From positions 2,688,001-2,752,000 of the forward strand of contig OY760175.1 in assembly GCA_963663165.1 (NCBI GenBank): a DNA stretch of 64,000 bases. The letters run 5' to 3'. The notes under the pieces are model-generated. The model was not told the origin of the DNA, did not search any database, and saw only the letters and a program-made list of their open reading frames with translations. The DNA comes from an uncultured Desulfospira sp. (GTDB taxonomy: Bacteria > Desulfobacterota > Desulfobacteria > Desulfobacterales > Desulfobacteraceae). Below, piece after piece: positions 1-64,000 of the stretch (position 1 is the stretch's first letter; every line of letters begins with the position of its first letter). The position numbers were made by a program, and so were the translations under genes.

Positions 1-2
1 AT

Positions 3-914
3 CAGACCCATTACACGCTTCCGGAAATAAAAAAAGTGGATACCACCCAGGTGGACCGGCTCACGGTCCAGAAGGGGGACGAAAAAATTGAATTTAAAAA
101 GACCGGCGACGGCTGGACCGTGGGAGATGAACACTTCCCGGCTGACAAACCGGCCGTGGATGACATGCTCACCGTAATCCAGAACCTGAAGCTGTCCACC
201 CTGGTATCTGAAAAGGATGACCGGATCCGGTATGAACTGGACAAGGAGAACGCCCTTGATGTAAAGGCGTTTAAGGGGGACACCCTGTTGATGACCTTTA
301 AAATCGGCAAGCCCGCCCCGAGTTACAACCATACCTTCGTCATGATTGAAAACAACGACGCCATCTTTCATGCGGTCAACAGTTTCAGGTCCGACTTTGA
401 CAAAACCATGGACGAATTCAGGGACAAAGCCGTTTTAAAGTTTGACAAAGATTCCATCCAAAAAATCACCCTGGAAAAGGCGGGGAAAACCCTGACCCTG
501 ACCTGCCCGGAACCTGCCGACGATCAAAAAGAAGAAACCAAAGAAGGCGCAAAGGCCGTCTGGCAGGCCAATGACGGATCTACCCCGGACAAAGAGGCCA
601 TCGAAAGCCTGCTGGACACCCTGTCCTCTCTGGTCTGTGACACCTACCCCGGCGGGAAAAATGCCGATCCGGCAGACAAAACCCCTGATTGTAAAATTAT
701 CCTTGAAAATAATGAAAAAATGGTCTTAAACCTGTATGTGGACGGGGAAAAGACATCCGGAACTTCCTCCATGAATGACTATCTGTTTGAGCTGCAATCG
801 TATACGGCAAATAATATTGCCGAAAATACGGACAAACTGCTTGGAATTGAAAAAGAAGCTGAGAATATGGAACAACAGCCCGGCCCGCCACTGCCGGCTC
901 CGGAAAATGAATAA
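3..914 (+). CDS. DUF4340-like envelope protein, 5' end outside the window
   Basis: Frame is open from the window start. Two repeated units (…W…D…V..L..L..L), with 'FRDKAVLKFD..I.KITL' between them, resemble DUF4340. Confidence 0.6.
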   Translation, partial: QTHYTLPEIKKVDTTQVDRLTVQKGDEKIEFKKTGDGWTVGDEHFPADKPAVDDMLTVIQNLKLSTLVSEKDDRIRYELDKENALDVKAFKGDTLLMTFKIGKPAPSYNHTFVMIENNDAIFHAVNSFRSDFDKTMDEFRDKAVLKFDKDSIQKITLEKAGKTLTLTCPEPADDQKEETKEGAKAVWQANDGSTPDKEAIESLLDTLSSLVCDTYPGGKNADPADKTPDCKIILENNEKMVLNLYVDGEKTSGTSSMNDYLFELQSYTANNIAENTDKLLGIEKEAENMEQQPGPPLPAPENE

Positions 915-1629
915 ATTTTTAAAACTGTTATATCAGCCCTATAAATGGCTTGTGGTGGTCCCTGTTGCGTTTGTCTCCACCATGGGCATCGGGATGATAT
1001 GCTTTTTTGTCAGCCTGATCTTCGGCCAGGATGCCGCTGACATCCCGGCCGTGATCTGGGCCAGAATCTGCTGTGCCGTAGTCCCCATCAAGGTCAACCT
1101 GAAAGGCAAAGAACGGTACAGCAGAACATCGGCCTACGTGGTGGTGGCCAACCACCAGAGCATTGCCGATATCCCCGTGATTCACAGTGCCATCGGCCTT
1201 AAAATAAAATGGATCATGAAAAAGGAACTGGACCATATCCCGTTGTTCAGTGTGTCCTGCCACAAGTTGGGCTGCATTTTCATTGACCGGTCCGACCGGC
1301 AGGCCGCCATCGACTCCATCCATAAAGCCAAAGCCACCCTATCCCCCAACAGTTCGGTATTTTTCTTTGCCGAAGGGACCCGGAGCAAAGACGGAAAATT
1401 AAGACCCTTTAAAAAGGGGGCGTTCATTTTTGCCATGGAAACCGGGATTCCCCTGCTGCCGGTAACCATTAAAAACTCCTACCGTGTCCTGCCATCAGAC
1501 ACCCTTGACCTGGTTCCCGGAATTGTTGATGTGGAAGTTCACGCCCCGGTCCACATAGGCGAATCCGATAAGAAACATCTGGATAAGATTGTTGAACAGG
1601 TCCGAACCACCATTGCGTCAGGGCTGTAA
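907..1629 (+). CDS. plsC: 1-acyl-sn-glycerol-3-phosphate acyltransferase
   Basis: NHQSIAD (HX4D), FIDR and FAEGTRS motifs. ATG at 907 overlaps the end of the upstream gene. Confidence 0.9.
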   Translation: MNKFLKLLYQPYKWLVVVPVAFVSTMGIGMICFFVSLIFGQDAADIPAVIWARICCAVVPIKVNLKGKERYSRTSAYVVVANHQSIADIPVIHSAIGLKIKWIMKKELDHIPLFSVSCHKLGCIFIDRSDRQAAIDSIHKAKATLSPNSSVFFFAEGTRSKDGKLRPFKKGAFIFAMETGIPLLPVTIKNSYRVLPSDTLDLVPGIVDVEVHAPVHIGESDKKHLDKIVEQVRTTIASGL

Positions 1630-1711
1630 CATCATATTTTTCTTGTCTTTTTTCTTTTTTTCCGTCATTATTTAAGGCACATGCTTTGAAATCTGTCATC
1701 TAACTCGGATA

Positions 1712-1915
1712 AACGGCCATGGGCCGCCTTGGTTATCCAACCAAGAACCGCCCACAACGAATAATGAAACTGAAGATACCAGCAACGGTAGACTATAAAT
1801 TGGGCACCGCAGGTGCTTCGCCCTCTTGTCTCTTGTTTCTTGTCTCCAGTTTCTTATAACGGCCACGGGCCGCCTTGGTTATCCAACCAAGTATCGCCCA
1901 CAACGAATAATGAAA
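1712..1915. repeat. Two ~58-bp direct repeats (1712-1769, 1858-1915), each with an internal hairpin
   Basis: AACGGCCAYGGGCCGCCTTGGTTATCCAACCAAG.A.CGCCCACAACGAATAATGAAA occurs twice; hairpin CTTGGTT-ATCC-AACCAAG. Confidence 0.9.
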
Positions 1916-2036
1916 GTCTTATCACGCTGTTAGTGAGACTTTCATATAAAATTCATACGGAAGACGGCCCGGGGAATCCGGGAAATTTAATTCAATTTCA
2001 ATTCAGTGAACGATTTAACGACCAAGAGGCGATAAA

Positions 2037-2435
2037 ATGGATGCCAATTCACCTGCCCGCCCACGGGTTCTTGTCATGGATGACGAAAAATCAATCCGTG
2101 ATATCACCGGGGCCATGCTCACCAAATTCGGATGTGACGTCACCCTTAGCGAAGAAGGAGAAGAGGCCGTCAGTTATTACCGGCAGGCCCATGAACTGGG
2201 AAGCCCGTTTACCCTGGTCCTCCTGGACCTGACCATCCCGGGGGGAATGAGCGGCAAAGAGGCCTCTGAGAAAATCCTTGCCCTGGACCCGGAAGCCTGT
2301 ATTGTTGTATCTTCGGGCGATTCGGGCGATCCTTTTGTAGAAGAGTATACATCCCACGGGATTAAAATGCTTCTGCCCAAGCCGTTTCGGGCACCCCAGT
2401 TAAAACAGATGCTTGATGACCTGATTGACACTTAA
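2037..2435 (+). CDS. Stand-alone response regulator receiver protein
   Basis: VLVMDDE, LLDLTIPGGMSG (phospho-Asp), SSG and PKPF motifs. Confidence 0.9.
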   Translation: MDANSPARPRVLVMDDEKSIRDITGAMLTKFGCDVTLSEEGEEAVSYYRQAHELGSPFTLVLLDLTIPGGMSGKEASEKILALDPEACIVVSSGDSGDPFVEEYTSHGIKMLLPKPFRAPQLKQMLDDLIDT

Positions 2436-2575
2436 AATACCCTCATCCACTTTGCTCCCCAATTCTGCCCGCCGTTTGTGAAAAATCCAATTTTCATTGG
2501 GAATAATCCCCTATTTAAACCAGATATGCTGTTCTAAAAAAACCAAATCCCCAACGGGTTTCTCTGCCATAAATT

Positions 2576-2664
2576 GTGGACAGTGTGGACTTAGTGGCCC
2601 ATGTGGACCTGGTGCCGGAAATCCGAAACCAGCCACAGGGTCCACTGTTGTCCACTATGCCCAC
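2576..2664. repeat. Inverted array of 9-bp-period GTGGAC units
   Basis: GTGGAC-like units at 2576, 2585, 2594, 2603, 2612; GTCCAC-like units at 2631, 2640, 2650, 2659. Confidence 0.75.
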
Positions 2665-2828
2665 AAAAACCCCTTTCCTTAAAACCGCCCGGCGTATTCC
2701 CACACCCCTGCCCATGCTTCTTGCTTCTTGCACCTTGCTCCACTTTACTCCCCCCGGGGAAACCCGCCTAATCTCGGCCGTCTCACCGTTAGTTTTTGAT
2801 TTTTTTTATAAAAAAGCCCATTTTTCTC

Positions 2829-2890
2829 TTGACTTACCCTTCTTTTTTTACAAAACTGTGTTGCAAGGTGGTGGAAAGTGGATCAAAGTG
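2829..2890 (+). promoter_or_regulatory. dcw promoter region with MraZ boxes
   Basis: TTGACT at 2829. GTG(G) repeats at 2858, 2868, 2878 and 2888 have the 10-bp period typical of MraZ sites. Confidence 0.7.
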
Positions 2891-2913
2891 TTTTCACGAG
2901 GATGTGAATTAAA

Positions 2914-3354
2914 GTGTTTCGGTCTAGTTCCTTTCATACAATAGACCCCAAAGGCAGAATCATCATCCCGGCACGGTTCAGAGATGTGCTAAAGGAGGAA
3001 GAAAAGTACGGGGTTGTAGTCTCCATAAAGGGGAATTGCCTTTTTGCCTACACGCACAGCGAGTGGAAGAATCTTGAAAAAAAGATTCTGGCAACCAAGA
3101 GCGCTACCATAGAAATGTTCAAACGGCATTTTTTAGGCCGCGCCTGCCCCCTGACATGTGACAAACAGGACAGGATCCTTATTCCGCCGGATTTAAGAGA
3201 AGATGCGGGACTTCAAAAGGATATTGTCCTGGTTGGGCTGTTAGACCGGTTTGAGATCTGGTCCAGGGAAAGATGGGACCAGGAAAAACTGACCATGGAT
3301 AAGGAACTTGAAAAACCGGAAGTAAAAGAGGAAATCGCTTCTCTAGGGCTTTAA
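2914..3354 (+). CDS. mraZ: Division/cell wall cluster repressor MraZ
   Basis: IDPKGRIIIPARFR and DKQDRILIP repeats; GLLDRFEIWS; GTG start. Confidence 0.95.
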   Translation: MFRSSSFHTIDPKGRIIIPARFRDVLKEEEKYGVVVSIKGNCLFAYTHSEWKNLEKKILATKSATIEMFKRHFLGRACPLTCDKQDRILIPPDLREDAGLQKDIVLVGLLDRFEIWSRERWDQEKLTMDKELEKPEVKEEIASLGL

Positions 3355-3357
3355 AAA

Positions 3358-4296
3358 ATGGGATTTGAGCATCGGTCCGTCATGCCCGATCAGGTGCATG
3401 AACATCAAAACCTGACGCCCGGAAGCATCTGTGTAGACTGCACGCTTGGGGGCGCCGGACACGCCCTTGCAACCGTTAAGGCCATACTGCCGGACGGTCT
3501 GCTCATTGGCATTGATCAAGACAAAGATGCCATTGCCCATGCAAAGAAGATACTGAATCCCTTCCAAAAAAACATAAAGCTGTTCCACCATAATTTCAGC
3601 GATCTGCCGCAGATTCTGGCATCCAACGGGATTGACGGTGTCAACGCTATTCTCCTGGATCTCGGGTTCTCCCTCAACCAGATCCGAAACAGCAGGCGAG
3701 GGTTTAGTTTTAACTTAGATGAACCATTGGACATGAGGATGGATACCCGGAACCCCATGACGGCACAAACCATCATAAACACCTGGTCTGAAAAAGAATT
3801 ATCCCAGATTTTTTTTAAATTTGGTGAAGAAAAATTTTCAGGCCGGATTGCCCGGGCCATTGTCCGGGAAAGGGACAGCCGCCCCATAACGGGCAGCGGC
3901 GCCCTTGCCGGCATCATTGCCGCAGCCGTGCCCCAATCCGTTAAGGCAAAATCCAAAATCCATCCGGCCACAAAGGTATTTCAGGCCTTAAGAATAGCCG
4001 TGAACCGGGAATTGGAAGTCCTGCAAGACTTTATGCAGGCGGTCCCCGACATGCTGGTTAAAGGGGGCCGGCTCTGCGTGATCTCGTTTCATTCCCTTGA
4101 GGACCGGATTGTCAAACAGGCCATACGGCAGTTTGAATCCGGCTGCACCTGCCCCAAAGACCTGCCCTATTGCGCCTGCGGGTTTGTGCCGAAGATGAGA
4201 TCTGTTTTTAGAAAGCCCCTTTTCCCCACACCAGAGGAAATTGAGGCCAACCCCATGGCCAGAAGTTCCCGGCTGCGGGTAGCTGAAAGGATTTAA
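3358..4296 (+). CDS. rsmH: 16S rRNA m4C1402 methyltransferase
   Basis: DCTLGGAGH, LDMRM, HPATKVFQALRIAVN, SFHSLEDRIVK. Confidence 0.97.
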   Translation: MGFEHRSVMPDQVHEHQNLTPGSICVDCTLGGAGHALATVKAILPDGLLIGIDQDKDAIAHAKKILNPFQKNIKLFHHNFSDLPQILASNGIDGVNAILLDLGFSLNQIRNSRRGFSFNLDEPLDMRMDTRNPMTAQTIINTWSEKELSQIFFKFGEEKFSGRIARAIVRERDSRPITGSGALAGIIAAAVPQSVKAKSKIHPATKVFQALRIAVNRELEVLQDFMQAVPDMLVKGGRLCVISFHSLEDRIVKQAIRQFESGCTCPKDLPYCACGFVPKMRSVFRKPLFPTPEEIEANPMARSSRLRVAERI

Positions 4297-4302
4297 AGTA
4301 TC

Positions 4303-4608
4303 ATGAATGCAAGAAAAGAGCCGGTTAAATCCCAAAAATACGGATACTGGTGGCTGGCCGTCATCATTGTCCTGGTGGCCCAACTCATGGTCCATGCCTG
4401 GATCCGGACCGAATCCACCCAGACCATTGTGGATATTTCTAAAACCCAGACCATACTCAGGGAAAAACAGTCCCGGACCAATACCCTGACCCTTGAACGG
4501 GACCACCTCAAATCCGATGCAAGGATCACGGCCATTGCCAAGGCCAACCTCGGCCTGATCCAGGATATTTTCAACCGGACCGTTTACCTTGAAGGAAAAA
4601 TCCGCTGA
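4303..4608 (+). CDS. ftsL: Cell division protein FtsL
   Basis: Small protein with a TM segment and coiled coil, RI..IA..LGL motif; lies between rsmH and ftsI. Confidence 0.8.
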   Translation: MNARKEPVKSQKYGYWWLAVIIVLVAQLMVHAWIRTESTQTIVDISKTQTILREKQSRTNTLTLERDHLKSDARITAIAKANLGLIQDIFNRTVYLEGKIR

Positions 4609-6341
4609 TGTCTGATACGCCCCAAAAATCCGTAGGCCCCCGGATGATTGTCATCCAGATCCTGTTGCTGGGATGCCTGTGTCTGCTTGGGGCCAGATCT
4701 TTTGAGGTCCAGATCTTTCAAGGCTCGGACCTGGCCCGGCGGGCCCAGAACAACTATTTGAAATACCGGACCATCCAGGGGGAGCGGGGCCAGATCCTGG
4801 ACAGAAATGAACATAAGCTTGCGGCCAGCATTGATTCTTTAACCATTACGGCAGACCCGTCCCAGATCAAAAAACCCGAGCAGGCCGCCCAATGCCTTGC
4901 CCAGATACTGAAGATGGATCCCAAGCCTCTGGTGGTCCGCCTGGCCACCACCCGGCGGTTTACCGTTGTGGCCCGGGATGTGTCTCCGGAACTGGCCGAA
5001 AAAGTCCGGCAGGAAAACCTGGTGGGCATTTACTATCAAAACGATTTTAAACGGGTCTATCCCAATATGAGCCTGGCATCCCAGGTCCTCGGGTTTACAG
5101 GAAAGCAGGATGCCGGCCTCGAAGGCCTTGAATTTAAATACAATGCCGTTTTAACCGGCAGCAGCGCAAAGATCAATTTTAAAGAAGACGGGGCCGGCCG
5201 GCTCCTGGATCTGGACAAGCGGCAAAAGGAGGAGCTAAAGGGCAATTCCCTAGTCCTGACCCTGGATAAAAAAATCCAGTTCTTTGCGGAAAAAGCCCTG
5301 GAGGATACAGTTACCCGGAACCGGGCCCGGTCCGGCATGGCCCTGGTCATGAGGCCGGATACCGGGGAACTTCTGGCCATTGCCCATTTTCCCAAGTTTG
5401 ACCCCAATAATTTCGGGGATTACCCCCTGGAAACCTACCGGAACCGGGCCGTCACCGACCCCTTTGAACCAGGATCGGCCATGAAGGTCTTTACCGCCGC
5501 CGCAGCCCTTGAGAACGGTTTTTTTCCCGAGTCCATCTTTGACTGCGAAAACGGCAACTACAAAATCGGCAGATACACGGTCCATGACACCCATCCCCAT
5601 GAATGGCTGTCCATCAGCAAGATCATCCAGTTTTCTTCCAATATCGGGGCCGCCAAGATATCTGAAACCATCGGGAAAGAAGCGCTTTACAAATATCTGA
5701 CTGGATTTGGGTTCGGGGACCGCAGCAACGTGGGCTGTCCCGGTGAAACCCCGGGCACCCTGCCCCAATGCCAGGAATGGTCAAAAATAGACACCGGTGC
5801 CATCTCCTTTGGCCAGGGCATTTCCGTTTCAGCAGTCCAGCTCATTGCCGGGATCAGTGCCATTGCCAACCACGGCCTTTTGATGAAGCCCATGCTCATC
5901 AAAAAAATCACCTCCCACACGGGCAAGGATATCCAGGTCTTTGACAAGACCCCCATCCGGCAGGTCATTTCAGAAGAAACCGCGGACAAGATCAAAACCA
6001 TGATGAACCTGGTGGTGGAAGAAGAAGGAACCGGAAGCAAGGCGGCCATCCCGGGATATCCCGTGTGCGGAAAAACCGGCACGGCCCAGAAGGCCCGGAA
6101 AACCGGACAGGGATACGCCAAAGATAAATACATTTCCGTATTTGCCGGGTTTGCCCCCCAACAGCAGCCCCGGCTGGCCACCGTGGTGGTGGTGGATGAG
6201 CCGACGGTTAAATATTACGGGGGGGAAGTGGCGGCCCCGGCGTTTAAGGAAATCATGGCCCAGGCCTTCAGTTACCTGAATATCCCGCCGGAACAGGAAA
6301 TCCCCATGGTGGCCGGCCTGCCCAAAGGAGACCAGCCATGA
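4608..6341 (+). CDS. ftsI: Peptidoglycan D,D-transpeptidase FtsI/PBP3
   Basis: RGQILDRN, EPGSAMK (SxxK), SSN, KTGTAQK. Confidence 0.95.
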   Translation: MSDTPQKSVGPRMIVIQILLLGCLCLLGARSFEVQIFQGSDLARRAQNNYLKYRTIQGERGQILDRNEHKLAASIDSLTITADPSQIKKPEQAAQCLAQILKMDPKPLVVRLATTRRFTVVARDVSPELAEKVRQENLVGIYYQNDFKRVYPNMSLASQVLGFTGKQDAGLEGLEFKYNAVLTGSSAKINFKEDGAGRLLDLDKRQKEELKGNSLVLTLDKKIQFFAEKALEDTVTRNRARSGMALVMRPDTGELLAIAHFPKFDPNNFGDYPLETYRNRAVTDPFEPGSAMKVFTAAAALENGFFPESIFDCENGNYKIGRYTVHDTHPHEWLSISKIIQFSSNIGAAKISETIGKEALYKYLTGFGFGDRSNVGCPGETPGTLPQCQEWSKIDTGAISFGQGISVSAVQLIAGISAIANHGLLMKPMLIKKITSHTGKDIQVFDKTPIRQVISEETADKIKTMMNLVVEEEGTGSKAAIPGYPVCGKTGTAQKARKTGQGYAKDKYISVFAGFAPQQQPRLATVVVVDEPTVKYYGGEVAAPAFKEIMAQAFSYLNIPPEQEIPMVAGLPKGDQP

Positions 6342-9304
6342 AACTGTCCGAACTGCTGTGCAAAACAGACCTGCTCAACGGCGTTGGCCTGCCTGAGGAT
6401 TCAGAACCGGTCCGGGCCGTCACTTCCGACTCCCGCCAGGCGGGACCGGGCACGCTGTTTGTGGCCATCAAAGGACATGCGGCCGACGGCCACGATTATA
6501 TGGCAAAGGCCATTGAAAACGGGGCCAGGGCCATTGTGGCCCAGGAAAATCCCCTGAACCTGGACCGGGTATTTTTGGTTAAAGATACGAGAAAAGCCCT
6601 GGCTGACATAGCGGCCCGGTTTTACGGCCATCCGTCAAGAGACATGACCCTTGTGGGGGTCACCGGCACCAACGGCAAAACCACCATCACCTGGCTTTTA
6701 GAAAGCATTTTCACCCGGGCAGGGTTTAACTGCGGGGTGATCGGCACCGTCAACATCCGGTACAACGGACAGGCCACGGACAACCCCATTACCACCCCGG
6801 ATGCCCTGGTGATCCAAAAAACCTTATCTGAAATGAAGGCCGCCGGGGTGACCCATGTGGTCATGGAAGTGTCCTCCCACGGCTTAACCCAGTTCAGGGT
6901 AAATGAATGTGAGTTTAATGCCGGCATCTTTACCAACCTGACCCAGGACCACTTAGACTACCACCCGGACATGGAAGCCTACTTCCTTTGCAAACAAAGC
7001 TTTTTTACGGACTTCATTGCCGTGGGGTCCAAAACCCCCAGCGCGGTCATCAATATAGACCACGCATACGGTATCCGGCTGTCCAAATCCCTGTCCTGCC
7101 CGAAAACCCTGGTGGGCCAGGACCCGGCCGCCCATGTGAAAACCTGTAAAATAACCGATACCATTGAAGGCCTTGCCGGCACCCTTTGCTTTGGGTCTGA
7201 AAAGTTCCCCTTTAAATCCAACCTGACGGGCAAATTCAACCTTGAGAACATCCTTTGTGCCGCCGGTGCAGCCAAAGCCGTGGGCATCGCCCCCCCGGAC
7301 ATCATCAGCGGCATTGAGGCCTGCACCCTGATTCCGGGCCGTCTTGAAAAGATCCCCAATCCCCTGGACCGCTACCTCTTTGTGGATTACGCCCATACCC
7401 CGGATGCCCTGGAATCCATCCTGGACACCTTAAGAAACCGGGCCCCGGGGCGACTGATCACCGTGTTCGGCTGCGGCGGAGACCGGGACCGGACCAAACG
7501 CCCCCTCATGGGCAATATCGCCGGGGAATACAGTGACCTTGCCATTGTCACCTCAGACAACCCGAGGGCTGAAGACCCCGATGCCATCATTGAGGATATT
7601 GTCAAGGGAATGGCCGATACCCCAAAGGCCTTCACCAACGGCCAGGACACCCCAGGCCGGGGCTACCTGGTCTGCCCCGACCGAAAACAGGCCATTGCAA
7701 GAGCACTGGAACTGTCCCGCCCCTCAGACATTGTGGTGGTGGCCGGCAAGGGGCATGAAACCTATCAGATCACGCCCCAGGGGACCATCCACTTTGATGA
7801 TAAAGAAGAGTTGGTCCTGGCCTGCCATGCCTATGAATCAAGGTTTGCCCCCATTCCCTGGCACCTGGATGATCTGTCTAACGCCCTTGGAACAGCGCCT
7901 GTCCTTTCACCTGATGAGGATTCCCCTGTATTTTCAGGAATCAGCACCGACTCCAGAACCATTGAACCGGACCAGGTCTTTTTAAGCTTAAAAGGGGAAA
8001 AATTTGACGGCCACACCTTTATCCCGGACATGATCAAAAAAGGCATCCGGGCTGTCGTGGCCCAGGAAGGCGCCATCTCTGAATCCAAAATAAAGGCCAT
8101 GGCCAAACCACCGGGGATCTTCCTTTTCCTGGTGCCCGACACCCTTGCCGCCTTAGGGCAGCTGGCCCGGTACCAGCGGGACCGTTCAGGGGCCAAGATT
8201 CTTGCCATTACCGGTTCCAGCGGAAAAACCAGCACCCGGAAAATGGTCCAGGAAATCTTCAGGCAAAAATTCCATACCCTGGCCACCAGGGGCAACTTCA
8301 ACAATGAAATCGGGGTGCCTTTAACCCTTTTAAACCTGTCAGACGCCCATGAATGGGCCATTGTCGAAATGGGCATGAACCACATGGGCGAACTGTCACG
8401 GCTGTCCGCCATCGCCTGTCCCGATATAGCGGTGGTCACCAACACCTCCGGCGCCCATCTTGAGGGGCTCGGCACCGTGGAAAACGTGGCCCGGGCCAAG
8501 GCCCAGATTTTCGACCATGCCCGCCAAAACGCCACGGCCATCATTTACGGAGATGACCCCCGGGCAGACATTTTAAAGGAAGGCGCACTGAACAACCCGG
8601 ATATTTCAAATATCCTGTTTTTCGGGTTCCAGTCCTTCAACGCGGTCAGGGCGGAGCAGGTTGAGGTCAAAGAAGACCGCTGCCGGTTTACCCTCAGCAT
8701 CAACGGCAGGACAGCTGCCTGCGGCATCCCTTCTCCGGCATCCTTTATGGTCAACAATGCCCTGGCCGCCGCGGCCGCCGCTTCCCTGGCCGGGATTGAG
8801 CCGCCAACCGTCTGTGAAGGCCTCCAGAAATTCACACCGGAATCCGGCCGCATGAACATTGTCCGGTTCAGCAGCGGCATCACCCTGATTGACGACACCT
8901 ACAACGCCAATCCCGCCTCCGTCACCATGGCCCTGCAGACCCTGGTCCGCCAGGCCGGTGACAAGCCGTCCATTGCCGTTCTCGGGGACATGTTCGAACT
9001 CGGGAAAGACGCCAAAACCTATCACCGGCAAATCGGCAAAACCATTGCCGGACTCAATATCACCCGGTTTTATGCCACCGGCCCTTTAAGTGAATCCACC
9101 TTTAAAGGCGCCCTGGACAACGGGTACCCCAGGGACAGGCTGTTTTACGGGAAAAAACAGGCCATTGCCCAACAGGTGGCCGAAACGGCAGAGCCGGGGG
9201 CATGGATCCTGGTGAAAGGCTCCCGGGGCATGACCATGGAAACCATTGTCCGGGAAATAAAAGAACGGATGAACAACAACAGCAAAACCAAAGGGGCCGC
9301 ATAA
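6338..9304 (+). CDS. murE/murF: Bifunctional MurE-MurF fusion ligase
   Basis: N-half has GTNGKTT, DYAHTPDAL, DNPR, AGKGHETYQ (MurE). C-half has TGSSGKTS, NNEIGVP, DDTYNANP, KGSRG (MurF). One 988-aa frame. Confidence 0.95.
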   Translation: MKLSELLCKTDLLNGVGLPEDSEPVRAVTSDSRQAGPGTLFVAIKGHAADGHDYMAKAIENGARAIVAQENPLNLDRVFLVKDTRKALADIAARFYGHPSRDMTLVGVTGTNGKTTITWLLESIFTRAGFNCGVIGTVNIRYNGQATDNPITTPDALVIQKTLSEMKAAGVTHVVMEVSSHGLTQFRVNECEFNAGIFTNLTQDHLDYHPDMEAYFLCKQSFFTDFIAVGSKTPSAVINIDHAYGIRLSKSLSCPKTLVGQDPAAHVKTCKITDTIEGLAGTLCFGSEKFPFKSNLTGKFNLENILCAAGAAKAVGIAPPDIISGIEACTLIPGRLEKIPNPLDRYLFVDYAHTPDALESILDTLRNRAPGRLITVFGCGGDRDRTKRPLMGNIAGEYSDLAIVTSDNPRAEDPDAIIEDIVKGMADTPKAFTNGQDTPGRGYLVCPDRKQAIARALELSRPSDIVVVAGKGHETYQITPQGTIHFDDKEELVLACHAYESRFAPIPWHLDDLSNALGTAPVLSPDEDSPVFSGISTDSRTIEPDQVFLSLKGEKFDGHTFIPDMIKKGIRAVVAQEGAISESKIKAMAKPPGIFLFLVPDTLAALGQLARYQRDRSGAKILAITGSSGKTSTRKMVQEIFRQKFHTLATRGNFNNEIGVPLTLLNLSDAHEWAIVEMGMNHMGELSRLSAIACPDIAVVTNTSGAHLEGLGTVENVARAKAQIFDHARQNATAIIYGDDPRADILKEGALNNPDISNILFFGFQSFNAVRAEQVEVKEDRCRFTLSINGRTAACGIPSPASFMVNNALAAAAAASLAGIEPPTVCEGLQKFTPESGRMNIVRFSSGITLIDDTYNANPASVTMALQTLVRQAGDKPSIAVLGDMFELGKDAKTYHRQIGKTIAGLNITRFYATGPLSESTFKGALDNGYPRDRLFYGKKQAIAQQVAETAEPGAWILVKGSRGMTMETIVREIKERMNNNSKTKGAA

Positions 9305-9309
9305 CATCC

Positions 9310-10389
9310 ATGTTTTATGAGTTCATATATCCCTTTCATGACCAGTTCAGTTTTCTGAATATCTTCCGGTATATCACCTTCAGGACCATCTACGGCGGGC
9401 TGACGGCGTTTATCATCTGCCTGATTTTAGGCCCCTTTGCCATCCGGCTGCTGTCCACCATGCAGATCGGCCAGATCATCCAGACCGACGGCCCCCAGAC
9501 CCACCTGGAAAAACAGGGTACCCCCACCATGGGCGGAATACTGATCCTGTTTTCCGTTCTGGCCTCCACTTTTTTATGGGGGAATCTATCCAACCATTAC
9601 GTGGGCATCCTGATCCTGACCACCATCCTGTTCGGGGCCATCGGATTCATTGACGACTACCTGATGCAGGTCAAAAAAAGAAACATGGGGTTTACCGCCC
9701 GGGGCAAATTCACCCTTCAGGTAGGCTTCAGCCTGGTGATTGCCTGGCTGATCTACCAGTGCCCGGATTTTAACACCACCCTGACCATCCCGTTTTTCAA
9801 AAATTTCTCTCCGGAGCTGGGGATCTGGTATATCCCCTTTGCCTGCCTGGTCATTGTGGGAACCTCCAATGCCGTTAACCTCACCGACGGGCTGGATGGC
9901 CTGGCCATCGGCCCCTTTATCGTGGCGTCGGTCACCTATATGCTGTTTGCCTATGTGGCCGGCCACAACCAGTTTGCCGATTACCTTCATATCCGGCACA
10001 TTACCTCGGCCGGGGAAGTCTGCGTGATCTGCGGGGTCCTGGCCGGGGCCGGCATGGGGTTTCTGTGGTTTAACGCCCACCCGGCCCAGGTGTTTATGGG
10101 GGATTCGGGCTCCCTTCCCCTGGGCGCCATTTTAGGAACCATTGCCATTGTGACCAAGCAGGAAATTCTGCTTTTGATCGTCGGGGGACTGTTTGTGATC
10201 GAAGCCCTGTCCGTGATCATCCAGGTCTCCTATTTTAAACTGACCAAGGGGAAACGCATCTTCCGGATGGCCCCCCTGCACCATCATTTTGAACTCAAAG
10301 GCTGGCACGAATCCAAGGTCATTGTCCGGTTCTGGATCATTTCCATTACCCTGGCGTTAATCTCCCTGAGTACCCTGAAAATAAGATGA
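9310..10389 (+). CDS. mraY: Phospho-N-acetylmuramoyl-pentapeptide transferase
   Basis: KQGTPTMGG, NAVNLTDGLDG, FMGD, APLHHHFE; ATG at 9310. Confidence 0.96.
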   Translation: MFYEFIYPFHDQFSFLNIFRYITFRTIYGGLTAFIICLILGPFAIRLLSTMQIGQIIQTDGPQTHLEKQGTPTMGGILILFSVLASTFLWGNLSNHYVGILILTTILFGAIGFIDDYLMQVKKRNMGFTARGKFTLQVGFSLVIAWLIYQCPDFNTTLTIPFFKNFSPELGIWYIPFACLVIVGTSNAVNLTDGLDGLAIGPFIVASVTYMLFAYVAGHNQFADYLHIRHITSAGEVCVICGVLAGAGMGFLWFNAHPAQVFMGDSGSLPLGAILGTIAIVTKQEILLLIVGGLFVIEALSVIIQVSYFKLTKGKRIFRMAPLHHHFELKGWHESKVIVRFWIISITLALISLSTLKIR

Positions 10390-11771
10390 AGAACAAATCA
10401 CAGGCATATTATTTAATTGTCGGCATGGGCCGTTCCGGCCTGTCCATGGCAAAATTTCTTCATTCCAAAGGGGAAGCGGTAAAGGCCACGGATATTGATC
10501 CTTCTAAAACCCTTGCCCAGACCGAACTTGACCGCCTTGGCATTGACACCCAGGTGGGGTTCCATGACCAGGCCTTTTTTGATAAAGCCCATACCTTAGT
10601 GGTCAGCCCGGGCATCCCGCTGACCGTTTCTTTTATTCAAAATGCCCAAAAAAAAGGCGTAAAGGTCACGGGCGAGCTGGATATTTTCAGCCAATACAAC
10701 ACCACCCCGGTGATTGCCGTGACCGGCACCAACGGAAAGACCACCACCACCACCCTGATCCGGGACATCATGGCCCAAAGCGGGCTTAAGGTCTTTACCG
10801 GCGGCAACATCGGCACCCCCCTGATGGCGTACCTGCTGTCCGGTGATCCCTGTGACGTGGTGGTGGCTGAAATTTCGAGTTTTCAGCTGGACCTGTCCCA
10901 GAACTTTCATCCTGATGTGGCGGTGCTGCTCAACATCACCGACGACCATCTGGACCGGTATGAGGATTTCAGGGCCTACGAAGATTCAAAATATTCCATT
11001 TTCAAAAACCAGACACCGGCAGATGCCGCTGTGATCAACCGGGATATGGCCGGATATCCGGAAAAAAAGAGCACCATACCATCTACCATTTATGAATTTT
11101 CCGCCCAGTCCCAGGTGGCATCAGGGGCCGCCATCCATGAAAATGCGGTCACCCTTTCAATGCCCCAGATCTCAAATCCGGATGAAAGCCAAATCCCCTG
11201 CGGGCACTTCACAGGCCTGCAAGGGGGCCACAACCGGGAAAACCTGGCCGCAGCGGCCATAGCCTGCCTCTGTGCCGGGGCCTGCGTTTCCGGCCTGATC
11301 CGGGCCCTGGAGAATTTCAAAGGGCTTTCCCACAGAATTGCCTTTGTCCGGGAACTGGATCAGATCAAGTTTTATAACGATTCCAAAGCCACCAACACCG
11401 ACGCCGTGGTCCGGGCCGTTCAGGCCCTGTCTGAAGGCATGGATGGCAAAAAGATCATCCTCATCCTGGGCGGCCGGGAAAAGGGGCTTGATTTTGCCCC
11501 CCTGGTTCCCGTGGTCCGGGACCGGGTCAAGCTGATCCTGGCCATTGGTGAGGCCTCTGCTCATGTCACAGAAGACTTTCAGTCCCTTTGCCCGGTTCTG
11601 ACCCCACAGGACATGGCCCAGGCGGTCCAATCCGCCCGCAGCGCCGGGGAGCCCGGGGACATTGTGCTCCTTTCCCCGGCCTGTGCCAGCTTTGACATGT
11701 ACGAAAACTATGAAGCCCGGGGCCGTGATTTTACCGAGCAGGTCAACCAGCTGGAGGCCATCCATGCATAA
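10386..11771 (+). CDS. murD: UDP-MurNAc-L-Ala:D-Glu ligase
   Basis: GTNGKTT, EISSFQL, NDSKATN, LSPACASFD. Confidence 0.96.
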   Translation: MKNKSQAYYLIVGMGRSGLSMAKFLHSKGEAVKATDIDPSKTLAQTELDRLGIDTQVGFHDQAFFDKAHTLVVSPGIPLTVSFIQNAQKKGVKVTGELDIFSQYNTTPVIAVTGTNGKTTTTTLIRDIMAQSGLKVFTGGNIGTPLMAYLLSGDPCDVVVAEISSFQLDLSQNFHPDVAVLLNITDDHLDRYEDFRAYEDSKYSIFKNQTPADAAVINRDMAGYPEKKSTIPSTIYEFSAQSQVASGAAIHENAVTLSMPQISNPDESQIPCGHFTGLQGGHNRENLAAAAIACLCAGACVSGLIRALENFKGLSHRIAFVRELDQIKFYNDSKATNTDAVVRAVQALSEGMDGKKIILILGGREKGLDFAPLVPVVRDRVKLILAIGEASAHVTEDFQSLCPVLTPQDMAQAVQSARSAGEPGDIVLLSPACASFDMYENYEARGRDFTEQVNQLEAIHA

Positions 11772-11851
11772 CCTGAAGCATTCTAGTTTCCAGCCCCCGG
11801 TCTTCGCATTTTTGTTTCTTGTTTCCAGTTTCCGGTTTCTTGGGGGTTGCC

Positions 11852-12970
11852 ATGCATAATATCGCAGCCACCCACCCGGTGTTAAGCGAGAAAGGGCTCC
11901 TCTTTCCGGTGCTGCTGCTGTGCGGCATCGGCATTACCATGGTCTGTTCCGCCTCCTGCGCCATCAGCCTGGAGACCCACAACACCCTTTACTACTATAT
12001 GCAGCGACAGGCTGTCTTTTTTGCCCTCAGTTTAGGGGTAATGTTCACGGCCGCCTCCCTGCCCTTCAGGCTGTACAAGAGCCTTGCCTGGATCATTCTG
12101 CTGTCTTCCATTCTGTTGCTGATTCTGGTTCTGGTGCCGGCATTAAGGGTCAAGGCCGGCGGCGCCTGCCGGTGGCTGAACCTGTTCGGGTTCACCTTTC
12201 AGCCGGCTGAATTTGCAAAACTGGCCCTGATCATCTTCATGGCCTATTCCCTTTCCAAGAAACAGCCGGCCATCCACGACTTTTCCATTGGGTTTGTCCC
12301 CCATTTTATGATTTATCTGCTGTTTGCAGGGCTGATCCTGCTTCAGCCGGACTTTGGCACCATCGTGGTCATGGGAATGATCTGCTGGGGCATGATGTTT
12401 GTGGCCGGGGTAAAGATCCTTCACCTGTTAAGCCCCCTGCCCCTGCTCATCCCGGCCGTCTATTTCCTGGTGTTTAAGGTGGACTACAGGCTCCAGCGGA
12501 TCATGACCTTTATGAACGCCTGGGATGACCCCTACAACACGGGCTACCAGATTACCCAGTCCCTTAAGGCCTTTGGGGCCGGGGGGCTGACCGGAAGGGG
12601 GTTAGGGCTGGGCATCCAGAAAATGCACTATCTGCCCGAACCCCACACGGATTTTATCCTTTCCATTATCGGAGAGGAGCTGGGGTTTTTCGGGGTGGTA
12701 TTTATCCTGGTCCTTTACGCGGTCATCCTGATCAAGGGCAGTAAAATTGCCAGAAATTCCCAAGACATGTTCGGCGCTGTGGCCGCCGCCGGCCTGACCA
12801 TTTATCTGGGTATCCAGGTGGTCATCAATGCCGGCGTCACCCTGGGGGTCCTTCCCACCAAAGGGCTGACCCTGCCCTTTATCTCTTACGGGGGGACCTC
12901 ATTGCTCGTGAACATGGCCGGCATCGGCATTTTAATGAATATCGGGGCATCGGTGAGACATGGCAAATAA
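11852..12970 (+). CDS. ftsW: Peptidoglycan glycosyltransferase FtsW
   Basis: FQPAEFAK, QPDFG, LPEPHTDFI, LPFISYGG; probable ATG at 11852. Confidence 0.94.
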   Translation: MHNIAATHPVLSEKGLLFPVLLLCGIGITMVCSASCAISLETHNTLYYYMQRQAVFFALSLGVMFTAASLPFRLYKSLAWIILLSSILLLILVLVPALRVKAGGACRWLNLFGFTFQPAEFAKLALIIFMAYSLSKKQPAIHDFSIGFVPHFMIYLLFAGLILLQPDFGTIVVMGMICWGMMFVAGVKILHLLSPLPLLIPAVYFLVFKVDYRLQRIMTFMNAWDDPYNTGYQITQSLKAFGAGGLTGRGLGLGIQKMHYLPEPHTDFILSIIGEELGFFGVVFILVLYAVILIKGSKIARNSQDMFGAVAAAGLTIYLGIQVVINAGVTLGVLPTKGLTLPFISYGGTSLLVNMAGIGILMNIGASVRHGK

Positions 12971-14051
12971 TCCCAACATTCTCATAGCCGGCGGAAAAAC
13001 AGGCGGCCACCTGTTTCCCGGCATTGCCACGGTCCAGGCCCTGGAATCCATGGCCCCGGGATGCCGGGTCCTGTTTGTGGGAACCAATGCCCCCTTTGAG
13101 GTGGATACCCTGGCCCAATACGGATACTCACACCAGACCATCCTGGCCGCACCGGTCAAGGGCGGCAGCCCTTTTGCCAAAGCCAAGGCCGTGGCCCTGA
13201 GCCTGATTTCCCTTTTTCAGGCCCTGATCCTGCTGCTGCGGGTAAGGCCCGCCTTTGTGCTGGGCGTAGGCGCTTACTCCTCTTTTACCCTGGTCCTGGC
13301 AGCCTGGATACTGCGGATCCCGAGGGCCCTGCAGGAGCAGAACACCATCCCCGGCATTACCAACCGGCTGTTGTCACGGTTTGTTCCCGTGGTCTTTACG
13401 GCCTTTGAAACCACCCGGTATATCCCTGAAGCCAAGACCCGGTGGGTGGGCAACCCCATGCGAAAATCCACTCCGGCGGCTTTAACCGATGACCTGCCGG
13501 ATATCCCGGAAAATTGTTTTGTCATCCTGGTCACCGGGGGAAGCCAGGGTGCCGCCAGCATCAACCGGGCGGTTCTGGATATGGCCAAACAGCTGGAGAA
13601 TCAGTCTGATCTGTTTATCATCCACCAGACCGGAACCCTGGATGAAAAAATGGTTGAACAGGCCTATGCCAAACTGAACATCAACGCCCACAGCGCCGCC
13701 TTTTTCCATGACATGCCAAGCCTTCAGGAAAGAGCCGATTTGGTCATTGCAAGGTCCGGGGCCGGCACCATTTCAGAGTTGGCCGTCAAAGGGTGCCCGG
13801 CCATCTTCATTCCCTTTCCCCATGCCGCCGACGACCACCAGACCTTTAATGCCGTGGATTTAGAAAAAAAAGGGGCGGCCCTGGTGACGGCGGATAAAGA
13901 CCTTTCAGGGGACCGGCTGGCTGGCCTGGTCCTGGACCTTAAAAACCACCCGGAAAAACGTTCGGCCATGTCAACAGCCATGAAACAAACCGCCATGCCC
14001 CAAGCGGCCCAGACCATTGCCGCCTATATTTTAGAGGAGATCAAAGGATAA
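12960..14051 (+). CDS. murG: Lipid I GlcNAc transferase MurG
   Basis: GGKTGGHLFP, EQN, GGSQGA, RSGA, DHQ. Confidence 0.96.
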   Translation: MANNPNILIAGGKTGGHLFPGIATVQALESMAPGCRVLFVGTNAPFEVDTLAQYGYSHQTILAAPVKGGSPFAKAKAVALSLISLFQALILLLRVRPAFVLGVGAYSSFTLVLAAWILRIPRALQEQNTIPGITNRLLSRFVPVVFTAFETTRYIPEAKTRWVGNPMRKSTPAALTDDLPDIPENCFVILVTGGSQGAASINRAVLDMAKQLENQSDLFIIHQTGTLDEKMVEQAYAKLNINAHSAAFFHDMPSLQERADLVIARSGAGTISELAVKGCPAIFIPFPHAADDHQTFNAVDLEKKGAALVTADKDLSGDRLAGLVLDLKNHPEKRSAMSTAMKQTAMPQAAQTIAAYILEEIKG

Positions 14052-14055
14052 CTTA

Positions 14056-15423
14056 ATGTATCAGCACGACTACCATATTCATTTTGTCGGCATCGGCGGC
14101 ATCGGCATGAGCGGCATTGCCGAGCTTCTGTTAAACCTGGGATACCAGGTGTCAGGCTCGGATTTAAAGCTGTCCCACATCACCGAACGCCTCACCCGGA
14201 AAGGGGCAAAAATTTTCAAAGGCCATGCCAAAGACCAGGTAAAGGGGGCCAACGTGGTGGTGACCTCTTCGGCCATTTCCGGCAAAAACCCGGAGGTCAT
14301 CCGGGCAAAGGAGCTTTCCATCCCCATTATCCCCAGGGCTGAGATGCTGGCTGAGCTCATGCGCATCAAATACTCCATTGCCGTATCCGGGGCCCATGGC
14401 AAGACCTCCACCACCTCCATGATCTCCCAGATCCTCAACACCGCAGGCCTTGACCCCACCGTGATCGTGGGTGGGCTGCTCCAGGGCCTTGACACCAATG
14501 CCCTGCACGGCAAAGGCGAGTTTATCGTGGCCGAGGCCGATGAGAGCGACGGATCGTTTTTGAAATATGCCCCGGCCATTGCCGCGGTCACCAATATCGA
14601 TCTGGAACATCTTGATTTTTATAAAGACATTGAAGATATCAAGGACAAATTTGTCCAGTTCATCAACTCGGTCCCCTTTTACGGCTTGGCGGTTCTCTGC
14701 CTGGACAATCCCCATATTCAGGATATCCTGCCCCGGATCAGGGTGAGATACACCACCTTCGGCATGACGGCCCAGTCCGACCTCAAGGCCCGGGACATAC
14801 AGTTTGAAAACGGCAAAAGCCGCTTCAAAGTCATCAGCCATGACCAGCTGTTGGGGGAAATCAAACTCAATATTGCCGGCCAGCACAATATTTCCAATGC
14901 CCTGGCCGGTATTGCCGTGGCCCTGGAATTAAAAGTTCCCTTTGCCGTCATTAAAGCGGCTTTAGAAGAAATCAAAGGGGTTAAACGGCGCCTGGAAATC
15001 AAGGGAAAGACAAAGGATTTCCTGGTCATGGACGATTACGGCCACCACCCCACGGAGATTGCCGCCACCTTGAATGCGGTCCGGCAAAGTTACCCGGACA
15101 AACGGCTGGTGGTCCTGTTCCAGCCCCACCGGTATACAAGGACCAGAGCCCTGTTTGCCGAATTTACCCGCTCTTTTTACCAATCTGATGTCCTGGTGCT
15201 CTTGCCCATTTATGCGGCCAGTGAACACCCCATTGAAGGGGTCGGCTCAGAACACCTGGCAGAGGGGATCAAGGCCCATGGCCACAAGGACGTCTCCTTT
15301 GCCCCTGATTTTAACCAGGCCTTGTCCATGATCACCCACAAGGCCCAAAAAGGGGATCTGATCCTGACCCTGGGGGCAGGAGATGTGTATACCCTTGGCG
15401 AAAAACTGGTGGAGATATTATAG
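14056..15423 (+). CDS. murC: UDP-MurNAc:L-Ala ligase
   Basis: GIGGIGMSG, GAHGKT, EADESD, DDYGHHP, FQPHRY. Confidence 0.97.
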   Translation: MYQHDYHIHFVGIGGIGMSGIAELLLNLGYQVSGSDLKLSHITERLTRKGAKIFKGHAKDQVKGANVVVTSSAISGKNPEVIRAKELSIPIIPRAEMLAELMRIKYSIAVSGAHGKTSTTSMISQILNTAGLDPTVIVGGLLQGLDTNALHGKGEFIVAEADESDGSFLKYAPAIAAVTNIDLEHLDFYKDIEDIKDKFVQFINSVPFYGLAVLCLDNPHIQDILPRIRVRYTTFGMTAQSDLKARDIQFENGKSRFKVISHDQLLGEIKLNIAGQHNISNALAGIAVALELKVPFAVIKAALEEIKGVKRRLEIKGKTKDFLVMDDYGHHPTEIAATLNAVRQSYPDKRLVVLFQPHRYTRTRALFAEFTRSFYQSDVLVLLPIYAASEHPIEGVGSEHLAEGIKAHGHKDVSFAPDFNQALSMITHKAQKGDLILTLGAGDVYTLGEKLVEIL

Positions 15424-15425
15424 CC

Positions 15426-16334
15426 ATGGAATTAAATGAAAATTATCAGCAATTCAGAGAACAGTTCAGCCTTTTGTCCATGGAGCCCTTGAAAAAATAC
15501 ACCACCTTCAGGGTGGGCGGGCCGGCCGATCTTCTGGCCGTGCCCGGATCGGTTCAGCAGCTTAAAGACCTGCTCAAAGCCGCCAGGCAGCGGCAGATAC
15601 CCGTCACCATCCTGGGGGGCGGCGCCAACACCCTGGTGTCCGATGAGGGGATCAGGGGGCTGGTCCTTGTCCTGAAACGGTTACGGGCCCGGCTTGATGT
15701 GGTTGATGCCCACAAAGTCATGGCCTTTAGCGGCGAATCCCTGGCTGCCGTGGTAAGGTTTTCATCAGATCAGGGACTGTCCGGCCTTGAATTTGCCACC
15801 GGCATCCCCGGCACCATCGGGGGGGCCGTGATAATGAATGCCGGGACAAAAGACAAGTGGATGAGCCATGTGCTGTCGTCCATTGATGTCATGGACCCGG
15901 AATCCCTTGAGGTGGAAACCATTCCGGCCAAAGATCTGCGGTTTGAATATCGAAAGCTTGACCTGCCCGGCAAAATCATCATTTCAGTCATGCTCGACCT
16001 TGTTCCCGGGGATCCTGGGGCCATTAAAGAAAAGATTCAGGCCCACCAGGAACAAAAACGGCTGACCCAGCCCATTGCCGAGGCCAGCGCCGGATGTTTT
16101 TTTAAAAACCCCTCCCCGGACAAGCCCGCCGGCAAGCTCATTGAGGAGGCGGGCCTCAAGGGAATGGAATTAAACGGGGCCAAGGTGTCCGACCTTCACG
16201 CCAACTTTATTGTGAACACAGGGAATGCCTCGTGCAAAGACATTCTGGCATTAAGCGAAAAGGTTAAACAAGCCGTATTTGAAACATTTAACATCACACT
16301 GGAAACAGAAATAAAGGTGACAGGCCATGAGTAA
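15426..16334 (+). CDS. murB: UDP-N-acetylenolpyruvoylglucosamine reductase
   Basis: TTFRVGGPA, GIPGTIGGA..MNAG, SAGCFFKNP, HANFIVN. Confidence 0.95.
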   Translation: MELNENYQQFREQFSLLSMEPLKKYTTFRVGGPADLLAVPGSVQQLKDLLKAARQRQIPVTILGGGANTLVSDEGIRGLVLVLKRLRARLDVVDAHKVMAFSGESLAAVVRFSSDQGLSGLEFATGIPGTIGGAVIMNAGTKDKWMSHVLSSIDVMDPESLEVETIPAKDLRFEYRKLDLPGKIIISVMLDLVPGDPGAIKEKIQAHQEQKRLTQPIAEASAGCFFKNPSPDKPAGKLIEEAGLKGMELNGAKVSDLHANFIVNTGNASCKDILALSEKVKQAVFETFNITLETEIKVTGHE

Positions 16335-17208
16335 AAAAACAACGGCAAACCGGTACCGGCCGGACGAAACTCAAAAAAAGGCAAAGAAAACCTTCCGGAT
16401 CAGGCGGGTATTCAAATCAGTGGCCTTTTTCGGGTTTATTGCCTTAATGAGTATCGGTGCCATCTTTGCCCATGATCTGGTCACCCAGTCCCCGTTTTTT
16501 CTAATCACCCAGGTTAAAATTTCAGGACTTCACCGGGTGTCCAACAGGGAAGTTTTAGATCTGACCCGCTTAAAAAAGGGGGAAAACATTTTCAGCATCA
16601 ATACCCTGAAAATGGAGAACAGCCTTAAAACCCACCCCTGGATTGCCAGTGCCCATGTAAAGCGCTCCTTATGTTCCACCCTCATCATCAAGGTAGATGA
16701 AGAAGTCCCCCTGGCCGTGGTGAACATTGAAAACATGGCCCGGATCATCATTAATGAACAGGGCAGGCCCTTTAAGGAATATAACCCTGAAACCGACCAG
16801 GTGGAGGGGTTGCCGGTGATTTCCGGCATTGACCTGAGCCTGTCCGGAGACGATTATCTGTTCAAGGGGCGCCTGTTTAACGCGGTCATGGATTTTCTGC
16901 ACATCGGTATGGCCGGGTGGCAGGAACCCTTTGTCAATCTGTCCGCTGACAAAAACACGGGAATTGATGTCCATGCCAGGGACATCTACAACGAAAGCGG
17001 GGCCAACCCCGATGCCCTGATCCGCATCAAACTCGGGTTTGACCATTTCCCGGAAAAACTGGACCGGGCCAAACAGATCAGCACCTATATCAGCAAAAAC
17101 TTTCCCGATAAAACCATTTGCAGCATGGACCTGTTTGATATTGAAAAAGTTTTTATCAAAACAAAACTTAAGGATGCTTCTTTTGATTCTTTAGAAAAGG
17201 GGGCTTAA
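16327..17208 (+). CDS. ftsQ: Cell division protein FtsQ/DivIB
   Basis: N-terminal TM, POTRA-like region (HPWIASAHVKR), position before ftsA. Confidence 0.85.
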   Translation: MSKKTTANRYRPDETQKKAKKTFRIRRVFKSVAFFGFIALMSIGAIFAHDLVTQSPFFLITQVKISGLHRVSNREVLDLTRLKKGENIFSINTLKMENSLKTHPWIASAHVKRSLCSTLIIKVDEEVPLAVVNIENMARIIINEQGRPFKEYNPETDQVEGLPVISGIDLSLSGDDYLFKGRLFNAVMDFLHIGMAGWQEPFVNLSADKNTGIDVHARDIYNESGANPDALIRIKLGFDHFPEKLDRAKQISTYISKNFPDKTICSMDLFDIEKVFIKTKLKDASFDSLEKGA

Positions 17209-17209
17209 C

Positions 17210-18439
17210 TTGCAGGGAAACGAAAAAATCATAGTCGGTCTGGACATCGGCACCACCAAAATCTGCGCCGTTGTGGGCGAGATTTTGGGCGAGCAGATCA
17301 ATATCATCGGCATGGGCTCCCACCCGTCCACGGGCCTTCGCAAAGGAACCGTGGTAAACATTGAGTCCACGGTGGATTCCATTAAAAAAGCCGTTGAAGA
17401 GGCCGAACTCATGGCCGGGTGCGATATTTCATCGGTTTATGTGGGGATTGCCGGAAGCCATATCACCGGGTTCAACAAACGGGGCATCATTGCCATCAAG
17501 GGACGTGAAATCACCCAGGCCGATGTGGAACGGGTCATTGATGCGGCCAAGACCGTGGCCATTCCCCCGGACCGTGAAATCCTCCATGTGATCCCCCAGG
17601 AATTTATTGTGGATGAAATGGAATCCATCCAGAACCCGGTTGGCATGACGGCCATCCGCCTGGATGCCAAGGTTCACATTGTCACCGGCGCGGTGTCCTC
17701 GGCCCGGAACATTGTCAAATGCTGCAACAAGGCGGGCCTTGAGGTCTGTGACATTGTTCTGGAGTCTCTGGCCTCGGGCGAGGCGGTGTTAACCCGGGAG
17801 GAAAAAGAGCTGGGGTGTGCCTTGGCCGATCTTGGCGGCGGCACCACGGATCTGGCCCTGTTCAAGGACAACAACGCCAAATTTATCTATGAGCTGACCG
17901 TTGGGGGACATAACCTGACCAACGACATTTCCATCGGCCTTAGAACCCCGCTGCCCGAAGCCGAAAAAATCAAGCTTGAACACGGCACCTGCCTGCCGGG
18001 AACCGCCAAAGCCGGCGGCACCATAGAGGTGCCCGGCATGGGCGGCAGAGAACCCAAGCGGCTGTCCCGGGCCATCCTGGCCGAAATTTTGGAACCCCGG
18101 GTGGAAGAAACCTTTACGTTGCTCAAACAAGAACTCTTTGCCAGGGGATTTGAAAACGCCTTTCCGGCCGGATTCATCCTCACCGGCGGCAGCGTGATGA
18201 TGGAAGGGGTGACGGAAATTGCCGAATCGGTTTTCAACGTTCCGGTCCGGATCGGCCACCCGGACAAGGTGGGCGGATTAAAAGATATTGTTAAAAACCC
18301 GGCGTTTGCCACAGCCGTGGGCCTGGTGATTTACGGGTCCCGGACCGTGGAATGCAGTCTGAATTTAAATGAAGACCGGCGCCAGGGGTTCCAGGCTTTA
18401 ATAAACAGAATGAAACAGTGGTTTAAAGATATTATTTAA
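17210..18439 (+). CDS. ftsA: Cell division protein FtsA
   Basis: GLDIGTTK, DLGGGTT, C-terminal amphipathic helix; TTG start. Confidence 0.96.
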   Translation: MQGNEKIIVGLDIGTTKICAVVGEILGEQINIIGMGSHPSTGLRKGTVVNIESTVDSIKKAVEEAELMAGCDISSVYVGIAGSHITGFNKRGIIAIKGREITQADVERVIDAAKTVAIPPDREILHVIPQEFIVDEMESIQNPVGMTAIRLDAKVHIVTGAVSSARNIVKCCNKAGLEVCDIVLESLASGEAVLTREEKELGCALADLGGGTTDLALFKDNNAKFIYELTVGGHNLTNDISIGLRTPLPEAEKIKLEHGTCLPGTAKAGGTIEVPGMGGREPKRLSRAILAEILEPRVEETFTLLKQELFARGFENAFPAGFILTGGSVMMEGVTEIAESVFNVPVRIGHPDKVGGLKDIVKNPAFATAVGLVIYGSRTVECSLNLNEDRRQGFQALINRMKQWFKDII

Positions 18440-18456
18440 TTTACCAGGAGGTGGAT

Positions 18457-19800
18457 ATGAGTTTTTCCTATGTAGAGACAAATGCTTCGGCAAAGATCAA
18501 GGTCATCGGTGTGGGCGGCGCCGGAGGCAATGCCGTCAACAACATGATCGATGCCAAGCTTCAGGGGGTTAAATTTATCGCGGCCAATACCGATGCCCAG
18601 GCCCTGGAACAGTCCAAGGCCGAAGTCAGGATTCAGCTGGGCCGGGAACTGACCGAAGGCCTGGGCGCCGGTGCCGACCCCAATGTGGGCCGGGAAGCGG
18701 CCCTGGAAAGTATGGATGAAATCAGGGAAGCCTTGGAAGACAGCCACATGGTGTTTATCACGGCCGGATTCGGCGGCGGAACCGGCACAGGCGCCGCCCC
18801 CGTGATTGCGGAGATCTGCAAGGATCTTGGGGTTCTCACCGTGGCCGTGGCCTCAAAACCCTTTTCCTTTGAGGGGAAAAAGCGGGAAAAACAGGCCATG
18901 GAAGGGTTGGAAAAACTCCAGGATATCACCGACACGGTTATCGTCATCCCCAATGACCGGCTCAGGGGAATCGCCCCGAAAGGCGCCCGGATGGTGGACA
19001 TGTTCATCAAGGCCGATGAGATCCTGCACCACTCGGTCAAAGGCATCACCGACCTGATCATGATGCCCGGCCTGGTCAACCTGGACTTTGCCGACGTTAA
19101 AACCACCATGCGGAAGGCCGGCAAGGCCCTTATGGGCATTGGTGTCGCCTCAGGTGAAAACCGGGCCACGGAAGCGGCTGAAAAAGCCATTTCCCATCCG
19201 TTGCTGGAAGATATTTCCATTTCAGGGGCCAAAGGGGTCCTGCTGAACATCACCTCCAGCTCAGACTTGAGCATGGATGAGATGACCGAAGCCTCCGACC
19301 GGATTTACCAGGAAGTCGGTGAGGATGCCGAAATCATCTGGGGCCAGACCTTTGATGAAACCCTGGGCGATGAAATCCGCATCACTGTGATTGCCACCGG
19401 TATCGGGCAGAACGAACCGGAACTGGCCGAGAACATGCACCGGTTTGCCCCGGCCCGGCAGGCCCAGGAAGCCATGGCGGCCCATTCCTATACCGAGGCT
19501 CAGGGGGTTGACGCCGGATATTACGGTGCCCAGGCCGTGTCGGTTCCCCCCTTCCGCCAGGCGACCGGAGCCGTTGCCGGCGCGGCTGCCGTGGCGTCCA
19601 GAGAACCCGTTGTCAGGGGAAAACTCAGGGACCCGAGCCCGGATGAACTGCAAAACTGGAATGAATACGACAATCCGGTAAGGGTCACCAAAAGAAAAAT
19701 GACGGGCCGGGACAATCCCCCGCCCCACCCTTATTCCAACGCAGCGTTTGACAATGATGATCTTGAGGTGCCCACTTTTTTGAGAAGAAAAGCAGACTGA
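18457..19800 (+). CDS. ftsZ: Cell division protein FtsZ
   Basis: GVGGAGGNAVN, GGGTGTG, NLDFADV, C-terminal LEVPTFLR. ATG 18457 follows AGGAG; GTG 18451 is an alternative start. Confidence 0.97.
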   Translation: MSFSYVETNASAKIKVIGVGGAGGNAVNNMIDAKLQGVKFIAANTDAQALEQSKAEVRIQLGRELTEGLGAGADPNVGREAALESMDEIREALEDSHMVFITAGFGGGTGTGAAPVIAEICKDLGVLTVAVASKPFSFEGKKREKQAMEGLEKLQDITDTVIVIPNDRLRGIAPKGARMVDMFIKADEILHHSVKGITDLIMMPGLVNLDFADVKTTMRKAGKALMGIGVASGENRATEAAEKAISHPLLEDISISGAKGVLLNITSSSDLSMDEMTEASDRIYQEVGEDAEIIWGQTFDETLGDEIRITVIATGIGQNEPELAENMHRFAPARQAQEAMAAHSYTEAQGVDAGYYGAQAVSVPPFRQATGAVAGAAAVASREPVVRGKLRDPSPDELQNWNEYDNPVRVTKRKMTGRDNPPPHPYSNAAFDNDDLEVPTFLRRKAD

Positions 19801-19803
19801 TCC

Positions 19804-21579
19804 ATGAAAAAACGGCCGGGACGTTCCAGGCGGACCGTTCCCGGGTATTCGGGCCTGTTAAGGGAATCCGGGGCCATCGTCAAAACGGATAAACGCCTGA
19901 TCCGGGCGGCCCTGGTGTATCCCAATACTTACCGGGCCGGTATGTCCAGCCTGGGGTTCCAGACGGTTTACCGGCTGGCCAATGACATTGATTTCATTGC
20001 CTGTGAGCGGGTATTCCTGCCGGACAGGTCCCCAAAGGCCGGGAAAGCCCTTGAGATCAAAAGCCAGGAAACCGGTCTGCCCTTAAACCGGTTCGATGTT
20101 ATCCTGTTTTCAATTTCATTTGAAAACGACTTCTTTCACCTTGCTCAAATCCTTGGTGAAACAGGCATCCCCCTGCGGTCATCCGACCGAAACCACATCC
20201 ACCCCCTGGTGGCCGCGGGGGGAGTTTCCTGCCTGCTCAATCCCGAGCCCATTGCGCCGTTTATCGACCTGTTTCTGCTCGGGGACGGCGAACGGCTGCT
20301 CGGCCCTTTTTTTGAACTGTTTGAAGACACCCGGGCGGTTAAAGAAGGCAAAACAACCCTGCTCCACACCGTTGAATCAAAAATTGAGGGCGCCTATGTA
20401 CCCGCCCTTCATGACCCCATTTTGTACCCCCCTTCCCCCCGATCCCCCCTTAAACCGGACAGGTCCGTCCAGGTGCAGAACCTTGCGAATCTTTCCGGGG
20501 TAAAGACCAGAACAGCCGTGTTAAGTTCCGATACCGCCTTTAAAGACATTTTCCTGGTGGAAATCCTGAAAGGATGCCCCCATGGGTGCCGGTTCTGCAC
20601 CGCCGGTTTTATTCTGCGGCCGCCCCGGGTTTATCCGGTTCAGGATGTTATGGATGCCATGGACGAGGCCATGGGCAAAACCCATAAAATCGGCCTGGTC
20701 AGCTCGGCGGTGCTGGACCACCCCGAGATTAAAAAAATCTGCGACCATGGCCGGCAAAAGGGATTATTGCTTTCCTTTTCCTCCCTGCGGGCGGACCGGT
20801 TAGACGATGACATCATTGATCTTCTGGCCGAATCCGGGGTCAAAACCGCCACCATTGCCCCGGAAGCCGGATCTGAGAAAATGCGCCGGATCATCAATAA
20901 AAAACTGACGGCCGGACAGGTTCTTGAGGCGGCCAGGCGTCTGGTGGAAAAAGGGATCTTGAACCTGAGGCTCTATTTTATGATCGGGCTGCCCTTTGAA
21001 ACCGATGAGGATGTAGAGGCCATCGTAGATTTAACCCGGGACATCAAGGCCGTGTTTCTGGAAACCGCAAGAAAAAAGAAAAAAATCGGCACCATCACCT
21101 TAAGCGTCAATCCGTTTATCCCCAAGCCCTGGACCCCGTTTCAATGGTGCGGCATGGCCAAACCGGCCATACTGAAACGCCGGGTGGGCATCCTGTCTGC
21201 CGGGTTAAAAAAAATACCCAATGTCACGCTGCACTTAGAATCTTTAAAACAATCAAGGGTCAATGCCCTGCTGTCCTTGGGTGACCAAAGAACAGCCGGT
21301 ATTCTTGAAACCGCTTTAAAAAAGGGATGGACCCGGGCCATGAATGAAAATAAAGACTACTGCACCACGGTGGTCCATAATGATAAACCGGTTTTTAAAG
21401 AAAATGCCGATTCCCCGGACCCGGCCCTTTTTCCCTGGGATTTTATCCACCATCACGTTTCAAAAGACTTCCTGGCCAAAGAATTTTTACGGGCCAGACA
21501 AGAAAAACAGTCCGTCCCCTGCCCCATGAAGGAGTGTTCGTCATGCGGGCTTTGCACCCACCTGAAACCCTCCCCGTAA
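19804..21579 (+). CDS. Radical SAM protein (B12-binding-like N-terminus, TIGR03960-like)
   Basis: CPHGCRFC (CxxxCxxC), YPNTYRAGMSSLG, APEAGSE, C-terminal CxxxxCxxCGxC. Confidence 0.85.
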   Translation: MKKRPGRSRRTVPGYSGLLRESGAIVKTDKRLIRAALVYPNTYRAGMSSLGFQTVYRLANDIDFIACERVFLPDRSPKAGKALEIKSQETGLPLNRFDVILFSISFENDFFHLAQILGETGIPLRSSDRNHIHPLVAAGGVSCLLNPEPIAPFIDLFLLGDGERLLGPFFELFEDTRAVKEGKTTLLHTVESKIEGAYVPALHDPILYPPSPRSPLKPDRSVQVQNLANLSGVKTRTAVLSSDTAFKDIFLVEILKGCPHGCRFCTAGFILRPPRVYPVQDVMDAMDEAMGKTHKIGLVSSAVLDHPEIKKICDHGRQKGLLLSFSSLRADRLDDDIIDLLAESGVKTATIAPEAGSEKMRRIINKKLTAGQVLEAARRLVEKGILNLRLYFMIGLPFETDEDVEAIVDLTRDIKAVFLETARKKKKIGTITLSVNPFIPKPWTPFQWCGMAKPAILKRRVGILSAGLKKIPNVTLHLESLKQSRVNALLSLGDQRTAGILETALKKGWTRAMNENKDYCTTVVHNDKPVFKENADSPDPALFPWDFIHHHVSKDFLAKEFLRARQEKQSVPCPMKECSSCGLCTHLKPSP

Positions 21580-21853
21580 CAGATAAGCCGACCCCCTGCC
21601 CCAAGCCCCACAATTTTAAAATTTTCCTTGTTTATCTTGAGGATTAATTCTATAAGATACTGACAAATTTTTCCAAGAAAGCGGGGGTGATTCAAAGGCC
21701 CCTGCCCTGGAAAAGGTGACAATTAAAAATAAATGGGCAGGCTTTGGGACTTGGACCTGGCCTTATGCCCGGATGATACGTTAAACCCCAAAATACCCGG
21801 TGATCCCGGGAGTATTTTTTAAACCCTAACTGACACAAACTTTAGGAGGTTTT

Positions 21854-22774
21854 ATGTCGACTTTGGTATTTGGCCACAAAAACCCGGATACGGACTCCGT
21901 TTGCGCCGCTGTTGCGCTGGCAGACCTTAAGAAAAAACTCGGGGAAGATATCGCCCCTGCCGTCCAGGGAGAACTCAACCCTGAATCCAATTTTGTTCTG
22001 GGGAAATTCGGCGTTGCCGCCCCTGCCGTTGTGACTTCATACGCCGGCAAAGACGTTTACCTGGTAGACCATTCCGACCTGGCCCAGAGCCCTGATGACC
22101 TGGGGGATGCCAACATCCTGGGCATTGTTGACCACCACAAACTCGGCGACGTCACCACCGGTCAGCCCCTGGAATGCTGGATCTGGCCGGTTGGCTGTAC
22201 CTGTACCGTGATCGCATCCATGTATGACTACTTTGGCATTGAAATTCCCAAAGACATCGCCGGCATCATGCTGTGCGCCATTCTTTCCGACACCGTTATT
22301 TTCAAATCCGCCACCTGCACCGACAAGGACAAAGAAGTCTGCGCCAAACTGTCCGAAATCTGTGGTGAAAGCGATCTTGACGCCCTGGGCATTGAAATGT
22401 TCAAGGTTAAATCCGCTGTTGAAGGCACCCCCATCCGTGACCTGGTCATGAGGGACTACAAAGACTTCAACATGAGCGGTTCCGGCATTGGCTGCGGCCA
22501 GCTCGAACTGGTTGACCTGTCCATCGTTGACGGCATCAAGGCCGACCTTGAAAAAGACATCCGCGATCTCAAGGCTGAAAAAGGACATCACACCGTTCTG
22601 CTCATGCTCACCGACATCATGAAAGAAGGCACCGAACTTCTGGTCGCCTCTGACGACGAAAGTGTTGTGGAAAAAGCCTTTGGTGAAAAACCCGTTGACG
22701 GCAAATGCTGGCTGCCCGGCATCATGAGCCGTAAAAAACAAATCATCCCGTTTCTTGAAAAAGTATTTGGATAG
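21854..22774 (+). CDS. ppaC: Mn-dependent (family II, DHH) inorganic pyrophosphatase
   Basis: GHKNPDTDS, VDHH, SDT, SRKKQ. Confidence 0.95.
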   Translation: MSTLVFGHKNPDTDSVCAAVALADLKKKLGEDIAPAVQGELNPESNFVLGKFGVAAPAVVTSYAGKDVYLVDHSDLAQSPDDLGDANILGIVDHHKLGDVTTGQPLECWIWPVGCTCTVIASMYDYFGIEIPKDIAGIMLCAILSDTVIFKSATCTDKDKEVCAKLSEICGESDLDALGIEMFKVKSAVEGTPIRDLVMRDYKDFNMSGSGIGCGQLELVDLSIVDGIKADLEKDIRDLKAEKGHHTVLLMLTDIMKEGTELLVASDDESVVEKAFGEKPVDGKCWLPGIMSRKKQIIPFLEKVFG

Positions 22775-22796
22775 ACTGTAAATAAAGGGCTTTTGG
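22717..22796. repeat. attL: 80-bp copy of the ppaC 3' end
   Basis: Matches 41111-41190 except one base (22741 A vs 41135 G). Confidence 0.95.
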
Positions 22797-22818
22797 CGTT
22801 TCACCAAAAGCCCTTTTT
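22783..22818 (+). terminator. Rho-independent terminator after ppaC
   Basis: AAAGGGCTTTTGG-CGTTTCA-CCAAAAGCCCTTT followed by T residues. Confidence 0.85.
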
Positions 22819-23166
22819 ATTTCCTAAGCAATCCATCCCCCACACTATCCCCCACACCCAAGGACATTTTGATTCTTCCCGCAATACATCGCCCCCTGTT
22901 CCCGGAATGATTTTTAATCCCCCCCGCCTGCGGGCAATTAGCCCCTGACAAGACAATAAAAGATATCATCCAATCCCTGGTGCGCATGCGTACTTTGCTG
23001 CGTACAAAATCCAGCAATCCCGATTGACACCCCGCCTTTTATGGCTTTTGTGGGGTATGAATGTAAAAAGCGAGAAGGGTAAACAAACTACCCCAGGCAA
23101 GGGTAATTAGCCTGTCAGGGGATAATAAAGGGCGTGCTGTAGTTGCCCCCCTTCCGGGTCCGGCCT

Positions 23167-23424
23167 CTAAGACTCTTCCAGTCTTTTTCGTGATGGCGGG
23201 GGATACTCCTTCCTGTGTTGATCCAGAAAGTTGGGGTTTTCGATTTTGTCCAAAACCCCATAGGGCAATGCATGCTCCTTCCTGAGTCGATCCAGAAAGG
23301 CTTGATAGCATTTGTGCCGCATCGGACACGTTTCGAACGGTTCTTCTTGGGACTCTGATTTCTCCCGTTTCCCGTAGGGCGATTCGTGCAAATCTGGGAA
23401 TAGGTGCTCGTGTCTATGTTCCAC
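23167..23424 (-). CDS. Hypothetical protein
   Basis: GTG start preceded by AAGGAG; internal FLD..RKE repeat. Confidence 0.45.
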   Translation of the reverse strand: MEHRHEHLFPDLHESPYGKREKSESQEEPFETCPMRHKCYQAFLDRLRKEHALPYGVLDKIENPNFLDQHRKEYPPPSRKRLEES

Positions 23425-23467
23425 TTTGGGCTACTCCTTTGACAGGTCAATAACTGGTATGGAAGTT

Positions 23468-23890
23468 TTAAATGTAGAGTAGCCCGTCAAAGAAATCAAT
23501 TACCTTCGCAACCTCTTTGATAAAAGCGTCATAGGCGTCAGCAAAAGACGGGGACATTTTTACATCCGATATGATAGGGTTCTCCGGTTCCGGCCTTTTT
23601 TTTTCTCTGCTCGCTGGTGGGCCACCTTGATGGAATTTTCTTTCAGGCCGGTTTCTTTTGCCACCTCTTTCCTGGCCTGTTTCTTTGACATGCCGTCCTG
23701 CACCTTTTCTTCCACCATGGCCGGTGTCTCTTTGGGGGTTATTTCTGTACCCCCTTGTACCCCGCCCTCACCCCCCCCCCCCGCCGTTGTTGGGTTTTGG
23801 GGATTACTGACATTTGTCAGTGCCTCTCTTTCCTCTTTCTGTGCCCGGTAAAATTTTCTTTCAACAGTGCCTTCTGAACTGCTTTCGGAA
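23468..23890 (-). pseudogene. Possible frameshifted remnant of a K/E-rich DNA-binding protein
   Basis: Long open frame (…DGMSKKQARKEVAKETGLKENSIK…) with no clear start, a C12 run at 23771-23782, and an apparent frameshift in the T run near 23596-23603. Confidence 0.3.
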
Positions 23891-24037
23891 TTTCAGGTTT
23901 TCTCAGGTTTTTTATCATGACCTGGGCTGTAGTTTTCTGTAGGGGTAGATATAAAAAAGCCCCCGGCAGAAAGTACCACCAGGGGCTTGGACGTGTTAAG
24001 AATTGTTTAGGTTTATCCAGTCCTAATCATCCTGCAG

Positions 24038-24193
24038 TTACGCCCCAATCCGTTTGTAAAGGACACGCTCAAGGGCTTCCTTGACAACCTGGGCCATTTC
24101 GGGGTCAAGATCCAGGTTGCCGAATGCCGTATGGATATGCTCCATTGACGGCGTTTGTTTTGCCAGGGCATAGCCCATTGCGTTTTCATCCAT
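24038..24193 (-). CDS. Small hypothetical protein (51 aa, MDENAMGYAL…)
   Basis: ATG at 24193 overlaps the end of the upstream gene; GGGAGG RBS. Confidence 0.5.
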   Translation of the reverse strand: MDENAMGYALAKQTPSMEHIHTAFGNLDLDPEMAQVVKEALERVLYKRIGA

Positions 24194-24416
24194 GGTTTGC
24201 CCTCCCTTTATCCGGAAACGGAATCACATTATCAGGCAAAGCACTGGTTTTTTTCCTGCGGCATTCTTCTGCCCACGCTTTAAGCTCTTCCTTACGCTCC
24301 CTTATGGAGTCTGCAATTCTTGTAAGGGTTGCAAGTGTTTCCTTATCAACGCCCTTTCCAGAACGGCGTTCAAATTCGCGCCAGTCATCGTCCAGGCTGC
24401 TGTGTTTATCTTTCAT
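24186..24416 (-). CDS. Hypothetical protein
   Basis: ATGA-coupled; phage-typical C-terminus 'DNVIPFP…ANHG'. Confidence 0.6.
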   Translation of the reverse strand: MKDKHSSLDDDWREFERRSGKGVDKETLATLTRIADSIRERKEELKAWAEECRRKKTSALPDNVIPFPDKGRANHG

Positions 24417-24748
24417 TTGACCACCCCCTGTTCATCATCGGCAAGGATCTTGGCAATATCAGACCGGCTTACAGGGTTGACGGATTCAGACAAAGCCGCC
24501 AAGGCCGCCCGGAGTTCACTATGCCGTTGTTTTGTCGCCGCCAGGTCATCAGACATCTTGTTATAGGCCTGCTCGATCTCATAGCCGATTTCACCCAAAA
24601 TATTTGAAATGCCAAGCATGGAAAAGGCATCCAATTCCTGGGCTGAATTATCATCTTGAGCGATACAAAAGATCATCTGGCGAATGCTTTGCAAGTTCAT
24701 CAGTCCTTGTGTGGCATCTGGTTTGTAACCTCCGCTAAAAATTGCCAT
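24413..24748 (-). CDS. Hypothetical protein
   Basis: AGGAGGTG RBS; coupled to the next gene. Confidence 0.6.
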   Translation of the reverse strand: MAIFSGGYKPDATQGLMNLQSIRQMIFCIAQDDNSAQELDAFSMLGISNILGEIGYEIEQAYNKMSDDLAATKQRHSELRAALAALSESVNPVSRSDIAKILADDEQGVVK

Positions 24749-24767
24749 GGTTCACCTCCTTGTCTGC

Positions 24768-26727
24768 CAGGAGTTTCGGAGATAAGCCTCTCGGGATTGC
24801 TGAACGCCTTTATTGATAAGCCTTTTCGGCTCTGTCTTTTGTAGTACCCCTCAAATCAAGCCGCCTTCTATGTTAAAAACCCTGTCAAATAGGGCTTTCT
24901 ATTATTTTTCTCTTGACTTATAAGACCCTACCATATACTATGAATCATGGCACATTTCCACATTAAGAAGAAAAAAGGAAGACCCTACCTTTATGTGAGG
25001 GAGATCGCTCGGGTAAACGGCAAACCCAAGGTCATTTCTCAAACCTATATTGGGTCACCGGATCGGGTAGCGGGCCTTGTGAAGGGACAGTCCCAGGAAA
25101 TAACAACCTTGAGGGCTGAAGAATTCGGTGCGCTGTGGCTGGCCCAGCAAGCAGATAAAGACTTTGATCTTTGCTCTTTGATTGATGAGATTATTCCACC
25201 TGCAGATCGAGAAAAAGGACCTACAATAGGGGAATATTTCCTTTATTGTGTCTGGAATCGCATGATTGAGACCGCCAGTAAAAACAAATTGTCGGATTGG
25301 TATAAGAGAACCGCGATCCAGCATATACGCCCTGTCGATCTAAACGAACTCTCATGCAAACGATACTGGGACAAATGGGACCGGGTTGATGAAAAAAACT
25401 TAAACGCTATCATATCCAAGTTCTTTGAACGATTATGGCAGGTCGAAAACCCTTCTTCTGATTGCCTGCTATTTGACACCACTAATTATTATACCTTCAT
25501 GGGAAGCCAAACCGAGTCAGAAATAGCGCGCAGGGGTAAAAACAAGGAAGGGAGGCATCATCTCAGACAGATCGGCCTTGGCCTTCTGGTTGCACGAGAC
25601 ACCAGGCTCCCTTTATTTTATTCGATTTATCCAGGCAACATTCATGATAGCAAACACTTTGAAGCGGTCATGGAGGCAATGTTTGGGGTAGTATGCGCCC
25701 TGAACAAGACCAAAGAGCGGCTTACAATTGTTATTGACAAGGGAATGAATTCAGAAGGGAATTATACCTGGATTGACGAGCATTCCAGGGTCCATTTTAT
25801 TACGACATATTCCACTTATTTTGCCCAGGAACTTGCCACCATCCCACTCGACCAGTTTGAAATTGCAGATACTGCCCGAAACAGAAGGTTGATTGATGAA
25901 GAATGCCAGGATGAGTGTCAATTGGCACATCGGACCAAAAAAGAATACTGGGGCAAGGAGCGGGCAGTTATCATAACTTATAACCCCAGAACAGCCCGAA
26001 AGAAATCATACACCTTTGAAAGCAAGCTTGATACGATCCGACAGGAACTGCTCTTAATGAGGGCCAAGGTGAAAGAAGGGGCCGTTCACTGGAAAAAAGC
26101 CGAGGACATACAAGCCAGATATATCCGGTTGTGTCAAAGGCTTCACATGGCCTCCGATTTATTTACTCTGAATTTTGAAACCTCAGAAGATGGCTTGAAT
26201 ATGAGCTTCCGAAAAGATCCATACATAGTGAAGCAAAAAAAAATGATGTTCGGTAAAAATATTATCATCACAGATAATACGGATTGGGCAACAAGAGACA
26301 TTATTGAAGCGAGTTTAGACCGCTGGCAAGTTGAAGACCGCTTCCGTCTCAGTAAGAATGAGGACTTAGTCGGTGTGCAGCCGATCCGGCACTGGACTGA
26401 CAGCAAAATCAAATGCCATTTATTTACATGTGTGGCAGCCATGGTTTACCTGCGCCGAATTGAATTAAAACTAAAGAACTCCGGAATTGAACGGACAGCA
26501 GAGGACGTCATGGATGATATGAAGCATCTACATTCCATTTTGACGTTGCCGAAAGGTGCAAGAAAACCGACCAGGCGCCTTGAGACGCCGAGTAAGACCC
26601 AGGCCGAAGTCCTATCGGCCTTTGGCTATCATGTTAATGAAGGTGGGGCCTTACAGTCAGAAAATTGAGTTACGCCCGCCAAGCAAGGCTTTCGCCGAGC
26701 CATGCCCTCTTAACCACGAAACTCCTG
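24768..26727 (+). mobile_element. IS1634-family insertion sequence
   Basis: IRs CAGGAGTTTCG / CGAAACTCCTG; 5-bp TSD TCTGC (24763-24767, 26728-26732). Confidence 0.85.
24947..26668 (+). CDS. IS1634-family DDE transposase
   Basis: N-terminal KKKGRPYLY…GKPKV, FDTTN, IDKG, W.VEDRFR..K, IRHW. Confidence 0.88.
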   Translation: MAHFHIKKKKGRPYLYVREIARVNGKPKVISQTYIGSPDRVAGLVKGQSQEITTLRAEEFGALWLAQQADKDFDLCSLIDEIIPPADREKGPTIGEYFLYCVWNRMIETASKNKLSDWYKRTAIQHIRPVDLNELSCKRYWDKWDRVDEKNLNAIISKFFERLWQVENPSSDCLLFDTTNYYTFMGSQTESEIARRGKNKEGRHHLRQIGLGLLVARDTRLPLFYSIYPGNIHDSKHFEAVMEAMFGVVCALNKTKERLTIVIDKGMNSEGNYTWIDEHSRVHFITTYSTYFAQELATIPLDQFEIADTARNRRLIDEECQDECQLAHRTKKEYWGKERAVIITYNPRTARKKSYTFESKLDTIRQELLLMRAKVKEGAVHWKKAEDIQARYIRLCQRLHMASDLFTLNFETSEDGLNMSFRKDPYIVKQKKMMFGKNIIITDNTDWATRDIIEASLDRWQVEDRFRLSKNEDLVGVQPIRHWTDSKIKCHLFTCVAAMVYLRRIELKLKNSGIERTAEDVMDDMKHLHSILTLPKGARKPTRRLETPSKTQAEVLSAFGYHVNEGGALQSEN

Positions 26728-26732
26728 TCTGC

Positions 26733-26909
26733 CAGGCAAGAAAGAACGGCACGGACCTTGTCAAACAGCCGGTCTACATGATTGCTTTCCTGCCAGGTCA
26801 TGGCCGGGTTAAGCTTTTTAGATTCGGGGATGTGAGCCTGCATGAATGACAGCAGGGTTCGGGCTTCGGTTGGGGTGATTTGAGATAGGGCTTGTTGTTC
26901 GTGTTCCAT
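26733..26909 (-). pseudogene. Small ORF downstream of the C4-like RNA, 3' end displaced by IS1634
   Basis: Removing the IS restores …LSCLADKEVNHGNF*, which overlaps the next gene's RBS and start. Confidence 0.6.
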
Positions 26910-26965
26910 TGTTGGGCCTCCAAGGTACTTTGGTTAGGCCCTTTCTGTCCTGCTAAAAACAAAAA

Positions 26966-27033
26966 GGGCAACATGAGGGTTAGCAGACCGGCACCTTGGG
27001 AACCGGCAGCCCGAAGGCTCCCCCATGCTGCCC
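26966..27033 (-). ncRNA. C4-type antisense RNA (P1/P7 c4-like)
   Basis: Closing stem GGGCAGCATG…CATGTTGCCC, AGCC-UUCG-GGCT hairpin, single-stranded CCAAGGT and CTGCTAA complementary to flanking duplicated targets. Confidence 0.75.
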
Positions 27034-27146
27034 AATAGCATACGCATGGAATACAAAAAAAGCGTTCACATGAAATGCAGACGCCTCTTTGCGTCCAAGG
27101 TTTCCCGGCTGCTAATCCGGTACTCCTGAATTTGCAGGAGTGATTT

Positions 27147-27215
27147 ACATTAGGCTGGTATGGGGCGGGCTGTCAAGAAAAAGATTTTGACAACGCAGTC
27201 TCCTGCCAGTATTCT
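27147..27215. promoter_or_regulatory. Back-to-back sigma70-type promoters
   Basis: Plus strand TTGACA(27187)-17 bp-TATTCT. Minus strand TTGACA(27176)-18 bp-TAATGT, facing the C4 locus. Confidence 0.6.
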
Positions 27216-27330
27216 TTTTACTGAGCCACAACCACCTTTTGACGGTTAACGGAGTCAACTGGTGCGTAGCCCTGGGGGTTGTAAGATTCCCCCTTGGCAT
27301 CGGCCTTACCTTAATTCAGAGGATTTATTC

Positions 27331-27567
27331 ATGGGCAAAATCAAACCGTTTGAAGAAAGGCTGGCTGAATGGGAGAGCTGGCCTGAAGGTCCTCGATCCA
27401 TGTTGCATAAGCCTGTTAAAGGAGAATACCGAAAGCTCCGTAAAGAGATTTTCAAAAGAGTGAAAGACCTTGGCTTGAATGATCTGAACGAAATTTTATA
27501 TGTTCTCAAAGAAATGAAAAGCGGGGAATACCGGTACCCGCATTATCGTCACACCACCATACGCTAA
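27331..27567 (+). CDS. Hypothetical basic protein, divergent from the rest of the element
   Basis: ATG 27331 with AGAGGA RBS, downstream of the plus-strand promoter. Confidence 0.55.
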   Translation: MGKIKPFEERLAEWESWPEGPRSMLHKPVKGEYRKLRKEIFKRVKDLGLNDLNEILYVLKEMKSGEYRYPHYRHTTIR

Positions 27568-27575
27568 GGATGGCA

Positions 27576-27863
27576 TCAAGAATATTTTTCAATCAGATGC
27601 TGGGCATCCTCCTTGGTCATCCTATAAGGAAAGCCGGGGTAATCCTCCCTGATTATTTTAACCCGCTTCGATATAAAAATAACCTGGGAGGGATCGCACA
27701 ACCCAAACCTTGCTCGGCACATGGTCAGGATGTATTCTCGCTCCCGGACCCTGGCCTGTTCACCACTGAGCCGGGTGATAACAGTCCGGGAATGGTCGTG
27801 TGAATGCTCAATCTCAATGGCTTTTTCCAGTCGATCCAGCCTGTTTGATAATTGCTTTGACAT
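27576..27863 (-). CDS. Hypothetical protein (MSKQLSNRLDRLEK…)
   Basis: Follows the TerS-like gene by 4 bp; 'RL.RLE' N-terminus. Confidence 0.55.
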   Translation of the reverse strand: MSKQLSNRLDRLEKAIEIEHSHDHSRTVITRLSGEQARVREREYILTMCRARFGLCDPSQVIFISKRVKIIREDYPGFPYRMTKEDAQHLIEKYS

Positions 27864-27867
27864 AAGT

Positions 27868-28260
27868 TCATCTCTTGATTGAAAATTTAAGTTCCAGCGT
27901 TGCAATCCTTGATTCGATATCCTCAAGCTCGACAGCCTTCAGAGCCCCGTCAAGAATCGCCTTTGCTGCTGTTACTCTGGCAGATGCCGGCGCTTCCTTA
28001 TCTCGACAAATTTCAGCCAATGCCCGGGCAGCGTCACCGGTTGTTTGCTGAAGCCTAAGGATTGCCCTGTTGACCAGTTGCCGCTTTGCATTTTTAAGCT
28101 CTTGATCGAAAATCGGATCTCTCAGGTACCGGTACATGGTGGTTTTGGAGACACCGGCAGCTTTGCAGGCGCCCTCAACAGTATCGCAACTTACCAGGGC
28201 CTCCACAGCCTTGGCTTGCTTACCCTTTAATGGGGCGGTTTTCGTTTTGTTTTGATTCAT
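27868..28260 (-). CDS. HTH protein resembling a small terminase subunit (phBC6A51-like)
   Basis: KQAKAVEAL…ACKAAGVSKTTMYRYL.DP.F, then ARV.AAK.ILD. Confidence 0.65.
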   Translation of the reverse strand: MNQNKTKTAPLKGKQAKAVEALVSCDTVEGACKAAGVSKTTMYRYLRDPIFDQELKNAKRQLVNRAILRLQQTTGDAARALAEICRDKEAPASARVTAAKAILDGALKAVELEDIESRIATLELKFSIKR

Positions 28261-28743
28261 TACATCTGCCTTTCAATATTCATTTTTCATGGCACTCCGA
28301 ACTGTAGTTATCTGTAGGAGCAAACGCACCCGGGAAGGCCCCGCAAAGCACAGCTCCACGGGGCAAATACCTCTAATAATGGACCGTACCTGTAGCATTA
28401 TTCTCGATCAACCACGGGGCCGATTGATTATACAGTTTCTGGTTCGATGATTGCGCCATCATGCAACCGCTGAGTATGCGGATTCACTGCGTCTGCTCCA
28501 CACCCCGGGCAGGTCAGGCTACTTCCTTCCCAGTCCGGCCCCCACTCTTCCCATGAACGGGCTTTAAATTTCGGCAGGAGCTTGAACATATTGCCCCGGG
28601 GCTTCTGGTCCGCGCTGAACTCTCTTGTCAGAGAATAAAAAACCTCCCCGCAATTATGGCATTTATGTTGCGACTTTTTTTTGTAGCGAGATTTTCTTCT
28701 ATAAAAAGTTCTAAATGAGTTATTTTCTTTGGATATAGTTTTT

Positions 28744-29169
28744 CTACTTTGCTTCTTCCCTATATTTCTTTGCTTTTAAAAGGAAGCGTTCAACAGTTTC
28801 CGGATCAAAACCCGGCATTGTCCGGGCAAAATCTGCGGCTTTTTGATAGTATTCTCCCGCTTCATGCTTTTTTCCCTGAGCTTCATAGACCTGTCCCAAC
28901 CTGTGAAAGCCGTCAATCTGATTTGGATATTCATGCAATAATCTCTTTGATACAGCTTCTGCCTCGTCGAATTTGTTTTCATCGATCAGATCAATCACAC
29001 TGTTTGAAAGCAGATCCAATTCCGTGTAAACTGGTGTAAACCCGGCAGGATAGGGCTTGGGTTGAGTTCCCGCTGACTGCAACGACAAACAACACTTCTT
29101 ATATTTCTTACCGCTGCCGCAAGGGCATGGTGTATTGCGACCGATCTTTGCCATGGGAAAATGTTTCAT
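28744..29169 (-). CDS. SEC-C motif / TPR-like protein
   Basis: [18 protein letters not shown], then TPR-like helices ([10 protein letters not shown]…A.EYYQKA). Confidence 0.85.
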
Positions 29170-29198
29170 ATTTTGAATTTTAACGCAAGGTTAAAGTC

Positions 29199-29807
29199 GT
29201 GCAGCTCCGATTCGCCACCGACATTCCTGTTGAACAATATATAGAGGAGGAGGCATGGAAAGATGCAAAACTGGATCGGTGCCCGTTACATCCGGAAGGT
29301 GGCTGCAAATTTGCCAGGCATGGGACCTATTGCAGAAAGTATCCCGACGGTGCAAAAATCGCCCGGTGGTATTGTCCGGATGGCAGGACCACCTTCGGGC
29401 TGTTGCCCGATTGCCTGTCCTCACGTCTGCCAGGGACACTGATGGAGGCGGAAACGGTCATCAATCAGATCGAAGCAGCACCAAGCCAGGAGGCCGCAGC
29501 AGACAATATGCGTCCAGATATCGGCCTGCCTGGTGTCTTGCGATGGATGAGGCACAGACTGTTTTTGATTCATGTAAGTTTGATTTTATTAATCGACCTG
29601 ATTCCGTCCTTATCCAATGATGGTCAGGCAACCTTATCATCATTGAGATCTGCACTTGGGGTTGAGTTTGTTTTACCCCATCTCCGGGAACTTGCCGCTT
29701 CACATTTGGATATCCTGCCACCGCCGTTAGGGTTTGGCCCTCGCCCTCAAAAAAAACATCATGGAAAAAGCCGGTTCCAACAACAAACGGGGCCTGATCC
29801 CCCCTGA
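29199..29807 (+). CDS. Hypothetical Cys/His protein typical of transposon accessory genes
   Basis: CPLHPEGGC.FARHGTY.R, RWYCP…TF.LLPDCL, C-terminal GPDPP. Confidence 0.6.
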   Translation: MQLRFATDIPVEQYIEEEAWKDAKLDRCPLHPEGGCKFARHGTYCRKYPDGAKIARWYCPDGRTTFGLLPDCLSSRLPGTLMEAETVINQIEAAPSQEAAADNMRPDIGLPGVLRWMRHRLFLIHVSLILLIDLIPSLSNDGQATLSSLRSALGVEFVLPHLRELAASHLDILPPPLGFGPRPQKKHHGKSRFQQQTGPDPP

Positions 29808-29854
29808 GAAAAAGGGTAAATTGCCTTTAACGATCATTTCAAGGAGGCAATGCC

Positions 29855-30340
29855 ATGGAGACCGGACAAAATAAAGCCAAAAATCGGAATCAAAAGCCCC
29901 AACGCCGTTTTCGTGCGTCCATTGCAAAAAATCCCATAGATCCCTGCCGCATCAGAAAAATTGCAGGAAGCTTTGCTTTTATCGAGCACCGGTTCCTGCG
30001 GGACGGATTCTGGGCAAGCCTGGATCATCATCAGCTCCTGCTGTACCTGTTTTTGATTATCGTGGCGGATCGTCATGGGCTGTCCTATTACGGCTATGAT
30101 AAAATCTGCACCCTGCTCAGGATTTGTGTTGATGACTACATCCTTGCCAGGAATGCCTTGATTGACAAGAACCTGGTCGCATTTGACGGCAACCTTTTCC
30201 AAGTATTGTCCCTTCCGGAAAGAGTGGCTCTGCCCTCAGCAGCCCCCCTTCAAAGCCAAAAAGACATGGAACTGCACGATCCGGCAACCATCCGCAGCCT
30301 TGTCCTGCAATCTTTTGGAGGCAGCCATGATGGAAGTTGA
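29855..30340 (+). CDS. Hypothetical wHTH-like protein typical of transposon accessory genes
   Basis: RIRKI.GSFAFIEHRFLRDGF, LLYLFL.IVADRHGLSYY; AAGGAGG RBS. Confidence 0.65.
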   Translation: METGQNKAKNRNQKPQRRFRASIAKNPIDPCRIRKIAGSFAFIEHRFLRDGFWASLDHHQLLLYLFLIIVADRHGLSYYGYDKICTLLRICVDDYILARNALIDKNLVAFDGNLFQVLSLPERVALPSAAPLQSQKDMELHDPATIRSLVLQSFGGSHDGS

Positions 30341-31214
30341 CAATAAGGTCACCAAAGCAGTGGAGAAATACCTGGACTACTGTCGAGATCAAGCTTCCGG
30401 GGATGCGGTGTCCTATACAAAAAGGACATTAACAAATTTTGCGGCCTATCTTCAGGGGGAAAACACCTCTTTGGGCAACATATCCATTGACCAGGTCGAT
30501 CAATTTTTAGCAGTCTGCAACAAGGGGCGTGCTCCCGGGACATGCAGGACGCACCGGTCACATGTACGAAGATTTTTAAAGTACCTTTATCAACACGGAG
30601 ATCTTAAAAAGGACCTTGGCGCTTTAGTGGTAAGCCCTCCGGAGTTCGGACCACCAAAGCCGCCCAAATTTTTGCGCACTCATGAAATTCAAAAGTTGTT
30701 TGACAGTCTGGACCTGTCAACAGCAAAAGACCTTCGCACCAATGCCACCCTGCATCTGGCATGTTATCTGGGGTTAAGGCCGAAAGAAATCAGGTTGCTA
30801 ACTCTGGATGACATCTCATTTAGACAGAAAGAGATTTTTATCCGTTCAAGAAAAAATTGCAATCCTGCTCATCTTCCCCTTCCCGATAACATAATCAAAG
30901 CGATCACTGCCTATATTGTGGGCGGGAGACCTGAAACTCAATCCCGAGTTCTATTTTTACAGTTGACACCACCTTATAAACCGGCCAACAGGAGCGATAT
31001 CCCCCGAGATATAAAAGAATGCATGACGAAAAACAATCTTGGATCAAGCACATACTGGCTGCGGCATTCATTTGCCCAGAATATGTTGGAGTCCGGTATG
31101 TCCATCTATGAAATCAAAGAAATGATGGGACATAAAAGCCTCGATTCGACAAAAAAGTATCTGAGCATTCATATCGGCCTGATGCGGGAGGTTATCCTTG
31201 ATGAAACGTTTTAA
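30327..31214 (+). CDS. Tyrosine recombinase (RitA-like)
   Basis: GLRPKE, WLRHS, MGH…KKY; GGAGG RBS before ATG 30327. Confidence 0.88.
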   Translation: MMEVDNKVTKAVEKYLDYCRDQASGDAVSYTKRTLTNFAAYLQGENTSLGNISIDQVDQFLAVCNKGRAPGTCRTHRSHVRRFLKYLYQHGDLKKDLGALVVSPPEFGPPKPPKFLRTHEIQKLFDSLDLSTAKDLRTNATLHLACYLGLRPKEIRLLTLDDISFRQKEIFIRSRKNCNPAHLPLPDNIIKAITAYIVGGRPETQSRVLFLQLTPPYKPANRSDIPRDIKECMTKNNLGSSTYWLRHSFAQNMLESGMSIYEIKEMMGHKSLDSTKKYLSIHIGLMREVILDETF

Positions 31215-32175
31215 AAGTTTCTTGGCTGAACAAATGGAGGATTTTATCACATATCGTTTTCAACTGGGGTACTCAAACACCTCAATGATGTACGGTCTTA
31301 GGGTACTTGATCGATATGTGTCTGAAAAACAAGTGACTTGGACATCCTTTGATCCGCTGTTTTTTATCCGGTTCAGAGCAGAACTTGATCTTGAACCCCG
31401 GTCCATAAATACGATTTTTAGAATGCTCAAGATCTTTTTCAATTATCTTATACGCAAAGATGTGATTCTGGAAAATCCGTTGCAGGAAATCACTGAGCTA
31501 CAGGAAAATCACGTTATTCCTTTTATATTTTCTCCGGAAGAAACAGACCGTTTTCTCAAAGCTGTAATCAAGTCGATGCGGACAAGCCAGAGATTCTATG
31601 TGTCAGATTTCAGTGCTTATATAGCCTTTTTGTTGATGGCCCGGTGCGGACTTAGAACCTCGGAGACACTTAATTTATTGAAAACCCATTACAGGCCCGA
31701 AGAAAGAACAATCTATATTGAAAAGACAAAATTTAGAAAAGATCGATTGATCCCTATACCCAAAGCCGTAGCCTATGAAATCAACAACCTGCTAAAAGTT
31801 CGCCGGTTATTCCCTGATGAGGATGACAGCCCTTTTTTGCTGGTAAAGGTGAAAGGGAAAAAACTGGTACGTATGTTTATAAATCGCAGATTTAAACAGG
31901 CTCTCACAGATATTAATTTTGATCACTCCCGGAAAATAATCGGTACTACAAACTTCAGCCAGCCTTCACATCATTCCCTGCGGCATTCGTTTGCTGTGAA
32001 CACGCTGAAAAGGATAAAACAGCAAGGAAAATCCTGCCAAAATGCCCTGCCTGTACTGGCGGCTTATATGGGGCACAGCAAATACAAATACACAACCTAT
32101 TATTTGAAGGTACTGGATGCTGAGCACCGTTGGCAACTGTTTGATTTTTCGAAATCAAAAAGCGAGGGTGCATGA
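31201..32175 (+). CDS. Tyrosine recombinase (RitB-like)
   Basis: GLRTSE, TKFRKDRLIP, HSLRHSFAV, L.AYMGH…TTYYL. Confidence 0.9.
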   Translation: MKRFKSFLAEQMEDFITYRFQLGYSNTSMMYGLRVLDRYVSEKQVTWTSFDPLFFIRFRAELDLEPRSINTIFRMLKIFFNYLIRKDVILENPLQEITELQENHVIPFIFSPEETDRFLKAVIKSMRTSQRFYVSDFSAYIAFLLMARCGLRTSETLNLLKTHYRPEERTIYIEKTKFRKDRLIPIPKAVAYEINNLLKVRRLFPDEDDSPFLLVKVKGKKLVRMFINRRFKQALTDINFDHSRKIIGTTNFSQPSHHSLRHSFAVNTLKRIKQQGKSCQNALPVLAAYMGHSKYKYTTYYLKVLDAEHRWQLFDFSKSKSEGA

Positions 32176-33191
32176 GATTGACAAGTTGCCTGCACCAGTA
32201 TTTTTATGAATACTTGCCCTCGATAAAAGGGACGAGCAAACAAAGTGTTCAAGCTTACCAGCAGAGCCTGTCGTTATTTCTGCATTTTCTGGCGAATCAT
32301 CACTCAATAAAAATCAAGTCATTGAAAATCGAACACTTAACGGTGGATGCAGTGCTTGCCTTTCTCCAGCATCTGGAAAAAAACCGAAAAAATAGCGTGC
32401 AGACTCGAAACCAACGCCTGGCCGTGATTAAGTCTTTGGCCAAGATGATCCGCTTCATGCATCCGGATAAAAAACGAATTGCCGATAGGCTCCTGAACAT
32501 CCCTCAGAAAAGAGCTCAAAAAAAGGTGATGGGATTTTTATATCCTGAAGAAATCATGAAAGTCTTCAGTGCCGTTGATCTGAAAAAGAAAGAAGGCATG
32601 AGGGATTTTACCATTCTCCATCTGCTTTATGACTCCGGTGCCCGGGCCAGTGAAATTGCCACATTGGAATTTGATTATTTTGACCCCGAAAACGAAACCA
32701 TTGCGGTCCTGGGAAAGGGAAACCGATACCGGTTGATTAATCTATGCTCCAGAACCGCCTCCTTGATCTCGGACTATATCAGCAATCACAGGGTAGATCC
32801 CATCCCTTTATTTGCCCATAGGCTGTTTATCAATCAACGGAAGCGGGAAATGACCAGACATGGAATTAATAAAATTTGCAGGAAGTATTTGACCTTGGCC
32901 TTGCCGGAAAAACGGCTGAAAGGACTGAGCCCGGCTCACTGCTTCAGGCATTCGTGCGCGGTCAACATGGTCAGTTCAGGTGCTCCGGTATCGGATATCA
33001 AAAATCGTCTTGGTCATCAAAGTATTGAATCAACAATGACCTATCTGCAGCTGGATCTGTCAAAAAAACGGGAAGTCCAAAATACGCTCATGGAATACAT
33101 GCAATCGAAAATAACTCATGACAAAAAAATTGATGAGTTAATCGACTGGGGAAATAGTGCTGAAATCCTTGCCTGGCTTGACAGTTTATGA
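32172..33191 (+). CDS. Tyrosine recombinase (RitC-like)
   Basis: TRNQRLA, SGARASE, HCFRHS, LGH…T.TY, C-terminal LAWLDSL. Confidence 0.9.
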   Translation: MRLTSCLHQYFYEYLPSIKGTSKQSVQAYQQSLSLFLHFLANHHSIKIKSLKIEHLTVDAVLAFLQHLEKNRKNSVQTRNQRLAVIKSLAKMIRFMHPDKKRIADRLLNIPQKRAQKKVMGFLYPEEIMKVFSAVDLKKKEGMRDFTILHLLYDSGARASEIATLEFDYFDPENETIAVLGKGNRYRLINLCSRTASLISDYISNHRVDPIPLFAHRLFINQRKREMTRHGINKICRKYLTLALPEKRLKGLSPAHCFRHSCAVNMVSSGAPVSDIKNRLGHQSIESTMTYLQLDLSKKREVQNTLMEYMQSKITHDKKIDELIDWGNSAEILAWLDSL

Positions 33192-33694
33192 ACCACTGAA
33201 GCAGCTTTTGCTATCTTTGGAGGGGTATGTAGTAAAACAAAAAATTATGTTGCCACTGATCTTTAAAATTTCTAAAATAACTTTTAACGTGTTGAATTTT
33301 AATACAATATTGATTTGCAATGTGAATAGCTAAAATCGCCTTTAAATTTAACAGGTTAGACCCACTCGCAACATAATACTATTTAAGAAAAGGTCCAGCT
33401 GGTTCAGGTTCCGGGGTGGCCGGTGCTGCTTCTGCTGCTTCAAACTCTTTGATAACAGCTGCACCAGTTTTCGAAACATTGATTCCGGTCCAGGGCCTTG
33501 TCATGTCCTGGCCCTGGACACGGACAGCAAGCCCTTTCTTTTCCAGGCTCAACACGGCTTTTTCGTATTGCTCAGTAGACTTTTGGTCCGCATCCGGATC
33601 AACTACCATGGCCCTGGTTTTGTATTGAATTCCAGGGACGCCGCCCACGATCTCAGCGGCAAACAGATCAGCATAAAATTCAAGCTCCGGCAAA

Positions 33695-34265
33695 CTAAAC
33701 AACCACCGGCTTAAAGCCGGTGGGTTTAAGAGCGCGGACTGAAAGTCCAGCGATACCGGCAATAGCCGGTTGAAATGCGTCACTCTACATCAAAATGGTC
33801 ATTAGGGTCTTTTTCAAAATGATGTTCGAGATATTCCTGAATCATTTCCTTTGTCAACTCACCAACGGTCACACAAAAATACCCACGGGCCCAAAAATGC
33901 TTGCCCCAATACCGTTTCTTCAAATGAGGAAATTCCTCAAACACTTTTCGAGACACTCGGCCTTTGATCCGACGCATTATATCCGAAGGAGAAATGTTCG
34001 GTGGTGCCGAAACCAGGATGTGAACGTGATCTTTGCTTACAACTCCACGCAAAATGTGGATTTCGAACCTTTCACAAGTTTGGCGTACGAGTTCTCTGAC
34101 TCGCAATGCAACATCCCCCTGCAATACGTGATATCGGTATTTGGTTACCCAAACAAAGTGATACTCTATTTTGAACTTCGTATGACTGTTTTGCCGATAG
34201 CTCATGTAAAGCACTATAAAACAACTACTGGCAAAATGCTACCCGCCTAAAGGCGGGGGTTTTAA
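33695..34265 (-). mobile_element. IS200-type element (tnpA only), ~571 bp
   Basis: Subterminal hairpins at 33701-33727 and 34241-34263; no TSD; ends ambiguous by about 3 nt. Confidence 0.8.
33780..34214 (-). CDS. tnpA: IS200/IS605 Y1 transposase
   Basis: YHFVWVTKYR, DHVH (HUH), FWARGYF, YL. Confidence 0.95.
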   Translation of the reverse strand: MLYMSYRQNSHTKFKIEYHFVWVTKYRYHVLQGDVALRVRELVRQTCERFEIHILRGVVSKDHVHILVSAPPNISPSDIMRRIKGRVSRKVFEEFPHLKKRYWGKHFWARGYFCVTVGELTKEMIQEYLEHHFEKDPNDHFDVE

Positions 34266-34668
34266 CCTTTTACAGAAACAATAAAAAACTGCAACCAAGG
34301 GGCTTTCTTTTTCCATTCTTCAATGACCTTTTCCGCCTCCGCCCGGGACCAGCAAACACGCCCGGCCGCCCAAATAAACCCAGCCCGTATAAAATTTTCA
34401 ATATACAATCCATTAGTCCGCGCCGGGGCGATCTCGCTTCCAAACATTTCCTTGACTTGTTTTAAAAATACATCAGGATTCACGTTTGCTTGATATGCCT
34501 GGCCGCTGTTTTCATATATTGCCTCCGGCATATGGTCATAGCCGACCTCTTGGGGTGGTACAGGCAACGGACATTTTACCGCCGGTCTCCAGAAAGGGGG
34601 TTGCCGGTGTTCCCGTTTTTGGTTTTCCAAAGCTCTTGTCAAAATTTCGGTTTCAAGTTTTAATAATT

Positions 34669-34836
34669 TCATGATGGGTTTCCTTTCTGTTTTTTGTTTT
34701 TTGATTCTTGTTCCAAATATTCAATCAATTGGGTTTTCATCTGCGAGACCTTGAGCAGGCGCAGATATGCAACTTCAAGTTGATTTCGTGATAGGGATTT
34801 GATATCCACGGTTTTCAGTTTGATTGCTTCATCCAT
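34669..34836 (-). CDS. Small hypothetical protein (55 aa, MDEAIKLK…)
   Basis: Start and stop overlap both neighbouring genes. Confidence 0.5.
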   Translation of the reverse strand: MDEAIKLKTVDIKSLSRNQLEVAYLRLLKVSQMKTQLIEYLEQESKNKKQKGNPS

Positions 34837-36478
34837 ATTGTTCCACTCCCCACGCCTGATAATTTCCTGAATAGGTGTATTTCAATTCTACAGAGCCCAG
34901 CTTGCCAATCTCTTTAAACCGGATTTTCTGGATAATGATTGTCGTAAGGTTGGTTTCAAAATCCCGGTAAACACAAAGCCCATTATCGGCCTTATTCCGC
35001 CAATGAGCCCCGCCTGAGATATCGTACATGCTTGGGGGCGGATATTTCCCGGCAAGGTTTTTTTGAAGTTTCGTTGGGTGAGCCACGATCCAGATATGTA
35101 TTCCGTTGAGCCTGGCAAAGCGCCGGACCTTGGTAAGCTCCTGAGAAATATATTGGGTTTCTGACAATCCATTGAAGCAGTGTTCGACTTCGTTCCAAGG
35201 ATCGATTACAAGGCCTTTTATCCCAAACTGAAGGCAAAGCACCCGGGCATATTTTAAGATCGTGTCTATAGAAAGAAGTTCGCTTTTAGGGGCAATGAAC
35301 TTGACGTAATCGTCCAACATTTCCATTCCTTCTTTTGCCTCTGCTGGGGTCATTCTGTCTCCATATCTGGTGGGTCTGAAAGATTTGCCCAGCATTTTTT
35401 CTATGAGCGTTTCGGCATGTCTTTGAAGCGGCCAATTCTCAGGGCTAAAAAACCCAATCCTCCAGACACAGGTTTTAATCAGATTGACACAGAGGGCATC
35501 CACAAAATTTGATTTGCCGGAGCCTGGAATTCCAGTCACGATGGTCAGTTCTCCAGGCCGGACCGTGTAAAACTCATCCAGGTTAGACCAGCCGGTTTTT
35601 TCTCCGCCCTGAATTCCCTGGGTATATTCCTGCATAACCACATCGGTCAGGCTCAAGGGGGAAATTATTCCCTCAACCGGAAAAGGTTTTGCCTTTTTCA
35701 AGACCTCGACAAGAGCCTCTTTCCCGTGTTTGACAAGAACGTCATTGCAATCCTTGCAGCCTGCTGGGTATTCAACGACAAAACACTTTTCCACTCCGAT
35801 CCGCCGCCCCAATTCCTGAACAGCTCTTTTCCCGGGGGCGTCGTTGTCCCCGGCAATGATAATTTTCTCAAAACGGGAGAACAGCTTTTCAGTTCCTTTT
35901 AAAAAATCAAATTTGGTACTGAAATTTTTTGAATTTTCGGACGGCGCGCCGTCTGGGATACTTACAGCTTCATATCCGGCAACAAGGCAGGAAAGGGCGT
36001 CTATTTCGCCCTCAGTGATAACCAGCTCCTTTTGGGTTGATCCCATGGCTTTGTCACGGCGGTAAAGGCATTTCTTCCCGCCTTTTTCCTGCCGGAAATC
36101 TTTTGTGGCTGTCCGGTACTTCACATTCACGCAGACCGAATTGTAAAAATATGGGAATTTGATCCAGCCCTTTCCATAAGACTCTTCAAAACCGATATGC
36201 TCTTGTTCGAGAATGCCTTGAGATATCCCCCGTGATTCAAAATACCGGATCACCTTTTCTGGCAGAGACTTTTTTAATTCATACGGGATGGGCTTGACGT
36301 CACTTTTTTTCAAGGAACCGCTCCACCCACAATGATGACAGATCCAAACGCCTTCAATTGTATTAACAGCCAGGCACTTTTCATTTTTCTTTTTTCTGGT
36401 CGGGGAGCATTGGGGGCAAGTTGTGCGAACCTCTGTCCCACTCCCTTGAACGTGTATACCGTAGCTTTCGAAACTCAT
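34829..36478 (-). CDS. Primase-helicase (T7 gp4/Twinkle-like)
   Basis: Zn finger CPQC…CHHC, TOPRIM (ITEGEIDALS, AGDND), SF4 helicase (TGIPGSGKS, IDPWN, VAHP). Confidence 0.9.
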   Translation of the reverse strand: MSFESYGIHVQGSGTEVRTTCPQCSPTRKKKNEKCLAVNTIEGVWICHHCGWSGSLKKSDVKPIPYELKKSLPEKVIRYFESRGISQGILEQEHIGFEESYGKGWIKFPYFYNSVCVNVKYRTATKDFRQEKGGKKCLYRRDKAMGSTQKELVITEGEIDALSCLVAGYEAVSIPDGAPSENSKNFSTKFDFLKGTEKLFSRFEKIIIAGDNDAPGKRAVQELGRRIGVEKCFVVEYPAGCKDCNDVLVKHGKEALVEVLKKAKPFPVEGIISPLSLTDVVMQEYTQGIQGGEKTGWSNLDEFYTVRPGELTIVTGIPGSGKSNFVDALCVNLIKTCVWRIGFFSPENWPLQRHAETLIEKMLGKSFRPTRYGDRMTPAEAKEGMEMLDDYVKFIAPKSELLSIDTILKYARVLCLQFGIKGLVIDPWNEVEHCFNGLSETQYISQELTKVRRFARLNGIHIWIVAHPTKLQKNLAGKYPPPSMYDISGGAHWRNKADNGLCVYRDFETNLTTIIIQKIRFKEIGKLGSVELKYTYSGNYQAWGVEQYG

Positions 36479-37228
36479 TTAAAACGCCTTTTGGAAAAGA
36501 GATTGACTTGATTCTTTTTGAACGGCCTGGTCCTTGCCCCGAATGATGCCCCGGAAATATTTTTCACCTTTACCTGATTTCCAGTATTGGCCATCCACGT
36601 ATGCGGTAAGGGCGGCATTGATTGTTTCGTTGGGGTACTGTTTCCAATATTCAATTTCTTTCTGAATGACACCGGATGAAATCTGACCGGTTTTTCTGGT
36701 GGAAATAAATCCGTCTATGGTTTGTTCGAGTTTTGATTTATCCCATCCGTTTATCACCGGTGAGAAAAATTCTAAGACAGAAATCGCCCTTTTATGTTTA
36801 TTTACATTATCTACATTATTGTTTGTGTCCTTTGGTTGTCCCTTGCCTGTCCTTTGCCTGTCCGTTTGGGTGTCCTCTTTTTTGTTCGGATGTTGATAAA
36901 GTTCCCAGTTGACAATGGTTACAATAGAAAAATGGGTGTCCGTTTGGATGTCCAGATTTTCAACCTTTTTTAATTTTTCCATGCGGTTTCTAATCGTGGA
37001 TGGGCTCATCTTGAGTTCTTTGGCTGCAGTTTTACGACCGAAAATAAATTGACCCTTTCTCAATAATATTTCGGTCTCTCCACGACCTGTTTTGACCGGG
37101 ACCCACCTATCTTCGTGACCAGCTTTCAATAAACACCAAATCCAAACTTTAAGAAGTCCCTCATTCTGAAAGACTCGTGAATCTAAGAGCTTTCGATGGA
37201 GGAAAATGAACCCGGCGAGATCCATCAT
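36479..37228 (-). CDS. Phage-type replication initiator
   Basis: GFIFLHRKLLD…W.WCLLKA.H, RKGQFIFGR..A.EL, IVTIVNWELYQ; internal iterons. Confidence 0.75.
   Translation of the reverse strand: MMDLAGFIFLHRKLLDSRVFQNEGLLKVWIWCLLKAGHEDRWVPVKTGRGETEILLRKGQFIFGRKTAAKELKMSPSTIRNRMEKLKKVENLDIQTDTHFSIVTIVNWELYQHPNKKEDTQTDRQRTGKGQPKDTNNNVDNVNKHKRAISVLEFFSPVINGWDKSKLEQTIDGFISTRKTGQISSGVIQKEIEYWKQYPNETINAALTAYVDGQYWKSGKGEKYFRGIIRGKDQAVQKESSQSLFQKAF
36791..36875. repeat. Putative replication origin: iterons plus AT-rich 9-mers
   Basis: TGTCC units at 36826, 36837, 36848, 36859, 36871, next to TTTACATTA/TCTACATTA. Confidence 0.65.
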
Positions 37229-37443
37229 TCGGCCTCACTCATTACGACAAGGCGGTCATGGAGCCTGGACAGCCTGTTACTTTTCGGAAAAAAACGAATG
37301 GCCAGTTCGGCCACCCAGGGGTACAGGTGGCCGGCTGCTGATTTTTTGATATTTCCAATCTGAAAGCGCCCGGCCAGGCGCTTTTGGTTTTTGGGACGGT
37401 TATAGCGCATGGTCCTATGCCGAGAGGCAAACGCGGTTTGCAT
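37225..37443 (-). CDS. Hypothetical protein
   Basis: Overlaps alpA and rep in the same operon. Confidence 0.4.
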   Translation of the reverse strand: MQTAFASRHRTMRYNRPKNQKRLAGRFQIGNIKKSAAGHLYPWVAELAIRFFPKSNRLSRLHDRLVVMSEAE

Positions 37444-37603
37444 CTAGATATCTGTCTAACGCATCCTGGTCATAGCGGGGGGACCTGCCACCAACCAGGA
37501 TATAGTCCGGGCCTTTTCGCTGGTGCCTCCAGTTGTATAGGGTTTGTACTGCGATCCTGAGATAGTCCGCCGCCTCTTGAGTTGTCATGAGTTTTTTGTC
37601 CAT
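37415..37603 (-). CDS. AlpA/excisionase-like HTH protein
   Basis: LMTTQEAADYL.IAVQTLYNWR…GPDY…RY. Confidence 0.85.
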   Translation of the reverse strand: MDKKLMTTQEAADYLRIAVQTLYNWRHQRKGPDYILVGGRSPRYDQDALDRYLDANRVCLSA

Positions 37604-37982
37604 GCCTAAAAATCCTTTCGGTTTTGGGGTATTGCCGTTTTTTACCGGCGTTTTGGAGAAGTATATTTTTGGATGGAGATATCGTCACCCGACATAGCGG
37701 TAAATCCATATAAAGTTATATAGATTTACCGCCATATCCCTAAAATCGAATTATCCATTGATTTCAAATGGTTACAAATTTACATTTTTTATATAAAAAT
37801 TCAGCCAGAACGGCTGGACAAGAATAAACATGAAATGATTTAAATTAACGATGATTGTAGGACTACTTTGATGAGGGGGATGGTTCTGCAATGACTCCTG
37901 ATTAAACGTGCCCCAGGAAGGCGACCAGGAAACCGCCTGTTCGGTCCGGGTAGCTATTCCGGGCCTATCCTGGGGAAAGAGA

Positions 37983-38342
37983 TTACAGCCTTAATTCAAC
38001 CTGGAAATCCGTTGCGTTGACGATGGGCCGGACCATGCCTTTTTCCTTGATCAGATCAACAATCCCATAATTTGAAAGGGTTTTCAGTGTCCGGGAAAGG
38101 TTTGATTTTTTTCGCCCTGACAATGCTTCCAGTTCAACCAGAGACGCCGGGTGCCGGTCCCGGATCAATCTTAAAAGCTTTTGATTCTGGCCGCTCAAGA
38201 CCTGACCCAGGGATTCCATGGATTCAAACCATACCTTGGGTTCGTTCTTACGGGGCTTATATTCCCCCTTGGCAATGGCAATGGTCCGGTGCTTGTAATC
38301 TTCCTTTGACATGATGCCGATTTTCATGGTTTTGCTGGCCAT
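37983..38342 (-). CDS. HTH DNA-binding protein (HVO_A0114-like), putative antitoxin
   Basis: WFESMESL..VLS..N..LL.LI…P.SL.EL…GRKKSNLSRTLKTL. Confidence 0.75.
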   Translation of the reverse strand: MASKTMKIGIMSKEDYKHRTIAIAKGEYKPRKNEPKVWFESMESLGQVLSGQNQKLLRLIRDRHPASLVELEALSGRKKSNLSRTLKTLSNYGIVDLIKEKGMVRPIVNATDFQVELRL

Positions 38343-38346
38343 TCTC

Positions 38347-38700
38347 TTATCCTCTCAATAAATATTCATCCACAGCCGCCCAAAAATCTTCAAGCAATTG
38401 TCCGGCGGTTTCAAAAGAGTACGGTGCCACTTTATCCAAGTCGTGTTTATGGTCCCATGTGACTATGCGCCCGGTAAAGCCCTTTTTCCTGACCGGTTTC
38501 ACGGCATGGGCATTGTCAAATCCAATCACCCGGGTATTATATCTGTCATGCAAGGACAGGGAGTACCTTATTCCGTGTGGCGCATGTTGGTCCGGGTGAA
38601 TTGGCTTTGCGTTGAATTTTACCCAGTACCCGTTATCCATTGGAAAAATTTCACCGTCCAGATCCAGCAGGGTATCAAGTGAACCATATTTGCCATTCAT
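38347..38700 (-). CDS. DUF6516 (TumE-like) putative toxin
   Basis: PHGIRYSL.LHD…R..GFDNAH, DH.H, L.EDFW. Confidence 0.7.
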   Translation of the reverse strand: MNGKYGSLDTLLDLDGEIFPMDNGYWVKFNAKPIHPDQHAPHGIRYSLSLHDRYNTRVIGFDNAHAVKPVRKKGFTGRIVTWDHKHDLDKVAPYSFETAGQLLEDFWAAVDEYLLRG

Positions 38701-38751
38701 GTTATCATCCGATGATAATTTGTCAAGGTTTGTCCGCCTGTTTTGGAAAAT

Positions 38752-39642
38752 TTAAAATCCAATTTTTCGTTTCGGGTTTTTATCATCGGCCAGGAGTTTA
38801 TCCAGGACAGAGAACACCACTTCGAACCGTTCGTCTGTTTGCTGTTTCAATTCTTCCACGGCCTTGCGCAGTTCCTCATGCTCGGCAATCATGTGGCGCA
38901 TTTTGGTAAAGGTCCTCATAATCTGTATGTTTGCTCGTATGGCCCGGTCACTGTTCAATATTCCGGACAGCATAGCAACACCTTGTTGAGAGTGATCACG
39001 ATATTTGATGGAAAGAGGCTTTATTTTTTGCAAGCTATCTTATGGAAATTTTTCACTCCCTTTGTCGTTCCTCATTTTTCACTATACTTTAGGGCCGATC
39101 GGTCCTCCTTCCGTTAACTTGAAAGAATCAACGATAAATGAGGGATAGATTTTTTGAATTAGATTTAATTACAGGTAGATATAAAATTCTTAGAGCGTAC
39201 CACCCCTCCCTTGGGTATCGTAAAAATTTGCTGGTTTGAGACATTTTTATCAACTTTCCCATCTACCCATGGGGGGTGGTGTGTCAAGCTATTGTTTCTT
39301 CTCCTCAGTTCCACCAAATAGCATGAAAACGTGTCCATCAAATATCGTGATTGCTCTCACTTGTTCAGTGAAGGCATATGGCATTTTTCTGATGCCGCCC
39401 CAACTTGATGTCACAATTTGTGACTTCAAGTTTTCAAACTCCGACCGGGTCAACTGAAACATAAAATCGTTCGGAAAACGCTTCATGTGCCTTTTGACGG
39501 CTTGGTTTAATACTCTGGTTTCAACGCCATAAAGATAGGCCAGGTCCCTATCCAGCATCACTTTTACACCCCTGATAAAGTAAATTCTACGTTCAATTTG
39601 ATCAACTATCGCAACACTGTTTTCATTCATTTTTGTTCCCAT
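38752..39642 (-). pseudogene. ORF6N-domain protein interrupted by a MITE
   Basis: IRGVKVMLDRDLA.LYGVET..LNQAVKR…RFP.DFMFQL. PYAFTEQ|GVAMLSGILNS rejoins when the insert is removed; ends RKIGF. Confidence 0.88.
38987..39359. mobile_element. 373-bp non-autonomous MITE
   Basis: 26-bp IRs TGAGAG(TG/CA)ATCACGATATTTGATGGA; 5-bp TSD CTTGT (38982-38986, 39360-39364). Confidence 0.9.
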
Positions 39643-39726
39643 ATCTATTTTGAGGTGACAATTTGGCACCTCAAGTTTATTTAGCCCATCTCATGGTTTT
39701 GGAGGTTACAATTTGTGATCTCCAAT

Positions 39727-40890
39727 TTATTTATCCCCATGAAGGTTTACAACCTTTGAATCATCTTGTTTCTGCAGATATCCAGCTACTGCTTTACTGG
39801 CATCTTCAGATCCTTTTTTTAAAACCGTATCATTCAAGTGGGCATATCGCTGTAAAAGCTGTGGCGTTTTATGGGTGGTCAATTTTTGAAGGGTATACAA
39901 ATCAATTTTGCCGGAATTGACAGCCATTGTGGCAAAGGTATGTCTTAGGGAGTGTATCGGCCTTGTTTCCTTTGGAAGATTTGCAGCGACTTTGATTTTA
40001 TTCACCGGCTTGCTGATGCTTGACAGTTGCCCCCCATTTCGCCCAGGGAAAACATAATCACTGTCTGTCCGATAGGCCTTTTCTAAAACTGATCGGGCCA
40101 TATCATTCAAAGGAATAATTTGATCTTTCCCTCCTTTTGGTCCCAGGATAGAGATAAAACCTTTTTCAAAGTCAATATCAGACCATTTCAATTTAAATAG
40201 CTCTCCACGCCTCATCCCAGTGTAAAGCGCCATCAACATAATATTTCCAGCTAAGGGGTGGTCGTCTTGCTGGATCGCATCATACAAACGGGTTAATTCT
40301 TCCGGGCTCAAGGAATCATCTTTGATATTGTCAACTTTCGGCATTTTAACTTTAAACTGCAAATTTTTGCTAAGGCCAAGTTCAAAACCGTAGTTTGCAA
40401 TTCGTTTTAAAAGAGCCAAAACATGCTTCACTGTCTGAGGGGAATATTTTTTTAACAGCTCTCTTTTATGTCGTTCAACATCAAGGGCAATAATTTCATC
40501 CGGCTCTTTATTGCCGAACGGTTCTTTTATGTGCTGCTCGTATCGATTGTTATCTTTCGTGTAATTCAGATTTTTTTTTCTTTGGAGGGAATATTCTTTC
40601 CATAATCTGTCTATGGTGTATTTGCCTGCTTCGGCCTCTTTTTTTGCCTGTTCTTCGTCACGCTTCTCCTGATTGGTCTGTTGCTCACCGTCTATTCTCT
40701 GCCCCCGGAGAGCGGAAGCCCTGGCAGGGGTCATATCATCCTGATATTGACGGCCTGCTTTTTCTTCTACCATCTTGCCGCCTTTGCGGTATCGGATGTA
40801 ATAGATTTTTTCCGGTTTACCCTGGGCGGATATTCCCTCAAGAAAGAAAACTCCGGCATACTTTGTTTTAAATCTTTTCTTCGCCGCCAT
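39727..40890 (-). CDS. int: Tyrosine integrase of the ppaC-integrated element
   Basis: TGMRRGEL, HSLRHTFA, TH…RYAH; arm-binding-like N-terminus; beside attR. Confidence 0.93.
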   Translation of the reverse strand: MAAKKRFKTKYAGVFFLEGISAQGKPEKIYYIRYRKGGKMVEEKAGRQYQDDMTPARASALRGQRIDGEQQTNQEKRDEEQAKKEAEAGKYTIDRLWKEYSLQRKKNLNYTKDNNRYEQHIKEPFGNKEPDEIIALDVERHKRELLKKYSPQTVKHVLALLKRIANYGFELGLSKNLQFKVKMPKVDNIKDDSLSPEELTRLYDAIQQDDHPLAGNIMLMALYTGMRRGELFKLKWSDIDFEKGFISILGPKGGKDQIIPLNDMARSVLEKAYRTDSDYVFPGRNGGQLSSISKPVNKIKVAANLPKETRPIHSLRHTFATMAVNSGKIDLYTLQKLTTHKTPQLLQRYAHLNDTVLKKGSEDASKAVAGYLQKQDDSKVVNLHGDK

Positions 40891-41110
40891 CGTTTATTCC
40901 CCACTTTTTAAAACAATTATTTGGTTGTGATTCTTTTATATCAATGCTTTTAGTCGCTTAGTCTTCCCCACACTATTCCCCACATCTATGGTAAATATAC
41001 AGGTATCTGTGAGTAAGTCAAGGTAATAGATACAACATCGAACAGATTGAAATTAAAAGGTTTTGGTATGATTTTGGGAAATACGGTAAATACAGGGAAA
41101 TAGGCGATTT

Positions 41111-41190
41111 CGGCATCATGAGCCGTAAAAAACAGATCATCCCGTTTCTTGAAAAAGTATTTGGATAGACTGTAAATAAAGGGCTTTTGG
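41111..41190. repeat. attR: displaced copy of the ppaC 3' end
   Basis: 80-bp repeat of 22717-22796. Confidence 0.95.
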
Positions 41191-41486
41191 GCCTTACTCC
41201 CGGCCCGTTATCCCAGCAAAAAATTAAATTAACCAGAATCAGCCCACGGCTGTTTTTGTACCAATGCCATCCGACGCATTCGCACAAAGAGAATTCAGGC
41301 CTTTTTCTCTGCTGAACCACCCTGTCCACAAAAAGGATACCCGCCGGGTTGATAATTCAGGGCCTTCCCCCCACTTTGCTGAAGTTTTCTGACCGACAAA
41401 GGTGACGGATGCCAATTCATGCATTATGGTTTGAAAAAGAGGCGGCACTGAAAAAAGTCAGCCGCACACAACAAAAGGGGGAACCC

Positions 41487-42986
41487 ATGAAACAAACCAC
41501 TGCCAGATCAATGCTTAAAGCCGGATTTGAAAACAGCTTTGCCGATCTTCCCCAGGACTTTTATGAGCCGTGTACCCCTGAACCCGTACCGGGCGCGGTA
41601 CTGCAAAAATTCAATGAAGATCTGGCCCGGAAACTGGGCTTTGACTTTACCCGGGAAACGCCGGAACTGACGGATTACCTGTCAGGCAACCGTCTTTTTG
41701 CCGATGCCGATCCCATTGCCATGGCCTATGCCGGACACCAGTTCGGCGGGTTCGTCCCGCAGCTCGGGGATGGCCGGGCCATCCTTCTCGGTGAAAAAGT
41801 CACCCCAGACGGCCACCGGTATGATGTTCAGCTCAAGGGCTCGGGCCGGACCCGGTTTTCCCGGGGCGGCGACGGCAAGTCCCCGTTAGGGCCTGTGATC
41901 CGGGAATATCTTGTCAGCGAGGCCATGCATGCCTTGGGGGTTCCCACCACCCGGGCCCTTTCTATTGTTTCAACAGCAGAAACCATCCTGCGCCCGGACG
42001 GGGCCCATCCCGGCGGCATTCTGACCCGCATCGCACCGGGCCTGGTCCGGGTGGGCAGTTTTGAATACTTTGCCGCCCGGGGCGATGACAAGGCTGTCCG
42101 AAGACTTGCCGACTACGTGATCGCCCGCCATTATCCGGACATAGCGGGAAAAAAAGACCGGTACAGGCACCTGTTTGAATCTATTGCCTTACGACAGGCC
42201 GGGCTGGTGGCCCAATGGATGCATCTGGGGTTTATCCACGGGGTGATGAACACTGACAACACCGCCATTTCCGGAGAAACCATCGACTACGGGCCCTGCG
42301 CCTTTATGGATGATTATGACCCCAACCGGGTTTTCAGTTCCATCGACCTTGGCGGCAGATACCGGTATGCCAACCAGGGCGCCGTCATGAAGTGGAATTT
42401 GAACAGTCTGGGGGCCAGTTTGCGCCCGCTTCTCGGGAAAACCAGCGCACAGGCAACAGCTGTCATTGATGGTGTTCTTTCCGCCTTTGAGCAGGCTTTT
42501 CTTCAAAACTGGCGCAACGGCATGCTCAAAAAAATCGGCATAGAATCCCCGACGGATGAGGACACGGTCCTTCTGGGGGAGCTGCTTGATCTCATGTTAA
42601 ACCAAAAGGCCGATTTTACCCTGACCTTTCGCTATTTGTCCGATCACACCAGAGACGGTGCGGCCATGACACCGGAATTTAAAGGTCTTTTCAAAAAATC
42701 AGAGGCACCTGAAAACTTTCTTGTCAAATGGCGAAAACGGATCAGCAAAGATAATCCCCCTGAAACAATTAAGGAAAGGATGGACCGGATCAACCCCCTT
42801 TTTATCCCAAGAAATCACCAGATTCAAAAGGCCATTGAGGATGCTGAAACCAACGATGATTTCACCCGGGTACACCAGCTGGCTCAAGTTCTCAAGCACC
42901 CTTTCACGGAACAGCCGGATTTGATGGCGTACGCCAATGCACCCGCCACCGAAGAACGGGTGACCCGGACCTTTTGCGGGACGTGA
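41487..42986 (+). CDS. selO: Protein adenylyltransferase SelO/YdiU
   Basis: YAGHQFG..PQLGDGR, QLKGSG.T.FSRGGDG, GFIHGVMNTDN, TFCGT. Confidence 0.93.
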   Translation: MKQTTARSMLKAGFENSFADLPQDFYEPCTPEPVPGAVLQKFNEDLARKLGFDFTRETPELTDYLSGNRLFADADPIAMAYAGHQFGGFVPQLGDGRAILLGEKVTPDGHRYDVQLKGSGRTRFSRGGDGKSPLGPVIREYLVSEAMHALGVPTTRALSIVSTAETILRPDGAHPGGILTRIAPGLVRVGSFEYFAARGDDKAVRRLADYVIARHYPDIAGKKDRYRHLFESIALRQAGLVAQWMHLGFIHGVMNTDNTAISGETIDYGPCAFMDDYDPNRVFSSIDLGGRYRYANQGAVMKWNLNSLGASLRPLLGKTSAQATAVIDGVLSAFEQAFLQNWRNGMLKKIGIESPTDEDTVLLGELLDLMLNQKADFTLTFRYLSDHTRDGAAMTPEFKGLFKKSEAPENFLVKWRKRISKDNPPETIKERMDRINPLFIPRNHQIQKAIEDAETNDDFTRVHQLAQVLKHPFTEQPDLMAYANAPATEERVTRTFCGT

Positions 42987-43033
42987 GGCACTATCTGCCT
43001 GCCTTCAAATGCCAAACTTACGGGTCATGCCTC

Positions 43034-44236
43034 CTAATTGCCTGACGGGTCTTTATCCCCGTGAAAAATCCTGAGCAGTTTCCGGACAGCGGTGACGGCG
43101 GGCATGCTGCCTTCGGAGACCTCCGTTTCAATATCCGGCAGTCTGGCGGTGACTTCAGGGTGTTTGAAAAACAGGCTGGTTAAGTGTTCATTGATCATGT
43201 CATGGACCCATTTGACGGTCTGCTTTTTTCTGAACGACTGAAAAACCCCGGATTCCCGGGTGATCCTTTCAAAGGTCTTTATGGTTTCCCAGATCTTATC
43301 GATGCCGGCGCCGGTAAGGGAAGAACAGGTATAGGCATGGGTGGTCCAGCCCCGGGTGGCGGGCTGAAGATAGTGAAGCGCCCGCTCATATTCGGTTCTG
43401 GCCCGCTCGGCCGGCAATTTGTTGTCACCGTCGGCCTTGTTGATGACCAGGGCATTGGCAATTTCCATGATCCCTTTTTTAATGCCCTGGAGTTCGTCGC
43501 CGGCACCGGAGAGCATGAGCAAAAGGAAAAAATCCACCATAGAGCGGACCGTGACTTCGCTTTGACCCACCCCCACGGTTTCAATGAGGATAACATCAAA
43601 TCCAGCGGCTTCACAAACCAGCATGGTTTCCCGGGTTTTGCGGGCCACCCCGCCCAGAGAGCCCCCCGACGGAGACGGCCGGATAAAACAGTTGGGGTCC
43701 TGGCTTAATTTTTCCATCCGGGTCTTGTCCCCTAAGATACTGCCTCCGGATATACTGGAACTTGGGTCCACGGCCAGGACGGCCACCCGGTGGCCCTTGC
43801 CGGTCAGATAACAGCCAAGGGCCTCGATAAAAGTGCTTTTCCCAACCCCGGGAACCCCGGTGATCCCGATACGGATGGCCTGTCCCGTATGGGGAAGCAG
43901 CCGCCTGATCAGGTCCTGGGCCTTGTCCGCATGGCGGGGGGCATTGCTTTCCACCAAGGTGATGGCCCGGGCCAGGACCATGCGGTTCCCCTCAAGGACC
44001 TGGCCGGCCATTTCTTCAGCAGACAAAGCCTGCCGCCTGAACCTGGCCGGGGGACGGTTTTTCACAGAAGACAATTTTAAAGAACCGGCGGCCTGGGGTG
44101 CCGCACCGTCGTGCCGTGCGGCCACCCCGTCCTGAACCCGGCAGGCAAAGCCCTTGCCGCCCCCTTCAGGGGCCCACTCGGGAAGCTTTTCTAACGGATC
44201 ACAATGAACCTTATCCCGGTCCTTTCCGGAACTCAT
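43034..44236 (-). CDS. meaB: Methylmalonyl-CoA mutase-associated GTPase
   Basis: [30 protein letters not shown]. Confidence 0.95.
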
Positions 44237-46416
44237 GCCACTTCCTCAAGCCTGAGTTTAAGTTCCTCCAATACCTTCTGAGCGGCTACGGGGATCACGG
44301 TGCCGGGCCCAAAAATACAGGCGGCCCCGTTTTCCTTTAAAAACTCATAATCCGGAGCCGGGATCACCCCGCCGATGATGCACATGATATCCGGCCGGCC
44401 TAATGCTTCAAGCTCTTTGGCCAGGGCCGGCAGCAGGGTCTTGTGGCCGCCGGCAAGGGAGCTGAACCCCACGATATGGACATCGTTTTCAACGGCCTGG
44501 CGGGCCGCTTCGGCCGGGGTCTGGAACATGGGTCCGATATCCACGTCAAAGCCCATATCGGCAAAGGCGGTGGAAATCACCTTGGCCCCCCGGTCATGGC
44601 CGTCCTGGCCGAGCTTTGCCACCAGGATCCGGGGCCTGCGCCCTTCAAATTCTTCGAACTCTTTGGTCATTTTCACCACCCGTTCAAATTCTTTGGCCTC
44701 GCTGAATTCGGCCTTATACACACCGGAAATGGCCCGGGTCACGGCCTTGTGGCGGTCCCAGACCTGTTCAAGAGCACTGGAAATCTCGCCTAAGGATGCC
44801 CTGGCCCTGGCCGCTTCAATGGACAGGGCTAAAAGGTTGCCCTGGCCGGTCTGGGCACACTGGGTCAAGGCATTGAGGGCGGCCCGGCATTTGGTTTCGT
44901 CCCGCTGTTCCTTTAAGATTCTGAGCCGTTCCAGCTGGGCCTTTCTGACGGCGGTATTGTCCACTTCCAGGGTGTCCAAGGCCTCTTCTTTTTCAAGACA
45001 GAAGGTATTCACCCCGATGATTTTTTCCCGGCCTGTGTCGATATTGGCCTGGCGCCGGGCAGCCGCCTCTTCGATGCGCATCTTGGGCAGCCCGGTTTCA
45101 ATGGCCTTGGCCATGCCCCCGAGTTCCTCGATTTCCTGGATATGGTCCCAGGCCCGGTGCATGATGGCATGGGTTAAGGCCTCCACGTAGTAGGAACCGC
45201 CCCAGGGATCTGCCGGCCTCAGGATGTTGGTTTCATCCTGGAGGTAGAGCTGGGTGTTTCTGGCAATCCGGGCGCTGAAGTCCGTGGGCAGGGCAATGGC
45301 CTCGTCCAGGGAGTTGGTGTGCATGGACTGGGTATGGCCCAGGGCCGCGGCCATGGCCTCAATACAGGTCCGGGCCACATTGTTGTAGGGATCGCCCTCG
45401 GTGAGGCTCCATCCCGAGGTCTGGCTGTGGGTCCTCAAGGCCAATGATTTTTCATTTTTCGGGTTGTACTGGTTGATGATCTTGGCCCAGATCATCCGGG
45501 CGGCCCGCATCTTGGCCACTTCCATGAAAAAATTCATGCCCTGGCCCCAGAAAAAGGAAATTCTCGGGGCAAAGGCGTCAATGTCCATGCCGGCATTGAT
45601 GCCGCACCGGATATATTCCATGCCGTCGGCCAGGGTATAGGCCATTTCAATGTCTGACGAGGCCCCGGCCTCTTCCATGTGGTAGCCGGATATGGAGATG
45701 GAGTTGAACTTGGGCATGTTGGCCGAGGTATGGGCAAAGATATCGGAGATAATCTTCATGGACGGTTCCGGCGGATAAATATAGGTATTCCGGACCATGT
45801 ATTCCTTGAGAATATCGTTCTGGATGGTGCCGATGAGCTTTTCCTGGGGAACGCCCTGCTCCTCGGCCGCCACAATATAAAAGGCCATGATGGGCAGCAC
45901 CGCCCCGTTCATGGTCATGGAAACGCTCATCTGGTCTAAGGGGATGCCGTCAAACAGAATATTCATATCCAGAATGGAGTCCACGGCCACCCCGGCCTTG
46001 CCCACGTCGCCCACCACCCGTTCATGGTCGGAATCGTATCCCCTGTGGGTGGCCAGGTCAAAGGCGATAGACAGCCCCTTCTGGCCTGCGGCCAGGTTCC
46101 GGCGGTAAAAGGCGTTGCTCTCTTCGGCCGTGGAAAAGCCGGCATACTGCCGGACGGTCCAGGGCCGCTGGACAAACATGGTGGCATAGGGCCCCCGAAG
46201 ATAGGGGGCAATCCCGGCAACATAATCCAAATGATCCAGGTTCTCATAATCCGCCCGGGTGTAAAGGGGTTTGAGATCAATCTGTTCGTTGGTGGTCCAG
46301 GCCAGTTCTTCCGGGCTTAAACCGGTTTCCTTTTTTACCTTTGCCGCCCACTGCCCGTAGGAAACGGACGGGGCGCCGGCATTGAAGTCAATGTTTGTGA
46401 AATCAGGGGTTTTCAT
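44233..46416 (-). CDS. mutB: Methylmalonyl-CoA mutase large subunit
   Basis: [29 protein letters not shown]12 motif. Confidence 0.95.
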
Positions 46417-48533
46417 GCGTCACCTCCCGGCATCAGGTGTGCCGAAATTTTGGTCAGAATCCCAAGGGCATCGGCCTTGATGTGAATAAATTCATCCACG
46501 CCGGCTGCCTTAAAATCCGCCACATAGGTTGTGGCATATCCGGCCACTATGGTCAGGATACCCGGGTCGGCTGCCTTGATCTGTTTGAGCATACCGGGCA
46601 CAGCCGCCATGTAATCGTCATCCGTACCGCAGATCACAACGGCTTTTAAGCCCGAATCCAGTGCGGCCTTGACCGCATCCTCCGGATTCTCAAACCCGGG
46701 GGTAAACCGGGTTTCAATGGCGGCCACGTTAAAAAAGGCCGTGGAGAAATCCGACCGGGGTTTGTGCCGGGAAAGGGGGCCCAAATTGGCCATGAAAATC
46801 TCAAGGGGTTTGCCGGTGTTTTCTTTAAAGGACTCCACGGTTTGCCGCAGGGTTTCAAAAGGCCTGGACCGGCGCAGGGGTGACAGCTTCGGCACTTGAA
46901 TTTCCAAACCTTTTGGTCCCAGGGCCTTTGAAAGGTCTTCCAGGGTGGCCCCGGCCTTTGCCGCAATCACAGCGGCCTGCATTTTTTCTTTTCCCCGGGC
47001 CGCCTTAACCGTTTCTAAAGCGGCGTCCAGGCCATCCCGGTTCTGGCTGCCCCTGTCCTGGGAAAGCCGGTCTTTACAGGCCGAATAAAATTCATCCCCT
47101 AAAGGCTCTCTTTGCCTTAACGGGGTTTCCGTTAAGTTGGGGTACATGTTCACCCCCACGATCCGGTCTTTACGGGTAGCCGTGGCCGCCACCCTTTCCC
47201 CTGCCGTTTCGCTGATCCGGCCTTGGACAAATCCGTCCTTCAGGGCCTGTTCCATTCCGCCCATGGCCTCCACTTCCTGGAACAGCTGCCAGGCCTTTTT
47301 GGCCAGTTCCAGGGTGATGTTTTCCACATACCAGGAGCCCCCGGCCGGGTCCGCCACCTTATCAAAGTGGGCTTCTTCCTTGAACAGGGTATGGACATTC
47401 CGGGCAATGCGGCGTGAAAATTCATCGGGTGTCCGGACCGTCTCGTCAAAGGCACCGGTATGAATGCTGTCGCAGCCGCCGGCCACCCCGGAAAAGGTCT
47501 CGGTACAGACCCTAAGCATATTGACCCAGGGGTCGATGACCGTCTTGTTGAACAGTCCGGTGCGTGCGTGGATGACCATGCGGGAGTCTTTGGCCCCGAA
47601 GGCGTCGGCAACCTGATGCCAGACCATGCGGGCGGCCCTGAATTTGGCGATTTCCATAAAAAAATCAGGCCCGATGCCAAAACAAAACTGAATGGCCGGG
47701 CAGATCTGGTCAATATCCAGCCCGCGCTGCTGCATCTGCCGGATATAGGCGACGGCCGTGGCAACGGCAAAGCCCACTTCCTGAACCCCGTGGGCCCCGG
47801 CATGGGCCATGGTTTCGGCACTTACCATAATGGTTTTCATGGCCGGCATCTGGTCTGCCGCCCACAGGGTAAAGCCTGCCATGGCATCATAGGCTGCCGG
47901 CAGGTCTGCGGCAAGGGTTCCCTCCCTGGATAAAACCCCCAAAGGATCCAGCCCCAGGCTGCCTGACAGGGTTTTGACCGCTGCCGGGTCAAGGCCTGCG
48001 GCCAAGAGGGCTGCAGCAGCCGGGGCGTTCATGCCGGCATCGGCCATGAGTGGTGTTTTGGCCATGTCCACACCATTTAAAATTCTGGCCCAGTCCTGGG
48101 CCGTGGCAAGGCTTACCCCGTCTTTTCCCACATCTTCTTTAGGGGCGGTATCCGGATTGAGCCCTTCACAGCCGGCCCGGTCCAGTTTAATGTTCAGGGT
48201 ATCCTGGCCCCGGGCCAGGTCTTTTTTCAAACTTGCATTTAAGGTGTCGGGGTCCGGCTCAATAATTTCCTGGGCGGTCTGCCAGGCCGTGGCCCGGTTT
48301 CCCTGGGCCCGGTTCCCCCTGACATAGGGAGCAAATCCGGGAAAGGTGTCCACATGGGGCAGGCCCTCCAGATCATGCTTAAAATACATGGGCAAAATTG
48401 GAATCCCCTCGTAGGTCTTCTTTACCAGCACCTTATCAAAGGGCTTGCCTTTGAGCTGCTTGTCCACAGCGGCCAGCCATTCTTCATGGGGCGTGGCCGG
48501 GAAAGCATCTAAAATGTTCAGGTCTTCCCTCAT
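46413..48533 (-). CDS. mutA: Methylmalonyl-CoA mutase small subunit
   Basis: [29 protein letters not shown]; no DxHxxG motif. Confidence 0.88.
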
Positions 48534-48613
48534 TTAACACTCCTTATATATAGGGGTTTAGGCTGAAGGGGGTTAGGCCGAAGGGCTTTCTTTTCATCCT
48601 TCATCCTTTCTGC

Positions 48614-49240
48614 TTATTCCTTTCCTGGTACGGTAATGGCCCGCCACACCATATCAAACAACAGGCCGCTTTGATCGGCCAGGCTTTCCTTTTCTCCCCG
48701 CTGGACCCACATAAAAAACGAGCGCTGAACCAGGCCGAGCATAAAATCCATAAGGATACCGGCCGGGACTTTGGGATTGAGGACCCCCTGGCGCTGTCCC
48801 TTTTCCAGAACATCCAGGTAAAGGGAAATCATCTTTTTTTGTTCAAAGGTTTCATCGGCCATCCAGGTGGCCATGGGAAGGGTCATGAAAAGCATGCGGC
48901 CAAGATAAGGATGTCGCTCGTAATAGTCCAGCTGAACCCAGAGGACCTTGCGCATCTTTTCTTTCAGATCCTCAATGCCTTTGAGGTGGTCCACAATCCG
49001 GTCGGTAAGCCGGCCCAGCCAGATATCCACATAGGTGAACACCAGCTGCTCCTTGGACCCGAAATGTTTGTAAATGGTGGTAAAACTGACCCCGGCCACA
49101 CTGGCGACGTCCCGGATATTGGCCTTGTGAAAATCAGCATGGGAAAAGATTTCCATCACGGCCTTTTCCAGGCGGCTGCTGACCTCGGGCCGCAGATCGG
49201 GTAACACTGTTTTATTTTTGTTCTTTAACTGGGTTTCCAA
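48614..49240 (-). CDS. TetR/AcrR family regulator (start uncertain)
   Basis: IRDVASVAGVSFTTIYKHFGSKE HTH. Confidence 0.88.
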   Translation of the reverse strand: METQLKNKNKTVLPDLRPEVSSRLEKAVMEIFSHADFHKANIRDVASVAGVSFTTIYKHFGSKEQLVFTYVDIWLGRLTDRIVDHLKGIEDLKEKMRKVLWVQLDYYERHPYLGRMLFMTLPMATWMADETFEQKKMISLYLDVLEKGQRQGVLNPKVPAGILMDFMLGLVQRSFFMWVQRGEKESLADQSGLLFDMVWRAITVPGKE

Positions 49241-49635
49241 GCCGCCATTCCATGGGTTAAAAGTTAACAAAAAAAACAATTTCACCGGCTTTGAAAAGCT
49301 AAACTGGCCGTTTCGGGTTAGTCAGGCCAGTGGGTTCCGGCAAAAAGTAACAATGTTACCCTTTTGGGTAGGTATCATCCTGAACTCCCTGTGTCAAGGG
49401 AAAACCTTTAAGGGCCAGGGTGATCGCATGTAACTTGCCTGCAGGTGATAACCATTTTGATGATAAGGATAATAATGCAAAAAAAAGGAAACCGGAAGGA
49501 AGGGAGACGGGAGACCGAAACCGTCAAGTTCCCTGGTTTGAGCGGTAGGGTTGGAGCGGGCCATGCCCGCTCCAACCTATCATCTGCCGAAAAAATGATG
49601 ATGGATACCGGATGTTGCGGTGGTGTTGGGCGCCC

Positions 49636-49718
49636 GTAGGGGCGATTCATGAATCGCCCTTACATGAATCGCCCCTACATGAATAACCATTAGGTGGGCA
49701 ATTCATGAATTGCCCTAC
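49636..49718. repeat. Cluster of GTAG-type REP palindromes
   Basis: GTAGGGGCGATTCATGAATCGCCCTTAC, CATGAATCGCCCCTAC, GGGCAATTCATGAATTGCCCTAC. Confidence 0.8.
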
Positions 49719-50128
49719 ACCGTCATCATCTGTAATAATGACAATCCAAAATTCAATTTTATTGGAGTTCTTTATTTTTCAGTTTCGGAATGGATGGCTT
49801 TTTTTACATGGGATGCGCCTGCCGGCAGGTCCGGCGAAGCGGCCGGGCTATGTAAAATTTTTCCTAAATCGCCGGATTGCTGTTACATTTTGTTCCTAAA
49901 AGTAGCACCTTTTTTTCATAATTTTTCCTGTCCCCGCGGTTTTTCAGAACCACCTTTTTTTATTGAAGATTATAGAACGCCTTCATCCATGGGGATTCCG
50001 GTGATCCGGCGAAATCTTTGGGGTGTTTCGGAATATTTTTTGCATAATTTTTGAACGTAAACCCGATAATTTGATGCCTTTTTTAGGATTAACCGGTTAT
50101 GGATCAACCATAATAAGGAGAAAATCAG

Positions 50129-52102
50129 ATGAAACGCTTTTTGAAAGGCCTGGCAATCCCGGGCGTTTTTTTACTGGCCGCAGGGTTAATGCTCTGCGGA
50201 CCTGCGGGTGCCGTGGACTGTTCCGGGTGTTATGGTGAGGCGCTGTCTTTTTGCGGGATCGAAACCCCATTAGAAAATGAGGAATGCTTTCATTCAGAAT
50301 ACAGCTTCTGCCTGGAGTTCTGCTGTAAGGATGGATGTTATATGGATGTTGTTGATCCATGCCAGGTGACCTGTTATGAAAATTATTATTTATGTGAAAG
50401 TGCCTGCCATGACGATTGTGAGCAGCAATATTGTGGAGAAGAAGGGTGCGGGGAGGGATACGATCCATGTATGGGAGAGTGTACCTATTCCTGTGAACAG
50501 ACACGGGATGATTGCGGTTATCAGTGTGAATATGACAACCCGGAATTTGATTTATGTGTCACTGAGTGCCAGTCAGGAGGAGACATTGACGGGGATGGTG
50601 TTAGCGACGCCATCGACAACTGCGTTTACATCCCTAACCCGGGCCAGGATGATGCCGACGATGACTTCATCGGAGATGCCTGTGACAACTGCAGCAGCGT
50701 ATCCAATCCTTACCAGGAAGACGATGACGATGATTATGCCGGCAATGCCTGTGATCTGTGCCCTTGGGTATACAGCAATGCGCCTTATCAGGACACCGAC
50801 GGAGACGGGGAAGGAGATGCCTGTGATCCGGACATTGATGGGGACGGGCACCTCAATGAGTCGGACAACTGCCCCTTTGTATCCAACTATTTGCAGGAAG
50901 ATGCAGACGGGGACGGCATCGGCGATGCCTGCGATCTGACAGACATCCGGATCAGTGCAGCCTCTTATCAGACCCTGGACCTGTCCATGAAAAAGGCACC
51001 GGAACTGGACAGCCCGGAAAACGGCCATGCACTCTATGACATTTCTCCGGTCAGTCCTTTCATGGCCGCGGCGTTTGATATCAGCAGCGATGATTCAGAA
51101 CGGGTGGTGGGATGGTATGCCCCTGATACCGCGTTTGACAATGAACGGCGCGGATTTGTGTGGGGAGATGATTTTGACACCGATTCCAACACAGATGATG
51201 CCGTCCGGATTAAAATATCGGAAGAAAATGCTGACAATACCATGTTATGGGGAATCTACAACGACTCAAATTATGTAGGGCAGTACACTTTGGACGGTGT
51301 AAAACAAGGGGTGTGGGTACAACGGTCTTACGCACCGGAATTAGGACTTTATTCCTATTCATACCAGCCCCTGGTCCCGGATTTATCCGGTGCATACTCC
51401 AGCAGCGCCTGGGATTATGCTGTCGTGGACGGCTCCGTCAGCATTGTGGGCCGTTATTATAGCCAGACAACAGGGCAGGATCATGGCTATCTATACCAGC
51501 GGACGTACAGCCCCAACCTTACGGAAACCTATACCGCCATTAGCATGCCCGGGGCCAGTGGCACCTATGGCAGCGGCATTAACGACAACGGGCAGATTGT
51601 CGGGTACTACAGTGATGTGTCGGGTACCCACGGGTTTTTGTTTGACGGAACCAACTATGTCTCCATCAATGTTCCCGGGGCCGTCAGCACCCTGGCCTAC
51701 CGTATCAATAACCAGGAAGACATTTGCGGCTACTTTTTAGGAACGGACGAACAATACCACGGGTTTGTCTATTCAGGCACCCAATTTCAGACCTTTGACA
51801 TTGAAGGGGCCAAGGACACCTTTGCCTTTGGCCTCAATGATGACGGTAAAATTACCGGATACTTCAGAGATAAACTGGGCACCCACTCGTTTGTGGCACA
51901 GCCCCTTCCTGAAACTACTGTCTGCATAGGAGATTTTGACAATGACAATGACGTGGACAGTGAAGACCTTGGTGTTTTTGCGGGACTTTTCGGGGTGAGC
52001 GGCAGTGAAAGCCCTGCAGACATTGCCGCTCCTTCGGACAATGATGTGGACGGCCTGGATTTGGCCAAGTTTATCACCTGCCTGACCACGGGATGTCCCT
52101 AA
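50129..52102 (+). CDS. Secreted protein: Cys-rich region, thrombospondin type-3 repeats, beta-repeat domain, dockerin-like C-terminus
   Basis: Signal peptide, DxDGDGxxDxCDNC…N..Q.D repeats, GIND.GQIVG.Y…HGF repeats, [12 protein letters not shown]. Confidence 0.8.
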
Positions 52103-52128
52103 TTCGTTTAAAAAACAGATAAATTTCT

Positions 52129-52176
52129 TGCCGGGGCCTTTGTTCTCATTTCCAGAACAAAGGCCCCGGCATTTTT
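52129..52176. terminator. Terminator between convergent genes
   Basis: TGCCGGGGCCTTTGTTCT-loop-AGAACAAAGGCCCCGGCA followed by T residues. Confidence 0.85.
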
Positions 52177-52197
52177 AACTCTTTCGGGACCAAGGGC

Positions 52198-53733
52198 TCA
52201 GCTGGGCCGGGCCACCAGGACCGGCACCTTTGAATGCCGGATCACGCCCTGAGCCGTGGAGCCCAGGAAAAAGTCTTCAAGGCCGTCCTGGCCGTGGGTG
52301 CCCATGATGATCAGATCAAAGTTGCCCTGTTGGGCTTCCCGGACAATTTCATCCACCGGGTCTCCGGTTCTCACGATGATATTCTCTTCGGCCAGGGGGC
52401 AGGTGGGGATTTCCTCCAGAACTTTTTTGGAGGTCTTTCTGATTCGGTCACGGACAGTCTCTTCTGCCTGCGCCACCGCCTGCCGGTCCATTTTTTCTTT
52501 TTCTTCTTTGTCCATCTGGCCTGAAAGGTTCATGCCGGCCTGGGAAGACTCCGCCTCCATGGGATCGCCGACCACATGCATGGCCCATACCTTGGCATTG
52601 AACTTATTGCCGATGGTGCAGGCGTACCGGGCGGCAAACTTGGCCGTGTCCGAAATATCCGTGGCAAACAGGATCTTTTGGATATTCATGGTCATGGGGC
52701 CCTGGATGGTCTCTTCCGGGGCTTTGGCCGGCGGGGCGGAAGGGGCCGCTTCTGTTTCGTCTTCGGTTTCTTTCAGGGGGCCAAAAATCCTGCTGGTAAA
52801 CTTCACATACCAGGCCGCGGACTGGACCTGTATAATATAGGCCACCGCCACCACTAAAGCCGCGCTGGCCCCTTCTTTGCCGAATGCGTTAATGGCAATG
52901 GCAAGAGCAATGGACAAATTGCGCATCACCGATCCGTAGACCAGGGCAATGGCATCGCCTCTGGGCAGAAAGTACTTGCCCACCATACTGCTCAATACAT
53001 AGTTGAGCCCGTAGATGATCACCAGGGGAATTAAGATGTAGAACAGCATGGCCGGGGCTGCGGCAATGCCCTTGGCCTTAAGGGCCATGGCAATGAACAC
53101 GATGCCGATCACCCCTAAGGTGGACAGGGCCGGGAACTTGGGGCCGATATTCTTTTGAAAGGATTTCATTCCGTACTTTTTGACCAGGTGCCGGCGGGTC
53201 AGGAATCCGGCCGCCATGGGCAGAAAAACAATGATCACAATCTGCTGCATGACCTTGGCAAAGTTGATCTCAATGGAGGCCCCCATGAGCAGTTTAACGT
53301 AAAACGGGGTGGCAATGGAGCCTAAGGTCAGCCCGATCACGGTCATCTTGACGGCAGCGGCAATGTTGCCCTTGGCAAATCCGGTCCAGGAAATGGTCAT
53401 GCCCGAAGTGGGAACCAGGCCGGCCAGAAGAAGCCCTAAGGCCATATACGGCTGGTTTCTGAAAAATATCAGGCCGGCCACCCAGGCCACAAAGGGAATA
53501 ATGCCGAAGTTGATCACCTGGGTTAACACCTGGGCCTTGCCGTCACCGCCTTCAAACACCTTCTGGATGTTTAAGGTGACCATCATGGGGTAGACCATCA
53601 GAAAGGTAAAGGGGATGATCATGCCCTTGAGAAACTGGGCATCAAATATAATCCCGAAAATGAACCCCGAGACCATCATGACCGGGATAGCGATAATCAG
53701 ATTTTTTGAAATTTTACCTAAGAATTTCCACAT
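52198..53733 (-). CDS. Acr3/BASS-family transporter fused to a universal stress protein domain
   Basis: MVYPMM, PTSGMTISWTGFAKGN, RNLSIALA; C-terminal KILFATD…DLIIMGTHG…GSTA..V.R.S.VPVLV. Confidence 0.85.
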   Translation of the reverse strand: MWKFLGKISKNLIIAIPVMMVSGFIFGIIFDAQFLKGMIIPFTFLMVYPMMVTLNIQKVFEGGDGKAQVLTQVINFGIIPFVAWVAGLIFFRNQPYMALGLLLAGLVPTSGMTISWTGFAKGNIAAAVKMTVIGLTLGSIATPFYVKLLMGASIEINFAKVMQQIVIIVFLPMAAGFLTRRHLVKKYGMKSFQKNIGPKFPALSTLGVIGIVFIAMALKAKGIAAAPAMLFYILIPLVIIYGLNYVLSSMVGKYFLPRGDAIALVYGSVMRNLSIALAIAINAFGKEGASAALVVAVAYIIQVQSAAWYVKFTSRIFGPLKETEDETEAAPSAPPAKAPEETIQGPMTMNIQKILFATDISDTAKFAARYACTIGNKFNAKVWAMHVVGDPMEAESSQAGMNLSGQMDKEEKEKMDRQAVAQAEETVRDRIRKTSKKVLEEIPTCPLAEENIIVRTGDPVDEIVREAQQGNFDLIIMGTHGQDGLEDFFLGSTAQGVIRHSKVPVLVARPS

Positions 53734-53809
53734 ATGTTTTGGGGTCCTTTTGATTTAGGGGGTTAGGCTGAAGGGGGACACTATCCTTCAGTCTAACAGC
53801 CTTCAGTCT

Positions 53810-55912
53810 TCAGCCTACTTTTTCCAAACTTGGAAAAAGTTTCATGTCCGTATGGGGCAGGAACTGGGCCTGGATAAATTCGTCCATGAACCGGCTGGAA
53901 CTTGAAAAATCCACATAGGTCATGGTGTTGGAAATTTCCACGGCCTTTCTTCTGTAATCCCTTGACATCAGGGCCATGTAGGCCCCGGCCACAGAGCTGT
54001 TGCCCATGTATTTGAATTTGTCCCGGTCAATGTCCGGCAACAGGCCGATGCTCACCGCTTTGTCAATGTTCAGGTACTGGCCGAATCCGCCGGTGATGAT
54101 AAATTGTTCCACCATGGAAAAGTCCATGCCGATGCCTTCAAGAAGAGAAACAAAACCGGCATAAACGGCCGCCTTGCTCAGCACCAGGCTGCGGATATCA
54201 GATTCCGTGAAAATAATGTCGTCACTGGTATCTGCGTTTTCACTGGATTCAATGATAAAGGCCGGTTCCTCTTTAAACCGGGTCATCCTCGGATGGATGT
54301 CATATAAAAGAAACTTTCCGTCCTGGCCGATGACGCCCTTGTCCAGCATTTCCGAGAGCAGATCAATCATGCCTGACCCGCAGATGCCCCGGGCCGGTTT
54401 GTTCTCAACCGTTGAATAGTCCGGGTCAAAGGTGTTGGGGTTGAGGCTGATTTTTTCAATGGCACCGTCCTCGGCCCGCATGCCGAAACGGATCCCGCCC
54501 CCTTCAAAGGCAGGCCCGGCCGAACAGGCCGCAGTCATGAGAAATTCTTTAGAGCCTAAGACAATCTCACCGTTGGTACCGATGTCGATAAACATGGTTA
54601 AGGGGTCTTTATCGTAAAACCCCGTGTAAAGGACGCCCGAGACAATATCCCCGCCCACATACCCGGCAGGACCGGGCATGATGAATACCCCGGCATAATG
54701 GGCGGCTTTCAGCCCGATTTCCCCGGCCTTGATAATGGGGAATTCCGACACCGTGGGGATATAGGGTTCCCGGCGGATATAGGCGGCTTCAATTCCCAAG
54801 GCCAGGTGAACCATGGTGGTATTGCCGGAGATGACCACGTTCTCAATCTGGTGATGGCTCTCTTCAAGGCTGTCCAGGGCCCTTAAGGTCAGGTTGTTGA
54901 TGGTGGAGATGGCCATTTTTTTAAGCTTGGCCACCCCGTCCTTTTCAGAGCAGACGATCCGGTTGATCACATCATCCCCGCAGGCGGCCTGGCTGTTATG
55001 GCCCGAGGCCCCGGAGATGATTTTCCCGGTGACCATGTCCACAATATAGACCACAATGGAGGTGGTTCCGAGATCCACGGCAAGCCCTAAGGACCTTGAG
55101 GCCTCATGGGCGGGTTTGACCTCCACAATTTCAGAGGAACATTTTTTCACCAGGACAGACACTTCCACATGCCAGTTGTCTTTCCGCACGGCCTGGGTCA
55201 GCTGCCGCATGACCCGGATGCTGGCGCTCATCCTTTCAATATCACAGCCGTTCTGTTTGAGACCCCGCTTCAGGCGCTCAAGATCGCTGACCGTATCATC
55301 AAGGCTTGGGGGCGCCATTTCCAGAATATATTTTTTCACCATGGGGTCCGGTGTCAGGACCAGGCCGGACAGTTTTTCAGTGGCCTCTTTGCCCATACCC
55401 ACGGCCTTGAGCTTTTTCTCTAAGGTCTCTTCAGGAATCCGGACCGTCACATCGCCCGTGACAATGGCCTGGCAACTTAAAACCATGCCTTTTTGAAGCT
55501 CCATATCCGTAAGCAAAGAGGTATGGGTTCCGTTTTTAACACTGCCGGATTCCACGATCAATTTGCATTTGCCGCAGGAGCCCTTGCCGTTGCACGAGGC
55601 ATTGACATAGACATCGGCTTTCCCTGCCGCTTCCAGCAGGTTGGTCCCGGCAGGGACCTTGACGGTCACATCCTGGGGCTGAAAACTAACCGAACAGGCC
55701 GAAGAATCATCGTCAGCGGCCTGGGCTGCTGCGGCTTTTTTTTCAGTTTTGTCAAACCCCTTTTTGGAGATGAAATGGATGGGGCAGGAAGATCTATATT
55801 TACAATATATATCCGGGTCCCGGCACTCCAGGCAGTCTTCGCACAGATAGATCTGGTGCTTCATACAAAGATAATTGGTTTCGCGGTCAGGATGATTGAT
55901 GCAAGTGCCCAT
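53810..55912 (-). CDS. ASKHA-type reductive activator (RACo/RamA-like) with 2Fe-2S domain and extra Cys/His N-terminal module
   Basis: CNGKGSCGKC…LSCQ, DLGTTS, GDDVINRI, DIGTNGE, CSAGPAFEG. Confidence 0.88.
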   Translation of the reverse strand: MGTCINHPDRETNYLCMKHQIYLCEDCLECRDPDIYCKYRSSCPIHFISKKGFDKTEKKAAAAQAADDDSSACSVSFQPQDVTVKVPAGTNLLEAAGKADVYVNASCNGKGSCGKCKLIVESGSVKNGTHTSLLTDMELQKGMVLSCQAIVTGDVTVRIPEETLEKKLKAVGMGKEATEKLSGLVLTPDPMVKKYILEMAPPSLDDTVSDLERLKRGLKQNGCDIERMSASIRVMRQLTQAVRKDNWHVEVSVLVKKCSSEIVEVKPAHEASRSLGLAVDLGTTSIVVYIVDMVTGKIISGASGHNSQAACGDDVINRIVCSEKDGVAKLKKMAISTINNLTLRALDSLEESHHQIENVVISGNTTMVHLALGIEAAYIRREPYIPTVSEFPIIKAGEIGLKAAHYAGVFIMPGPAGYVGGDIVSGVLYTGFYDKDPLTMFIDIGTNGEIVLGSKEFLMTAACSAGPAFEGGGIRFGMRAEDGAIEKISLNPNTFDPDYSTVENKPARGICGSGMIDLLSEMLDKGVIGQDGKFLLYDIHPRMTRFKEEPAFIIESSENADTSDDIIFTESDIRSLVLSKAAVYAGFVSLLEGIGMDFSMVEQFIITGGFGQYLNIDKAVSIGLLPDIDRDKFKYMGNSSVAGAYMALMSRDYRRKAVEISNTMTYVDFSSSSRFMDEFIQAQFLPHTDMKLFPSLEKVG

Positions 55913-56032
55913 GATCTCTCCTTTGTTAGGTGGTTAGGCTGAAGGTGTTTGTTGAAGTTTATTAAAGTTATCCCGTACCCTTCAGTCTTCAGTCTAAACG
56001 CCTTTATTAGGGTTATAGGCTGAACCTAAGGT

Positions 56033-56509
56033 TTATAGCTTTTTAATTAATTCTTCAAGTTCTTTAAGGTCGGCCTCGTCAGGATGGCCTATGGCTGCCG
56101 GAGCATCGGGAAGCCATCCCGGAGGTTCAGGCTTCTGGCTTACCTTTTCAAGGACCTTGGGGTTCACCTCACCCTGGCAGGTGAATACGCCGGCCACATC
56201 TGCATTATTGGTCATCTCCACAGCATGCTGTATGGCGTTTTTCACATGATCCGAGCCCCTGGCCGCACCATGGGTGGCAAACAGAAAAATTCGCGACTGG
56301 CTGCCAAGGCCGGCCAGAAACGCCTGGGATTTGGGATCGGGCTTGCCGGCCATGAGCCAGAATCCCACCGCCACCAGGTCGTATCCGTCTGGGTCCGGGG
56401 CCTGGTCAACGGGAAAAAGGTCTTTTCCCCCATCCAGGGCATCATATATTTTTTCGGCAAGCTTCTGGGTGTTGCCGCTTTGGCTGGAATAAACAATCAA
56501 TGTTTTCAT
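56033..56509 (-). CDS. Flavodoxin family protein
   Basis: YSSQSGNTQKLA, VGFW, FATHG, GHPDEAD. Confidence 0.88.
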   Translation of the reverse strand: MKTLIVYSSQSGNTQKLAEKIYDALDGGKDLFPVDQAPDPDGYDLVAVGFWLMAGKPDPKSQAFLAGLGSQSRIFLFATHGAARGSDHVKNAIQHAVEMTNNADVAGVFTCQGEVNPKVLEKVSQKPEPPGWLPDAPAAIGHPDEADLKELEELIKKL

Positions 56510-56617
56510 TGGTATTCTCCTTGTTATGTCAGGTGGTTGGGCTCAAGTGTATTGAATCGCCTGTAAAACTGTTGCATTGGCTTCCAAATTTTTCCTTTTC
56601 AGCCCAACCCCCTTTTT

Positions 56618-58693
56618 TTAGTTTTCAGTCTCCAGCTTCCGGTCTCCAGTCTCCGGTTTCCGGTCTCCTGTTTCATACCCCATTGGCAGCTTCTTGAACC
56701 GGCCGCCGTAAATAATGGGATCACCCTTATACCCCAGGGCTTTAAAGTTAATATAATCGGTTTTGTTGATCAGGTGTTCCACATCCCTTCCCTTGGATTT
56801 CATAAAGGAAAAGTCGGTTCCCTTCTGGGCAATGGCTTTAAAATCCACATTCCGGTTATCCTGGTGGCACCGGTTGCAGGTTTGATCGCCCTTCAGGCTT
56901 TCATGGCACTGGACACAGGACAGGGCCATGTCTGCGGGCATGACTTCATGCTCTAAGCGCCAGTACATCCAGGTCTCTTTCCATTTGTATGATCCGGAGT
57001 AGGGCAGGTCCACGGCGTTCATGCCGTCCTCAAAGGCCTTGTCCCAGTCCAGGTTTTTCCAGTAAGCGGTTTTGTCCTCCTTGTTTCTGGGAAACAGGTG
57101 GGGAATCAGGATGGTTTCATGGTCCGCATCCACGGCCTGGATGCCTTTCATGATCTTGAAGGGCGTGATTTTGGACGAGGGATCCTTCATAGAGCCCACC
57201 GGTGTCGTCAGGTTGATGACAGCGGCATTGAGATCCACGGTATCCCCCATGAGAACCCGGTCCATATATCCTGAATACCACTGATAATCCGGGACAGCGG
57301 ATTCCTCCCATTTAAACTCGCCTTTTTTCCAGTCATAGTCCGGCTTTCCGTACTTATCCATCTGGGGTTTTCTCTTTTTGTCCCCGGCCTTGGACCAGTC
57401 CCAGAAGGTCTTGGTGGGCTTGCACTTGGCAAACACAGGGGAATGGCAGACATTGCAGTCCAGGGTTTTGCTGTGGCTGTTCAGGTGATGATCTAAGAGG
57501 CCGCCGCTGTAATGGGGCGCCTCACCATGACAGTTTTCGCATGACACCGCCCCCTCGGCCACAGGGACCGACGTACTGCGGCCGGAAATTTTATGGTTCC
57601 GGGTCTTATGGCATTCAGTACAGGCAAAATCATATCCGCCCATGTGAATGTCACAGCTTCGTTCAGGGTTGAGCAGCTGCCGGGACATGTCGGCGTGTTT
57701 GATGGCGTCCCCGCCCCCGCCGTTAAAGTGGCAGGAACCGCAGGAAGCCCGGCCGGAATGCCCCACGTTCTGGGCCACCATTTTCAAATCCACCTCTTTT
57801 TTGGGCATGCCGGCTCCCGGCGGGTCTTTCTGGTAAGTGCCCGTGGTGTCGTGGCAGACCAGGCAGTCCATTTTTGTCTTATCGGTAAAATCAAAGTTTG
57901 CGTCTTTCCATCCATATCCGGCATGACAGCTTGTGCAACGAGCCTCGTTGCTGATGGGGCTGATTCAATAGTTGTTCAGGGCCGTGGTGCCCTTGCCGTG
58001 CAGGATGTCCTTTCGATGCCCCGTGGTATAAGGTGAAGGGCCTTTCCAGAGCCAGTGGGCGCTTGTCAGCATGTCTTCTGCCTGGGTGTCGTGGCACCTG
58101 AGGCATTCTGCCGTAACCTGAAAGGGATCAGCACCGTCGGGCAGGTTGACCAGTTCTTTGTGGTTGGGAACATTTTTTAAATGGCATCCCTTGCAGTCTG
58201 TGGGCCCTTTGGCCTCATCCTTGTGGCATTCCATGCACTGCTGGTGGTAGGCGGCTTTCAGCCCGATCCGTTCGGGATGGTCTTCATCAAAGGCCTCCTG
58301 GTGGCAGGCCGAACACCGTGTGGTTTCTAGGGCAGCCTCATCTTTTGGCCGGTAATGATGGCATTTGGTGCAGTCCTGAATCAGGGCCGCATGCCGTTTA
58401 TGGGCAAACCGTACCGGTTCGTAATGGTCTTCTCTTTGTTTGATGACGGGGCTGTCCAGGAGAAAATAAACATCGGTAATATCTGATAAAGACAGGCCCT
58501 CTTTTAAAAGACGCATCTTGCGGGCGATCTGGTCTTCATTTTTGTACTCACTGACAAAGGGGACCGTTTCCAGGGTCCTTGCCTTGGCCGCTTCCTGGTC
58601 CGGGGCACGCCAATCCTTGGCGGCCAGGCAGACAGCGGTTTGCAAAAGCAGCAAACTCAACATTATGAGCCCAACCGTTAAGTTCCTATTCAT
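56618..58693 (-). CDS. 13-heme c-type cytochrome (c3-like domain fused to octaheme tetrathionate reductase family) with in-frame UGA at 57965-57967
   Basis: The two ORFs are in one frame separated by a single TGA (LNNY*ISPISNEARCTSCH). 13 CxxCH motifs, signal peptide, 691 aa if read through. Confidence 0.85.
57926..57964 (-). promoter_or_regulatory. Candidate bacterial SECIS element
   Basis: GCAACGA-GGC-UCGUUGC hairpin begins 14 nt after the UGA; possible lower CAGC/GCUG stem. Confidence 0.6.
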
Positions 58694-59886
58694 GATACCT
58701 CCTTGGTTGTTTGCAAAACAGGTAAATAGGTTACAACAATCCTGTAAATGAACATCAGCGTGGCAATCAGGCCGAAGGTCACCATCATTTCCCCGATGGA
58801 GGGGAAATAGCCCGGATCACTCAAGGGCGGTTTAAACCCCACAATGAACACGTTGATCCGGTTGAGCACCACACCGCCCACAATGAGGGTGGCCGCTGTG
58901 AAAACCCCTTTTCGGGAGGTTCTTATTTTTTTGGCCAGCAGCATGGCCCAGGGAATCATAACCCCGAATACCATTTCCACGATAAAGGAATTGGTCTGGG
59001 CGGTCCCGTCCAAAAGATAGGTCCAGGTGCCCCGCACTGCCATATCCCCGATTTTCAGGGCCATGTAAATTCCCAGGAGGACAATGGTGATCCGGGTCAG
59101 CGGCGACAGGATATTCATTTCAGAGTCCAGTTTAAACGAGGAGGTGGCAAGGGTGGTTTCAAATACCACCATGGGATACCCCACGGCAAAGGCCGAGGTT
59201 AAAAACAGCAGGGGCAGGATGGGCGTGTACCACAGGGGATGCAGTTTGGTGGGGGCAATGAGCATCAAAGACCCAAGGCTTGACTGGTGCATGCAGGACA
59301 GCACCACCCCCAGGATGATCAATATCCACATGATTTTGTCCACTATGGCGTCTCCGATTTTCAGGACCGCTTCGATCAGGCCGTTGAGTCCGGCAAAGGG
59401 GCCGGGCAGGTTCACCCGCCCCTTGAACTGTTCGGCCACGATGGGGAAAAATTCAAGGTAAAGCACATTCAGGTAGCACATGACACACATGGCCACCTCA
59501 AATAGAACCGAGTTGGGGTTCCAGTTGAACATGGGCTTCCAGATGGCCCAGGACCGGCCAATGTCCACCATGAGCCCCAAGACCACAAAGGTGTAGCCAA
59601 GGACTGCCGTCAACAGGGCCGGCCGGGTGACGGGTTCGTAATAATGGCGGCCGAAGATATGGGCCAGGGCGGCGGTGGTAAATCCGCCGGCGGCCAGGGC
59701 CACCCCGGTGGCCACATCCACGCCGACCCACAGGCCCCAGGGCCTGGCCGTACTCAGGTTGGCCACATAGCCGATACCGCCGGTAAACCGGGCCATGATG
59801 GCGGCAAAACCAGCCGCCATAAAGGCCAGCATGACCAGGACCCCCGGGGTCCAGAAGGGCCTGTTTAAGGGACTTGCTTTATGCAT
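58690..59886 (-). CDS. NrfD/HybB/HmcC-type membrane subunit
   Basis: [41 protein letters not shown]. Confidence 0.9.
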
Positions 59887-60802
59887 GGCCGCCTCCTTTC
59901 TCGTCTTTATTTTTGCCGTCAGCCTTGTTGAAACCGAACATGGCAACCCCGAGCAGCCCAAACAGGGCGATGGGGGACCACAGGTAGCTGAACAGGGAAT
60001 GCTGGATGGTTTCGGACAGCTCTGGAGACGGTTTGTCCGGCAGGACCGGCAGGTTGACCTTTTCAAAGGGAACCGCTGAAATATAAAGCCAGGACGTGCC
60101 GCCCACCTCTTTTTCCCCGTAAATATGGTTAATGTATTTGCCCGGGTTTTGAGTTACCCGTTTTCTGGCCACCTTGAGCAGGGTCTCTCTTTTGCCGAAG
60201 GTCAGGGCTTCGGTGGGGCAAATGGTGGCGCACCCGGGAAGCCCGCCGTCTTTTGAGATCCGGTCGTAGCAGAAGGTGCATTTCATGACCTTGGGGGTGA
60301 CCGGGTCAAAATATTCATAGGCCGGGATTTCAAAGGGGCAGGCCACCATGCAGTACCGGCACCCGATGCACTTGTCGGCATTGTACCGGACAGCGCCGGT
60401 TTCATCTTTGGTCAGGGCCCCCACAATACAGGCCGACACGCAGGCCGGGTCCTGGCAGTGCATGCACTGGACCTTGGCAAAGGTGGGCAACGGTTTGTCA
60501 AACTGGTCCAGCTGCCCTGTGAAATACCGGTTGACCACGGTATAAGCCTTGTCATCGGGCCGTCGTTTTTTCTCAAAGATGGTACACTGGCAGTTGGGCC
60601 GTTCCGGGGCCGGCAAATGGTTCACCTGGGCACAGGCTTCCTCGCATTTGCGGCAGCCCACGCACCGGGTCAGGTCCACCAGGCACCCGTAAGGATCCGG
60701 GGGCGCTTTGGACTTCCAGGCGTTGGCAGATGAAGGCGTTGCCGCGACGGTTGCGCCGGCGGCCCCCATGAATTTGAAAAAACTTCTTCGGGTCAGTTGC
60801 AT
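59879..60802 (-). CDS. Tat-exported 4Fe-4S subunit (HybA/HmcB-like)
   Basis: TRRSFFK signal, [37 protein letters not shown]. Confidence 0.9.
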
Positions 60803-60895
60803 TGGACCTCCATTGGTTAGGTTGTTAGGCTGAAGGGGTTTAGGCTTAAAGGGTGTCAATCCCTTCATGCCTATCAGTCTTCAGTCTATCCACCT

Positions 60896-61132
60896 TTAGC
60901 TTCCGGTTCCCTTCCGGATACCAAGGCAGATACAATCGGGTTGTTTCCGGTGATATAGCAGTTCATCCTCTGACCGCAGGATGATGGTGGCCAGGGTTTT
61001 TGCCACCTCCTCATCTTTCAGGATGACCTCAAGACGTTCACCTTTTGCCATGGCGCTCAGACGGCTTTTGCACTTGAAAAGATCAAGGGGGGAAACAATG
61101 CCCCGCAAATCCAGAACAAGTTTTGCCGCCAT
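60896..61132 (-). CDS. TusA/SirA-like protein
   Basis: LDLRGIVSPL…M.KGE.LEV…IRK; AGGAGG RBS; the usual CP is SP here. Confidence 0.65.
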   Translation of the reverse strand: MAAKLVLDLRGIVSPLDLFKCKSRLSAMAKGERLEVILKDEEVAKTLATIILRSEDELLYHRKQPDCICLGIRKGTGS

Positions 61133-61174
61133 AAGGCCTCCTGTTAATGTCTTCAATCGTCCAACACCTGAATT

Positions 61175-61190
61175 AGCAATGGGTGTGCCA
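61175..61190 (-). promoter_or_regulatory. Sigma54 -24/-12 promoter
   Basis: TGGCAC-ACCCA-TTGCT on the minus strand, upstream of the tusA-like gene. Confidence 0.85.
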
Positions 61191-61251
61191 TGGCGAATTA
61201 AAATCATAAGTCGTTAATTTTGTATAAAATTTATAAAATCACACCCCCCAT

Positions 61252-61325
61252 GGTGTTAAAGCACATGTTAAAATTTGTTTTGACACATGTTAAAATTAAA
61301 CATATTTTTAACATGTGTTAAATTG
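61252..61325. promoter_or_regulatory. Putative enhancer (UAS) array
   Basis: Repeated (ACA)TGTTAAAA(TT) and inverted TTAACA units between the sigma54 promoter and the activator gene. Confidence 0.6.
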
Positions 61326-61368
61326 GCCGTTGCAAACATAAACAGGCTGCCGGATCAGGGGGGATGGA

Positions 61369-62766
61369 ATGGACGAACATGAGATGAACGTCTTCTGGAA
61401 AAAGATTGTGAACACCATCAACGACGGCCTGTTGTTCATTGGGCCGGACGGGTCCATTTTAATGGTGAACAAAGCCTTTGAAACCCTGACCGGGTATGCT
61501 TCGGATGAGGCCATCGGCATGTCCTGCCGGATCCTGGGGTGCGATGCCTGTGAACAGGCCCTGAAAACCGGCAAAACATCGGTCTGGTGCAAGTTGTTTG
61601 AACCGGGCCGGCAAGGGATGAACAAGTGCCGCTGTCTGCTCAGGCGAAAGGACGGCAGTTTTTTCCCGGTACTCAAAAATGCGTCCATCTTTAAAGATGA
61701 AAACGAGAATATACTGGGCGTTGTGGAGACCCTCACCGATATATCGGAAATAGAACGCCTGGATGAAAAGGTTCATATGCTGTCCCGTCAATACGGGAGG
61801 GACAGTGATTTTTACGGTATGGTGGGCAAATCACGGCAAATGGAGGCCGTGTTTGAAATGGTCCGCAAGGCTTCTGATTCGGCCGCCCCGGTGATCATCT
61901 TGGGGGAAAGCGGATCAGGCAAGGAGCTGGTGGCCGATGCCATCCACCTGTCCGGGGCCAGAAAAAAAGGCCCCTTTATCCGGCTCAACTGCGCGGCCCT
62001 GAACCCGTCGATTCTTGAAAGTGAGATGTTCGGCCATGCCAAAGGGGCTTTCACCGGGGCCTATGACAACCGCATCGGCCGGTTTGAGGCGGCGGACACG
62101 GGCAGCTTTTTTTTAGATGAAATCGGCGACATGCCCCTGCCCTTGCAGACCAAGCTGCTGCGGGTCCTTGAATCCGGGCAGTTTGAACGGGTAGGGGAGA
62201 TCGATCCCGTCCGGGTGGATGTCAGGATCATTACCGCCACCAACAAAAATCTGGAAGACCTGATCCAAAAAAATGAATTCCGGCAGGACCTGTTTTACCG
62301 GATCAATGTTTTGCCCATTCATCTGCCTCCCTTGAGGGAAAGAAAAGAGGACATCCCGTTGCTGGTCAACGCCTTTATCGGGCGGCTGAACCAGGCGTCG
62401 GGCAAAACCGTCACCAGGGTGAGCCGGGAGGCCATGGACCAGTTCATGGACCACACCTTTCCGGGCAATGTCCGGGAGTTAAAAAATGCTTTGGAGTACG
62501 CCTTTGTCACGGCCGACGGCCCGGTGATCCGTCTGGAACATCTGCCCAAATCCATGGCCCCGGCCGGGCCGGAACCACAGGTTTCTTTGCCGGAAACCAC
62601 CCCCCCGGAAAAGATTTTAGATGAAAAACAGCAGCTCATTAACGCCCTGAAAAAAACCAACGGAAATCAGACCCAGGCGGCCCGTCTGTTAAAGGTCAAC
62701 CGGGTCACGGTCTGGAACCGCATGAAAAAATACGGCATTGATCTTAAAAAAACATTGGCATGCTGA
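61369..62766 (+). CDS. PAS-containing sigma54-dependent activator
   Basis: PAS, GESGSGKE, GAFTGA, FLDEIG, FPGNVREL, Fis-type HTH. Confidence 0.95.
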   Translation: MDEHEMNVFWKKIVNTINDGLLFIGPDGSILMVNKAFETLTGYASDEAIGMSCRILGCDACEQALKTGKTSVWCKLFEPGRQGMNKCRCLLRRKDGSFFPVLKNASIFKDENENILGVVETLTDISEIERLDEKVHMLSRQYGRDSDFYGMVGKSRQMEAVFEMVRKASDSAAPVIILGESGSGKELVADAIHLSGARKKGPFIRLNCAALNPSILESEMFGHAKGAFTGAYDNRIGRFEAADTGSFFLDEIGDMPLPLQTKLLRVLESGQFERVGEIDPVRVDVRIITATNKNLEDLIQKNEFRQDLFYRINVLPIHLPPLRERKEDIPLLVNAFIGRLNQASGKTVTRVSREAMDQFMDHTFPGNVRELKNALEYAFVTADGPVIRLEHLPKSMAPAGPEPQVSLPETTPPEKILDEKQQLINALKKTNGNQTQAARLLKVNRVTVWNRMKKYGIDLKKTLAC

Positions 62767-62985
62767 TTTGTATCCCCAGGGGAAAAAGATAAATATGGCG
62801 AAAAGGACATAAAATAAAAATATGGCGTTTCCGACATAATGAGAAAGAGCCTTTCCAGATCCCCCGCATTTTCCTAATTCTATTCTAACGAAAATCAAAT
62901 TTATCCCGTATATGTTAAATCACGCTGTTTTGGCGTGGGGATGAGGGTGGTTTCCCTTTTTTCAATCACAAGTTGCGGGATGATA

Positions 62986-63585
62986 ATGAACCGGTATATC
63001 TTTATTTTTTTGGTCATGGTACTGGCCTTTGGGCTGTCAGGCTGTTTTATTCCTGAAACATTTGATGCCGCTATCCACGTGGCAAAGGATGGGTCGTATA
63101 CCTTCCAATACACCGGCACCCTGGCCTATGGCCCTGCGTTAAAACAAATACAGAAGGTTGCGCTCACCCCCGAAAACGAAACAAAGCTTAAGGCCATGGC
63201 AACAGAGTTAAAATGGCCCCCTGAATTTAAAACCGTCACCTATGAAGGGAACGCAAGATTTGCCGCACAGGTTGAAAAATCAGGGCAACCCAACGAAGAC
63301 TATATATTTATCAATAAAGATTTTTCCTTTCTTTCCATATCCCACGAGCCCGACGGTACCATAAAGGTCAGTTCAAAAAAATGTGAGGGTGAACAGCTCA
63401 AGATGCTAAAAAATATCCGCGCCCGGATAGACGGGCATCTGACCATATCTGTGAAAAGCCCCATGAAGGTGCTGGACCATAATGCCCGCAGATCTCCAAG
63501 ATTTTTGGGCCTTTTCGGGGATTATGAGTGGGACATTCAGTCATTTGAAGACCCGGTGTTGATGGTCATTAAACCGGCATCTTAA
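62986..63585 (+). CDS. Hypothetical lipoprotein
   Basis: Lipobox LSGC after a hydrophobic stretch. Confidence 0.7.
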   Translation: MNRYIFIFLVMVLAFGLSGCFIPETFDAAIHVAKDGSYTFQYTGTLAYGPALKQIQKVALTPENETKLKAMATELKWPPEFKTVTYEGNARFAAQVEKSGQPNEDYIFINKDFSFLSISHEPDGTIKVSSKKCEGEQLKMLKNIRARIDGHLTISVKSPMKVLDHNARRSPRFLGLFGDYEWDIQSFEDPVLMVIKPAS

Positions 63586-63782
63586 GGCAAAATAGTTTAA
63601 CCATAACCATCTGCTCACATAAACCAAATCACCATACCCTATAATCCTTGACGGCAAATAGATGTTTGCTGTTTTGCGCATGGTTTAATGTTCATTTTCA
63701 AATGTCTGAACGAAAGCTCGTGTTGGGCGGCTATAGATCGTCGTCGAAACACCAAACCAAAAAAGGAAAGGAGAGAAAATCA

Positions 63783-64000
63783 ATGTTTAACAAGTGTATT
63801 GCTGCTGCGGCTTTTTTAATCTGCCTGTCTGCCCCGTCAGTATGGGCGGCAGCCGCCAATTTTGCGGTCATTTCCGACCCCCATCTTTATGACACGGATT
63901 TAGGAACCACCGGAGAGGCCTTTGAAACCTATCTGGCCTCGGACCGGAAAATGCTCCGGGAGTCCGAAGCGATTCTGGCCTCAGCCTTAAAATCCATTAA
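63783..64000 (+). CDS. Secreted metallophosphoesterase, truncated by the window end
   Basis: Signal peptide, then FAVISDPH (DxH); GGAGAG RBS. Confidence 0.7.
   Translation, partial: MFNKCIAAAAFLICLSAPSVWAAAANFAVISDPHLYDTDLGTTGEAFETYLASDRKMLRESEAILASALKSI

Follow-up and report, generated by a model that had tools for sequence, protein, structure and literature searches.

A C4-type antisense RNA with two matched target pairs in a satellite-like element of a likely sulfate-reducing bacterium

The window, a 64-kb stretch of DNA from what is likely a sulfate-reducing bacterium of the Desulfobacteraceae (a homolog named Desulfobacter sp. points to this family), carries on its minus strand a C4 antisense RNA at 27033-26966 that is flanked on both sides by short sequences complementary to its two loops. 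It matches the Rfam C4 model (RF01695) over positions 9-79 of 87 with 45.1 bits, a score barely above the gathering cut-off of 45 (E 2e-5), and this is the sole gathering-level Rfam match in the whole window and the only C4 match genome-wide; a second switch was found neither by Rfam nor by a profile of our C4-locus alignment (A1). The RNA folds into a three-way junction at -41.3 kcal/mol (z -4.3), with none of 500 shuffles equally low, and its long stem covaries among 19 aligned loci. Its loops are b' (CCAAGGT, 26999-26993) and a' (CTGCTAA, 26986-26980). A sequence-only reading of this DNA had named the RNA as C4 and had both loops exposed by the junction; the identity is borne out by the Rfam score, and a' is indeed open in the predicted fold of C4 alone, but three of the seven b' bases are paired there.

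Upstream of the RNA lie the targets a1 (TTAGCAG, 27115-27109) and b1 (ACCTTGG, 27101-27095), and downstream of it follow a2 (TTAGCAG, 26956-26950) and b2 (ACCTTGG, 26926-26920), all on the minus strand and, like the loops and the junction, exactly at the coordinates that had been claimed. The last target does run into the ribosome-binding site, as had been noted: the leading GG of GGAGG (26921-26917), which stands 7 nt ahead of the ATG at 26909, belongs to b2 as well, so that target and binding site together span 26926-26917, and the GGAGG is predicted to be paired even without C4 binding. Both 7-mers on both flanks occurred in none of 20,000 dinucleotide shuffles (upstream only in 6, downstream only in 5), and ACCTTGG is found 22 times on both strands of the window. 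As candidate host targets in trans, three further TTAGCAG-ACCTTGG pairs are present genome-wide against about 0.9 expected, none of them leader-like by eye. Moreover, a2 sits between the arms of a predicted alternative hairpin at 26969-26938, formed by the 3' end of the C4 stem and 26944-26938; the complement reaches at least 5 nt in 37 of 48 related loci, counted without a shuffle control, and the hairpin is absent from the minimum-energy fold at our locus.

Transcription would start from a predicted sigma-70 promoter at 27176-27147 with TTGACA (27176-27171), an 18-nt spacer and TAATGT. This earlier assignment is strengthened by the perfect -35 box and its spacing, given that 43 of the 48 loci carry TTGAC 115-175 nt ahead of C4, but the -10 box is weak (three of six matches) and a promoter scanner made no call at 27176-27147. 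Back to back with it lies a divergent sigma-70-like promoter at 27187-27215 on the plus strand (TTGACA-17-TATTCT, 10/12) that precedes a 78-aa open reading frame at 27331-27567 (+), which has GAGGA as its ribosome-binding site, matches no family and is possibly an accessory gene.

The leader at 27141-27055 begins with a hairpin at 27141-27122 that has a GCAAATTC loop and double changes at five of its six pairs in the 19 aligned loci. Its best Rfam match is isrK (RF01394) at 40.6 bits, below the cut-off of 50 (E 3e-7); it also resembles the c4-a1b1 model (RF03163), to which the sequence-only reading had pointed, but stays under that cut-off as well (24.6 against 46.7 bits, E 7e-4). We would therefore call the leader isrK/seqA-like and c4-a1b1-like, probably working like isrK, and file it as a member of neither isrK nor c4-a1b1.

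Between the a1/b1 sites and C4 we found a feature absent from the earlier reading, namely an attenuator in which a predicted intrinsic terminator competes with an antiterminator that overlaps b1. The terminator at 27087-27055 consists of the arms Y and Z and a run of seven T (-9.8 kcal/mol), and its helix covaries; the antiterminator hairpin at 27097-27078 (-8.8 kcal/mol) pairs the same 5' arm Y with X, which starts with the last three b1 bases, so that the two structures are mutually exclusive. A terminator scanner picked the X:Y stem instead of Y:Z. Among relatives, the terminator is present in 44 of the 46 loci having a1, X was found in 33 of these 44 (the automatic parse gave no X in 11), and all 25 loci in which X was found and b1 reaches at least 6 nt show an overlap of b1 with X. 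X matches its own Y over 4.79 nt compared to 3.44 nt for foreign partners (34 loci; 0 of 20,000 permutations), while the corresponding Z:Y test is weak, its fixed window having often caught the wrong T-run. With a1 and b1 blocked in silico, X:Y formed at a mean probability of 0.31 instead of 0.86 and the terminator at 0.96 instead of 0.67, with the caveat that blocking the bases of a helix lowers this helix trivially. At the window locus the terminator is predicted to dominate already at equilibrium without blocking (0.98), so attenuation must be kinetic or co-transcriptional; in the nascent prefix, blocking drops X:Y just from 0.85 to 0.54. The same X, Y and Z motifs are carried by P1 (folded) and P4 (read by eye), and P1 also folds a post-C4 hairpin around a2 like our locus, which makes these elements features of the family and not a local novelty. 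The P4 leader reportedly contains a CI-dependent intrinsic terminator, t1. Our literature search, with the primary P1 and P4 papers outside its coverage, found no paper describing the antiterminator.

The a1-b1 / c4 / a2-b2 layout proposed from the sequence holds, with both target pairs complementary to a' and b' and backed by covariation. The Rfam C4 model gave matches in 8 of 151 genomes from the order and in 23 of 151 from the family, counting the genome of the window itself, and we analysed 49 loci (48 distinct) from 29 genomes, leaving out four listed matches. a1 is perfect over 7/7 nt in 43 of the 48 loci and a2 in 45; b1 reaches at least 6 nt in 35, being degenerate in the other 13, and b2 does so in 42 and in most loci overlaps the ribosome-binding site. 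With 20 different a-codes among the 48 loci, the downstream match is complete in 42 of the 48 own pairs, against 29 of 2256 foreign ones. An alignment of 19 loci (of 24 prepared, the five more divergent ones being omitted) pairs a' with a1 in all 133 cells with 30 double changes and with a2 in 95.5% of 133 cells with 28 double changes, two rows being misaligned, and the four intramolecular helices are paired at 98.1%; sliding the alignment as a control reduced pairing to 13-61%. Loops and targets thus change together across 48 distinct loci. As a single genus contributes 13 of the 49 loci through two of its genomes and loci are related and not independent, the permutation and shuffle counts given here overstate the case and are not probabilities. 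Regarding selection for orthogonality within genomes, cross-matches occur in 2 of 90 within-genome pairs compared to 29 of 2256 overall and are therefore not depleted.

The first gene behind the switch, ORF1 (26909-26728, minus strand), is interrupted after about 60 codons by an insertion element at 24768-26727 (+) that has a DDE_Tnp_1 transposase (Pfam), 11-bp inverted ends, a 5-bp target duplication and a second genomic copy at 99.7%, and which we take to be IS1634-like. While the frame of ORF1 runs on for 79 aa into this DNA, its six homologs are 63-64 aa long (77-88% identity) and five of them end in Lys-Glu-Val, a motif whose codons lie beyond the IS in the window, indicating that ORF1-4 were formerly one operon. 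The 1.96-kb element now places ORF2-4 2 kb from the switch: ORF2 (24748-24416, 111 aa) belongs to a small orphan helical family with 11 representatives (model predicted to be helical, pTM 0.44), ORF3 (24416-24189, 76 aa) has no family in Pfam, PHROGs or PADLOC searches, and ORF4 (24193-24041, 51 aa) has homologs in two related loci, L053 and L056, at 57-60% identity. The claim that the switch controls four small proteins is thus right for the ancestral operon, but the IS splits ORF1 and has probably cut ORF2-4 off from the switch. Output is therefore probably crippled, though the RNA may still be made. Following ORF4, a hairpin and T-run at 23988-23953 on the minus strand looks, on visual inspection, like the terminator that ends the ORF1-4 operon. 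The IS transposase gene (24947-26668, plus strand) runs toward the C4 operon, and one may speculate that antisense read-through RNA could titrate C4.

None of our searches connected ORF1-4 with icd, antirepressor or interference functions, the analogy suggested from sequence: the four have no family in Pfam, PHROGs (E<0.01) or PADLOC and no BLASTP match to P1 Icd, and the Atlas matches of their products are all below 0.9. The nearest named Atlas cluster for ORF2 is "Derepression protein" (PF25738, 0.77), a candidate that we rejected, as neither Pfam nor a BLASTP comparison with part of P4 epsilon supported it. We found no ORF2 relatives in viral contigs, and the homologs of ORF2 in L050-L052, L056 and L057 come with no similar switch in the DNA examined.

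All of this lies within an integrated element bounded by 80-bp direct repeats of 98.75% identity at 22717-22796 and 41111-41190, the left one being presumably the 3' end of a putative inorganic pyrophosphatase gene and the right one lying beyond an integrase gene (39727-40890, assigned by domain and family searches). The element measures 18.4 kb, or about 10.7 kb minus insertions, and further encodes an ORF6N antirepressor-like protein, TumE/HVO_A0114, an excisionase, a DnaD-like protein, a primase-helicase and a small terminase; neither a large terminase nor a capsid gene turned up among the element ORFs scanned. With att ends, an integrase, an excisionase/AlpA-like gene, a replicon, terS and neither capsid nor large terminase, it has the gene set of PICI-like elements, in agreement with the satellite proposed earlier, and it is from this gene set that we infer the name. 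The TumE/HVO_A0114 toxin-antitoxin-like pair at 37983-38700 is 87-97% conserved in the syntenic element L054.

Four insertions with near-identical genomic copies (99.7-100%), at 24768-26727, 28654-33385, 33694-34285 and 38984-39360, break three genes of the element, namely ORF1, a 310-aa gene (twice) that is a single gene in L054 compared to three pieces in the window, and the ORF6N antirepressor-like gene. The 4.7-kb element at 28654-33385, presumably RIT-like, encodes three tyrosine recombinases and has three near-identical and several diverged genomic copies, and the 376-bp MITE-like element at 38984-39360, which splits the ORF6N antirepressor-like gene, has no transposase and two more copies at 99.7-100%. 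Carrying four insertions in three genes, the element is probably defective. No circular junction or IS-free form over 22500-41400 was seen in four contig sets, and contigs drop rare variants; one X1 contig skips the element from 22817 to 41217 with 26 other letters in between (depth 83, many other letters), which we read as the empty site of a related strain. A search for a helper phage with the Terminase_6N family alone gave no match in the genome.

Switches of the C4 type have been known since 1990. In immI of phages P1 and P7 (NC_005856), the P1c4 promoter is followed by a1 and b1, the c4 RNA, a2 and b2, and icd-ant, and the parts are in the same order here. Spacings in the window and in P1 agree within 1 nt for a1-b1 (14 and 14 nt), a2-b2 (30 and 29), b2-ATG (17 and 18) and the -35 box to a1 (61 and 60), and differ for b1 to C4 (68 and 74 nt). 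Also shared are the leader hairpin loop, a b2 placed over the ribosome-binding site that precedes a small first ORF, and the motifs of terminator, antiterminator and post-C4 hairpin; distant BLAST matches of the C4 locus are the c4 sequences of P7 and RCS47 (79% over 47 nt). By contrast, the codes differ (a TTAGCAG and b ACCTTGG here, a TTGACAG and b GTTAGTG in P1), the element is an integrated satellite-like island instead of a phage-plasmid, its operon is split by an IS, and no icd or ant homology is found downstream, so this is a C4-family switch and not an immI operon. The P1 leader itself stays below the isrK cut-off at 35.1 bits, and the P1 record labels its a1/b1 sites "putative".

P4 immunity (X51522: PLE, seqA, CI RNA, seqC) scores on the same three Rfam models, with P4 itself reaching 44.1 bits on c4-a1b1, and shares the satellite context; unlike in P4, our switch is located downstream of rep, primase-helicase and terS and not upstream of replication genes, and no capsid-redirection genes were found in the element. 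The parts of PMC4825925, PMC3632133 and PMC10111431 that we draw on describe P4 CI as acting via termination by pairing with seqA and seqC, and PMC3632133 equates IsrK/C4 with seqA/CI in such a passage. Taken together, layout, near-equal spacings, common Rfam models and common leader motifs uphold the analogy to P1 and P4 that had been drawn, and the reading of 27033-26966 as a C4-family switch working like P1 immI and P4 CI is well supported.

Similarly, Gifsy-1 as described in portions of PMC4825925 (IsrK/STnc1160/orf45-anrP) has a terminated leader of the isrK kind and, behind it, a C4-like RNA and a small ORF, as here, but IsrK is reported as an activator there, our leader scores below the isrK cut-off, and we find no AnrP-like gene. 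Sections of PMC10111431 report Rfam C4 and isrK matches in several PICIs (GN-PICIs, HE-PICIs) in Bro-network zones, which in the text concerned precede the replication zone, unlike in our element, whose cargo also lacks a Bro domain. The founding C4 alignment (Weinberg et al. 2010, supplement of PMC2864571) includes Desulfotalea psychrophila (NC_006138.1/446698-446777), an accession confirmed in an excerpt of PMC3991886; as in the window, this row has upstream targets, a T-tract, a downstream a2 and a b2 before the start codon, but code and element differ. The deltaproteobacterial setting of C4 is hence not new, being present in that alignment of 2010, of which a main-text passage of PMC2864571 gives the taxa as "Proteobacteria, phages". 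Parts of PMC5320573 treat C4 processing and specificity, and an excerpt of PMC8201110 adds literature context for the switch. A limited literature search turned up no paper on C4 RNA switches in elements of sulfate reducers. The window locus is an ordinary further member of the C4 family and no new class of system.

We consider it likely that this C4 RNA with its two matched target pairs acts in the satellite-like element as in P1 and P4, the RNA of about 70 nt shutting its own operon at two points. The fold, the four sites with their covariation, the hairpins of the leader, a b2 that reaches into the ribosome-binding site and an ORF1 broken by the IS are what the sequences show, and we infer the following dynamics. 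The promoter at 27176 would make the leader, and before C4 has accumulated X:Y would form and transcription read through; cleavage of RNase P type at the base of the long stem, with P1 as precedent, would free the C4 RNA. Its a' and b' loops would bind a1 and b1 on new transcripts, b1 pairing would weaken X:Y in favor of the Y:Z terminator, and the resulting stop at 27055 would limit C4's own supply. On transcripts that have read through, the loops would bind a2 and b2 and cover the ORF1 ribosome-binding site, with probable polarity on coupled genes. The net effect would be a short burst of ORF1-4 expression on entry of the element, then silence and immunity against any newly arriving element that shares the 7+7-nt code.

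A rather different logic would apply if the terminated leader 27141-27055 bound a' and b' in unprocessed mRNA, refolded it and thereby opened the ORF1 ribosome-binding site, as IsrK of Gifsy-1 activates its own read-through mRNA in trans according to passages of PMC4825925. Complementarity alone does not give the direction of regulation, isrK is the best Rfam match of the leader, and the ribosome-binding site is predicted to be sequestered in the full transcript, with the alternative hairpin conserved. We nonetheless find such activation unlikely, as in most loci b2 occupies the ribosome-binding site just like the annotated repression site of P1; besides, activation and repression are not exclusive, and the leader could act as a sponge for C4.

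It would also be rather surprising to us if the switch were an inert remnant that functioned ancestrally and is no longer expressed or selected in a decaying element. The four insertions in ORF1, the 310-aa gene and the ORF6N antirepressor-like gene as well as the lack of circular junctions in the contigs of four runs and of Terminase_6N matches in the genome speak for this, but the four targets, the two loops and every helix have stayed intact. Being so similar to their other copies, the insertions may have happened so recently that decay would not yet be apparent either way, and rare forms would be dropped from contigs. That the complementarity is due to chance or to a DNA-level repeat without RNA function is hardly conceivable: the 7-mers are short and ACCTTGG is frequent in the window, but the shuffles, the Rfam match and above all the double-sided compensatory changes contradict it, and we regard this reading as refuted by covariation.

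Beyond repression of its own operon by the C4 RNA, the preferred reading, code and cargo vary independently among relatives: an ORF1-like gene (86% identity) stands behind the C4 of L035 with a different code, L025b has the window's code and other cargo, and the syntenic L054 has a different code. Because of these three loci one could imagine an interchangeable 7+7-nt address system in Desulfobacterales with codes swapped independently of backbone and cargo, in which C4 of the damaged element is still made and confers immunity in trans against arriving elements of matching code and the antiterminator is the general mechanism of a1/b1, a set of ideas that we advance tentatively and with considerable doubt. 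The importance of the locus is modest, as a clean example with 48 natural code variants in Desulfobacterales; the set provides phylogenetic support for the four target sites, a testable attenuator model for a1/b1, and near-orthogonal RNA/target pairs for sulfate reducers (with so few foreign pairs matching).

A cargo scan of 41 related loci (58 of 70 candidate ORFs) showed that for 20 of the 41 switches one of the first two genes behind is of the Bro-N, AntA, Rha or ORF6N type, with 10 of these 20 loci coming from the two congeneric genomes that supply 13 of the 49 loci. In one genus, 5 and 8 C4 matches were counted in two genomes, most of them ahead of Bro-N genes. The lack of a2 in L045 and L017 and a mismatched a1 in L033 possibly mark decayed or recently re-coded switches. 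In L031 (1632-2792, genome G186), an integrase is the next ORF after the C4 switch, and tandem C4 switches with different codes lie about 1.4-1.5 kb apart at L055 (7291-8933, genome G222) and at L015/L018 (genome G026).

Follow-up and report, generated by a model that had tools for sequence, protein, structure and literature searches.

A sigma54-controlled gene run with a 13-heme OTR-family cytochrome that may form a respiratory system in an uncultured Desulfospira sp.

Background

The physiological reaction of the octaheme tetrathionate reductase OTR has never been established (PMC12949373), and its structure is now more than 20 years old. An OTR homologue encoded next to thiosulfate-reductase genes reduced tetrathionate in vitro (PMC6449678), and sediment microcosms with tetrathionate showed a 36-fold increase in otr transcripts (PMC8528874). 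In Shewanella ANA-3 the use of tetrathionate was unaffected by deletion of otr; in the same study nitrite and hydroxylamine reduction was the prevalent OTR activity in vitro, and its authors suggest sulfite (PMC12949373). The multiheme cytochrome MccSep cleaves polysulfide at a site composed of selenocysteine (Sec) and heme (PMC13510729). Hyd-2, Nhc and Qrc appear in a published compilation as complexes that reduce quinone (PMC8076601).

An earlier note, made on the window (the whole 64,000-nucleotide stretch of DNA that was analysed), described a sigma54-controlled gene run that may represent an undescribed sulfur/selenium respiratory system. The present study reveals a conserved core in this run, built around a 13-heme cytochrome of the OTR family with a predicted selenocysteine.

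Results and discussion

Organization of the locus

The activator, UAS array, -24/-12 promoter and gene run of the earlier note were all found where it had placed them, and the features are as follows.

61369..62766, plus strand: enhancer-binding protein with PAS, sigma54-interaction (AAA+) and Fis-HTH domains (Pfam PAS_9, Sigma54_activat, HTH_8)
61257..61322, no strand: four UAS-like palindromes, TT[T/A]AACA-N2-TGTT[T/A]AA (motif scan and PWM)
61175..61190, minus strand: sigma54 -24/-12 promoter, TGGCAC-N5-TTGCT (pattern match)
60896..61132, minus strand: TusA-fold protein, 78 aa (PF01206, 28.0 bits against a cut-off of 28.6)
59879..60802, minus strand: Tat-signal 4x[4Fe-4S] subunit with a C-terminal membrane helix, HybA/HmcB class (HybA/HmcB scores, hydropathy)
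58690..59886, minus strand: NrfD-family quinone-site membrane subunit, HybB/HmcC/NhcC class (PF03916)
56618..58693, minus strand: 13-heme cytochrome, 691 aa (TIGR04315, 1SP3 match, AlphaFold2 model)
57965..57967, minus strand: in-frame TGA, codon 243, predicted selenocysteine (alignment with S. oneidensis OTR Cys64)
57935..57951, minus strand: SECIS-type hairpin with a 7-bp stem and G-containing loop, 13 nt past the UGA (contrast of TGA and Cys rows)
56033..56509, minus strand: flavodoxin-fold protein, an occasional neighbour and not core (PF12641)
53810..55912, minus strand: RACo/AcsV-like ASKHA [2Fe-2S] reductive activator with an N-terminal B-box-like domain, not core (profile scores)
52198..53733, minus strand: SBF/Acr3-superfamily transporter fused to Usp, not core (profile scores)
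52129..52171, no strand: perfect 18-bp inverted repeat between convergent genes (inverted-repeat scan)

The TusA-like gene is indeed present, but its previously proposed start at 61207 lies upstream of the promoter and is wrong; the true start, 61132, stands behind an AGGAGG. The designation "Acr3-Usp" likewise held in part: the fusion to Usp and the SBF/Acr3 superfamily are correct, but the transporter, with 85 bits where TIGR00832 requires 282.8, is not Acr3 itself. The ASKHA activator is RACo/AcsV-like, with 652.5 bits for the AcsV model (cut-off 800). No terminator-like site was detected on the minus strand in the gaps between the genes of the run, and a sigma70 scan returned 6 sites against 8.2 expected; the inverted repeat at 52129..52171 is likely the terminator that closes the run.

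The 13-heme cytochrome

The cytochrome comprises a signal peptide, a class III c3 domain with four CxxCH motifs, an OTR domain with eight (at residues 197-597) and one extra C-terminal motif, giving 13 in all. Its score of 489.8 bits for TIGR04315 (cut-off 375) makes it a member of the OTR family, and residues ~178-599 align with 1SP3, the OTR of S. oneidensis, at an E-value of 1.7e-117. An AlphaFold2 model computed from a 116-row alignment reached a pLDDT of 85.9 (the single-sequence version, at pLDDT 34, was unusable), with 1SP3 as its top Foldseek match (E 4.5e-43, TM 0.86 by target length). OTR was the sole significant fold match of this model; MccA was not matched. The nearest structural relatives of the c3 domain are TpII-c3, the C-terminal domain of HmcA and the nine-heme cytochrome.

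The OTR domain carries K234, U243, D329 and K332, and the counterparts of K56, C64, D150 and K153 of 1SP3 are all kept, C64 in the form of a TGA. We take K56 to be a heme ligand in OTR, and the counterpart of residue 243 presumably stands beside the Lys-ligated heme 2 of that structure. Conservation within the alignment is high for K234 (116 of 116 rows), K332 (114 of 116) and D329 (108 of 116).

Selenocysteine at position 243

The single in-frame TGA of the gene (57967-57965) aligns with Cys64 of S. oneidensis OTR. Across 72 loci the site reads TGA in 59 and Cys in 11, and the remaining 2 do not cover it. The hairpin is tied to the TGA: all seven pairs form in 60 of 60 TGA rows, compared to three to five of seven in 11 of 11 Cys rows, and its 17 nucleotides are identical, synonymous positions included, in 59 of the 60 TGA rows. 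None of the four segments after the UGA had a significant folding z-score (-0.78 to 0.47), and the SECIS assignment is drawn from this contrast between TGA and Cys rows. Both the hairpin and the 59 TGA and 11 Cys codons among 70 loci support the recoding of the UGA suggested in the earlier note, and selA, selB and tRNA-Sec are all found in the genome. On this comparative evidence UGA243 is likely read as selenocysteine. A Sec-OTR has, moreover, been tabulated as annotated in GenBank (WP_331457571.1; PMC13188914).

At the protein level, position 243 is Cys in 104 of the 116 alignment rows, counting the query, in which C was written for U; the other 12 rows carry Leu, Ala or Thr, so that the residue is not universal. 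In a tree from a quick IQ-TREE search, built without the duplicate of the window sequence and without rows covering less than 330 aa of the OTR domain, Sec has reverted to Cys in close relatives whose operon is intact. The Sec form is represented among isolates by Desulfosarcina variabilis, D. widdelii, D. cetonica and Desulfamplus magnetovallimortis, and the Cys form by Desulfospira joergensenii, Desulfobacter curvatus and D. vibrioformis. Since Sec and Cys have been swapped several times and a dedicated recoding hairpin is maintained, residue 243 is likely catalytic.

Iron-sulfur and membrane partners

The Fe-S subunit scores 276.9 bits for HybA (cut-off 263) and 345.9 for HmcB (cut-off 420), and only HybA is thus passed; its 16 Cys residues are invariant in 55 of 55 sequences. 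The NrfD subunit, with nine hydrophobic segments in a simple scan, remains below every cut-off (HybB 330.9, HmcC 284.7, QrcD 99.4 and NrfD 42.7 bits).

That an OTR-family cytochrome serves as the periplasmic partner of this pair, as had been proposed, is supported by synteny, by natural fusions and by a complex model. (i) The Fe-S and NrfD genes precede the cytochrome gene in 52 of 53 loci. (ii) NrfD and the cytochrome are fused in P0099, L081/L103, L117 and L118. (iii) An ESMFold2 complex of the Cys-orthologue pair of locus L005 scored 0.68, compared to 0.00 for the best of three controls; the mark applied is reached by 116 of 157 solved pairs and 2 of 215 mismatched pairs. At least 87% of contacts recur between runs, with partner pLDDT of at least 84, and all named cytochrome interface residues fall within the c3 domain, which is accordingly predicted by the model to dock on the Fe-S subunit as an adaptor. 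The passing score may stem from a resemblance to Fe-S/cytochrome pairs of solved structure, and the modelled protein is a Cys orthologue.

Conserved core and appended genes

The conserved core consists, by comparison of loci, of the PAS activator, the TusA-fold protein, the Fe-S subunit, NrfD and the 13-heme cytochrome. In 35 of 57 loci a TusA-fold gene is found upstream, in the same orientation. Its product has Ser in the window where TusA has the CPxP Cys, and Ser or another non-Cys residue in the relatives compared; with the catalytic Cys missing, a role as sulfur carrier is not supported.

The distal genes were counted in the 46 loci for which 7 kb or more of downstream sequence is available. 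On the same strand, RACo was present in 2 of these, the Acr3-like gene in a single one and flavodoxin in 4; the corresponding numbers for the opposite strand are 5, 10 and 2. Several loci carry an inverted thioredoxin-RACo-Acr3-like block beside a different activator, and the Acr3-like transporter occurs independently of the 13-heme cytochrome (41 genomes). The relatives mostly lack these genes nearby, or have them inverted under another activator, which speaks against the earlier inclusion of flavodoxin, RACo and Acr3-Usp in the system. This outcome goes halfway towards the refutation that the earlier note had defined for its reading, synteny being conserved for the core (52 of 53 loci) but not for the distal genes. 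The latter have likely been appended in this lineage, and here they may be read through from the same sigma54 promoter.

Regulation

The perfect palindrome TTTAACA-N2-TGTTAAA (61307-61322) occurs once in the 6.74-Mb genome, and the site at 61190-61175 is the sole match to the strict sigma54 pattern on the minus strand of 52000-63000. We compared 46 activator-to-Fe-S intergenic regions (45 loci and the window). The strict pattern is present in 20 of them, against 0.24 expected from shuffles, and the relaxed GG-N8-TTGC in 35, a figure that has no shuffle baseline. A UAS-like site with up to three mismatches appears in all 46, against 3.35 expected, a count that is partly circular in that the consensus was built from the same regions. 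This recurrence of promoter and UAS in homologous regions supports sigma54/UAS control for the conserved core.

Genome-wide, the window UAS is the top PWM match, and among the six best PWM positions only the two window sites have a sigma54 site no more than 260 bases away. No second strong target combining UAS and sigma54 site emerged among the genome's 40 best PWM sites; two weaker candidates score 16.7 and 16.4, compared to 21.9.

A divergent activator orthologue of at least 50% identity is present in 44 of 53 loci. Its HTH shares 20 of 38 residues, aligned by eye, with the DNA-binding domain of DVU3142, the predicted regulator of Ohc, and the activator is likely of this kind. In 2015 a sigma54 activator encoded divergently from an operon with an octaheme cytochrome was predicted, with a matching UAS in two genomes (PMC4641369). 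The UAS described here resembles the D. retbaense and D. salexigens rows of the DVU3142 system and is unlike the D. vulgaris rows.

Sulfur-handling neighbours

All three fusion loci examined carry, further along the operon, the gene of a PhsA-like molybdoenzyme (537-573 bits, cut-off 694) together with a PsrB-like Fe-S gene, and no separate membrane-subunit gene was recognised in them; in L103 a multi-rhodanese gene follows. Judged by gene content, this layout fits a quinol-oxidising module for sulfur acceptors. PrxU, a Sec-peroxiredoxin, is encoded within the operon at 4 of 57 loci and immediately after it at 8 of 55, and an MBL-rhodanese is found downstream in 10 of 55. Overall, the annotated recurrent neighbours include rhodaneses, PhsA-like proteins, CoA-disulfide reductase, DsrE, PrxU and thioredoxin. 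Neither PrxU nor the MBL-rhodanese belongs to the window's operon, and no PrxU reaches the cut-off in this genome. The genomes behind these neighbour counts are related, and the counts stand for few independent events. The PhsA-like gene of the genome itself (C1:4839638) was rejected as a remote member, because its product shows no N-terminal Tat signal and it is accompanied by partners of its own.

Proposed function and alternatives

We tentatively favour a reading, whose chance we place a little short of even, in which the core is a sigma54-induced, membrane-anchored, periplasmic, menaquinol-linked S-S (tetrathionate/polysulfide) reductase of Nhc/Ohc-like type. Electrons would pass, in the direction that we infer, from menaquinol via NrfD and the four Fe-S clusters to the c3 domain, and from there to the OTR-type heme site. 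There Sec243, by analogy with MccSep, would act as the nucleophile that attacks the S-S bonds of tetrathionate or polysulfide, the presumed class of substrate. The likely purpose would be to use or detoxify intermediates of the sulfur cycle in oxidised sediment layers. A more far-reaching version is possible but doubtful: an overlooked, widespread quinol-driven seleno-heme S-S reductase of the Desulfobacterales, with which sulfate reducers would respire or detoxify tetrathionate and polysulfide in the periplasm, and which would be an independent, second Sec-heme solution beside MccSep.

Several observations run against S-S reduction, namely that loss of otr left tetrathionate use in ANA-3 unaffected (PMC12949373), that HybAB and HmcBC give the best scores for the Fe-S/NrfD pair while Hyd-2, Nhc and Qrc are counted as quinone reducers (PMC8076601), that position 243 is not universal, that Cys reversions keep the operon and that the TusA-fold protein has no sulfur-carrying Cys. 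Polysulfide reduction from menaquinol would be uphill.

The HybAB/HmcBC class of the pair and the structural relatives of the c3 domain would also suit the reverse flow of electrons, as would the tabulation of Nhc and Ohc as TpIc3/MQ complexes (PMC8076601; "assumed" partners in PMC6491731). The complex would then reduce menaquinone in an Nhc-like manner. Its electrons would either enter from the periplasmic TpI-c3 pool (H2, formate) via the c3 domain or be released at the OTR site, where thiosulfate or sulfide would be oxidised, as in disproportionation for instance. We regard this as rather unlikely: a pure carrier leaves the invariant Lys, the conserved Cys/Sec with its hairpin and the PhsA-like genes of the fusion loci unexplained, and a sigma54 activator of its own suggests a signal-induced rather than a housekeeping role.

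A quinol-linked reductase of nitrite or hydroxylamine to ammonium, protecting against nitrite in place of NrfHA, appears improbable. OTRs do reduce both compounds in vitro (PMC12949373, PMC6449678), and the NrfA family is unmatched in this 96.7% complete genome (the control search was positive in 2 of 14 genomes). The annotated recurrent neighbours are, however, sulfur and thiol-redox genes, with no nitrogen-oxide genes among them, and Sec would offer no obvious gain for heme-bound nitrite chemistry.

Still less probable is a periplasmic sulfite reductase analogous to MccACD/SirACD, with which the octaheme, Fe-S and NrfD architecture is shared (PMC8076601); slight sulfite build-up in an ANA-3 ttr otr mutant (PMC12949373) points the same way. 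Against this, the host has dsrA, the only significant fold match is OTR and not MccA, and sulfite is not reduced by MccSep, the only Sec-heme enzyme to have been characterised (PMC13510729).

The earlier note had also suggested selenium respiration, and respiration or detoxification of selenium oxyanions as the physiological role we consider very improbable. MccSep oxidises viologen with selenite in vitro (PMC13510729) and an SBF/Acr3-like exporter lies nearby, but nothing points to a selenium substrate: Sec marks a residue and not a substrate, Cys reversions in close relatives keep the whole operon, the transporter is not a conserved member and no selenium-reduction genes occur among the annotated recurrent neighbours.

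Finally, a true stop or sequencing error in a split or dead gene is scarcely credible: table 11 gives two ORFs, and there are protein fragments of ~400 aa that start behind the site (P0094, P0116, P0117), but 59 of 70 loci, spread over several families, have a TGA at this very codon, and its near-identical hairpin, broken in the Cys rows, is accompanied by the Sec machinery.

Returning to S-S reduction, the Sec/Cys swap at 243 points to such chemistry at a site that is mostly treated as a heme of the nitrite type. If the more far-reaching version is true, OTR chemistry would run via Cys64/Sec, and the "13-heme Nhc" would be a terminal reductase and not a carrier. As a reductase of sulfur intermediates, the complex would give abundant sediment bacteria a further, periplasmic branch of energy metabolism. 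The Sec form is likely undercounted in surveys of marine sulfate reducers, because table-11 gene calling splits the gene. The cluster is conserved in many sulfate-reducing bacteria and would offer a test of the role of a puzzling enzyme family, with a dedicated promoter that can act as a reporter for the inducing signal.

Comparison with known systems

Our search, made largely outside subscription papers, found no paper on the operon or on the biochemistry of Sec-OTR. The main texts of PMC5109826 and PMC13326102 do not mention it, while their supplements and BSepDB may list the family, and the accessible portions of PMC11492766, PMC10376724 and PMC9250108 contain nothing on the operon. The term "undescribed" in the earlier note can thus stand for the operon itself, but not for Sec-OTR, which was already annotated (PMC13188914), nor for the regulator layout, a similar form of which was predicted in 2015 (PMC4641369).

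The window cytochrome shares eight heme motifs, fold and key residues with OTR of S. oneidensis (1SP3), a lone soluble protein, to which it adds the N-terminal c3 domain, a 13th heme motif and the Fe-S/NrfD pair. Like Ohc of D. vulgaris (ohcBAC, DVU3143-45; predicted regulator DVU3142, PMC4641369), the locus combines a divergent one-component sigma54 activator, an Fe-S subunit and a multiheme cytochrome, octaheme in Ohc; in the ohcBAC-ordered locus L113 the cytochrome scores 626.5 bits for TIGR04315. Unlike Ohc, it has an NrfD-type membrane subunit instead of a cytochrome b, 13 hemes instead of 8, and the order Fe-S, membrane subunit, cytochrome. The operons of D. retbaense and D. salexigens, whose UAS is matched, may be of the ohcBAC or the 13-heme type.

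With Nhc (NhcABCD, D. desulfuricans) and HmcABC the locus shares an HmcB/HybA-type Fe-S protein, an HmcC/HybB-type NrfD and a class III multiheme cytochrome. The window cytochrome differs in having one c3 domain and an OTR domain with Sec or Cys; the core has no HmcDEF-type gene, and the run has no cytoplasmic CCG subunit. At 39.3 against 640 bits for NF045784 it is not the nine-heme NhcA, and at 66.5 against 400 bits for HmcA, with no HmcDEF in the run, the system is not Hmc. Pereira et al. are said to have noted, in 2011, a 13-heme cytochrome in some Nhc-type complexes.

In MccACD/SirACD and NrfABCD, which are quinol:sulfite and quinol:nitrite oxidoreductases, a catalytic multiheme cytochrome is likewise fed via 4x[4Fe-4S] and NrfD-like subunits, whereas here the catalytic fold is that of OTR, NrfD belongs to the HybB/HmcC group and a c3 domain is the predicted adaptor. 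MccSep/ExtKL of G. sulfurreducens, a polysulfide reductase (PMC13510729), is also a periplasmic multiheme Sec cytochrome, with Cys forms nested in Sec clades, but of a five-heme family with a His/Cys heme, as opposed to 13 motifs and a Lys-type OTR heme; no ExtKL model occurs among the NCBIfam matches. What is new relative to these systems is the operon, together with the wiring predicted for it and the sulfur-handling genes around it.

Organization of the gene run

The gene run, divergent activator gene, UAS array and -24/-12 site described in the earlier note are all present, with small corrections to their details:

61369-62766, divergent: PAS-AAA+-HTH activator gene
61257-61322: four UAS-like palindromes
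61190-61175: -24/-12 site
61132-60896, minus strand: TusA-fold gene (78 aa)
60802-59879, minus strand: gene for an Fe-S subunit with a Tat signal
59886-58690, minus strand: NrfD gene
58693-56618, minus strand: cytochrome gene
56509-56033, minus strand: flavodoxin gene
55912-53810, minus strand: gene for a RACo-type ASKHA protein
53733-52198, minus strand: gene for an SBF/Acr3-like transporter-Usp fusion
52129-52171: perfect 18-bp inverted repeat, closing the run

The gaps 3' of the cytochrome, flavodoxin and RACo genes measure 108, 120 and 76 bases. Since a pattern search revealed no second strict sigma54 site on the minus strand of the run, a scan found no terminator-like site in the post-cytochrome gaps, and the 18-bp repeat lies at the run end, transcription reading through to the transporter-Usp gene is plausible in this genome. 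The short repeats in these gaps are abundant across the genome (56 to 322 matches at one mismatch); such repeats fill 53734-53809, 55913-56032, 56510-56617 and 60803-60895, and the cytochrome's tail, modelled with low confidence, is itself made of one (56618-56680). Convergent on the run, 50129-52102 encodes a secreted protein of 657 aa whose N-terminus is Cys-rich and which carries thrombospondin type 3 and HAF-like repeats; it has a 45% paralogue elsewhere in the genome (C1:4865576).

Conserved core and distal genes

The run had been proposed as a seven-gene sulfur/selenium system; among related loci the four-gene core and its regulator are conserved, and the distal genes are not. Where the upstream DNA extends far enough (53 loci), Fe-S and NrfD genes, in that order, precede the cytochrome gene in 52 (the exception, L072, is a partial match), and the divergent activator is also found in 44 of the 53. 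A TusA-fold gene lies upstream in 35/57 loci; the CPxP Cys is missing from the TusA-fold proteins of the relatives compared. In 46 homologous regions, a sigma54 promoter was matched by the strict pattern in 20 and the relaxed pattern in 35, and a UAS-like site occurs in all 46, a partly circular count. With a weight matrix built from the relatives, the best UAS site of the whole genome is that of the window promoter, and of the six top-scoring positions genome-wide, a sigma54 site is close by only at the two that belong to this promoter. PMC4641369 predicts DVU3142-system sites with this motif in D. retbaense and D. salexigens; those it gives for D. vulgaris resemble it less.

Downstream sequence reaches 7 kb or more in 46 loci. 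There, RACo, Acr3-like and flavodoxin genes follow on the same strand in only 2, 1 and 4 cases, and have the reverse orientation in 5, 10 and 2; synteny speaks against their membership. The distal genes are instead found repeatedly in a thioredoxin-(B-box or RACo)-transporter block, which adjoins a second activator whose HTH differs. L113 has a version of this block that lacks RACo and stands at the head of an operon in ohcBAC order, with genes for a cytochrome b and for an 8-heme cytochrome of TIGR04315 (L113:4306-12710: second activator family, thioredoxin, Acr3-like transporter, CoA-disulfide reductase). In the window genome this second activator (74% identical) and thioredoxin lie 1.77 Mb from the run; at C1:973900-977400 the activator adjoins a short gene resembling cytochrome b and an Fe-S gene of OhcB type, and the octaheme gene is absent there. 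Among 41 genomes, the transporter occurs in 21 and OTR-family cytochromes in 30, partly independently. The first 57 residues of the RACo protein (55742-55912), which resemble a B-box, have counterparts without the remainder of the protein; these sit between the thioredoxin and Acr3-like transporter genes at L024:14488-14658 and in L042, L043, L044 and L058.

The cytochrome and its predicted selenocysteine

With TGA read as U, the cytochrome has 691 aa and 13 CxxCH motifs. A class III c3 domain contains four of them and an octaheme tetrathionate reductase (OTR) domain (TIGR04315, 489.8 bits vs a cut-off of 375) another eight; the extra motif is at 606. The protein aligns with S. oneidensis OTR (1SP3, E 1.7e-117), the sole Foldseek match at E <= 0.001 of its alignment-based AlphaFold2 model (pLDDT 85.9); c3, nine-heme and Hmc cytochromes come next. 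Its nearest named relatives in a quick tree are Desulfobacter and Desulfospira. Codon 243, the in-frame TGA, aligns to OTR Cys64, as counted from the 1SP3 alignment. K234 is kept in 116/116 alignment rows, K332 in 114 and D329 in 108; their counterparts, with Cys64, reportedly line the Lys-ligated heme 2 site in the OTR structure of Mowat 2004. Non-heme Cys residues 347 and 424, each in 109/116 rows and missing from the aligned 1SP3 sequence, are a possible disulfide or second redox site. The penta-coordinated heme of OTR is placed in the N-terminal module (PMC9250108).

From 214 confirmed stretches, 72 loci were kept, chosen by peptide patterns lying outside the recoding region. Codon 243 is TGA in 59, a Cys codon in 11 and outside coverage in two. 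Thirteen nt after the codon, a 7-bp hairpin stem is fully paired in each of the 60 rows with TGA, the window's among them, with the 17-mer identical in 59, and 3-5 of the 7 pairs form in the 11 Cys rows. The genome encodes tRNA-Sec, selA and selB over cut-off; a dead gene is hardly credible beside this pattern. One clade of the quick tree (SH-aLRT 100) unites 61 Sec and 6 Cys rows; the Cys rows branch within it, the pattern that reversions from Sec would give, and 7 changes account for the Sec/Cys label across 97 rows. Residue 243 is Leu, Ala or Thr in 12/116 rows and so not universal; the 13-heme orthologues P0103, P0109-P0114 and P0119-P0121, with Leu there and the Lys kept, offer a natural control for the role of the Cys/Sec residue.

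Across the phylum, 54 OTR-family matches come from 49 of 301 sampled genomes, and one TGA is present in 21 of these matches. Among 30 loci fetched from this sample, 11 (one being the window itself) have TGA at the codon-243 position; five of the six 8-heme TGA loci in this set differ in hairpin sequence. The 8-heme Sec-OTRs of L089, L091, L098, L100 and L102 carry a different SECIS-like hairpin, whose sequence adds a Cys two residues before the heme-2 motif; this points to independent gains of Sec or to turnover of the hairpin. A Sec form of OTR is tabulated as "GenBank annotated" in PMC13188914.

Predicted wiring of the complex

Profile searches place the Fe-S and NrfD proteins in the HybA/HybB and HmcB/HmcC class. 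For the Cys-orthologue pair of L005, complex prediction scored 0.68 (best control 0.00), a mark reached by 116/157 solved and 2/215 mismatched pairs, though resemblance to solved pairs can yield such a pass. At least 87% of contacts are shared between runs, and partner pLDDT is at least 84. Every named cytochrome contact lies within the c3 domain (85-165). The Fe-S side (residues 46-52, 99-101 and 188-214) adjoins the clusters bound by C47-C57 and C191/C195. The model supports, and does not show, an electron wire NrfD - Fe-S - c3 - OTR.

Natural NrfD-cytochrome fusions also occur. In the three examined, the operon runs on with PhsA-like and PsrB-like genes, and no separate membrane-subunit gene was recognised. 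These variant operons (L103:4202-13208, L117:36-7762, L118:4996-13042) comprise TusA-fold, Fe-S, NrfD-cytochrome fusion, PhsA-like molybdoenzyme and PsrB-like Fe-S genes; the fused cytochrome is a 12-heme c3-OTR (fusion ~1080-1090 aa), and L103 adds a multi-rhodanese. Two catalytic sites may here share a single membrane module as their electron source.

Substrate and direction

The operon neighbours point to sulfur and thiol redox, judged from raw counts in related genomes that reflect few independent events. PrxU, a Sec-peroxiredoxin scoring 418 bits against a cut-off of 270, separates the TusA-fold gene from the Fe-S gene in 4/57 loci and occurs within 3 kb downstream in 8/55, and MBL-rhodanese is downstream in 10/55; within 10 kb are CoA-disulfide reductase-rhodanese (5 loci), DsrE (7) and thioredoxin (15). 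Flanks of L001-L071 within 10 kb also hold MTHFR with its C-terminal partner, DUF1638, OsmC, DUF134/DUF5320 and HdrA-like genes, in 6-12 loci each.

Our tentative leading reading is that the complex is a quinol-driven S-S reductase. Reducing tetrathionate with menaquinol would be downhill; polysulfide reduction would need reverse electron flow or TpI-c3. The literature is divided: published work gives a tetrathionate potential of +198 mV and 36-fold induction of otr by tetrathionate (PMC8528874), in vitro tetrathionate reduction and otr adjoining thiosulfate-reductase genes in Beggiatoaceae (PMC6449678), and polysulfide cleavage by a Sec beside heme in MccSep (PMC13510729), but no role for otr in tetrathionate respiration in Shewanella ANA-3 (PMC12949373).

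A quinone-reducing direction is rather unlikely. It would match the listing of Hyd-2, Nhc and Qrc as quinone reducers (PMC8076601), the proposed or assumed periplasm-to-quinone links of Ohc and Nhc (PMC4287179, PMC6491731) and the tie of Nhc to H2 use (PMC4215793). Nitrite is an improbable substrate. Its reduction and that of hydroxylamine are the prevalent in vitro activities of OTR according to PMC12949373, which also proposes a sulfite role. No NrfA-family match was found in a search of the window genome. Sulfite is quite improbable, and dsrA was found in the host genome. Selenium oxyanions are a very improbable substrate.

Comparison with known systems

In the literature searched, which excluded most subscription papers, no account treats the operon as encoding a catalytic complex built on Sec-OTR. 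The operon offers a testable handle on OTR's physiological role. Its parts are familiar: OTR, its annotated Sec form and 13-heme Cys orthologues in databases are already known, as are Nhc/Hmc-type membrane pairs and the DVU3142-type regulator, and a 13-heme Nhc variant was reportedly described by Pereira et al. in 2011.

Follow-up and report, generated by a model that had tools for sequence, protein, structure and literature searches.

The window, a stretch of 64,000 nt from an uncultured Desulfospira sp., contains a gene for a 13-heme c-type cytochrome of the OTR family whose reading frame is interrupted by an in-frame TGA at codon 243, almost certainly decoded as selenocysteine by SelB via an adjacent SECIS hairpin. 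The gene lies on the minus strand (58693–56618) and has 691 codons, with an N-terminal export signal, judged by eye, and the Sec codon at 57967–57965 (minus). An earlier sequence-only reading of this DNA had described one in-frame TGA with open frame on both sides, and translation of the minus strand bears this out: the single internal stop is the TGA at codon 243, in the context LNNY*ISPISNEARCTSCH, and translation table 11 breaks the frame into ORFs of 242 and 417 aa. Contigs of sequencing runs X1 and X2 do not differ in a single letter from window positions 57929–58409, TGA included; the runs represent one sample, possibly the source of the assembly itself. The 13 CxxCH motifs are grouped as that reading proposed, with four c3-like motifs (residues 108, 127, 153 and 167), eight OTR motifs (197, 253, 277, 318, 358, 385, 413 and 593) and one additional C-terminal motif (606).

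The SECIS hairpin (57935–57951, minus) has the form GCAACGA-GGC-TCGTTGC, begins 13 bases past the TGA and folds at −9.0 kcal/mol, with a 7-bp stem and a GGC loop at 57944–57942 (+21 to +23). The G-containing loop at 21 nt had been taken from the sequence as typical of bacterial SECIS elements; the hairpin indeed lies within all of the constraints summarized for such elements in a 2026 review (loop 3–9 nt, stem 4–16 bp, G in loop positions 1–2, spacing 16–37 nt and MFE ≤ −7.5; PMC13188914). Synonymous recoding of the corresponding 20-residue stretch gives such a hairpin in only 13 of 20,000 cases, and a comparable one follows 14 of the 670 codon positions in the cytochrome gene. The genome has 26 TGAs preceded by ≥200 and followed by ≥300 open codons; a hairpin is present by a looser rule in four of these, including the cytochrome TGA and two in putative formate dehydrogenase Sec motifs. 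The 53-nt SECIS region itself shows no unusual folding stability (z −0.26, with 83 of 200 shuffles as stable). Because folding energy alone is unremarkable here, the Sec reading rests on conservation of the hairpin.

At E ≤1e-40 the cytochrome is matched in 190 of 301 genomes of the same order, its own genome included. We scored 162 loci, comprising the 30 best of the 301-genome search, 72 from a GTDB scan and 60 that were hand-picked to sample stand-alone, Cys-type and long forms; the genomes are related rather than independent and the counts are descriptive. Column 243 is covered in 160 loci, of which 110 have TGA, 32 TGC, 15 TGT, 2 CTC and 1 is frameshifted, with neither TAA nor TAG at this column in any of the 160. 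Removal of duplicates leaves 151 distinct loci (104 TGA, 44 Cys, 2 Leu and 1 frameshifted), and the sets assembled without hand-picking hold 91 distinct loci (79 TGA, 11 Cys and 1 frameshifted). Cultured species are represented as well: Desulfosarcina variabilis and D. widdelii (L102 and L108) have the TGA form, and Desulfospira joergensenii (L062) has a Cys orthologue. The same 17-nt hairpin occurs at the same offset in 98 of the 104 distinct TGA loci and in none of the 44 Cys loci. The comparison of homologues proposed in the sequence-only reading, for a Cys/UGA mix and a conserved SECIS, thus yields both, with the hairpin confined to TGA loci. Among the remaining TGA loci, one has a hairpin altered in the loop only and five are stand-alone OTRs of a separate clade, where a different hairpin is located ∼4 nt further on. 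Other stand-alone OTRs retain the same hairpin at merely ∼40% identity to the query. Across the phylum, the TGA-plus-hairpin pattern was detected in 8 of 301 genomes; two of the eight belong to other orders, where the gene is of the 13-heme type, and there were no control matches.

Support for a functional RNA element also comes from codon usage in 146 aligned rows, from which five frameshifted or truncated loci were left out. In the TGA genes (100 rows), codons 243 and 249–253 alone are at least 95% fixed to one codon among 146 columns with a conserved amino acid, where the median is 0.62; in the Cys genes (44 rows), none of 125 conserved columns is fixed to this extent. The 3′ arm of the hairpin overlaps the codons of the CTSCH heme II motif. 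Residue 251 is Ala in 94% of the TGA genes and Pro in 40 of the 44 Cys genes, and the RNA element therefore constrains the protein. The stem is invariant, which makes base-pair covariation uninformative for this SECIS.

On a tree built without columns 243–252, the U/C label requires 11 changes, at least 8 of which are forced by well-supported branches, and intact Cys genes fall inside groups of TGA genes. A tree in which the Sec forms make up one clade of single origin is rejected (p-AU 2e-73, for a hand-chosen 41-row subset and an unrooted tree). Loss of the Sec system as the cause of the Cys forms can also be set aside, since selA is no discriminator between Sec and Cys forms: selA was found in 79 of 80 and 20 of 20 genomes searched, the Cys-form genomes keep it, Cys forms are common in selA-bearing genomes and the sole genome without a selA match is of the TGA type (G249, 95% complete). 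Leu or Ala occupies the Sec/Cys column in 11 of 114 proteins parsed from the best 120 database matches. From these variants and from the Cys forms in selA-bearing genomes, it follows that neither selenium nor sulfur is indispensable in every subfamily.

The host genome (6.74 Mb, 96.7% complete) carries selA, selB, selC and selD, as the sequence-only reading had suggested be confirmed. The selB (349 bits), selA (604 bits) and selD (366 bits) genes are each the single match over cut-off, and the tRNA-Sec is the only RF01852 match over cut-off in the genome (75.3 bits). A default tRNA scan gives one UCA tRNA among 49, a canonical tRNA-Sec with an 8-bp acceptor stem, a G discriminator and a long variable arm. 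What had been named as fatal to the selenocysteine reading, a genome lacking the machinery together with close homologues all carrying TGC or TGT, is the opposite of what we find, with a complete machinery and close homologues that mostly have TGA. The selD gene of the host itself has an in-frame TGA, as do two of nine FlpD/MvhD matches in the genome. Further probable selenoproteins in G000:C1 are the SelD at 4859732–4860658 (+), the MvhD/FlpD proteins at 427367–427735 (−) and 3151211–3151579 (−), and two near 6426401 (+) and 1061338 (−), in putative formate dehydrogenase motifs that we take to be the Sec sites of this enzyme.

Two other interpretations of the TGA have to be weighed against decoding as selenocysteine. 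The codon could be read as Cys by a special UCA-anticodon tRNA-Cys, as in the selC*/SelB* system, which we take to operate in some Desulfobacterales. Cys is the alternative residue at column 243, and a relaxed ARAGORN run gives six more UCA candidates among ∼240 lines of a noisy scan, but none of the six is among the RF01852 matches, the sole UCA tRNA of the default scan is the canonical tRNA-Sec and one SelB is over cut-off, so that we consider UGA-to-Cys decoding very unlikely. It is most improbable that the TGA is a real stop that parts two proteins, or that it arose by nonsense mutation or by an error in sequencing. The ordinary folding energy of the hairpin region would fit a real stop, as would the presence in databases of the downstream part as a separate protein; however, the split would put Lys234 and heme I on one protein and heme II on another, leaving the downstream part devoid of an export signal, and neither the frequency of TGA at a column free of TAA and TAG (110 of 160 aligned loci) nor the nesting of intact Cys genes among TGA genes is expected of a stop. 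The selenocysteine reading made from the sequence thus holds, on a complete decoding machinery and a hairpin that tracks the TGA.

The expectation that annotation pipelines would split the gene is borne out in the protein collection searched. Among the best 120 protein matches (380–1210 aa), three pieces of 399–403 aa start after the UGA column and are without heme II, and the clusters to which they belong contain further such pieces; no sequence among these 120 contains a U, although the collection may display U as C. The family is not, however, hidden from curators: a Sec-containing TIGR04315 protein is listed as GenBank-annotated, with one Sec per protein (PMC13188914).

The octaheme OTR domain spans residues 178–599 (56897–58162, minus), of which residues 189–599 match TIGR04315 with 489.8 bits (cut-off 375). 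An alignment to PDB 1sp3 (E 1.7e-117) equates K234 with Lys56, U243 with Cys64 and C253–H257 with C74–H78, and so places the TGA at the OTR cysteine that precedes the catalytic heme motif, where it had been assigned from recall of the family. Lys56 and C74–H78 are named for heme II of OTR (PMC3769277), and by alignment Lys234 (57992–57994, minus) would be the axial ligand of the catalytic heme II and CTSCH (residues 253–257; 57923–57937, minus) its attachment motif, with U243 between the two. Lys234 and the heme II motif are each conserved in 146 of 146 rows, and U or C is present at column 243 in 144 of 146. Cys64 is the sole Cys outside the CxxCH motifs in 1sp3 residues 4–416, and the legend of Supplementary Figure 14 in 10.1101/2023.04.20.537704 includes a cysteine among the OTR catalytic-site features. 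Selection for Sec that is strong enough to freeze five codons and to alter a neighboring residue suggests that the side chain at the Cys64 position is chemically active.

For structural comparison we used an AlphaFold2 model based on a 57-row alignment (pLDDT 76.3, pTM 0.80); a single-sequence model (pLDDT 32.9) was discarded. The alignment-based model superimposes on 1sp3 with a TM score of 0.89 on the target, a Z of 38.1 and an rmsd of 2.1 Å over 421 residues. Upstream of the OTR domain, a tetraheme class III domain similar to c3, TmcA and HmcA occupies residues 89–171 (58181–58429, minus) and is the predicted docking site of the Fe–S subunit. The 13th heme motif, CNRCH (residues 606–610; 56864–56878, minus), looks real from sequence co-occurrence, because its likely distal ligand, His403 (57487–57485), occurs in all 108 rows with the motif and in none of the 38 without it. 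Cys347 and Cys424, each of which accompanies the motif in 100 of 108 rows, may be linked as a disulfide. The final codons of the gene (window 56639–56668) derive from a short dispersed repeat, with 28 genome copies at ≤3 mismatches, which extends the C-terminus by ∼14 residues beyond that of the homologues.

The cytochrome gene comes last in a conserved operon of the sigma54 type, behind those of two probable partner subunits, all on the minus strand. An NrfD-family membrane subunit similar to HybB and HmcC (58690–59886) has a stop that overlaps the cytochrome start (ATGA), and a 4Fe–4S subunit similar to HybA and HmcB (59879–60802) has a twin-arginine leader and matches the HybA model with 276 bits (cut-off 263). 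The first gene of the operon (60896–61132) encodes a 78-aa TusA-like protein, with a PF01206 score of 29.0 bits, just above the cut-off of 28.6. What we take to be the canonical TusA persulfide motif, CPxP, has no cysteine here, where Ser stands in its place; the sequence is S-P-L in this protein and in most of its homologues. Upstream of this gene is a site scored by consensus as a sigma54-type −24/−12 promoter (61190–61175, minus), and a divergent gene for a PAS/sigma54 enhancer-binding protein (61369–62766, plus) is likely to encode the activator of the operon. A promoter consensus score of at least 10 is reached upstream in 32 of 71 homologous loci versus 1 of 71 control stretches, and a strict sigma54 pattern is matched in only 9 of 68 loci.

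Where at least 3.4 kb of flanking sequence is available, all 49 TGA and all 21 Cys or Leu fusion loci have the Fe–S and NrfD genes upstream, and the TusA-like gene opens the operon in 23 of the 49 TGA loci. No NrfD gene was found near any of the 18 stand-alone Sec loci with enough flank. Four of four relatives of ∼1,090 aa that were inspected are single NrfD–c3–OTR chains. In a complex prediction for a Cys orthologue (L054, 86% identical) and its Fe–S subunit, the score is 0.73 versus 0.00 for the best control; this score, which was computed with the orthologue rather than the UGA protein, may mirror likeness to solved cytochrome/Fe–S complexes. The mark set for the score is reached by 116 of 157 solved complexes and by 2 of 215 mismatched pairs. 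The runs agree in at least 85% of contacts, with a partner pLDDT of 85–86 and an interface on the c3 domain, and the prediction supports binding of the cytochrome to the Fe–S subunit. Because of the natural NrfD fusions and this prediction, we favor one periplasmic, quinone-linked assembly: the cytochrome is very probably the catalytic subunit of a periplasm-facing, three-part complex with the Tat-exported 4Fe–4S protein and the NrfD-type membrane protein, and would be coupled to the quinone pool. Loci L158–L161 and open frames of ∼1,095 aa encode NrfD–c3–OTR fusions with 12 CxxCH motifs, and the four inspected are all of the Cys type.

Judged by sequence, the cytochrome belongs to the OTR family and is a bacterial selenoprotein, and the selenoprotein status of the family is already catalogued: the Sec record in the 2026 review belongs to the same family model, TIGR04315, and is tabulated there without motif, position, architecture or reference (PMC13188914). 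We found no biochemical or other experimental study of a Sec OTR or of the 13-heme complex in the literature searched, which largely leaves out subscription journals. Shewanella oneidensis OTR (SO4144, PDB 1SP3) shares the eight hemes, the Lys56/heme II site and the fold. In the cytochrome described here, by contrast, Sec stands in for Cys64, a c3 domain and a 13th heme are added, the latter with a His of its own, and Cys347 and Cys424 are conserved in addition; its gene is part of an Fe–S/NrfD operon, whereas Shewanella OTR is described as soluble (PMC12949373). OTR has been called a structural outlier among the multiheme enzymes of nitrogen and sulfur metabolism (PMC9250108).

A parallel in chemistry is offered by MccSep/ExtKL of Geobacter sulfurreducens, which uses Sec beside a heme for polysulfide reduction. 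It is likewise a periplasmic multiheme c-type selenoprotein from the Desulfobacterota, in which Sec and Cys forms are mixed and the SECIS follows the UGA directly (PMC13510729). MccSep, however, is described as a homotetramer with five hemes and a His/Cys-ligated active heme (PMC13510729). Identity with MccSep/ExtKL is ruled out by the 13 CxxCH motifs and by the lack of a match to the ExtKL model NF040886 among the five NCBIfam matches of the cytochrome, and the analogy is one of chemistry only. Hmc/Nhc/Ohc-type complexes of sulfate reducers and HybAB also combine a multiheme cytochrome with an HmcB/HybA-like Fe–S protein and an HmcC/HybB-like NrfD protein; here there are three core genes only, and the cytochrome carries a catalytic OTR domain. 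An Hmc equivalog was rejected, as HmcA (66.5 bits, cut-off 400), HmcB (345.5, cut-off 420) and HmcC (284.7, cut-off 550) are all below cut-off and the Hmc cytochrome has 16 hemes. The model for the nine-heme cytochrome (Nhc) scores 39.3 bits against a cut-off of 640.

The physiological substrate of the OTR family has been a question since 2004 and is described as unsettled, and 2026 genetics argues against tetrathionate, OTR of Shewanella ANA-3 not being needed for tetrathionate respiration (PMC12949373). Our best guess for the substrate class is reduction of a sulfur intermediate, favored by analogy with MccSep in spite of the unrelated fold, and we rate it at slightly under an even chance. 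According to this mechanism, UGA243 would be read as Sec by SelB with the help of the hairpin and the product exported as a 13-heme cytochrome. Electrons would pass between the quinone pool and NrfD, the Fe–S clusters, the c3 domain, the OTR heme chain and the Lys-ligated heme II, where the selenol at the Cys64 position would act as a nucleophile that cleaves or reduces the sulfur intermediate. Candidate substrates are polysulfide, a polythionate, thiosulfate or sulfite. The presence of dsrA in the genome of the sulfate-reducing host and of the TusA-like gene at the head of many of the operons counts toward a sulfur substrate; the lack of the canonical Cys in the TusA-like protein and the Leu/Ala variants at the Sec/Cys column count against one.

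The main rival on the substrate is that the same selenoprotein complex is a nitrite or hydroxylamine reductase, serving ammonification or nitrite detoxification, with the substrate bound at the open site of heme II and the Sec merely tuning this site or shielding it from oxidation. This would fit the in vitro activities of OTR, in which nitrite and hydroxylamine reduction dominate (PMC12949373); sulfite is what that study suggests. The nitrite reading would also fit the Leu/Ala variants and the lack of an NrfA match in the 96.7%-complete host genome. NrfA is rare throughout, however (4 of 26 genomes with Sec fusions, 3 of 19 with Cys fusions and 0 of 19 without an OTR match), with or without an OTR gene, so that there is no sign of replacement and the distribution does not discriminate. 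Strong selection for Sec, moreover, is usually the mark of chalcogen chemistry, and we consider nitrite or hydroxylamine reduction unlikely.

It is also conceivable, if similarly improbable, that the complex mainly transfers electrons or runs in the opposite direction; menaquinone would then be fed by Type I cytochrome c3 or by a sulfur compound oxidized at Sec/heme II, as is assumed for Nhc/Ohc-type complexes. The likeness of the subunits to HmcB/HybA and HmcC/HybB is consistent with such a reverse or electron-transfer role, as are the similarity of the c3 domain to the HmcA C-terminus and TmcA and the tabulation of Nhc and Ohc with TpIc3/MQ as assumed partners (PMC6491731, Table 3). In a pure wire there would be no need to keep Lys234, the heme II motif and U or C at column 243 nearly invariant over the 146 rows, and the wire-like OTR relative MmcA has lost heme II and the Lys (10.1101/2023.04.20.537704).

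Returning to sulfur-intermediate reduction, a broader proposal can be made more tentatively, as possible rather than probable: the cytochrome would belong to a quinone-linked respiratory complex, widespread in Desulfobacterales and uncharacterised, in which Sec and a Lys-ligated heme constitute the second class of multiheme selenoenzyme besides MccSep, with an evolutionary origin of its own, the Cys64 position is the OTR nucleophile and the true job of the family is reduction or disproportionation of sulfur intermediates. If so, the repeated natural Sec/Cys/Leu switches offer ready-made variants. In metagenomic studies of the sulfur cycle, OTR serves as a marker, and its Sec forms, which make up 79 of the 91 distinct closest loci, show up in protein collections as fragments without the catalytic heme.

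Several variants of the family are evident among the homologues. The Leu/Ala subfamily (L153 and L155; P0102, P0106, P0108–P0113 and P0118–P0120) keeps the heme II motif and is a candidate for a non-catalytic form or one with a different substrate. In the clade of stand-alone Sec OTRs with a different SECIS hairpin (L122, L124, L125, L128 and L134), the heme II motif is closely preceded by another Cys (CxCxxCH), and a Sec–Cys redox pair is possible there; the genome of L122 also has a 13-heme Sec form. In three other stand-alone Sec OTRs (L127, L129 and L177), the C-terminal tail is hydrophobic and the next gene encodes a cytochrome b-like membrane protein of ∼215 aa, which looks like a different route to the membrane. 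In loci L056, L107, L112, L156 and L181, the frame shifts or ends prematurely close to the TGA or past it, reflecting assembly errors or decay. Elsewhere in the window, positions 50129–52102 (plus) encode an exported protein of 657 aa that is rich in Cys at its N-terminus, contains thrombospondin type 3 repeats and is unrelated to the cytochrome.
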